From Chiloscyllium plagiosum (Eukaryota): a stretch of DNA of 45,511 nt. Shown here one piece after another: positions 1 to 45,511 of this stretch. Below the pieces are notes generated by a model that was not told where the DNA came from, made no database searches, and saw only the letters and a program-made list of their open reading frames with translations. The stretch spans positions 8,403,309 through 8,448,819 of the forward strand of contig NC_057753.1 of assembly GCF_004010195.1 (NCBI RefSeq), in the 5' to 3' direction. The position numbers were made by a program, and so were the translations under genes. Position 1 is the first letter of the stretch. Every line of letters begins with the position of its first letter.

Positions 1-1073
1 GTTCTAAAATTCGCTGGAAGGTCGTAGTCAGAGGGTACTGGTGGTGTATTGTTTTTCAGGCTGGAGACATGTGACCAGTGGTGTACCACAATAATCAGTG
101 CCGAGGGCGTTGCTTTCTGCCGTTTATAGAAATGACTTGGATGTGAATATCAGAAAAACAATTTTGCAGATTTCAACAAAACGCACAGTGTAGTGGTTGG
201 TGATGAACTTCAACTCTGAGCACAATGGAACCTTGACCAGATTGGAGGAGGAGCCGAGAAGGAGCAGATCGAGACCAGTTCAGGAAAATTGAGGTGTTGT
301 ACTTTCGTAATGTAAATTGTGGCAGGATTCTACACTTAATGGTCGGGCGTTGGGAAGTGCACTAAAGAAAGAGACTGTGGGGTACATGTTCATATCTCCT
401 TGAAGGTCGATGCACAGGTAGACAGATTCGTGAAGAAGATGTTTGGTACACTTACCTTTATTGGTCAGTGCATTGAGTATAGAAGTTCTGATGTCATGTT
501 GTGGCTGTGCAGCAAATTGGTTCGGCCACTTTTGAAATACTGTTTTTAATTCTGGTCTTCCTGTGCTGTCAGAAATATGTTGTTGAAGTTGACAGGGTGT
601 TGAAAATGTTTACAATGATGTTGCCGGGTTTGGGACATTTGACAGAAATGGGGAAGATGATGGACTTTTTTCTCTCTGGAACATCGGTGGCGAAGAGGTG
701 CCTTATAAAGCAGTCTACAATCATGAGGAACATGGATCAGGAGAACAGCCATTTTCTTTACACACAGGGCAAGGGAGTCCACAACTAGACGGCATAGGTT
801 CTAGTTGAGAGAGGGAAGACACAAAAGCGACCAGGGATCACTTTTCTCCCACAGTCGGTTGCCTGTATATGGAATGAACTGCTAGAGTAGTCGTGAAGAC
901 TGGTACAAATGTAACATTTAAAACACATCTGGATGTGGCCACGAATAAGAATTGTTTGGAGGGATAGGTTTTAAATGCTGTCGAAAGGGACTACATTAAT
1001 TTAGATTATCTGGCACACATGGACGAGTGGATTGAAGGGTCTATCCTGGTGCTGTACCACTCTATGAATATGA
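1..1073 (+). mobile_element. CR1-clade LINE, degraded 3' part of ORF2 (RT) plus 3' UTR and tail
   Basis: Decayed frames give VTSGVPQ-like (gtgaccagtggtgtaccaca), RPLLKYC..FWS and WNELL motifs. The copy ends in a ctctatgaatatga-type tail. Confidence 0.9.
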
Positions 1074-1199
1074 GAAACCCGAAGTCTCACAGGTGCTGAA
1101 AGAATGGTATCTCCAAAGAATCGTTTATATATTGACTTCCACAACTAAAGACAGACAACCAAGAAACACCACAACAATTCATTACATGAAGACAATCTG

Positions 1200-1325
1200 G
1201 CATGAAGAAGGGTTACACTCGAAACGGAGACTTCTGCACCTCCTGATGTTGCTTGGCTTACTGTGTTCTTCCATTCTCCTGCCTGTCTACTTTGGATTCC
1301 AGCATCTGCAGTTTTTTTTTGTCTG
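1200..1325 (+). mobile_element. Penelope-like element pLTR 3' end, with degraded hammerhead motif
   Basis: atgaagaagggttacactcgaaac...ttccagcatctgcagttttttt matches the better-preserved copies at 35.9 kb and 42.2 kb. Confidence 0.7.
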
Positions 1326-1491
1326 GAATAGATTCAAAAACAGCATGTCGAGTGGAATTTCGCAGATCCTTTTTGCAAGTTGAACAAATGTAGTTTTGAT
1401 TGCCTCTGCCGAGAGGTAATTTCTATATTCAATTATCGCTGTGATTGACGCGATTAAATTGAATTCAAAGGATTGTGCGAGCATGATCTGT

Positions 1492-1545
1492 AGAACTGGC
1501 CCTCGGATTAAAATGCTGCTATTCAACCGACTGAACTACCAGGAC
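1492..1545 (-). pseudogene. tRNA-Lys(TTT) pseudogene or tRNA-Lys-derived fragment, 3' truncated
   Basis: Minus strand GTCCTGGTAGTTCAGTCGGTTGAATAGCAGCATTTTAATCCGAGGGCCAG aligns without gaps at 35/46 positions to vertebrate tRNA-Lys(UUU) as recalled (GCCCGGATAGCTCAGTCGGTAGAGCATCAGACTTTTAATCTGAGGG). The T-arm and 3' acceptor strand are missing. Confidence 0.7.
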
Positions 1546-2633
1546 TCCCTGCTGCTGGCCGCTATCTTCTCTTCTCCAGGTCAGTTCCGAATTGGCAGTT
1601 GTTGGTCTGGTCAGCGATGTTCACGTCTCAGAAATATTTCTTTAAAAAGATTTGCCTTTCAAAGTAAATGGAAGCTGCAGACTGAACACGAGACAGAACT
1701 GGTCTAGCAGAGACTTATAGACTCAGAATCAATGTATCCATCACCTTTGTTTGACTGATAATGCCTCCACACTCACATCCAGTAACCAGGGTTGACAGGT
1801 TCAAAATGTACCTCAAACAGAGCCAGTTAGTTAGAGATGTAAAATGAATCTCACATCCAGAAACTGGAAGACAGAAGGTCCGATAAAAATTCGTCTCACC
1901 TTCACATTTGAAACAACGGGCTGGCAGTTTTCACTCAGCTTCTGAAGTATTGGCTGCTATTAGGAAACTTGGTACAAGATGATCTGCATAGTTAATATTC
2001 ATAAGGCCAGCCCTCTACGTCTAAAATAATGTTAGTAATGTTCCCTCCGTTGAGTTCCTCGCTAATCTGAACGTTTCCTGACACAGAATGTGTTGTTATT
2101 TACCAGCTAGAACAGCACCTCCCACAGACTGACATTGTTTCATAAAATATTTGGAAAATATTTAATTTAACTCGTGGACTTCTGATAGCAAGCAATTTAA
2201 TGTTAACACTGGTAGGAAAAGAATTGTATTATTTACAATGCAGTTTAAATGACAAGAGTTACATGTATATTGTGATCCCAAAATCAAATAAATAAAAAAA
2301 TGAAATTAACTGAAGGCACAATAATTATGTTTTTTAATGTAGCGTGCAATACATTGGATTAGTTTGGGTAATTGATTTTTTTTTCATTTATTTATCTGGA
2401 AAATATTCAAACGATTATTGTGGTGATTGTGTTAAAAGTGGAATTTGCAATGATTATCCAATGAAAGACAATTGTATACTAATTACTTACTGCTGTCATT
2501 GTGTGAAATATTAATATGATTCTTCCTCAGTTCCTTGGATTGAAATATAATATCATCTTTTCTATGATTGTTGGACAATATTTTAGATAGTTTGTGCAAT
2601 TCATGGAGAAAACGATCATTGGAAATAATATTT

Positions 2634-3667
2634 GATGGGAAATGTTCATCCTCGTGATCAGTTACTATTGGTGTAACACAAGGATCTGCTTTGGGGTCAC
2701 TGCTGTTTGTCATTTTTAGAATTGACCTGGATGAGGGTGTAGAAGGATGGATTAGTAAATTTGCGGATGACACGAAGGCCGTTTGAGTTGTGGAAAGTGT
2801 GGAAGCATGTTTTAGGTTACAGAGGGGCATAGCTAAGCTGCAGAGCTGCGCTGAGAGGTGGGCAATGGAATTTAAAGCGGAAAATTGTGAGATGATTCAC
2901 TTTGGAAGAAAGAAAAGGAATGCAGAGTGGTGGGCTAATAGTAAGATTCTTGGCAGTGTGGATGAGCAAAGAGATCTCGATGTCCATGTCCATGTTTCCC
3001 TGAAAGTTGACATCCAGGTCATAGTGTTGTTAAGAAGGCATACAGTGTTTCAGTTTTTATTGGTTGAGGGATTGAATTTCGGAGCCATGAGGTCATGTTG
3101 CAGCTGTACAAAACTCTGGTGCGGCCACACTTGGAGTATTGCCTACAGTCCTGGTCGCCACATTATAGGATGGATGTGGAAGCATCAGGAATGGTGCAGA
3201 GGAGATTTACCAGGATATTGCCTGGTATGAAAGGACGGTCTTATGAGAGTAAAAGCTGAGGTACTTGAGGCTGTTTTCGTTAGAAGGAAGTGGATTGAGA
3301 GATTACTTAATAGAGACATGTAAGATAATTAGAGGATTAGGTAGGGTGGAGAGTGAAAGCCTTATTTCATCGGATGGTGATGGCTAGCGTGAAGGGTCGT
3401 AAGTTTAAACTGAGGGGTGATAGATATAGGACAGAGAGCAGACGTAGATTCTTTACTCAGAGAGTAGTAAGGGTGTGGAACATCTGGCCTGGAACAGTCG
3501 TAGACTTGCCAATTGTAACGGCTTTTAAATGGCCATTGGATAAACATATGGATGATATTGGAATAGTGTAGGTTAGATGGGCTTCAGATTGGTTCCAGAG
3601 GTCGACGGCACATCGAGGACCGAAGGGCCTGGACTGCACTGTAATGTTCGATTTTCCATGTTCTATC
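2634..3667 (+). mobile_element. CR1 LINE, 5'-truncated (RT C-terminal half to tail)
   Basis: [20 protein letters not shown] and FFTQRVVRVWN motifs (ORFs 2790-3230 and 3353-3571), followed by a tgttctat-type tail. Confidence 0.92.
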
Positions 3668-4764
3668 TTCTGTACTAGAGGGATTCTACGAATCTGTAAA
3701 TGGTGTCCTTTTTTATGATAAACACGGCTGCGGTACCAATGAATTTCTGCAACGTTCTATGTTCTATTTTCTATTCTTCTTCTTCATTCGGGTTCTTGTG
3801 CAAGGCACGTTAAAAGGTGGGTTAGTATTGACAGGCATAATAATTCAATGTTTTACAAATGTTTGCAGAAATAATAATTCGATATTCAAACTGAGCAGTT
3901 AAATAGGTTTACTTCGATTTTTGAATGCAACAATTTAAAAATTATGTAATAATTGGAACAAACAAGAAGAAAATCTAAACGTTTCTAATGTTCTTAACAA
4001 TAACTTTACCTTCATTTTATATATCAATAGATCAGAAAGGTGTACTGTGAGTATTAAAGTGATAGTTACGTGACTGTTTTATGAAATAGAATCATTAGAA
4101 ACCAACCACAATTATTGGAATTAACAATATTTCATTGCTTGAAACATTGCTTGCATTGAAAATTCATTTTTATTTGCTGTTATTAAAATCAGGCGTCATT
4201 CATTGCAGCTAAAGAATAAAGAGTTGCAATGAAGTTAGAAATGTTCAATAAACATTGATTTGACTGTACTGTGATATCTAACCCGAACAACATTTGGACA
4301 TATCATTGAATTATTGCATTGGGAATTCTTAGATATGTAACGTGAGTATTGAAATGAAAATAATTTGATATATCTATGATGTTCCGTACGAAGAATATTC
4401 AGAAAGAAATTTGATCATGATTTGATAATTTCAAAAGTATAAACTTGAGACATTTAGAAGACTTTCAGACAAGAAATAACGATGCATAGACTGCTACTTA
4501 TAGTCAGACATTTGTTCAGAAATTTACTGCAACTATATCATTGATAAGGGCTGAATAATCACGCAGACCAACTTATCTTTCTCACTCTATTAGCTTACAA
4601 TTACGTTAATGCAGTCGAAAATTATTTTATTTGCCGCTTACAAAATAAGGATCCACAATAATAATTAGGAACCCATTGTGAATATGCATTGATCATTTAA
4701 TAGGCATTGATTGGAATTGATTAACTACATATTTACTGAGATTAATTAAAAGAAGAAACAGAAT

Positions 4765-4865
4765 TGCGATTGCTGTAAATCAGAGTCGGCCATAAAATGC
4801 TGTAAAGACTCGACAAGTTTGGCATCATCTGTGGAGAGAAATAAGATTAACGTGTCGGATCCTGC
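4765..4865 (-). mobile_element. Degraded Penelope-like pLTR end fragment
   Basis: ggcatcatctgtggagagaaataagattaacgtgtcgg resembles the fragments at about 6200-6280 and 17690-17750. Confidence 0.45.
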
Positions 4866-5239
4866 AATTGATGATGTGGACTTTAAATCCCCTTGATTTA
4901 AAGTGACAGCTTGGCCGCATTAGACATTCTAGAACACATATGAAGCAATGAACGAGTTTCAAATTGTTCTCATGGACTGAGCGTCCTACTCTCAGATATT
5001 ACTTTGCAAAAAGAATTACAGTGTGAGAAAGTGGGAAGTTTATGAGAATTATAGATTAATGTTTGTGGATTAGTTGGGGAGAAGGGTTGGGGTGAATTCG
5101 AAAGTTGAATCTGAAGGCACAGCTGCTGTTTGAAGTTAGTCTGTCTCTCGGTCCAAATTTTATTTGCAGCCTCACATCCCCACGAATCTCCTATCCACTT
5201 CAAGCATTTCGAAAATCCCAACAAGTTCAGTAATCTGAT

Positions 5240-5580
5240 CAGACAGAGAGATGTTTCATAGATACAGGGGTTGACAGGGACAGATAAAAGGGGCAGGGAG
5301 AGAGCGATACAGAGAATGGGGGATAGAGAGAGAAAGGGCAGAGTGAGAGAGACAGAGAGGGACAAAGGGAGAGAAAGAGAGAGGCCAGAGAGAGAGAGAA
5401 AGAGAGGGAGGGACAGAGAGAGTGTGAGAGAAAGGGACAGAGAGAGATAGAGAAGATCAGAGACAGATGTAGAGGAACAGAAAGAGAGAGAGAGAGAGGC
5501 AAACGGATAAAGAAAGAGAATGGTTCAGAGAGAGAGAGAGAGAGACAGAGAAAGAGGGAGACAGAGAGAGAGAGAGAGAG
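5240..5580. repeat. GA-rich microsatellite / low-complexity tract
   Basis: Runs of (GA)n and (GACA)n are visible directly. Confidence 0.95.
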
Positions 5581-5649
5581 TCAGCATTTTGGCTGACTGC
5601 CAATCTCTTTCTAGTTAAATAATGTGCAGGGTTACAGGGAAAAAGCGGT

Positions 5650-5870
5650 AATCATCCGAAGCCCTTGTGAATGCCTCAATTGAACCTGCCTACACTACAC
5701 TTCCAGGCAGAGCAATCCAGACCCTAATTACTTACTGTCTGAAAGGATTTTTTTTTGCCTTGTATTTACTTATTTCGCAAAACAAAAACTGTGCCTTCTG
5801 GTTCGTGATCCTCTTTTGAGGGCACAGTTTTCCTTTGTCAATTTTGTCTACTTTTCCCTGTCTACTGCCA
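5650..5870 (-). mobile_element. Old CR1 3' fragment
   Basis: The reverse strand gives an SFQTVSN/W..LPGSVV.AGSIEAF-like version of the CR1 C-terminal FFxQRVV..WN.LP..VVEAGSI motif. Confidence 0.6.
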
Positions 5871-6019
5871 TTTAATAACAAGGAAAACTGAGTAAAACTT
5901 GAGAATGATGCTTACTGGTCCAATCTGTTTTGTATACTTTGGAACAGTGCTCCAGTATGACCAAATTTCTTTCCAAGCACTGCTGTTTTATTCAAACTAC
6001 TTTTTCCTCTTTTGGAATG

Positions 6020-6620
6020 TGCTTAACTCTCCTTTCCTGTCTGCCATCCTCCATAACCAGCAACTCCTTAAAATGTATGTAGAGACAACTCAAGGTCTGA
6101 GGTAAAACAAAGTATCTAATTCTGAGAATCTCTCCTTGACCATTCACACTCTGCTGAAGAGAACTCAGCTAAGATGCCAGGATCAAACATGATCAAAAAT
6201 TTCCGTAGAATAACAGCAGCTTTGGCAGTATCTGTGGGGAGAATACTGAGTTAACATTTCGAGTCTGATGACTTGTCAGATTGCCTGGATACCTGATGAA
6301 AGCTTGCCAACAAAGACTCTTCCATAGCAAGCTAATTGAGAGAAACATTCACACATAGGCCATTAAAAGCACTTCAAGGAGGCAGTGAAGGTTTCACTGA
6401 AGAGTTTCAACTTCACCAGAAGACACGGCAGAACCTATCAGAGGTTCGACGTTGCACAATATCGTCAACAAAAGTGCCATGTCCAATGAACAGAATAGAA
6501 TTTCACTTGCCAATAGGAAGTCGGCCACGTAAATTCAGAGGCTCAAGCACTTTCTCACCAACAATACATGTGTGTCGTTAATACAACAGATAAAAGTTTA
6601 AATTGGACTGCAGTCATCTA
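6020..6620 (+). mobile_element. RTE-clade LINE, degraded ORF C-terminus, interrupted by a short Penelope-like end at about 6195-6280
   Basis: Decayed frames give TIHTLLKRTQLR, PDESLP, KHFKEAVKVSLKSFNF and IGL.SHL. These match the RTE/BovB C-terminus (QLRW.GHV.RMPD.RLP...KRFKD.LK.SLK.F...IGL.SHL). Confidence 0.65.
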
Positions 6621-6712
6621 TAAACGTTTTGGTACTTAAATCTTAACTCAATGAATTTAACTTGATGTCATGGTCATCTTAGATTATGAAGGACCTGCAG
6701 AACCTCCTTCTT

Positions 6713-7510
6713 TGTGACACCTTTCTGAAATTAGTGACTTCTTCAGTTTTCTCCGGTTTCAATGGGCATGCCCCACTCTTGGTATGAAGATGTAGGAATA
6801 CTGAAGAGTGTGGAAAAGCTAGCAAGGACTTAGAGAAGCACACAGACTACTTAAAATTTAAAACATAACATCTGGTTGAACAGCTTGATTAGCTGGGTTG
6901 TCTGGATACAAAAACAAATTTGAATTCGGCAAATCACTTTAAATTATGTCCCAAGATTCCAAACTCCAATCAAGTTTAAATATAGTATTTTGACAATATT
7001 AAAATCAATGAAACAATCCGATGTTTTATGGTATAACTATCAGACATTTTGGAACAGTTAGCTAGAGTGGCAAAGAGAACTGCCAAGCACCAACAATTAG
7101 AGAGAGACTGCTTGCATAAATATCTGCTCTTAAAGGTACCTTTATCTGTCAACGACTTGTGGAACAGAACTAAGAAGAAGAAAAGAAGACAGAGGAAAAT
7201 ACAGAGGACACTCAGTGAGCTGACTGGTTCAGAAAAGTGATTTTTGTTTGGAAAATCATAATCGGGATTTGTTTTAATCAGGCCAGTAATATAGAGGGAA
7301 AGGTAAAATATAGGTTTAGAGAGAGGAGTTATAAATAGTTGTTAGTTAATATTTTCTGTTAGACTTTAAAATGTTGTTAATTTTTACTTTAAATAGTGAC
7401 CTCTGGGATAATTCTTTGCCTCTCGAATTTTAACAGATGACAGCAAGGGCTGAATCTTTTCTGTGGTGCTGGTTTAAATTAGCAGAGGAGGTTTACATCA
7501 TGTCATAACA
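6713..7510 (+). mobile_element. Probable solo LTR (Gypsy-type)
   Basis: Ends in GTCATAACA. The candidate start TGTGACA equals the start of the LTR at 23313 on the minus strand, and the length is similar (about 800 bp). There is no clean TSD, so the left boundary is uncertain. Confidence 0.4.
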
Positions 7511-7934
7511 CTCTGTAGCACTCACACTGAGAAAGAAAAATGCATACATTTTCAGCAATCAATATTTAATGTTTATTTCAAACTTTGGAAAGCATTTAGG
7601 TTGACTTTTATCCCATGTTAATTGGGATGGAAAGTGAAATAAGTTGCTCAAAATGAGATACTTGAAGTATAAAGGTAACATTTTATTCATATGGCTGGGA
7701 AGCAGCTAGTGTGTGATCTTGAAGTCAATAATTCATTCAAACAGTTTCAGCTGAGGCAGTGCAAATGGTTGTAATGCCACCAGGAATCTTTCAAGGTGGA
7801 AGTTCAGCAAAGTACAAATTTCTGACTTGGATGGCCAGAACAGCAACTTGAACTGTTTCTGTCATTTGTGCCTTTCCTTTTGCATCAAAGGTTTTTCTGG
7901 ATTTTCTGTGGACGGTTGAAACCTTGGGTATCAC

Positions 7935-8383
7935 GACCTGGGCCAGTAATAGTTATGAGGAGAGAATGGACAAATTGAATTGTTTTAACTTGAACATCGG
8001 AGGCTGAGAGATGATCTTATATAATTTTATGAAGTTATGAGAGGCATGTATAGAGTGGCTAGTTGGAGTCTTTCCCCAGGGTAGAGAAATGTTTATATAC
8101 TCATGGACATAGGGTTACAGTAAAAAGGCAGAAAATTTAAAAGGGATATGAGAGGCTTTTTTTTCAACACAGAGAATGGTAAGGGCCTGGAATGAGCTGC
8201 CAGCAGAGGTGATATAAGCCAATACAACAGCAACATTTAAGAGGTGTCTTGAATAAGCAGGGAATAAGGGAATATGGACTGCATAAAGGCAAAAGGTAAT
8301 TCGTTTCGAAAAGCATCATGTGTCAGTGTATACTTAGTGGGCCAAAAGGTCCTGTTCCTGTGCTGTACTGTTCCTTGTTCTTT
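7935..8383 (+). mobile_element. CR1 3' fragment with tail
   Basis: SYEERMDKL, RRLRDDLI and TQRMVRAWNELP motifs, then gtgctgtactgttccttgttc. Confidence 0.85.
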
Positions 8384-8489
8384 ACACTTTAGAGATATCT
8401 AAATTGAAATAAGTTGTGTAAAGGTGCTGTCCCCAACAATGTCAATAATTTTATCTTAAGGACCTGCTGTGATCACTGCGATCATACAA

Positions 8490-8757
8490 GATCACAAGAA
8501 ATACAAGGAATGGGTGATTTGACCTGTTGAGCCTCCTCAACTACTTAATATGTTTATGGCTTGTGTCGGGTCTTAATTCTAATTTCTTGCCTGCTTCCCA
8601 TAATTCCCTCATTCTCTGAGGAATCAAAAGTATGCCTATCCGAGCCTTAAATGTATTCAGTGATGTATGGGGTTCAGAATTCTATGGATTCAAACCCCTT
8701 TGAATGAAGACATTTCTCCTCATCTCAGTCCTAATTGTTTGGACCCTTAATCTTAAA
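8490..8757 (-). mobile_element. CR1 3' fragment
   Basis: The reverse strand reads LRLRVQTIRTEMRRNVFIQRGLN, the CR1 ORF2 C-terminus. Confidence 0.75.
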
Positions 8758-8759
8758 AC

Positions 8760-9555
8760 TGAGAGACAGAGACAGAGAGAGAGACAGAGAGAGAGATAGA
8801 GAGAGAAACAGAGACACAGAGACGGAGAAATAAACAAACACACACATACACATGCACATACAGTCACAGGGACATGGGCACATGGACACGGATACACATG
8901 GGCATGTATTGACACGGACACTGGAAGAAGCAGGAGCAGAGTTAGGGGCGACGGGGAGAGCGAGAGAGAGAAATTGACAGACACGAGGACCGAAGGAGCG
9001 GGAGATAGAGGGATAGAGAGAGGAGATCGGGGTTGAGAGAGAGGGAGAGAGACAGAGAGAGAGAGGGAAATAGAAATGGAGGTAGACAGTGAGGGGGTGG
9101 AGAGAGACAAACAGACACTGACAGAGCAAGGGTCATTGCGGGACAGAGAGCATGGGACACTGTGTATCAGAGCTAGAGCGAACATGTGATTGAGGGAGAC
9201 AGAGATGGATAGAAAGATCGATAGACGAAGATAATGATGATCAGTAATAGACCAGCGAGACAGAGGCACAGAGAGTGAGAGAAGCTAAGAGGGGAAGCTG
9301 AAGGACAGTGAATGAGTAAACATTGGAAGTGCGATAATGAAAGCAAGGGAGCGGTGCGACAGGAAAAGAGAGAGATAGAGAGAGAGAAATGGACAGTGAG
9401 ATACATACAAAGGGACACTGAGAGACCAGACTGTGAGGGGAAAGAGTAATGAAAGGACAGGAGGTGGAATACAGTGAGAAAGAGAATGAAGGGTGACAGT
9501 GAGTGACACAGAGAGAACGGTGGACTGTAGGACAGAGAGCATGATACTGTGAAAA

Positions 9556-9588
<33 letters not shown>

Positions 9589-10100
9589 AGAGACAGCCTG
9601 AGAGAGAAAGACAGTGAGACAGAGAGAAGGAGGTGCATTGGGAGTGAGGACAACATTGGGAGATAGAGGCAAGGACCATGAGAAGTAGAAACAAACAGTG
9701 AATGAGGGGGAGAGAGGGCGTGACAGAGATATATAGATAGATAGATAGACAGAGAGACAGACATACACACACACACGCGCACACGCACAGATAGAGGAAG
9801 GGAGACTGTGTGTGCGTTGTGTGCGCATAAGCACACATAAGTAAGAGAAAGAGAGAAGGAGAGGAAGATGGACATGTACAGACAAGGGCAGAGTGTGAGA
9901 GAGGGACAGAGAGCGAGAGAAAGGGACAGGCAGAGAGTGCATTAAATAGAGTTCAGGAGAGACGGACAGTGACAGAGTGACACCGAGGGGGAAAAGACAT
10001 TCAGAGGGTTGATGATGGAAGTATGGGAAACAAACAGAGATATGGCGGGTGATAGAAAGAGGGATAGAGAGAGAGCAGACAGAGAGAGAGAGCAAGGACA
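8760..10100. repeat. 1.3-kb purine-rich (GA/GACA/GATA/CA) low-complexity tract
   Basis: Visible directly. It is the source of the Leu/Ser-rich spurious ORFs on the minus strand. Confidence 0.95.
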
Positions 10101-10256
10101 GTGTGACTTAAACTCATTGCCTGAATTTGACGCCAGCCCCCTCTCTTTCACTGATGACCAGGATTTGGGGCTGAGTCAGTCTCTTCCCAGCTCAATTTCT
10201 TCAACACAAAGCAAAACAGAGCTAGCTCTGTAACTTGGTATTTTTAATGAACGTTT

Positions 10257-10262
10257 TTTATT
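10257..10262 (-). terminator. Candidate polyadenylation signal (AATAAA) of the GPCR gene
   Basis: AATAAA lies on the minus strand about 210 nt past the stop codon, with ATTAAA at 10248-10243. The evidence is motif and position only. Confidence 0.45.
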
Positions 10263-10468
10263 ATATTAAAATTCAAGTTATGAATACAATCAGTGGAGTG
10301 GTGTGTTCTCTCACTGGCCGCTAAGTTGAGAGAAATCTTGAAATTAGACCCTTTAACATGTGTGATCAGTTTGGCAAACCCAACACTACCCTCAGTCGTT
10401 TACGATAGTGACATGCTGTTTCCTTACTGAAACATTGAATTGGAATGACAAAATCGTGAATGGATTGA

Positions 10469-11377
10469 CTAATTCGTCAATTTAATTGATTGATTGATTT
10501 GAATAAAGGGATATTTCAGCAAATTCTTCAGCTGTTGTCTGAACTTAGTCTGAGTCACAGCATAAATCGCAGTATTTGTGCAGCAACTGAGCAGCTGAAG
10601 CATGAAGCCCAATTCCTGCACGTAGCCACTTAGATACACAGACCGATACCCAATATTATACATCCGGTACAATATAGAATACAACATTAACATGGACCAT
10701 AACAAGATGAAATTGGCCGAGATCACAAAGAGTAAAATGATGGACCTTTTTCGATTTTGCATTTCTGTGTCACACTGAACGTCCCCATTAATGTGAGCCC
10801 GAAGTCTCCTGCGGGCTCTGCTGGTCACTAAAATCTGCCTGATAGTGAAAACATTGAGCAGCAGAATCAGGAGAAATGGGAGAGTTGGGGTTAGAATGTT
10901 GTGAAGGAACTCGATTGTGACCCAGGCACGAGAGGTCCGAACACCGTCTGTTACGTCACAAAACCAGGGGTCATTCCCCAGCCGATACCGACCCTTGAAC
11001 ATAAAATACCAGAAAATATTCTTTAAACAAGTCAGCACAGTCACTGCTCCCAGAACCACAGCCGCTGTTTTCCCCCCGCAATATTTGCATTTCAGCTTCT
11101 GGCAACAAATGGCCACAAATCGATCAAAGGTGAAAATGACAGTGAACCAGACAGAACAGTCAGTGACAATGTAAAGCAGGACGGCATGGATATTACACAC
11201 GGGAATGGATGCCAGGAAATAAAATTGTTCCTTATAAACAATTGGAATGTGTCTCAATAACAAAATCAAGGATAACGACCAGTAGATCTGCAAGTGCCAT
11301 GGCTGCCAGGTAACGACTGACACATAGAGACAATCCACAATCTTTATAAACGAGGATGACCATCGTCACTACATTAA
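10469..11377 (-). CDS. GPR139-like: GPR139-like GPCR, coding exon 2 (end of TM1 through TM7 and C-tail); frameshift at 11262-11265
   Basis: Acceptor tttgcttgtcttcaacacAG|TT. The exon reads NVVTMVILVYKDCGLSLCVSRYLAAMALADLLVVILD, then after the extra T: LLLRHIP..PVC..DCSVWFTVIFTFDRFVAICC..WFC..LPFLLILLLN..FILLW..SCCTNTAIY, ending at TAG 10471-10469. It is a family member, not necessarily the GPR139 orthologue. Confidence 0.92.
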
Positions 11378-11943
11378 CTGTGTTGAAGACAAGCAAACTA
11401 ATTATACATCAGTCTGGAAGTCAAGTTACCAATTTGGTTGAGAACTTATTTCGGTTTTAAAATGAGCCACTGTATTCATAAATAAAATGAAATATTCGGA
11501 GCTGAAATGAGAAGTGGGAATATCTGAATTATTTACAAAACGTGATGTAAAACGCACGAAACACCCGTTCCCAAACACAAAGACACACACCCATAAGAAC
11601 AGATGATTTCTAGAATATTTCCATGCACTCAAGCACTCGAAAGCAGATACAGGTCATCTCTTGATCGTTCTGAATACGAAGGGTAAAAACACTACCATTC
11701 CAAAGGATTTTCTCCACTTACTTAAAGTCAAACAGAGGTCGGAAATTCCTATCTGTCATTGCAAATTGTGACTTATCCTCTGCAATAAAGAAACGTAAAC
11801 GCTAGGTAATTTGTTATTAATCACTTTAACTGTCTGCGTGGACTTCAAAATTGTGTCTCGTTCTCCCTGGATTGGGATATGGTCCCTCTGGATCTTTTAA
11901 TGTGTTCAATTAGCTGATGTTCAGCCATTCACAAATCATGACA

Positions 11944-12953
11944 GTTATTGTTAGCCTGTTCGCTGAGCTGGTAGGTTTTATTGGCAGACCTTTCATCCAC
12001 TTATTAGGTGACATCCTCAGTGCTGTGTTGCCTCCAGTGAAGCGTTGCTGCACCGTTCCTCTTTGAATTTATGTGGTTCTGTTTGAACGGTTTTCAGTTG
12101 GTGCCAGTTCCGGTTTTTCATTGCAGTGATTTCTATATTGTGTGCAGGTCAATATGTTGATGGAGTCCGAGGATGAATACCGTGCTTCCAGAAATTCCCT
12201 TACTGTTCTTTGTTTAGCCTGTCCTATTGCTGTGTTGTTCCAGAGAAACTCGTGATTCTTGTTGTTCATATTATGCATTCCAGGGAGTATTGGCTGTTTC
12301 GCTTATTGTTCATTGGTGTTCATGGATGCGGGGTGCTCGCTGTCTTCCCTTTTGGTCCTACATACTGCTTAGTATATTCGTTGAATGGGATTTTGCAAAT
12401 TATGTTCGTCTAGTCCTATATTCTGGTGACCCGCTGTCTGTGTGTGGCTGTCCGTTTGTGTGCTGTCAAGATCCCTCGTGATCGGAGCAGTCGAGTTGTC
12501 ACTTCCAAGATGTCTTTGAAGTATGGAAGAGTAGCCAGTCTATTGGGGCTTGTCTTCTCTTCTTGGTATTGCTTGTCCGGTGGGCATCTATAGACGAAAT
12601 TGTGGGGTATCCGTTTTTAGCAAAGACGTTGTACAGGTGTTATTATCTTTCTCTCCACAGTTCTGGTGTGCTGCAGTGTGTTGTTGCTCGTTTGAATAGT
12701 GTCTTCATGCAGTTACTCTTATGAGTGTTCGGGTGGTGGTTGTTATAGTTTAGGGTCTGATCAGTATGTTTCGCCTTTCTGTAAGCGTTTGTTGTGCATT
12801 CACCATTCGTGTCCTTGTAAACATTACATCTGGAAGTAGGAGTTGTTTTTCCGAATCAAACCGGAACAACACAGCAGCTCTTGACAGGAGACAACACAGC
12901 ACTGATGATGTCACCTAGTAAGGGGAAAAAACGTCTGCCAACAAACCTATCCA
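11944..12953 (-). mobile_element. Penelope-like element (RT C-terminus + GIY-YIG endonuclease + pLTR) with an inverted pLTR copy at about 12850-12953
   Basis: The reverse strand gives YRKAKHTDQTLNYNNHHPNTHKSNCMKTLFKRATTHC, NIICKIP..YVG and REFLEA. Hammerhead-like motifs occur at 11984-12023 (-) and about 12899-12937 (+). Confidence 0.9.
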
Positions 12954-13074
12954 CTTGATTGCAGACAACGGCGAATCCTACAAGCTCCCAAACTGCAGAA
13001 ATTCAGGAAAAAATCTTGAAATGCCAGTTATAGAACGTTCCAGCGAATGTCCATTTGAATGTAGGACAGTATAG

Positions 13075-13520
13075 CTCCTTCTATACCAGTGAAGATGACG
13101 GTTGCTCATCAGTGTGAATTCGCTGATGTGCCTGTAAGTGAGGTAACAGAGTGAATCCCTTTTGACAATAGATACAGGCGAATAGCTTCTTCTCAGTGCG
13201 GCTGCACAGACGTTTTCAACTTTGCTGGGGAAATGACTCCCTTTGCACAGGTCTCACGTTTCAATATTTCTCAAGTTGGTGCATGCACTTATGTTCTGAT
13301 AGATCAGATGATTGGTTAAATGGTTGTCCACACACGGAACACGTACACAATTTCTCTCCAGTGTGAACACTGTTATTTCCTTCCATGTTACATACCCAGT
13401 CGGTATCTGATGTCAACATGGTGCATAACCTTGTAACATACTGATGCACTGTTTGGTTTGGAGGTTTGTGACTGCAAATCCTCACATACTAAGTTCATGT
13501 GAAATTGGTTTAAAACAGAA
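13075..13520 (-). pseudogene. Decayed C2H2 zinc-finger gene exon (about 3 fingers) inside the GPCR intron
   Basis: [29 protein letters not shown], then a stop and frameshifts, then FACIYCQKGFTLLPHLQAHQRIHTDEQP. Confidence 0.85.
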
Positions 13521-13536
13521 AGAAGAGTGAATATAT

Positions 13537-14030
13537 GAAACATAGAACAGTGCAGGAACAAATCCTTCAGCTGACGGGTTTGTGCCGAAGGTGACTCCAA
13601 ATTGAACTAATCTCTTCAACCTGCCCTTGGTATATCCCTCTCTTCATTGCATCTTCATGTGCTTTTAACAAAGTCCCTTAAACGCCACAATACCCTCTGC
13701 CTCAACCACGACCCCGGCAGCACGTTGCAAATTCTTACCACACTGTGTGCAAAATACTTGTACCTGCCATTTCGAATCAATCCCCCCATCTCCCCCAACC
13801 CGTTCTCTTTAAACGTTTCCCACCAAGTAGTAGACATTTAAACTCTGACAAAGAGATTATGACCTTTAACTCTGTCCATGAGTTCTATCAAGTTTCCCAT
13901 CAGCTTCCACCGCGGAGGAGAAAACAAACAGAATTTTCCTAGCCACTTCTTATAGCGAATAACCCAGGTAATATCCTGTTAAACGTCTTCTGGACACTCT
14001 CCAATGTGAAATCGTTCCTGTTATTATGTT
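13537..14030 (-). mobile_element. CR1 3' fragment with tail
   Basis: The reverse strand reads YFAHSVVRICNVLPG. The tail tgttctatgtttc is at about 13540. Confidence 0.85.
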
Positions 14031-15057
14031 TATGGAATACTCCGGAGAATGTTGGTTATTGAATGTTCAAGATAATATCAATTTTAGAAGATGACAGAGT
14101 CATACAGCTGTGCAAAACAAAAACCTTCCGTCCATCAAGCCTGTTGCAGTTCAAAGGAACCACCTAAACATGTTCCGATCAACAACTCCGGTTCAGGAAA
14201 ATGCCACATGATGAAGAGCAGAGATAGTTTGCTGCAATCACAGGAACATGTGACGACGATGCTTCAGTCAGCTATTCAGCATTTCAAAGCTGGTCTGATG
14301 TGTCCTGAGTTCCACATTCCTAACATTTTCTGACAACACTTATTTATTCGTTATTTATGAATCTGTCCCTTCGCACGTCAAAAATTTTCAATTCTTTGGC
14401 TCTCTGGGCAGAGTGTTCCAAAGACTCAGAACACTCTGAGAAAATAAAATAAATCACCTCATCTCTGTAGTAAGTCAGTTTTTGAAAGTTTCAGAGAGTG
14501 TCAGTTTTAGACTTTTCTGGATGATGTCAATTTTAGAAAGCTCCAGATAATGCTCCAAATAATTGTCAGGTTCAAAAAATGTTAGTCCCCCAGTATGTAA
14601 CACATAAGGGGAAGAAGGAGAGATTTTTTTCAAATCACACAGGATTAAAGTCCGTTACGACGTCAGTCAGACCTTCAAACCTGCTCCACCTTTCAATAAC
14701 ATCACCGCTGATGCGATTGTGGCCTGAGCTCAATATTACTGGAATTTTCATTCATTCAACAAACCCCCATTCCGCACCTTCCACACCCCCGCCTCGCCTA
14801 CCCCGTACACATTTTTATGGTTAATCATATCCAATCACAATGAGTAAATTCAGTTATTTTACTTGTCTCACCTTAGTGTATTCCGCCAAAGACATAATCT
14901 AAATATTCTCCAAATATAAAAATGCAATTCTAGTAGAGTACCTTTCTTCTGAGTCGTTACCTTGAATGCCATCAGACTTGCAGCTTCTTCATTACTATCA
15001 AAGTTTCTATTGTCCTTTGTCTTTTACTATTTCTGTCTACAGCAGTTACTCATCCTC

Positions 15058-15270
15058 CCATTCAGTTGAGTGGACGGCTGGCTTATAGTCGAAAGGGACA
15101 CCAACAGCTAAGATTCAATTCCCAAACTAATAGAGGTCACTATGAGCTTCCGTTTTGCTCAATCTCAACCCTACAAGAGGTGCTGTGATTCTCAGGTCGA
15201 ACCACCCCAATTTGTCTCCCCAGTTAGAAAGTAACCCATGGTCCTCTCAGAATATAGTTACATTAACACT
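15058..15270 (+). mobile_element. Degraded tRNA-derived SINE
   Basis: A-box-like cattcagttgag and B-box-like gattcaattccc. The body (ctcaggtcgaaccacc..ccatggtcctct) resembles a shark SINE recalled from memory. Confidence 0.5.
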
Positions 15271-15369
15271 GTTAGAATCTTTTAAAAAATATTCTCTACC
15301 TTATCATTTTCCATTGTATTTTTGAGTGTCTTGCAATCTACACTTTTATTTTGTATCACTGTTGGCATT

Positions 15370-17316
15370 TCTACCCAAACAACATAGGCCTGCACTCTCC
15401 CCAGTAATCTTTCCCTCCGTCGTTATGTATGAATCTATCAGCCTGTGTCTCAAATATGTCCAATTTTCCACCTCTAATGTTTGCTGGGGAAGAGAGTTCT
15501 GAAGTCTCACAACACTGTGAAAAGTGGAAATAAATCTCCTGATCTCTGTAATAGAGGATTTTGAAAAATAAAAACACTAAAATGTACACGTAGCTGCACT
15601 TTTATAAAGTACTTTTGGCTTCAACTGTATCCAGGACAAATATGAACACAGCCGGAGGACTGTGTAAGAAATTTTCTTTGTCTCCTTCCCTGGGAAAATA
15701 TATAATTATATTGGCAGCAGTTCAGAAATGTCTCACTTCACTTATTTCTGGGATGAATGCCTTATATTATGAAATTTTAACATATTAGAATGAAAGGTGA
15801 TCTTTTTCAGTCATACAGGATTTTAAGGACAGTGGATCAGGTGGATACTCTATAGTTGTTTGTATAGTCCAAACTTGTCATTAGGTTTTGCAACGTTCTT
15901 GAGGAATGTTAGTTCAGAAATAAGCCAGTTATTTTTGGCTAATAAAGTAAATTTGCCTGACTTCTTCCTCTCACTGAAACTGACCCAATCTGAGATCTAT
16001 GTCACCGGCCATATTATCGACCTTTCTACACATAACATTTATTCTGACCAGTGGTGTAGTGGGACTAGGAAAGGAAACAGTGACCCCTCTTTCCTTGGTC
16101 AGAACAGGGATGAAGAGAAATTCACAATGTGGTAATTCAGTCAACTGGGGTTTCTCTTTCCCAGACATTTATTTTGGCGGGATCTTTAAATTTTGAATCA
16201 AGGATAATGGGTTCGGACAGGAAAGTGTATTTGAGACTACAGTGAGATGAGCCAGAATCTTATTTGCTGGTGGAATTGTGTCAAAGGGACGAATGAAACA
16301 TAGTGTTCTTCTATCCTCTGTTGTGATGTTCCACTCAACACTTTGAACTGATTACACAGGAGCAGATCGAGGCCATATCGATGGTGAGATATAGGTTGGG
16401 AAAATGTTCTTGGAAAATCTAGGCTAGGTTAGGAATTGACCGCATCCCCCCAAATCCCGACTCAAAGGCTTCCCCTCCTGCAAATTCTGGTGCAGATGTT
16501 GGTCATGCTGTAAGCTCAATTCCACTGTTAATACAGGCCCCATACCTCACCCAAGGTTTGCACAAACAAATGGTCTGGCCTCCTTGAAGACATTGCCCAA
16601 CATGACTTACAGGGAAATAAATAGTTACTTTCCATTAACAGAACTTACGAACATAATAAATAGGAACAGAAGTAGACTATTCCAACACTCAAGCCTGCCT
16701 GCTCCCTTAATAGGAGCATGGCTCAACTGCTCAACGGCTCAACTCCACTTTCATGCGAACTCCTTATATCCATCGTTTCACCGAAATATGAAAAATCCAT
16801 CCACCTCATCTGTAAATAATTTCGGTGATCCAGCCTCCGCAACTATCTGGTTTAGGGAATTCCAGAGATTCACTACCTTCTGAGAAAAGAAAGTTTTGCT
16901 TATCATTTTTAAATCAACATCTGTTATACTGCATCTGTGTCTTCTCCGCCCAGCAGTGGAATATCTCCTCAAAATCCACCTTGTCAAGCCAAGTCGTTAT
17001 CTTGCATTTATTTGTAACGTCACTCCTCATTTACTTCAGTTGCAATGAATAAATACCGAACCTTTTTAGATGTTCTTGATAATTCATTACTTTCATCCCA
17101 GGAATCAGCTCAGTTACTTGCGACACTCGCATGCTAACTTTATGTTTCATACACAGGAAATCCCGTTACAGCATCTAAAAAGCAACTGGATGGGTATATA
17201 CATTGGGAGAGGTTAGAGGGATATGTGCCAACTGCTGCCATATTGAACTGGAGTATTCTGGCATGAACGAGTTGGACTAAAAAATCTCTTTCAGTGCTGA
17301 ACATCTCTATGACTCT
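15370..17316. mobile_element. Cluster of old CR1 fragments in both orientations (about 15370-15560 -, 15600-15870 +, 16070-16330 +, 16640-17110 -, 17150-17316 +)
   Basis: FFSQKVVNLWNSL (ORF 16778-16987), FSQCCE and a ctctatgactcta tail at 17305-17316. Confidence 0.7.
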
Positions 17317-17659
17317 AAATGCTGCTTCACTTGGAAGTTTATTTCGGGTCTTGGGAAATGAGGAGGGATGAGATGAACGGCACATGTTGTAGCTTCTGCA
17401 ATTCCTTACCTTTGCAGCCTGACCCCGTTATGACAGTTCTCCTTTTCTTCAGGCATTATTCCTCCCATTCTCCTAATTACCTTGTCTTGCACTCGTTAGA
17501 GATAGTCCATTTCCTCCATTCACAACTTATTCATACTGGTTTTGCACCTGTTTTTCTTTCAACATCAGTTAAAAGCCCATTTGTCTTTTGCACCGGGCCT
17601 CCACGCACTGTATCACGTCATCCCTCCTCCACCTCTGTCAAGGGATTGAAAGTTTATTT

Positions 17660-17920
17660 TTCAATCATTTTCAGTACGGACATGTCAGATTAGACTTGAA
17701 ACGTTATCTCTCTTTCTCTGTGTCCAGAGATATTGCCAACCTGTTGAGAATCTCCATTAATCCACAGGCACAGAACACATTGTCAAAAAAAAACAAAGAA
17801 CTGTGGATATTGGAAATCTGAAACATAACAAAATTGCTGGATAAATTGGGAGATTTGAAGAAGGGTGAGTGGACCCTAAAAATTAATTCTGTTTTCACTC
17901 CACAGGTGCCGCCTTTTTAA
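17660..17920. mobile_element. Degraded Penelope-like pLTR ends (a + copy at about 17680-17760 and a short inverted unit at about 17780-17920)
   Basis: gacttgaaacgtta..ccagagatattgccaacctgttgag; aaacaaagaactgtggatattggaaatctg followed by tgaagaagggt..gaccc. Confidence 0.5.
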
Positions 17921-18239
17921 TTTCTCTAGTAATTTACATTTTTTGAACAAGTTTTAAAGACATATATCAAAGAAGCTCAGACATCCTATCCAAAATGGAG
18001 CACCGGACACCAGGAAGTGAGATAGTGCAAGGTGCAACAATTAATTGGTTCTGAAAACACATAAGGCTGGCAACACAGCAACCGTAGAGGTCTTAAGCAT
18101 GGTCAAGAAGAAAAACAGAGGGAAACATATTCACTTTGGACACAGAAGATGGCACAACTGGAAGAGAAAGAGTTTAGATGAATATTACACAATTTTTGAG
18201 GAATGCGTAAATTGGAAGCTCGATACCATGGAGAGGCCC

Positions 18240-19640
18240 TCAGATAAATGCGAATATTAAGATGAAAATATTACAACATCAGAAACCACAGTATGTTACT
18301 AAGTACAGGGCAGATGGCTGAATGGGTTTTGGTATGAATTGGGGGGCAGGCAACAGAACTGCATTGCAGATATTGCAGCTCAAAGCTGGACATGCGTACG
18401 CTGCTGAAGACCACGCAGCACCAGAAGCGGAATCGTATTCAACAAAAATCTGTAACTTTTTGCGCAGGTTAATCCCTAAGTTTATATTGCCAGTAAGCCA
18501 ATCTGTGCTTCAGAGACGAGTGTGGGTGGACGTGCCAGAGTCGGATCCATGTTTAACTAACAATACTGGCAATCTATTAAAACTACCGAACTTGACTGCA
18601 TGCATTACAATAGCAAAACTAACATCTGAAAGGGAGGGCAAAATGATCCCAAGCTCAATAAATCAAATCTAAGTTTTGCAGTCCTGTCACATCCCGTAAT
18701 AAATGGCAATGGGCAATTAACAACTCACTGAACATGACGACTCCACAAATATCCCCATCCTAAATAATGGAATATCCCTGTATATCAGTGCAAAACACCA
18801 GGATATATTATTTGCATCATCCTCAGCCGGAAGAGTTGAGTTGGTGATCGACCTCACACTTGTCATGTTGTCCGCAGAATCACATATGCCAGTCTCCATG
18901 CAATTTGCTTCGTGGCACGGGACATCAAGAAACAGTTGAATACAATACATATGACAACAGCGACGGGTGTTGGCATCAATGCTGCAAAAGGATTTGCTAG
19001 TTGTGCTGCACATCAAGCCGTTGTCCGGGAACCCTGTTTCATTCCAACACCACCTTTGACATCTACCGCACTATGTGGAAAATTGTTCACCTATATTCAG
19101 TCGCCTAAGAGGAGCACAATTACTATCAGACTAATTGTCACATCACGATTGTCATATTGGTGGAAGTTATTTTTGATTTGGCTGCCAAACAGCACAGAAA
19201 TAACCTGCTCAATGTAGTTTTCTTAAGGTCTCCATCTGGACATGATGTTGTTTTTGCAATGTCACTGGATCAGTACTCCAGATCAGGATTATGGTATGGC
19301 AGCAGGTGGAAATTAAAAACAATTAATAGAACTTTTCGACATCAACTCTGGTGACAATAGTAGAGACCTTGAAGCCAATGTCGAATGGAAACACCAATTT
19401 ACTTCAGCAATGTATTTTCAGGAAGCCAATCAACTTCCCTTTTCTGGTCTAGCCTAAAAGTGACTCCGAGCACACAAGCATGTGGCGAACTATTTAGTGC
19501 TCTGTGAAACGGCAAAGCAAGACACTCAATTGTATTAAACTGCGCCGAAGACCTAGAAAGGACAGGACACTGGAACCAGCCCTGGTGTTGGAAAAGGGAA
19601 CAAGAAACCCAATCCTGTCGATTCTGCAGAGGCCTCCTTC
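18240..19640 (+). mobile_element. Heavily degraded LINE ORF2 of a second CR1/L2-group family
   Basis: NIPILNNG, ISAKH, RDIKKQLNTI and IYRTMWKIV correspond to the pre-RT region NIPILNDG..ISAKDKAE..RDIKK.L..IYP.MWKIA. Confidence 0.6.
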
Positions 19641-19689
19641 GTAACATTTGTTGTTTGCTCTCTGTTCTTTGATCTTGTTCTTTGTTGCC

Positions 19690-21370
19690 CTTTCTCGTCC
19701 CACATCTCCAGTTGATCAAAGCCCTGCTGCAATTTCGTATAATTTTCCTGATTGTCCACGTTGCTGCTAATTTTAGTGTCATCTGCAAACATTGCTAATT
19801 ATGCCTTGTACATTCTCAGCCAAATCGTTTATATAGAAACAGCAAGCAACAATGGGTCTAGCACTGAAACTTAAGGCGCATCACTAGTCACAAGCGTCCA
19901 GTGAGATACTACCCTCAAGCCAATTGTATATCCAATGTTCCACTTCCCCCTTGATCCATGCGTCCTACCCTTCCAGAGCAACCTACCATGTGGAATCTTA
20001 TCAAAAACCATACAGAAATCGATATAGGTTGCTTCTACCACCCTGCCCTCATCAATATTCCTGGTCATTTCACCTAAAAACTCGAACAAATGTGTGACAC
20101 ATGATTCCCCATGCAGAAAGCCATGCTGGCTACTTCTAATCAAACACTATCTTTCCAAATGAGTGTATATCGACTCCCTCAGAAACTTCTCAGGTAACAC
20201 CTCCCCTACTGTGATATCGACTGTCCTCAATACATCACTATTAACTTCCCCCGATTACCCAAGTCTCATGTCTTCCTTTACAGTAAAGAATCAGGAGAAA
20301 TGTTCATTTTGGACGTCGCCCATCTCCTCTGGTTCCACATATATATTTCCAATTTGGACATCGAGGGATCGTATTCTTTTCCCTGTAATATGCTTAAATC
20401 TCTTTGGATTTACCCTAAAGTTTCCAGCCAAACCTGTCTCGTGTTCCCTTTTCACTCGCCAGTTATTTTTCGTCATTAATCTTACGTATCTGCTGTGTAC
20501 GTCCAAGGGTTCCCTCGATCCAAGCTGCCCGTACTTGCATCATGCCTCCTTCTTGTTTTCTAATCAAAACCTCAATATCTTTTGTCATCCAGGGTTAAAT
20601 CCTCTTAACAACCTTCACCCTATTAGGAACATAGAGACTTTGGACTGTAGCTATCTCAGTTTTAAATGGCTCAAAGTTCCGGATGTATCATTTCCTGCAA
20701 ATAAACTGTTCTAATCCACTCTAAAATCTTCTGCCTAATTCCATCAAAATTAGCCTAGTCCCAATTTAGAGCTTCAACCCATGGACTAATTTTGTCCCTG
20801 TCCATAAATATTTTAAAATTAATAGAACTATGACAACTGGTCCAAAGAAATCTCTGCCACAGTCACCTCAGTCAGTTGTGCTGAACCTATTTCCCAAGAG
20901 AAGGTCGAGTTTTGCCCCATCCCAAGTGGGACTCTCTATATATAATTTATCAATTCTACCTCATCCAAGCCTTTAACCGCAGTCTATGATAGGAAGGTTA
21001 AAGTCGTCTACTATGACAACCCTGTTGTTTCTGCAAATCTCCCCTGTTAACATACATATTTGTTCCTTCAATTCCCGTTGACTGTTTGGGGGGCCTATAT
21101 TGGCATCCTGGTAATGTCACCATTCCCTTGTTACTTCTCAGCTCCACCCACTAAGACTCATTCGGTGAATCTTCACTGATTTTATCTCTGGTTACCTCTT
21201 TGATACTCGCCTTAATCGAAAATGCAACGCCCCCTTCGGTCTTGCTAACACCTCTATCCAGCCTGACCCATCTACCCTGGCACATTAAGCTGCCAGCACT
21301 ATCTCTGCCTTATCCGTATTTTGCATGGTTATAATATTCTAGTTCCATATACTTCGCCATTTTCCCTGTT
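19690..21370 (-). mobile_element. CR1 ORF2 (endonuclease to RT) with internal deletion, degraded
   Basis: IRSSQHGFLHGESCVTHLFEF..DFCMVFDKIPH (19871-20143), FADDTKI (19553-19792) and NPKRF (20291-20506). Confidence 0.9.
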
Positions 21371-21486
21371 GTTCCCTTTTAAATGGTCGAATTACATTTA
21401 TAAAATATCACTTATTCAGAATGGTTTCATGCCTTGACAGAATATTTTGAGAAAATAACTCTGTGATGACCAGTACAATTAATGTG

Positions 21487-21711
21487 AAGAAAGTGAGGAC
21501 TGCTGATTCTGGAGATCAGAGTCGAGAGTGTGGTGCTGGAAAAGCACAGCAGCTCAGGGAGTATCCGAGGAGCAGGAGAATCGACGTTTCGGGCGTATGG
21601 CGTTCAATGGAATCCTGATGAAGAGTCAGACCCGAAAAGTCGATTCTCCTGCTTCTCCGATGTTGTCTGACCTGCTGTGCTTTTTCCAGCACCACACTCT
21701 CGACACCGAGA
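21487..21711. mobile_element. Palindromic Penelope-derived mini-insertion (two inverted pLTR ends)
   Basis: Arms 21521-21593 and 21631-21704 are imperfect reverse complements. The flanks are TACAATTAATGTG and TACAATGATGTG. Confidence 0.85.
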
Positions 21712-21719
21712 TACAATGA

Positions 21720-23650
21720 TGTGTCTCTTAATGTTTCCTTTGAAATGTTAGCATGTTTTACATCATTTCGATCGGTTTAATCAGTGCTTGAATCAAATGT
21801 GTTTCAAACTACTGCATCATTACTAACATTGATGATTTTAGTCTTCAATTACACAAGTCTCATAGTCACTTGGAATTTCTGGCTGATATTCTGGATCTTA
21901 CTCTATGAAGATAAACACAAAGTAAGTGTTTTGTTTTCGTGCAATGTGTCTGTTCTCCACAATAAATTATTCTGTTCGTATACCCAGTATTCCAAATTTG
22001 GCTTTGCTTTTATTTTTCTTTCAAATATCGACAGAAGTTCCTCGGAAATCTATCTGTTCCCACATATTTTATATTCTTGTTCCCTTTTTGATTTTCTTAT
22101 CAAATTCCACACATTTCTCCACACATCTCTTACCACAATATCTGGCATTATCCTAAATTGCTTCTTTTGTTCGACTGCAATCTTTAAATTCTGTTGTCAA
22201 CCATCATTGAGTCACTTTTTCCGTTTGGTTTATTTCCTTTAAGGGATAAGTGTATATTACCTTTATTTGAGTGTTTTTGTAAACACCACTCATTGCCTGT
22301 CTTCCATTAAACGTTTGTCATGTATTTTATTTTTCAGTTTACTGAAGTCAATCTGCCCCTCATTCCACCGTGGTTTGCATGATTCAGATTTATAATCTTA
22401 TAAAGCGGAGGTTGATTCCCATATGAGAACTAAAATCGAGATATCCAAAGAGGAGAAAATCGCCTCATAATCCATAAAAGGAGTATGAGAAGTGATGTAA
22501 CCTGCTTTTCATCTACTCCTCGTGGCTAAATAAAATAAACGCTCAACACTCACTCTGAAATCAGCGGGCAACAGTTTATTTATCTAACTCTAACAGTGAA
22601 CAAATTAAACAAACTAATAACAAACATAATAAATCCCATCAAAATACTAACTGTTTAGGAATTTATTCTGCGCCTTCTCCATTGGTTCTTCTGTCAGGAA
22701 TATTCACTAGTTTTGTCATTGGTACAGTTGTTATTTAGATGATGCTTTTTCTAATACATAGTGGAGACTGTCAGAGCCCCAGATTCTCTCTTTAGCGCTA
22801 AGGACCGTCAGCTCTGAAAGTCGGCAACTAGCTCTGGGGTTTTTGTTTAACTGCCCCCTTCTTTTTATACCCCTGATGACATGTCAACTTCTGACAATAG
22901 GATTGGTGCTATGTTGTCAAAACACGTTTAAATTTAATAGGTTTTTGATACCTAAGATCTTGATTCAAATTGATTGGCTAAGTTAAAAAGCCTGTTGTTT
23001 TAGTAAAAATAAAACTGCCATTTGGCCCGCTAACTTAACGATCTTTCGAGACAAATGTTTCAATTCGGGTGCCCTCTGTGTACTTGCAAACTTTTAAGAG
23101 ACTGCTCACAGATATCCATTTTGAACCCCTAAGCACAGAAAAAGCACATGATCTTTTTAAAAAAAAGACGACGCAATGCTTACCCCAAGCACATTACAAA
23201 TTCCAAATTCTAACTTCCACACTCCCAATCTGCAAGTACTCCAGCCAACTTTGCAACAATAACCATAATTGAAAAACAAATACAAGAAAAACGGTTTGTA
23301 CTCAGATGTCACAGTAAGGTCAGCATACTATGATCACTACTCCTAAAAGCTCCTTCACAGCAAGATTGTCAATTCACTTCTCTGTGCCATATAACCAGTT
23401 CCAAACTGCCTCATTTGTCGCGTATTTCTCAACATATTGATCAAGAAACCATCTCATAAATGCTCATGAAATTCATTTTTACCAGCATTCACTTCGATTA
23501 ACACAATTTAGATGCAACTTGAATTTGTCCTTTATTATTGTTGTATCCGCAAACTTGCATACCTAATTTCCTGTTTTTTTTAATAACATGCCCAACCTTT
23601 GCATTGCTGTTTTGACTTATAAATACAGCTCCTATCAAAGTTTGCTTCGC
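21720..23650 (-). mobile_element. Old CR1 ORF2 N-terminal region, split by the solo LTR
   Basis: Weak reverse-strand CR1 endonuclease-region motifs, e.g. tatgatcact (SDH) at about 23330, comparable to tgtgatcact at 43252. Confidence 0.5.
22496..23313 (-). mobile_element. Solo LTR (Gypsy-like), 818 bp
   Basis: TGTAAC...GTCACA termini and a 4-bp flank GTGA/GTAA (3/4 match). On the minus strand TATAAAAA (about 22862-22869) lies upstream of AATAAA (about 22580). Confidence 0.65.
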
Positions 23651-24267
23651 GTTCAATCGAATCTGGTTGACACAGGCTCCGGGGAAACTAATGATATCTT
23701 CATGTTGGATGTTTGACGACGACTATGAGATTATATTGCCAGTTATTATTAGTTCTTCGCAAGCATCATTTTGACTTTTTTCACCAGATATTCCGTTCAA
23801 TCGGTGGAATAGAGAACTACAGTGACGTTTCATGACTGCTGTGCATTCCTCCAGATTGTTGAAACTGCAACTTAGCAAGGTATTTTTGCTGCTGTCCAGG
23901 ATTTTCGTGAATTCACGCTGGGGTAGTGTGCACAATTTTAATCTCCTCATTAAAGAGAGAATACTGTTACCTTGGACGCAGCTCAGAAGTTTTCACTACT
24001 GATTGCTGAAATGAAGGTGTTAACATATATTGAAAGGGTGATCAGATTGATTTTACAAGAATGAAAATGATCTTAGTTTTGCATAGAAGAAACTAACTGG
24101 TCAGTAACATAAACCAGTTGCATAGATTATGGAGAAATCCATCCGCTTCTCAGCTTATTTCGCAGGAACACCACAAGTATATTCAGGCTTTCGACCATGG
24201 CACACGAGAAGATAACAGGTCGAGGATATTCAGCCCCCGGATCCTGACATGCACTAATTGGAAGAAG

Positions 24268-24400
24268 AGAAAGTGAGGTCTGCAGATAATGAAAATCTGA
24301 TTTTAAAAAGTGTGATACTGGCAAAGCACAGTCGGTCGGGCAACATCCGACGAGCAGGATAATCGACATTCAGAGAATAATCTCTTCATCAAGAATGATC
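24268..24400 (-). mobile_element. Degraded Penelope-like pLTR end
   Basis: gaaagtgaggtctgcagat...gagcaggataatcgacatt..cttcatcaagaatg is homologous to 41194-41325. Confidence 0.75.
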
Positions 24401-25029
24401 AAGAACATATCCTTTCAACACCGACTCTCCAGCTAAAGGAAGAGACCAATCAGCTGCTCGAGCTGAGTGCACTGAGCCCAGAGTACGACTGGCAGCACCT
24501 GTATCCTGTTATACAGCAAAACGGTCAGTGCACTCAGCATCCTCAAGAAGCCCAAACGTCACTGAATTGGAAGGGGACCAGTCAGCGCATCGAAACTCTC
24601 GCACAGGAATGAGAGAAATATTTGAGACTTTTTGGGGAAAGGAGGAGTTAATTCAGCTATGTGATTGTTGTCCATGAACAGGAGAACATCAATCGCTCTT
24701 TCAATCACATTTCAGTGATTCAAGAAAAGACTTTTCAGCATCTCAAGCCTCTTATGTTGGATTGTGAGGAGACCATGCAGCCCCTCAGAATGTTACATAG
24801 CCACAGGAAGATTGCATAAACCTTCAAATCTCTTACACGTCAACAAGAGGATGACATACAGACATTGAACCTCCAACTGAGGAACAGAAGCAGGGCATTC
24901 CCGCCTGTGTGACTTTAACATAGAAGCATGAAGAGGGCAAGCAGTCCACCGAGTTTGCAAATCAGGAAGAGAGGCATTAGTAACATATCTTCTAAGCCAT
25001 TGTGACCACTACACAGGAATGGGAAGGTG

Positions 25030-26598
25030 AAGGTGTGAAAATAGATATGTCGCCTCGGCCGGATGGGATTTATGCAAGGATTCTCTGGGAAGCTGAGGAG
25101 GAGATGGCAGAGCCTTTGTCCTTGATCTTTAAGCGCGTATTATCTGCAGGTTTAGTACCAGAGGACTGAAGCACTGTACATGTTGTGGCCTTGTTCAAAA
25201 AGGGCAATAGATATGACTCTGGTAAGTATAGACCAGTGAGCCTTACGTCTGTTGTAGGAAAAGTTTTGGAAAGGATTATAAGTGATAGGATTTATGATCA
25301 TCTCGCAAGCGACAATTTGATTGGAGATAGTCAACGTGGTTTCGTCAAGGGCAGGTAGTGTCTCACAAACCTCATTGAATTTCTTGAGAAGGTGGCCAAG
25401 CATCTGGATGAGGGAAGGGCAATGGACGTGGTGTAAATGGACTTCAGGAAAGCTTTTCATAAGCTTCCAAATGGTAGGCTTCTGGAGAAAATGCGAAGGC
25501 ATGGACTGAGGGAAATTTCGCAGTTTTGATTAGAAACTGGCTTTCTGATAGAAGGCTGCGAGTGGTGGTTGATTGCAAACTTTTCAGCCTGGAATCCATT
25601 TACTAGTAATGTTATGCAAAGATCTATTTTGGGGCTACTATTCTTTGTCATTTTTATAAATGACTTGAATGCAGGCAAAGGTGGATGGGTTAGTAAGTTT
25701 GCAGATGATACTTAAGTCAGTGGAGTGGTGGACAGTGTGGAAGAATGTTGCAGATTGCAGGGAGACTTGGATAAGCTGCAGAATTGGGTAAAGAGGTGAC
25801 AAATGCAGGTTCAATTCAGATAAATGTGAGGTGATTCATTTTGGGCAGAATAACAGGAAGGCAGAATACTGGGTCAATGGAAGATTTCTTGGTAGTCTGG
25901 AAGTGCAGAGGTATCTTGGTGTCCATGTACATAGATCCCTGAAAGTTGCCACCCAAGTCCATAATGCTGTTAAGAAGGCATACAGTGTGCTAGGCTTTAT
26001 TGGTGGAGGGATTGAGTTAGGGATTCATGATGTCTATTAACAACTGTGCAAAAAGTGAGCACTCTTTACTTGGTATATTGTGGACAGTTCTTGTCACTCC
26101 TTTACAGGAAGGATGCGGAAACATTGAAAAAGTTGCAGAGTAGATTTGCCAGGATGTTGCCAGGTCTGCAAAGAAGGTCTTATGAGGAAAGGCTGAGAGA
26201 CTTGGATCTGTTCTCATTGGCGAGAAGAGGGCTAATAGCGGATTAAAAGAGACATGCAAGATGATCAGAAGTTTAGATATGCTGGACAGTCATTGTCTTT
26301 TTCCTAGGATGATGACGGCAGCTTATACGAGGGGGAATAGTTGCAAATTGAGGGGTGATAGATTTAAGACAGATGTCAGAAGCAGATTTTTTAGTCAAGG
26401 AGTGGTAAGGGCGTGGGGTCTCCTACCTGTCACTGAAATTAACTCAGCCACTTTAGGGCCATTTAAACAGTCCTTGGATAAGCTTATAGATGATGATGGG
26501 ATAATGTACGGGGATGATCCTAGATTAGTTCACAGGTCAGCGCAACGTTGAGGGCTGAAGAGCATGTTCTGTACTGCATTGTTCTATGCCCTTTGTTC
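25030..26598 (+). mobile_element. CR1 LINE, 5'-truncated (whole RT domain to tail)
   Basis: SPRPDGIY, YRPVSLTSVVGK, CLTNLIEF, FADD and FFSQGVVRAW motifs, with tail gttctatg. Confidence 0.93.
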
Positions 26599-26787
26599 AA
26601 CATAGAGGCTAGAGAAAGGGAAGAAGTCAGAGTAAGTATCTTCATTATGTAGCAAAGTTCTTGAGCAAACCATTGAGATTGAAGGAAAATAGTTAGAATC
26701 CATTACGAAGGAGTTTATAACAGGAGATTTGCAAAGTAAAACTAAAATCCATTACAGTTAGCATGGCTTTATGAAGGATAAACTAGG

Positions 26788-28128
26788 CTGGTGGTGGGCA
26801 AGTTGTTGGAGGGAATCCTGAGGGACAGGATGTACATGTATTTGGACAGGCAAGGACTGAGTAGGAATAGTCAACATGGTTTTATGGGAGGGGGGCGCAA
26901 TCATGTCTCACAAACTTGTTTGAGCTTTTTGAGGAAGTAACAAAGAGGATTGATGAGGGCAGAGCGGTAGATGTGATCTATATGTACTTCAGTAAGGCGT
27001 CCGACAAGGTTAACAAGGTTAGATCTCACGGAATACAGGGGGAACTAGCCATTTGGATATAGAACTGGCTCAAAGGTGGAAGACAGAGCGTGGTGGTGGA
27101 GGGTTGTTTTTCAGAGTGAAGGGCTGTGACCAGTGGAGTGCCACAAGGATCGGTGCTGGGTCCTCTACTTCTTGTCATTTACATAAATGATTTGGATGCG
27201 AGCAAAAATCGTATGGTTAGTAATTTTGCAGATAGCACCAAAATTGAAGCTGTAGTGGACAGCAAAGAGGATTACCTGAGATTACAACACGATCTTGATC
27301 AAATGGGCCAATGGGCTGAGAAGTGGCAAATGGAATTTAATTCTGATAAATACGAGGTGCTGCAGTTTGGGAAAGCAAATCTTAGTAGGGCTTACATACT
27401 TAAACTAAGGTCCTAGGGAGTATTACTGAACAAAGAGATCTTGGACAGCAGGTTCATAGCTCCTTGAAAGTGGAGTCGCAGGTAGATAGGATAGTGAAGA
27501 CAGCGTTTGGTATTGTTTCCTTTATTGGTCAGAGTATTGAGTCCAGGAATTGGGAAGTCATGTTGTGGCTGTACAGGACATTGGTTAGGCCACTTTTGGA
27601 ATATTGCGTGTAATTCTGGTCTCCTTCCTATCAGAAAGATGTTGTGAAACTTGAAAGGGTTCACAAAAGACTTACAAGGATGTTTCCAGTGTTGGAGGAT
27701 TTGAGATATAAGGATAGGCTGAACTGGCTGGGGCTGTTTTCCCTGGAGCTTCGGAGGGTGAGGAATGACCTTACGGATGTTGACAAAATTATGAGGGTAT
27801 TAGATAGGATAAATAGTTAAAGTATTTTTCCTGTGGTCGGGGACCCCAGAACTAGAGGGCATAGTTTTAGAGTGAGAGGGGAAAGATATAAATGAGACCT
27901 AAGGGGCAACTTTTTCACGCAGAGGGTGGTACTTGTGTGGAACGAGCTGCCAGAGGAGGACGTGGAGGTTGGTACAATTACAACATTTAAGCATCATTTG
28001 GACGAGTGTATGAATAGGAAGGATTTGGAGCGATATGGGCCGAGTGCTGGCAGGTGGGACTAGATTGGTATGAGATATCTGGTCGACATGGAAGGGTTGG
28101 ACCGAAGCTGTATATCACTATGACTCTA
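26788..28128 (+). mobile_element. Younger CR1 LINE, 5'-truncated
   Basis: VVGKLLEGIL, SGVPQGSVLGPLL (ORF 27126-27416), FTQRVVLVWNELP and tail ctatgactcta. Confidence 0.93.
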
Positions 28129-28859
28129 AAATGGAAAATGCAGATCCTGGAGATATACTACATGTGGACTTTCAGAACACATTGAACAATGTACCATGCA
28201 AAAGATTAATATACTACAGAAGAGCACATAGATTTAGAAATAACTTGGATAGAGAATTAGCTAACCAACTAAAAGCAGAGAAAAGGAAAGAATGTGTCAT
28301 CTTCTAATTGACAACCTCTGGGGCGCCATCGATTTCAATCCCTGGGACCCATGTATTTACAGTGGATATCATTATAGGATAAGGGATAAAGGATAAAGGA
28401 TATCATTAAAGAATTCATTATAGCCAACTTTTCATATAATACTAAAATAGATGCAAAAGTAGATTGGAATGAAGAAATACATCGATGAATGAGTCAACGT
28501 TTGGCCAATGATATTTAACATGGATAAGTATGAGATTATCCATTTTGGTTTGATGAATAGAAAGGCAGCTTATTATCTAAAGGGAGAGAAATTTCAGAGT
28601 GCTTGTGTGGAGCGGGGTTTACGTTTCCTCATACATACCACAGAAAACTTGAATGCTGATCCAACTAATAGAATGGCAAGTGTAGTGTCAGCGTTTATTT
28701 CCATAAAAACGAATAACCAGCAAATGAAAGATTAATGCCTAAACTTTCGGATATAAAATTAGGGAAGTACTGCTGCAGCTATGCAAGATATTTAGCGAGA
28801 TTGCAACTCCAGTGCAGCCTACACTTTTGGTGACCTGACTGGAGGAGGAAATTCGGAGG

Positions 28860-28990
28860 AAGTGAGGACCGCAGATGCTGGACATCAGAGTCGAGAGTGT
28901 GGTGCTGGAAAAGCACAGCAAGTCAGACAGCATCCGAGGAGCAGGAGAATGGACGTTTTGGCCAAAAGCCCTTCATCAGGAATGAGGCGG
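28860..28990 (-). mobile_element. Penelope-like pLTR end; hammerhead motif with G12A change
   Basis: Reverse strand CTGATGA-AGGGCTTTTGGCC-AAAACGTC, otherwise close to 41194-41325. Confidence 0.85.
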
Positions 28991-29818
28991 GAGTTAGTAG
29001 CATTGGAGACAGTTCAGAAGAAGTTCACTAAATTGATTACAGCGATGAGGAGCTTGTATTTTGAAGAATGATTGAGCAGTTTAGGCTTATTTTCTTGGAG
29101 TTTCGGAGAATGAAAGAAAATCTCACTGAGGTATGTGAAATGCTAAATGTATTTGGTAATCTAGATGTTGAATGAATATTTACTCATGCGAAGCAACCTT
29201 GAACTAGTGATAATAGATTGACGATTAGGCAGAACCGATTGACAACGGGGGTAAGGAAAATGTACTTCTCTCAATGGTTTGGGAATCTCTGTAATTCACT
29301 ACCCCGCTGTATTTCAGTGTTCAAGATTCAAATAGCAGATGGAATGAATTAAGTGTATTCTGGATGTTAGTGGTTAAAATTAGGAATGGTTAGGATCCAG
29401 TGTGAAAAATAAGCTCATTGCTCAACGGATTACAACAGTTGTGAATCATCTGCTTCAGCCTTAGATTTTCGCCGGGGTTGGGATGGAGTCAGAGGAAGGA
29501 AACTGAGATTGTAAACAGAACAAAGGATGGTAACTTCCATGCTCTCAATGCTTAAATAGCAAGGGCAATGATACAATGAATCGTGCTTCATACATGAAAC
29601 TGCCTAGATCGAGAGAATGACACACAAGGGACATGGTCAGAAGCATAGAAGGATAGAGTGAATGAACAAGTTCAATGATGCAGTTTATAGTGGTTTGTCG
29701 AATGAATATCCGGATACACAGTCTCAGTCAGAAGCATGAAGGACTGCTGAGTAAATGAGAAGAATAGTAAAACGGTTATAGATGGCTTACAGAAATAATA
29801 ACTGGGAGTTAGATTTAC

Positions 29819-29999
29819 CAAAGACACCAACGATAGCCAGGATAGGATAATAAAAACATTGAATTATGTAAAGAACATAGACGATCCGTACTGATAATAT
29901 GATCCAATCATAATATGTGGAAAGATTCCAAATGTAACTGGATAAACCCTTATCCATTGTGGTAGCATTCCATTCTATTGAGTTCAGATTCTGATCCAT
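29819..29999 (-). CDS. GPR139-like: GPR139-like GPCR, coding exon 1 (N-terminus and most of TM1)
   Basis: Strong Kozak context ccaacaATGG. Reads MDQNLNSIEWNATTMDKGLSSYIWNLST..IQCFYYPILAIVGVF, with two N-glycosylation sequons (NAT, NLS). Donor G|GTAAAT at 29818 is phase 1 and matches exon 2. Confidence 0.85.
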
Positions 30000-30084
30000 T
30001 GTTGGAACGTTCTAGTGTAAGGTTCTCAGAGTCTGATCTCTCCAACCCCTCTCTTTTGAACTGCTGATGCCTGTTTCTTCTGCA

Positions 30085-30180
30085 GGTGATGCTTCCACTC
30101 ATACTATGAATCAATACATTGGATGGTGCCCATTTATCATTAAAAGGTAAACGCCTCCACTAGGCTAATTAGAATCCACG
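30085..30180 (-). promoter_or_regulatory. Candidate proximal promoter of the GPCR gene
   Basis: Repeat-free stretch 90-180 nt upstream of the ATG with TAATTA (homeodomain-type) and CCAAT motifs. No canonical TATA. Motif evidence only. Confidence 0.3.
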
Positions 30181-30479
30181 AAGACTAACAATATTCACAG
30201 TCACTGAACAGATTCAGTTAATGATATCCTTACATCAATTTTCATGTCACAATAAGAAGGAATATAACATCCTATGCAACATTTCCATGTGAGTACATCC
30301 TTTCTCAAATAAGGAGGCCAAAGTTGCAGTTGTAGTCTCACCATCACCTGACACTGCTTCAGCATAACCCCTATATTTTATAACTCCACCTCACTCGCAA
30401 TGAAGGACAATATTCCATTTGTCTTCTAACTTTAGTTCTGCACGTGCCAACTAACTTTTTGTGATTCATTATCGTTTCC

Positions 30480-30640
30480 AGGGCTGATTAGCCTCCTCCT
30501 GTAATTGCATATCAGGTTCCAAGGCTGAATAGCTTCGTCCTGTTTTGATACAGCAGAATCGAAGGCCTGAATGTACTTCTGCTGCTTTTCTATAACACGT
30601 CAGGGGAGAGGAATGGATTGCTCCATTTGCTGCTCAATTG
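30480..30640 (+). repeat. Degenerate tandem of 3-4 CR1 3'-terminal motifs (about 42-nt period)
   Basis: gggctgattagcctcctcctg / aggctgaatagcttcgtcctg / ggcctgaatgtacttctgctg. Confidence 0.5.
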
Positions 30641-30964
30641 GCTTCGGTTGCTAATACTTCAAGTTCTTATATGTTGATATAAGGTCACATTTTATTTTTG
30701 GAAGCTCCAATAGGTATTGGCTCAACCTGCTTATCTTTTCCTCGTAAGTTAACTGCGTCACACGAATCGTTTGAGGAAAATATCTTTGAGCTTTTACGAT
30801 TGCAACAACGTCTTGCCTTCAGTGAGGAAACTCAATTGGTGTAATCCACTCGACTTGTAGTTTCACGAAAATCCTGTAAACCACAGCAGCACTTTGTAAC
30901 TTTAATTCTGGTTCCAATTCCAATTATCATCCAGACTGAGACTGGAAATATGTGTCACTTTTAA

Positions 30965-31120
30965 TACAACCGGAAGCGGCAGGGACAGACCACTATAAAC
31001 ACCGGAGGAAACATCAAAGAACCGATTCGCAGGAGGCTCCCAAGCACTGATGATGTCGCCTAGCCAGGGGACGAAACGTTTGCAACAAAAACTTCCAGCT
31101 CGGCGAACAGAACCACAACA
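30965..31120 (+). mobile_element. Solo Penelope-like pLTR fragment
   Basis: Homologous to the pLTR of the GIY-YIG element at 11944-12120 (ggagg..gcactga.gatgtc.ccta...ccagctc.gcgaacag). Confidence 0.85.
31044..31083 (+). ncRNA. Minimal type I hammerhead ribozyme motif, intact core
   Basis: GCA-CTGATGA-T-GTCGCCT(AGCC)AGGGGAC-GAAAC-GTT-TGC. Stem I is GCA/TGC, stem II pairs at 6 of 7 positions, and helix III is the palindromic ACGT. Confidence 0.75.
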
Positions 31121-31777
31121 GTCACTTTTAATAACTAAGGCATCTGCCATCTCAGACTGTCATCAGTGTTTAGAACATTTTTTCCAAGAGACTGGTACAG
31201 GCAGTCTTTCAATATTCCTGAGGCAGAGGCAGACAGTTGTATAATGTGCACCAGGGTCAACTTTTCTCTCTGTAGGGGTGATGAAATGTGGAACTGAGAC
31301 CACAATTAAATCCTCTATGGTCTTATTTGAATAGTTGAGGAAGTAGAAGGGACTGAGTGACCGATTGATTCAAGTTGTTCGCATGCTCCTATGTTTCTAA
31401 CAAGCCAAATCCCCTCCTCTTTTCGTGTAATATTCCGGCGCGGGCAGACGGACCCCTACTGCTATTCCAGGGTCAAAGTTCCTATGAGATAACTGCGTTC
31501 TTCATCTACTGATGCATTCCATCCAAGAGATGGAAGGATGCTCTCCTGCTCATTCTAACCAAGTTTGAGAAAATGTCCTCTTAATGTTCCCATGTCACAG
31601 GATTGAGGGACAAAATGTCCTCCAGCCTCTATTCTTCTGTAGTCTCCATAGGCAGCAATCTTTCCTCCTAATTTCGTGGAGTATTCTTAGGGACTGCTGG
31701 TCGAATTACAATGACATGCAAGAACGCCACTGTTCGCCTTTCTCCATTTCGAGAAAGTCCCTTTAAGTACTACTTTA

Positions 31778-33750
31778 TAGAACATAGAACATTATAGCGC
31801 AGTACAGACCCGACGGCCCTCTATGTTAAGCCGACCTGTCACACCAATCTGAAGCCCATCTAACCTATACTATTCCATGTACGTCCATATGCTTGTCCAA
31901 TGATGACTTAAATGTACTTAATGTTGGCGAATCTACTACAGTTGCAGGAAAAGCATTCCATACCCTTATTACTCTCTGAGTAAAGAAACTACCTCTGACA
32001 TCTGCCCTGTATCTATCACCCCTCAATTTAAAGCTATGCCTCCTCGTGCTCGCTGTCACCATACTTGGAAAAAGGCTGTCCCTGTTCACCCTATCTAACA
32101 CTCTGATTATCTTATATGTCTCTATTAAGTCACCTCTCAACCTTCTTCTCTCCAATGAAAACAGCCTCAAGTCCCTCAGCCTTTCCTCGTAAGACCTTCC
32201 CTCCATACCAGGCAACATCCGAGTAAATCTCCTCTGCACCCTTTCCAAAACTTCCNNNNNNNNNNNNNNNNNNNNNNNNNNNNNNNNNNNNNNNNNNNNN
32301 NNNNNNNNNNNNNNNNNNNNNNNNNNNNNNNNNNNNNNNNNNNNNNNNNNNNNNNNNNNNNNNNNNNNNNNNNNNNNNNNNNNNNNNNNNNNNNNNNNNN
32401 NNNNNNNNNNNNNNNNNNNNNNNNNNNNNNNNNNNNNNNNNNNNNNNNNNNNNNNNNNNNNNGTACACCACTAGTAATTGGACTCCAGGATGAACATTTC
32501 CCATCAACCACCATCCTCTGTCTTCTTTCAGCAAGCCAATTGCTGATCCAAACTTCTATATCTCCCACAATCCCATTCCTCCGCATTTTGTACAATAGCC
32601 TACTGTGGGGAACCTTATCGAACGCCTTGCTGAAATCCATATACACCACATCAACCGGTGTACTCTCATCTATCTGTTTGGTCACCTCCTCAAATAACTC
32701 AATAAGGTTTGTGAGGCACGACCTACCCTTCACAACACCATACTGACTATACCTAATCAACTTTTTTTTTGAGATGGTTATAAATCTTATCTCTTATAAC
32801 CTTTACCAACACTTTACCAACAACTGATGTAAGGTTCATTGGTCTATAATTACCAGGTTTGCCTCTACTCCCCTTCTTGAACAGGGGAAGCATATTTGCT
32901 ATCCTCCAGTCTTCTGGCACTCTTCCTGTAGACAATGACGATTTAAAGATCAACGCTAAAGGCTCGGTAACCTCCTCCCTGGTTTCCCAGAGGATCCTAG
33001 GATAAATCCTATCAGGCCCAGGGGACTTATCTATTTTCACACTCTGCAGGATTTCTAATACATCTTCTTTGTGAACCTCAATCCCACCTAGTCTAGTAGC
33101 CTGTATCTCAATATTCTCCTCGACAAGATTTCCATTTTCTAGAGCGAATACTGTCGGAAAATACTGTGCAGCAGGAACAGACTCTGTGCCAGAGCCCTGT
33201 GTCCCACTACTTTCCCCTGGTAAGTCGTTCCCCCCCCCCCCCAACAGTATCCAAAACGGTATACTGATTGTTGAGGGGCATGGCAACAGGGGATACCTGC
33301 ACTGCCGGCCGGTTCCGTTTCTGTCGCCTTACTGTAACCCCTCTGCCTTTTTCTTGAAACTTAGGAGTGACTACCTCTCTGTAATTCCTCTCAATAACCC
33401 ACTCTGCCTCCCGAATGGTCCGAAGTTCATACAGCTCTAGCTCCAGTTCCCTAAAGCGGTTTTCGAGGAGCTGGAGTTGGGTGCACTTCCCGCAGATGTA
33501 GTCAGCAGGAACACTAGTGGTGACCCTTACCTCCCACATTCTGCAGGAGAACATTCAACTGCCCTAACCTCCATTCCCACTATTATAAATTCCCAAAGAG
33601 ACTGTTGAAAAATAAGGAATAAAAGATAAACTTGTTACGTTAGCAATCTGGCTCACAGAACCCCTTTTTTTGTTTAGAAGAGGAGGATGGGTGGCAAACA
33701 TTACCCGAGTAGTGTTTGGGGTAACGCAACCACACAAGTCCTTCGCTCCT
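31778..33750 (-). mobile_element. Young CR1 with 5' UTR, ORF1 N-terminus, large internal deletion, RT and tail; spans an N gap
   Basis: ORF1 CxxC motifs (SCRMWE..CGKC, ORF 33207-33554) join directly to YFPTVF..DKSPGPD..NYRP, then GRSCLTNL..DFSKAFDKVPH and FFTQRV. Tail tgttctatgttcta. Confidence 0.93.
32256..32462. other. Assembly gap (207 N) inside CR1
   Basis: Run of N. Confidence 1.
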
Positions 33751-34780
33751 CAGAACTGGCTCAAAGGTAGAAGACAGAGGATGTTGGTGAAGGGTTATGA
33801 CCAGTGGAGTTCCACAAGGATCGGTGCTGGGCTCTCTACTTTTTGTCATTTACATAAATGATTTGGATGCCAGCATAAGAAGTACAGTTAGTAAGGTTGC
33901 AGATGACACCAGAATTGGAGGTGTAATGGACAGCGAAGAGGGTTATCTCATATTACCACAGGATCTGGTCCAGATGGGCCAATGGGCTGAGAAGTGGCAG
34001 ATGGAGTTTAATTCAGAAAAATGCGAGGTGCTGCATTTTGGGAAAGCAAATCTTAGCAGGACTTATACATTTCATGGTAAGATCCTCGGGAGTGTTGCTG
34101 AACAAAGAGTCCTTGGAGTGCAGGTTCATAGCTCCTTGTAAGTGGAGTCGCAGGTAGATAAGATAGTGAAGAAGGAGTTTGGTATGCTTTCCTTTATTGG
34201 TCAGAGTATTGAGTACAGGAGTTTGGAGGTCATGATGAGGCTGTACAGGACATTGGTTCAGCCACTGTTGGAATATTGCGTGCAATTCTGGTCTCCTTCC
34301 TATCGGAAAGATGTTGTGAAACTTGAAAGGGTTCAGAAAAGATTTACAAGGATGTTGCCAGGGTTGCAGGATCTGAGCTACAGGGAGAAGCTGAACAGGC
34401 TGGGGCTGTTTTCTCTGGAGTGTCAGAGGCTGAGGTTTACAGAATTGAGGGGCATGGAAAGGATAAATAGGCAAAGTCTTTTCCCTGAGGTTGGGGAGTC
34501 CAGAACTGGAGGGCATAGGTTTAGGGTGAGAGGGGAAAGATATAAAAGAGTCCGAAGGGGCAACGTTTTCACGCAGAGGGTGGTACGTGTATGGAATGAG
34601 CTGCCAGAGGATGTGGTGGAGGCTGGTACAATTGCATCATTTAAGAGGCATTTGGATGGGTATATGAATAGGAAGGATTTGGGTGCTGGCAGGTGGGACT
34701 AGATTGGTTAGGATATCTGGTCGGCATGGACGGGTTGGATCGAAGGGTTTGTTTCCTTGCTCTATATCTTTATGACTCTA
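33751..34780 (+). mobile_element. Young 5'-truncated CR1, apparently inserted into the 5' UTR of the minus-strand CR1
   Basis: ORFs 33797-34141 and 34142-34702 (SGVPQGSVLG, ADDT, PLLEYCVQFWSP) and tail tatgactcta. The UTR motif aagtcct.cgctcct occurs on both sides (33736 and 34817). Confidence 0.93.
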
Positions 34781-35800
34781 AGTAAGGTTTTTAAACAGTT
34801 AGACTCACCTTCCCAGAAGTCCTACGCTCCTCCCTCTCACCTCTCAGCAAAATCAAACTTTCTGTCGCCTGTTGCTGAACCAGTCCTTTATCCACCCAGC
34901 TAGACCACCCGACACACCAGGTGACTTCATTTTCTCCAATAGTTTACCATGGGAAACCTTACCAAACGCCTTACTAATGTCCATGTATATGACATCTACA
35001 GCCCTTCCTCCATCTATCAACTTGGTAATTTCCTTAAAGAACTGTATTAAGTTGGTAAGGCATGATCTACCCCAGAGAAAACCTTATTGCCTATCACTGA
35101 TAAGCTTATTCTTTTCCAAATATAAATAGATTTTATCCCTCAGTACCTTCTATAGCAACTTTCCCAGCACTGACATCAAGCTCACTGGTCTATACCTAAC
35201 TGGAATATCCCTCTTACCCTTCTTATACAGGGGGATAACATGATAAACCCTCCAGTCCTCTGGCTCCTCACCTGTGCTTAAGGATACTGCAAAGATGTCG
35301 GCAAGTGTCCCCCCCCCCCCCCCCTCCATTTCCTCTCTCGCCTCTCTCAGCAACTTGGGATAGATTCCATCCGGTCCTGGGGATTTGTCCACCTTAATAT
35401 TCTGCAGACTACGGAACATATCTTCCCTCCTTATATCAACGTGATCCAGAGTAAAAAAAATCTATCTCGAATTTCAGCATTCATCACCTCCCGTTCCTGA
35501 CTGAACACTGATGCAAAGTAATCATTGAGAATCTCACCCATTTTCTCAGGTGAAACACACAACCTTCTTTCCTTATCCTTTATTAGACCAACCCTTTCTC
35601 TAGTTACGGTCTTGCTTCTTACATACGAATAAAAGGTGTTTTGGGATTCTCCTTAATTCTGCTCGCTAAATGTTAATTCAAGACCCCTTTTAGCCCACTT
35701 GATTCCTCGTTTTAGATTGGGCCTACTCTCCCGATATTCCTCCAAGACCCGTCCTGTTCTTCGATGCCTGGACCTTATGTACACTTCCCTTTTCCTCTTG

Positions 35801-36011
35801 GTAAAAACAATGACTGCAGATGCTGGAAACCAGATTCTGGATCAGTGGTGCTGGAAGAGCACAGCAATTCAGGCAGCATCTGAGGACAGGCAAAATCGAC
35901 GTTTCGGGCAAAAGCCCTTCCTCATTCCTGATGAAGGGCTTTTGCCCGAAACGTCGATTTTGCCTGTCCTCGGATTCTGCCTGAATTGCTGTGCTCTTCC
36001 AGCACCACCGA
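35801..36011. mobile_element. Young palindromic Penelope-derived mini-insertion with 15-bp target duplication
   Basis: The 82-bp arms 35839-35920 and 35933-36014 are complementary at 79/82 positions, with a 12-nt spacer. TCCCTTTTCCTCTTG occurs at 35786-35800 and 36012-36026. Confidence 0.92.
35923..35960 (+). ncRNA. Minimal hammerhead ribozyme motif, intact core
   Basis: attc-CTGATGA-A-GGGC(TTTT)GCCC-GAAAC-GTC-gatt. Stem I is short and imperfect. Confidence 0.7.
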
Positions 36012-38147
36012 TCCCTTTTCCTCTTGTCTAGTCGCACGATTTCTCCTGTCAAGTACGGTTCACGAATCTTGCTTTACCTATCCCTTGTAACCTAGTTTTG
36101 AAAGCCTCCCACATATCAAATGTGAACTTTCCTTCAACTAGCTGTGTCCAATCCACATTTCCCAGCTCGTGCCCAATTTTCATATCGTTGGCCTTGGCCC
36201 AGTTTAGTACTCTACCTTAGGACCACTCTCATCTTTGTGTATGAGTTACCTAAAACTTACAGAATTGTGGTCAGTATTCCCAAATAAATCCTCCACTGCA
36301 ACTTCTACCACCTGGGCTGTCTTGTTGGCCAACACCAGGTCCAACATGGCCCCGTCCCTTGCTGGGCTATTGACGTACTGCTGGATTCCTGGATGCTTCT
36401 TACCAATTCAGCCCCATCCAGACCTCTGACAGATAGTGTATTCCAGTCAGCGTTGAGAAAATTAAGATCTCCCATCACCACCACTCTTTTGCCCCTATAT
36501 CTTCCCATAATATGTTCACTATTTGTTCTTCTACTTCACGCTGACTGATGGGAGTCTGTAATACAGCCTCAACAATGTAACTGCATGCTACTTATTTCTC
36601 AGCTCCACCCATAATCCCTCACTACTCAAGCCTTCCATAGTGTCCTCCTTTAGCACAGCCGTGATATCATCCCTGACCAACAATGCAACTCCTCCCCCTT
36701 TTACTTCTCTCCGTGTCCTGTCTGAAGCGTTATATCCTGAAGCATTTAGCTGCCATGCGTGCCTTTCCTTAAAACCAAGTCTCCGTGATTTCAATAACGT
36801 CATACTCCCAGGCACAAATCCAAGCCCTCGGTTAATCTGTTTTATCAAATATATTCCTTGCATTAAAGAGTATGCAGTCCAGGTCGCTAATTCCTTTGCG
36901 TTAATTTGCTCTCTGCCTACTCTTCCCCTTGGTAATGCTAACTTCGTGATCCTCACAGTCTCCAATTTCCACCTCAATGTCTAGTAGTCTTCTCTTCTGG
37001 TTCACAGCTCCTTGCCACATTAGTTTAAAGCCTCCCCAACAGCAGTAGCAAAATGTCCCCCAAGGACATTTGTTCCAGTCTGGTTCAGGTGTAGACCGTC
37101 CAAATTCTAATAGCCTCAAATTCCCCAGAACCGGTCCCAAAGACCCACAAATCTGAACCACATCCTCGTACACCATTCCTCAAGCCACGTGTTCATCCTG
37201 CCTATTCTTTAATTTCTACCCTGGCTAGAACGTGGCACCAGTAGCAATCCCGAGATCACTACATTTGAGGACCTCCTCTTTAACCTCTCTCCTAGCTCCC
37301 TGAATTCGGCTTTCAGGACCTGTCTCCTTTTTACTTCCATCATTGATGCCAATGTGCACCATGGCAACTGGCTGTTCACCCTTCCCTTTCAGAATGCTCT
37401 GCAGCCAATTGCAATGTCCCTGAAACGAGCACCTGGGAGGCATCAGACCATCAGGGAGTCTCGATTTCGGCCACAGAACCACCTATCTCCCCCCTTACAG
37501 TAAAATCACCTATGAGAATGGCCCTACGAGTCTTTTTCTCGCCTTTCTGAACACTGCCCACCATGGTGCCGTGACCCTAGCAACTGCTGCCCTCCCTTAG
37601 TGAGCCATCTCTCCCAACAGTATCCAAAATGGTATACCTGTTTTGGAGGGAGATGAGCGCAGGGGACACCTGCACTGCCTTCCTACTCTTTCTCTGCATT
37701 TTGATCACTCATTCACTGTCTCCTTCAGCAATTCTAACCTGCGGTGTGTCCAATTCACTGTTTGTGCTACCCAGGACCTCGTGAGCATCGCGGATGCTCC
37801 ACAGTGAGTCCACCCACAGGTCCAGAGCCGTCATGCAGTCAAACAAAAGCTGCAGTTGGACACACTTCTTGCAAGTGTGAGAGTCAGGGACGTCAGCCAG
37901 TTGCCTGTGCTCCCAAATTAGGCAAACGGCACATGCCACGTGTCTGATCTCCCCTACCATTGTAAGCCTTATCTTTGACACAGATAACTAATACCAAACA
38001 ATGCACTTGAATATATTAAAGAAAATAAAGAAAAAAAGTGTTCCTTACAGAGTCATTTTTCTTCTGGTTAGAGGAGGGTGGGCGGGAGGGAAATACTACA
38101 CGTGTAGCATCTCAGTTTTAGCCACTGCCCAAATTTAGACTAAGTCC

Positions 38148-38333
38148 TTACCTTTCTGGCAACCTCCTTGTCTCCAGCATCACCTCCGGTCTGTCTCCCG
38201 CTGTTCCCGAACAGGAAAAAGGCCACGGGCTTCTGAGGTAAGAATTTATACTGTTCTGTTACCTTCCCGTCAACCTCCTTCCCTCCAATGTCACCTCCGT
38301 TCTATCTCCCGCTGTTCCAGGACAGGAAAAAGG
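38148..38333 (-). repeat. Two tandem monomers (111-bp period) in the CR1 5' UTR
   Basis: ttacctt..caacctcctt..tcacctccg.tct.tctcccgctgttcc..acaggaaaaagg starts at 38148 and at 38259. Confidence 0.8.
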
Positions 38334-38354
38334 ATCTTGAATGAATTCTGACCC

Positions 38355-38555
38355 TGCACGATGCTAGTACAGACTTTAGGATTGCTTCTTCACAACACCA
38401 GAAACCCAGGTTCGATTTCAACACGACTGCTTGTTTGGGTGGAGAGTTCACATTCTCCTCGTGGCTGCGTGGGTATCCTACCACATTCTAACAATGTGGT
38501 AGGATCAGCCGTGCTAACTTATCCATTGTGGCTAGGGATGTGCAACCTCAAACAA
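38355..38555 (+). mobile_element. Degraded V-SINE (HE1-like), 5' part
   Basis: B-box ggttcgattt, then V-domain-like gtggagagttcacattctcctcgtggctgcgtgggt. Confidence 0.7.
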
Positions 38556-38589
38556 TAGGTTTTATGTTTGGAAAAAATCATTTGTGCAA

Positions 38590-39027
38590 TGACCAGCATT
38601 GTTGCTCAGTGGTTAGTGTTTTCGTCTCATAGTGCCAGGAATCTGAGTGCGACTCCACTTTGGGCGATGGACTGCCTAGCATTTGAATGCTCTGTCTGTG
38701 TCTGCGTGGTTTTCCTCCAGGTGCTTTGGTTTCCTCCTACAGTTCAAAGATATGCAAGTTAGTTGGATTGGTTTTGCTAAATTGGCCATACTGTTCAGGC
38801 ATGTGCAGGCTAGGTGGGTTAGCAATGGGCAATGCAGGGTTACAGGCATAGGACGGGAAATGTTCTGGGTTGGATGGCCTTACAAAGGTCGGTGTGGACC
38901 TTTTGGTCTGAATGACCTGTTAGCGAGTTTTGAAGGGACCTGTAGCTCAAGTTGAGGTTCTGGGTGTAGGTTTGCTCACTGAGCTGGAAGATGAATGGTC
39001 TGTTTCCACAATGTAGGGATTCTATGA
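38590..39027 (+). mobile_element. HE1-type V-SINE (tRNA head, V domain, CR1-derived 3' tail)
   Basis: A box ttgctcagtgg, V domain gtctgcgtggttttcctccaggtgctttggtttcctcctacagttcaaagat, and tail gggattctatga. Confidence 0.88.
38922..38990 (-). mobile_element. 70-bp Penelope pLTR terminal fragment inserted in the SINE tail
   Basis: gggtgtaggtttgctcactgagctggaag matches 44941-44969. Flanked by tgaatgacctgtt and tgaatggtctgtt. Confidence 0.7.
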
Positions 39028-39029
39028 AA

Positions 39030-39469
39030 GAAAGGGGCATTGCCAGTTCTGTCAGCTCAGTTTCTCGTTGTTTTAGTTTTAACAAGTAATCAGTTTTTTG
39101 AGACTGCTGGCCAAATAAACAGCTCCATGCTGATTTTCCCACTCTGACATATCTCCTGTCAGAACCTGTCTTATTTCCTTCTACCTTTTTTTTTTGCCAC
39201 GTTTAAGGGGATATAGCAAGTATTAGAAGCAACGTCATTAAGTTGCAGTAGAGTCGATTCGGTTTTCGAATAGTTACGTTACTCGAAATTCGGTTTTAGT
39301 TTGTTCATGGATAAATGAATTCTGCTATTTTAAGAAAAAAGTCTGAGAGTTTGGGCCAGCTGCATCAGTCCTTTCTGTATCCATTATACCTGTTTCGAAC
39401 AACTAGAAAAGTAAGGGTCCAGGCTACTTTTTTGAAATTTTTGGAGGGCGTCTGGCCTTGTCAATAACA
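39030..39469 (+). mobile_element. Probable LTR 3' part
   Basis: Ends ggcgtctggccttgtcaATAACA, similar to the LTR end at 7510. The left end was not found. Confidence 0.4.
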
Positions 39470-41285
39470 CTTTTATTGACTGGTATGCAAGGACGTCCAA
39501 ATCCTTTCGATCTTCACATCTTGCAATCGATTACAGTTTCAGTTCACCTCAACCTTCTGTTTTCCACAGAGTCTATCTTCACATTTACCTTCACAGTAGC
39601 ATTGTTTTCATTACTTTTAATACCATTTCCCTATTCTGAGGTAAGACTTCAATTTCCAATTCCAGTTACTCCTTTGAATGACGGAATGGATTACTATTAG
39701 TTACTTGATTTCAAAGGCATGCTTCTTCTCAGCATGCCAATAATTTCTTCCTTTCAAATTACACTGTTGTACCGACCTGTAAAATTAATCTGATGCCCAT
39801 TTAACCTTCACCTTTTCATTATTATCCATGTGCATGTCCGATGCCCATTTAAATACCCTTCACGTCGGCGAACTTACTACTGCTGCACGCAGGCCATTCC
39901 AAGCCCCTACTACTCTCTGAGTAATGAAGACATCCCTGATATCTGTTCTAACTCTGTCACCCTTCAATTTAAAACTATGCCCACTCGTGTTACCTTTCAC
40001 CATCTGAGGCAAAAGGCTCCCACTGTCCACCCTATCTAACCATCTAATTATCGTATATGTCTCAATTAAGTCACTTCTCAACCTGCTTCTCTCCAACGAA
40101 AACAACCTCAGTTCCCTTAGTCTTTCCTCGTAAGACCTTCCTTCCATGCAGGCAACATCTCAGTAAATCTCCTCTGAACCCTTTCCATAGCGTCCACATC
40201 CTTCCCATAATGCAGTGACCAATACTGTATAAAATATTCCAGGTATGGCCTGAGGCGAGTGTTTTCACCAGCTGAAGCATGAACTCCTAGCTCCGAAACT
40301 CAATGCCACACCAATAAACGCCAATGCACCATATTACTTCTTAACAACCCTATCAAACTGTGTGGAAATTTTCAGGGATTTATGCACCTGGACATCGAGC
40401 TCTCTCTTTTTATCTACACTGACAAACATTTTACCATTAGCCGAGTACTCTGCATTCTTATTTCTTCTTCTGAAGTAAACAAACCTCACACTTTTCTTCA
40501 TTAAACTCAATTTGCCACTTCTCAGCCCAGCCCTGCAACTTATCTCGGTCTCCCAGTAACCCACAACATCTTTTGCCACTATCCACAACTCTGCCTATCT
40601 TAGTGTCATCCGCAAATTTACTACCATCCTCCTACGACCACACATAGATCAGTTGCAAAAAATGACAAATAGCAGTGACCCCAAAACAGATCCTTGCAGC
40701 ACAACACTGGTAACTGAGATCCAGAATGAACATTTCCCATCAACCACCACCCGCTGTTCTCCTTTACCTATCCAATTTCTGATCCAAATGCTAAATCACC
40801 TTCAAAGCTGGAACTCTGTATTTTGTGAAATAACTTACCGTGGGGTACCTTAGCAAATACCTTACTGAAATCCATATTCACCACATTAACCGCTTTACCT
40901 TCATCCACCTGTTTTTTCACCTTCTTAAAGAACTCAATAAGGTGAGTTAAGCGCGACCTACCCTTCACAAATCCGTGTTGACTATCCCTAATCAACTTAT
41001 TTTTTCCCAGATGATTATGAATGCTATCACTTATAAACTTTTCCAACAGCTTCCCCACACCCGAAGTAAACCTCACTGGTCTTCAATTATCAGGATTTTC
41101 CTAACTCCCCTTCTTAAACAAGGGAACAACATTTGCTATCCTCCAGCCTTCTGACACTACTACTGTCGGCAATGATGACTTTAAAATCCAAGGAGAAAGT
41201 GAGGACTGCAGATGCTGGAGTACCAGAGTTGAAAAATGTGGTGCTGGAAAAGCACAGCAGGCCAGGCAGCAGCCGAGGAGCAGGA

Positions 41286-41323
41286 GAATCGACGTTTCGG
41301 GCATAAGCCCTTCTTCAGGAATG
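41286..41323 (-). ncRNA. Minimal hammerhead ribozyme motif, intact core
   Basis: Reverse strand cattc-CTGAAGA-A-GGGC(TTAT)GCCC-GAAAC-GTC-gattc. The partner copy at 42228-42265 has GAAA changed to AAAA. Confidence 0.7.
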
Positions 41324-41358
41324 AGGCTGGTGTGCCAAGCGGGCTGAGATAAAAGATA

Positions 41359-42012
41359 NNNNNNNNNNNNNNNNNNNNNNNNNNNNNNNNNNNNNNNNNN
41401 NNNNNNNNNNNNNNNNNNNNNNNNNNNNNNNNNNNNNNNNNNNNNNNNNNNNNNNNNNNNNNNNNNNNNNNNNNNNNNNNNNNNNNNNNNNNNNNNNNNN
41501 NNNNNNNNNNNNNNNNNNNNNNNNNNNNNNNNNNNNNNNNNNNNNNNNNNNNNNNNNNNNNNNNNNNNNNNNNNNNNNNNNNNNNNNNNNNNNNNNNNNN
41601 NNNNNNNNNNNNNNNNNNNNNNNNNNNNNNNNNNNNNNNNNNNNNNNNNNNNNNNNNNNNNNNNNNNNNNNNNNNNNNNNNNNNNNNNNNNNNNNNNNNN
41701 NNNNNNNNNNNNNNNNNNNNNNNNNNNNNNNNNNNNNNNNNNNNNNNNNNNNNNNNNNNNNNNNNNNNNNNNNNNNNNNNNNNNNNNNNNNNNNNNNNNN
41801 NNNNNNNNNNNNNNNNNNNNNNNNNNNNNNNNNNNNNNNNNNNNNNNNNNNNNNNNNNNNNNNNNNNNNNNNNNNNNNNNNNNNNNNNNNNNNNNNNNNN
41901 NNNNNNNNNNNNNNNNNNNNNNNNNNNNNNNNNNNNNNNNNNNNNNNNNNNNNNNNNNNNNNNNNNNNNNNNNNNNNNNNNNNNNNNNNNNNNNNNNNNN
42001 NNNNNNNNNNNN
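41359..42012. other. Assembly gap (654 N)
   Basis: Run of N between the inverted arms. Confidence 1.
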
Positions 42013-42860
42013 TTTCCCCTCCCCCCACCTTGTCTCAGTCCCAACCCTTGGACTCAGCACCGCCTTCTTGACCTGCAATCTTCTTCCCAACGTCTCCGCC
42101 CCCACACCCTCTCCAGCCTATCACCCTCACCCTCACCCTCACCTCCTTCCAGCTATCGTATTCCCGGCGCCCCTCCCCTAAATTCCCTCCCCCACCTTTT
42201 TTCTCAGCCCGCTTTGCACACCAGCCTCATTCCTGAAGAAGGGCTTATGCCCAAAACGTCGATTCTCCTGCTCCTCGGATGCTGCTTGGCCTGCTCTGTT
42301 TTTCCAGCACCATATTTTTAAAATCCAAGGCAAAGGCTCTGCAATCTATTCCCTGGCTTCCCAGAGAATCCGAGGATAAATCCTATTAGGCCCAGGGGTC
42401 ATATTTATTTGCACATCTTCCACAATTACTAAAAGTCCCTCTTTGTCAACTGCAATCCCATCTAATCTAGTGATCTTAATCTCCTTATTCTCACTAACAT
42501 TGCCATTTTCCAATGTGAATACTGACGAACAAACATTGATTAGGTGCTTCCCCTATATCCTTAGATGCCACGTGCAACTTCCCACTTCTGTCGTTGTTTG
42601 GCCCTAATCTTCCTCTGGTCATCTTTTATTCCTGATATACCTATAGAGCCGTTAGGGTTTTCCTTGATCCTATCTGCCAACGTCTTCTCATATCCCCCCT
42701 GATTCTTCTTAGCACTCACTTTAGTTCTTTCCTGGCTAACTTATAACTCTCACGCCCCCTAATGGAGCCTTCACGCCTCGTCCTCATATAATTCTTGTTA
42801 TTTCACTTTACAAGAGCTTCAACTTCTTTAGTAAATTATGGCTTGCTCTCTCGACAACGA

Positions 42861-43193
42861 CCTCCCTTCCTGATAGGTATATAATTATCAACGACACGAA
42901 GTAGTGGCTCCTTTAATGAGCTCCACATTTCAAGTTCCACATTCATCCCATGCAGTATCCTTCCCCATCCTATGCATCCTAAATCTTGCATAATTGCATC
43001 ATAATTGCCTTTCAATCAGTTATACGTCCCTCCCTTCCTGATAGGTATATAATTATCAACGACACGAAGTAGTGGCTCCTTTAATGAGCTCCACATTTCA
43101 AGTTCCACATTCATCCCATGCAGTATCCTTCCCCATCCTATGCATCCTAAATCTTGCATAATTGCATCATAATTGCCTTTCAATCAGTTATAC
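42861..43193. repeat. Perfect 165-bp tandem duplication (period 168)
   Basis: 42861-43025 is identical to 43029-43193, separated by GTC. Confidence 0.95.
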
Positions 43194-44049
43194 CTCTTTC
43201 CATGCGGTATAGACCGACCCCTGTCCATTGTTATTGTAAACATAACCGAATTGTGATCACTATCGCCAAAGTGCTCACTTACCTCCAAATCGAACATGTG
43301 GATGGGTTCATTTCCCAGTATAAAATCCAATATGGCGTTGGCCTGACCATATATTGTGTCAGAAAACTCTCTTGCACATATTGAACAAAAACTGACCCAT
43401 CTAAACTACTTGACCTGCAGTATTCCCAATATTGAGGAAGTTAATGTTCCCTATAGCAACTACCCTGTTACTCTTGTTGCTATCGAGAATCATCTTTGCT
43501 ATCCCTGGAACAATTTGGAGACATATAGAAACGTCGCAACAGGGTGATCTCGCCTTTCCAGTTTCTAACTTCAGCCGAAATTACCTCGGTGGATGAGTAC
43601 ACAAACGTTATCTCAACTGCTGTAATATTACCCTTGATTAAAAATGCAACACCCCAATCCTCTTTTTCCATCTTCTCTGTTCTTGCTGAAACAATGGCGG
43701 AAGGATATTGTGGAATTGACTATGTTTCTGTGCGTCAATTGTCAAACTGTTATCGGAATGCAACTTAATTTCTTCTTTGTAATTACCACTGCTTTGTCTT
43801 TAAGGTACCACATTGTGATAATGGCGAGTACGCTAGTTTTTTGAGGTACAGATATTGTCAATGACAGAATAAATGTCGCAATCAATTGACAGAATTTACC
43901 TGCTGAATATGTTCTGGCGTTACGAAATGAATCTGTCCATTTCAGGACAGTTATGGGCAGCAAGTGGTTACCAGATAAAATTAATGTTTTTTGTCCTGAA
44001 GCCGGTTCTTCAAGCTTACTTGGACAGACTGGGCTAACTGGGATTATAG

Positions 44050-44445
44050 CCATTGGAATTTAGAGCAATGGGGAGGGATCTTATAGAAACATACAAAATG
44101 ATGACGTCCATACGTCGGATTAAAGTAGACAGGATGTTTTCACTGGTGGGTGAAACTACAACAAGAGGGAACAGCCTCAAAATTGGGGCGAGCAGGTTTA
44201 GGACTGAAGTGAGAAGGAACTTGTTTGACCAAAGGGGTGTAAATGCATGGAACTCCTTTCCCTGCAAAGTAGTTGAGACTTCCTCGTTTTTTTTTAAACG
44301 AAGATACATAATATTTGAACAGTGAAGGGATTAAGGATTATGGTGAGAGGGCGGGTAAGTGGACCTGAGGCTATGAAAAATCAGCCATGAGCTTATTGAA
44401 TGGCGGACCAGGCTCGAGGACCAGATGGTCTCCTCCTAGTTTTTA
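44050..44445 (+). mobile_element. CR1 3' fragment
   Basis: ORF 44053-44325: DLIETYKM..FRTEVRRNLFDQRGVNAWNSFP. Confidence 0.88.
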
Positions 44446-44937
44446 AATTCTTAGGTATGTTCAGCTACTTGTTCACTGTTCCTCATACATATAAATTTAT
44501 GACTGAGGGAAGTGGGAACTCAATCATTGATTAGCAACCCACAAATTATACAATTGATTTTAGCTTTTTTATTTTCTCCACAGCGAATGAAGCTCGAATA
44601 TTGGCAGCATCGCTCACATCAAAGCGATGGTGCTCTTACTTGAAATATTAGCGACATCACAAACTTGACCAGTTCCCTTAATTTCGCACCTCATACAGGG
44701 AGTATTCGTCAGAATTGCAAGCCTTACACTTTATGAAGTGCAGAGCTAAGTTTACAATGACAACACATAATTGAAATTGTTGTTGAATAATGGAATGGCA
44801 ATTGAATTCCTTCTGAGAATGTTTGTGAACACACTGATTGTCGTGTTCTCTGCCTGCCACAAATCTCGTAATTTGCTCAGAAGCAGTTGAAACACATCTT
44901 TATTGCGAAATAATTTATGGTTAATATTAATTTCCAT

Positions 44938-45279
44938 TTTGGATGTAGGTTTGCCCGCTGAGCTGAAAGGTTCATATCCAGACGTTTCATTACCTTACTA
45001 GGTAACATCCTGAGTGGACTTCATACGAAGCAGTGCTGAAACTTCCTGCTTTCTATTTATATGTTTGGGTTTCTTTGGATTGGTGATGTCATTTCCTTTG
45101 ATGATGTTATTTCCTGCGATGAAGTCACTTCCTATTCCTTTACTCAGGGGGTGGTAGATGGGTTCTAACTCGATGTGTTTTTTGATAGAGTTCTGGTTGG
45201 AATGTCATGCTTCTAGGAATCTCTTTGTGAATCTCTTTGTTTGACTTGTCCTAGGATGGATGTATTGTCACAGTCGAAG
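44938..45279 (-). mobile_element. Penelope-like element 3' end (GIY-YIG C-terminus + pLTR; hammerhead with G5C change at 44976-45019)
   Basis: Reverse strand FDCDNTSILGQVKQR..FLEA*HSNQNSI..HIELEPIYHPL, and gtcca-CTCAGGA-T-GTTACCT(AGTA)AGGTAAT-GAAAC-GTC-tggat. Confidence 0.88.
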
Positions 45280-45511
45280 AGGAGGAAAACAACAACAAAC
45301 TGCCATTTCTAGATGTCACAGTAGAGCGAACATCCAATGGGGAACTTCAAACCAGCGTCTACAGAAAACAACACATACAGACCAAATATTGAACTACAGA
45401 AGCAATCATCCCAACACCCACAAACGAAGCTGCATCAGAACATTAATTCAACGAGCCAATACACACTGCACAAAGGAACTATGCAGAGCAGAGGAAAATC
45501 ACCTATACAGT
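45280..45511 (+). mobile_element. Penelope-like RT C-terminal region, inverted relative to the adjacent arm; runs off the window
   Basis: EENNNKLPFLDVTVERTSNGELQTSVYRK/THTDQILNYRSNHPNTHKRSCIRTLIQRANTHC. Confidence 0.9.

Follow-up and report, generated by a model that had tools for sequence, protein, structure and literature searches.

The window, the whole 45,511-nt stretch of Chiloscyllium plagiosum DNA analyzed here, contains on its reverse strand a receptor gene of two coding exons (Table 1). Exon 1 encodes the N-terminus (residues 11 and 25 mark N-glycosylation sequons), a variable helical extension and the start of the first transmembrane helix (TM1), while exon 2 encodes the end of TM1 through TM7, followed by helix 8. 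The intron between them includes 3,641 nt that match repeats from other parts of the window.

Table 1. Features of the receptor gene (positions in the window).
Feature	Position	Strand	Remarks
Candidate promoter, TATAAAA	30376..30382	-	about 380 nt 5' of the ATG; putative
Coding exon 1, 181 nt	29819..29999	-	donor GTAAAT
Phase-1 GT-AG intron, 18,441 nt	11378..29818	-
Coding exon 2, 909 nt as assembled	10469..11377	-	acceptor ...ACAG; stop TAG at 10471-10469
Frame break in TM2	11260..11265	-	one extra base in the run of four T at 11262-11265; substitution at 11260
Candidate poly(A) signal, AATAAA	10257..10262	-	207 nt 3' of the stop; ATTAAA at 10248; putative

The preliminary description had joined 29819 to 11377, and its exons, splice sites and intron length were all confirmed; judged from the sequence and its relatives, this gene structure is real. 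Exon 1 matches the N-terminus of a whale shark relative, P0003 (40/59 residues identical). Of 120 relatives, 61 extend over exon 1, and among these P0003 is the best match of exon 2 and a joint best match of exon 1. A TBLASTN search of the whole window with the 120 relatives (E<1e-3) found no further receptor exon, and therefore no rival exon 2 inside the intron, so that the possibility raised earlier, that exon 1 joins a different exon 2, has no candidate in the window. A second receptor copy or rival exon was likewise rejected; weak matches near 16300 have E>0.3. Among the alternative acceptors (AG sites from 11691 to 11230), none yields a full-length open frame with the TM1-TM2 of the family; the sole open one, at 11316, drops 61 nt and is out of the family frame up to the break. 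No 26-bp satellite was seen upstream of the receptor gene.

As written in the preliminary description, the join gives 1,090 nt, which is not divisible by three, and stops at codon 109 because the extra T in TM2 shifts the frame. The 362-aa protein described there as corrected is obtained only after one base is removed from the T run 11262-11265, a step that had been left unstated. With that base removed, the claim of a full seven-helix receptor is supported by Pfam (7tm_1, E 8e-13, above the cut-off, and the only Pfam family matched). The model predicted for P0003 has seven long helices and helix 8 (moderate confidence, pLDDT 65), and a fold search with it returned class A GPCRs for all top matches, without discriminating within the class. 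The gene product is a class A (rhodopsin) GPCR. The unusual motifs reported earlier (DRF, FILLWS and NTAIY) are present in the translation; they are family-wide traits, not specific to the window gene. The TM6 proline is mostly lost in the family (P in 7/50 representatives), human GPR139 likewise lacks the TM7 proline in our alignment, and the TM3-ECL2 cysteines are invariant in a 57-row alignment.

To what extent the frame break belongs to the animal rather than to the assembly can be judged from public reads, of which we checked 4 of 24 listed runs. Both runs with a contig across the break (X1 and X2) lack the extra base and also the substitution at 11260, so the reading frame is broken in the assembly and whole in 2/2 runs that cover the site; run X6 gave no contig at 11260. 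The in-frame contigs have depths of 18.2 (X1, which may be the assembly's own sample) and 18.1 (X2), against 14-22 for unique flanks that are identical to the window in both runs. Further, out of 172 conserved columns the protein deviates at 6, where the family median is 2.9%; among the 120 relatives, 36% deviate as much or more, which is no excess decay relative to the family. Because two runs lack the extra base at unique-flank depth and the protein has not decayed beyond what is usual in the family, the receptor gene is probably intact in the living animal, and the extra base is likely an assembly or sequencing error. It is unlikely that the window copy is instead a genuine, recently formed pseudogene, or that the sequenced animal carries a null allele here, irrespective of the role of the family. 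Birth-and-death families produce many pseudogenes, the assembled frame does end at codon 109, and X1 has a total depth of 29 at 11262, compared to 18.2 with the base missing, the remainder being unexplained. The in-frame contigs could also derive from a near-identical paralog, but their depth equals that of the unique flanks, which match the window exactly. The two differences lie two bases apart in a T-rich run, and this looks like a consensus error.

The preliminary description had regarded the gene as a member of a lineage-expanded family, and this was borne out. All 120 listed matches of our homolog search are from sharks, with at least 29 whale shark and at least 60 horn shark clusters, and 16 of the 29 listed whale shark matches have the same longest contig, of 94.4 Mb. 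Clustering at 50% identity (E<1e-30) gave 132 clusters, among which are many fragments. We looked up 23 high-scoring representatives and could name 22, 21 as elasmobranch and one as chimaera. Several members occur per contig with neighboring accessions, and near-identical tandem copies exist. This is a large chondrichthyan family (sharks, rays and a chimaera) that expanded by birth and death in tandem clusters, and its members carry the automatic name "probable GPR139". About 2% of one single-cell RNA run yielded seven partial reads (95-99% alike), which look like paralogs and are uninformative on the window gene.

In an IQ-TREE analysis (LG+G4; 29 of the 90 rows used in FastTree), the window protein is sister to P0003 (support 100/99; 288/359 residues identical), the chondrichthyan family has support 96/92, and it groups as sister with an amphibian/sturgeon clade of "probable GPR139" orphans (clade A, including P0233 and P0406) with support 100/99; FastTree on the 90 rows gave the family a support of 76. 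Both trees were built without true GPR139 or GPR142 sequences, which were absent from the results of three homolog searches and the representatives search. The family profile scores 165 and 156 bits to vertebrate clades A and B, compared to only 50 bits to human GPR139, whereas the scores to GPR139 are 101 bits for amphioxus P0258 and 70 bits for coelacanth P0237. Together with the many copies, these scores indicate that the window gene is not the single-copy GPR139 ortholog, and they support the view that its family is separate from the GPR139/142 orthologs.

Human GPR139 (PDB 7VUG, 9M42) is nevertheless the best solved relative by sequence, sharing with GPR142 and the shark family the class A fold and the absent TM7 proline. 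In contrast to the single gene of GPR139 or GPR142, the shark family has dozens of paralogs per species, and its TM3 cysteine has no counterpart in the aligned GPR139. Clade A has R2.61 in common with the family (7/7 in clade A), but each species contributes a single cluster to its 20 amphibian hits, and clade A keeps P6.50.

The paralogs differ mainly on their outer surface. Among 28 whale shark paralogs, the loops differ 3.52 times as much as the inner face (p 1e-7), with region borders drawn from the moderate model (pLDDT 65) after within-subfamily variation had been viewed. The same ratio is 0.47 in 20 amphibian orthologs, in which the loops are thus more conserved than the inner face, and 0.91 in 46 clade B orthologs. 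This roughly 3.5-fold contrast between paralogs, unlike that in the single-copy control clades, is new. In whale shark, 13/65 loop positions reach a difference of 0.7, compared to 0/65 inner positions. Of the hypervariable sites in horn shark, 29/34 are extracellular (background 95/356 positions), and in whale shark the difference is 0.67 at the sites so defined and 0.14 at the others (Spearman 0.65). The 20 hypervariable sites common to both sharks contain 20% Trp+Tyr and 14% Asp+Glu, compared to 11% and 5% at other outer sites. The family therefore has a variable outer rim (N-terminal helix, ECL1, ECL2 and the top of TM6-ECL3-TM7) around a near-invariant core and inner face. Amino acid patterns suggest that the rim may be under diversifying selection, with relaxed loop constraint as the alternative.

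Beneath the rim, R2.61, Y3.33, D3.37, H5.42 and W6.48 are fixed within the subfamily of the window protein, and the pocket varies across subfamilies (R2.61 in 13/50 and Y/F3.33 in 20/50 representatives). Such variation between subfamilies resembles that of small-molecule chemoreceptors and counts against a peptide ligand.

The preliminary description regarded amino acid sensing as possible; on this reading, the family would recognize free amino acids, or small molecules like them, in a pocket resembling that of GPR139. In GPR139, the Trp/Phe site consists of F109, H187, W241 and N271, and mutating N271 removed most of the Trp and Phe response (PMC5430874). Of these four residues, which mutagenesis showed to be critical, the subfamily has three in the same or a similar form, the aromatic floor F109, H187 and W241 appearing as Y, H and W. 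As a set, however, the four are not conserved: in a remote alignment, whose TM7 register could be off by one, the position of N271 (7x38) is F in the window protein and 14/16 close relatives. R244 (6x51) corresponds to L (L, F or I in relatives), D84 (2x61) to R, and E108 is also replaced in the family. Because N271, R244 and D84 map to F, L and R, GPR139-like amino acid sensing is weakened. Clade B keeps E2.61 and R6.51 (12/12 each), but the chondrichthyan family does not, and the variation seen within the subfamily falls on the rim, beyond so small a pocket. We thus consider this reading distinctly improbable, despite the kept floor, the pocket differences among subfamilies and the kinship with GPR139.

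Since its outer surface varies strongly between copies, we tentatively consider it quite possible that this two-exon, likely intact class A GPCR of a hypervariable chondrichthyan family is one of many sensors of peptide-like external cues. A chemosensory role would fit the variation pattern, which is concentrated on the ligand-facing side when compared with single-copy controls, as expected of a chemoreceptor family. Ligand docking would take place at the variable rim, which would set the specificity of each copy, and one end of the ligand would reach the subfamily-fixed pocket. All copies would signal via the same G protein through the conserved inner face, and tandem duplication with rim change would widen the ligand range. 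Peptide-like cues are suggested because the Caenorhabditis srw family (PF10324) shows the same birth-and-death expansion, from FMRFamide/myosuppressin receptor kin, and its describers speculate on detection of environmental peptides (PMC2576165). In the nearest Atlas cluster, whose neighbors are FMRFamide-receptor-like, 16% carry PF10324, and protostome peptide receptors are kin of this lineage (PMC8514136). The nematode expansion is nonetheless independent, and the window protein matches 7tm_1 only.

The rim variation, with its enrichment in Trp, Tyr and acidic residues, and the tandem expansion could also reflect an arms race, if these were immune or self/non-self receptors, carried by barrier epithelia or leukocytes, that read microbial or parasite peptides. 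Such variation and expansion are typical of immune families, formyl-peptide receptors among them. The nearest kin are, however, neuropeptide and amino acid receptors rather than chemoattractant receptors, and we regard an immune role as improbable. A role inside the body (gamete recognition, neuronal identity or hormone-like peptides), or a mostly neutral by-product of tandem duplication and gene conversion, appears rather improbable as well. Nothing seen here links the family to sensory tissue, and it contains near-identical tandem copies, but neutral drift is disfavored because it would not leave the inner loops and tail as unchanged as they are in whale shark, and known receptors for endogenous peptides remain near single-copy in nematodes (PMC2576165).

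A bolder version of the external-cue reading, which we consider somewhat unlikely, is that the family is an overlooked seventh chemoreceptor family of vertebrates, arising from the GPR139/peptide-receptor lineage in parallel to srw and exceeding the known smell repertoire. On a common signaling core, its hypervariable, antibody-like rim would read peptide or protein cues from prey, conspecifics or microbes. The OR, TAAR, V1R/ORA, V2R/OlfC, T1R and T2R families resemble it in their tandem, lineage-specific paralog expansion but have no sequence tie to it in the searches run here. Cartilaginous fishes have been described as GPCR-poor (PMC8455134), and with the smallest vertebrate olfactory repertoire despite many sensory neurons, averaging 43.8 complete olfactory receptor genes in known families (PMC10869828), to which the shark family does not belong. 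In catshark, the olfactory neurons are all marked as microvillous and V2R expression dominates (PMC10116579), so that no obvious gap is left in the nose, in a study that did not probe this family. Among open-license papers, we found no description of the expansion, and the whale shark paper carries, across 24 supplements, one GPR142 orthogroup label. If sensory, a large family under an automatic name would overturn the receptor-poor picture of cartilaginous fishes; if immune, it would represent variable receptors of a new kind. The window gene itself is an ordinary member, and the interest lies with the family. Given the list of rim sites (N-terminal helix and ECL1-3) and a sister gene that amphibians have in single copy, both ideas can be tested directly in Xenopus and sharks.

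The gene in the window, which the preliminary description had placed in a lineage-expanded receptor group, is a real and probably intact member of a large, apparently undescribed repertoire. That expansion was borne out by a profile search yielding 132 clusters (50% identity) at E<1e-30, many of them fragments, and by a homologue search in which 29 whale-shark and 60 horn-shark proteins stood among the 120 matches listed (of 1,567 proteins at E<=0.001, all species counted and unrelated GPCRs included). These 120 all come from sharks, including 11 from zebra shark; nearly all carry the automatic name "probable GPR139", and the nearest are carpet-shark proteins (79-83%). Among 23 high-scoring cluster representatives looked up, 21 belong to sharks or rays, one to the chimaera Callorhinchus, and one is unnamed. 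Neighbouring accessions on one contig within several clusters, and a single longest contig shared by 16 of the 29 whale-shark rows listed, point to tandem arrays. The proteins are already in NCBI, under a misleading name; no paper describing the expansion was found in the open-licence literature, and subscription papers and one supplement may bear on it. Cartilaginous fishes have been described as having a paucity of GPCRs (PMC8455134), and their olfactory receptor genes average 43.8 (PMC10869828).

The most variable columns among 57 aligned members lie on the outer face, while TM3 is almost invariant (topology from the predicted model of the whale-shark relative P0003, pLDDT 65). Site profiles of 28 whale-shark paralogues (row P0077, of another subgroup, excluded) and 60 horn-shark paralogues agree (Spearman 0.65, 356 sites). 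Extracellular positions account for 29 of the 34 horn-shark hypervariable sites vs 95 of all 356, and in whale shark the same sites differ at 0.67, against 0.14 elsewhere. The ratio of variation in outer loops to that of the inner face is 3.52 in the paralogues, compared with control values of 0.47 for clade A (20 orthologues) and 0.91 for clade B (46 orthologues), the two related clades discussed below; it describes an amino-acid pattern rather than a dN/dS test, with region borders drawn after the variability map was seen. The 20 shared sites are rich in Trp and Tyr (20%, vs 11% at other outer sites) and in acids (14% vs 5%), a composition that may resemble antibody binding surfaces.

The unusual motifs reported for the window gene (DRF, no Pro after the TM6 Trp, NTAIY) are present, but as family traits rather than a single-gene oddity. 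With generic numbers counted by hand from the DRF, W6.48 and NxxxY anchors, F after DR and T at 7.50 occur in 16/16 close relatives each (39/50 and 42/50 representatives), and P6.50 in just 7/50; by sequence, this is not decay. The Trp/Phe site of GPR139 requires F109, W241 and N271, with H187 mattering for synthetic agonists (PMC5430874), which are bound by R244 and D84 (PMC12775434). In the alignment of the family profile with GPR139, the counterparts are Y, W, F, H, L and R, respectively; compared with GPR139, the aromatic floor is retained and the polar anchors are not. Between subfamilies, variation extends to the deep pocket.

On these sequence patterns, the receptors likely combine a common signalling core with an exchangeable rim (N-terminal helix, ECL1, ECL2 and the TM6-ECL3-TM7 top). 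The rim would discriminate a ligand big enough to reach the loops, e.g., a peptide, and every copy would trigger the same G protein. Nematode srw receptors, an expansion out of the same receptor kin, were proposed as detectors of environmental peptides (PMC2576165). The cells bearing the receptors may be sensory, immune or reproductive. V2Rs in microvillous neurons dominate expression in the catshark nose (PMC10116579), and the top 50 nose-and-brain genes of another report include no GPCR (PMC11979771); neither looked at this family. One RNA run aligned here gave seven partial reads, its tissue unlabelled.

Judged by score, the window gene is not a GPR139 orthologue, in line with the preliminary description, since the family profile gives 50 bits to human GPR139 (the best solved relative) vs 165 to clade A and 156 to clade B. 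Trees built without GPR139/142 support the family (IQ-TREE, 29 of 90 rows, 96/92; FastTree, all 90 rows, 76) and its union with clade A (100/99 and 97, respectively). Clade A (P0233, P0406), the single-copy sister, turned up in a word-limited search only in sturgeon and amphibians (one gene per species in 20 clusters). It carries S1.50 and N2.50 where N and D are usual, and offers a tractable proxy in Xenopus. Clade B (P0237, P0246, P0295, P0339, P0334, P0378, P0384), conserved orphans auto-named GPR139 or GPR142, extends from sharks and sturgeon through teleosts and coelacanth to amphibians and reptiles (lizards, snakes, turtles), while the 120 matches listed include neither birds nor mammals; it has C/S at 6.48, lacks P6.50, and keeps E2.61 and R6.51 (12/12 each). 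Amphioxus receptors are also among the next relatives, and Atlas neighbours include FMRFamide-receptor-like clusters. A common origin was described for GPR139/142 and the protostome MIP, FMRFamide, proctolin and myosuppressin receptors (PMC8514136).

The proposed two-exon pairing holds: exon 1 matches P0003 at 40/59 residues; of 120 relatives, 61 cover exon 1, and among these P0003 is the top match to exon 2; and TBLASTN with the 120 relatives found no other receptor exon in the window at E<1e-3. As for the 362-aa product, the exons and splice sites stand, but the plain join does not; the 1,090 nt as assembled stop at codon 109, so an unstated one-base correction is required.

In TBLASTN with the 120 relatives, the reading frame shifts within 11269-11253, at a four-T run (11262-11265) in TM2. 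Four of 24 listed sequencing runs were aligned to 10200-11700. Contigs from X1 and X2, which are separate samples from separate studies (with no kind recorded for X2), span the break at depths 18.2 and 18.1; both lack one base at 11262 and differ at 11260, and unique flanks (depth 14-22) are identical to the window. X1 is possibly the assembly's own sample, and its total depth at 11262 is 29 vs 18.2 in the contig lacking the base, the remainder being unexplained. No contig of run X6 covers 11260. With an X placed at the break, the read-through protein deviates at 6 of 172 conserved columns, a level equalled or exceeded by 36% of the 120 relatives. The gene is probably intact in the species. 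The frameshift, an exact 168-nt tandem duplication (42861-43193) and two N gaps (32256-32462, 41359-42012) suggest a draft-quality assembly.

Exons and repeats in the window
Feature	Position	Length	Strand	Remarks
Exon 1	29999-29819	181 nt	minus	3' end = GT donor
Intron between exons 1 and 2		18,441 nt	minus	
Exon 2	11377-10469	909 nt	minus	preceded by AG acceptor
Related LINE-type remnants	5-1037, 2632-3659, 25029-28107, 31777-35262, 39772-41185			65-82% alike
Dispersed short repeat	21488-21704, 24267-24398, 28855-28994, 35812-36014, 41192-41355, 42196-42325	~120 nt		75-92% alike

Run X6 shows another haplotype, which lacks 11 bases within 11384-11396, in the pyrimidine tract immediately before the acceptor of exon 2. 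Upstream of a TATA box, a stop-broken minus-strand frame (30435-30923), without Pfam or NCBIfam support, resembles, by eye, the coiled-coil segment of type I restriction S subunits. Three ORF pieces outside the gene match the reverse transcriptase domain RVT_1. The dispersed short repeat is probably a SINE, and some of its copies form inverted pairs.
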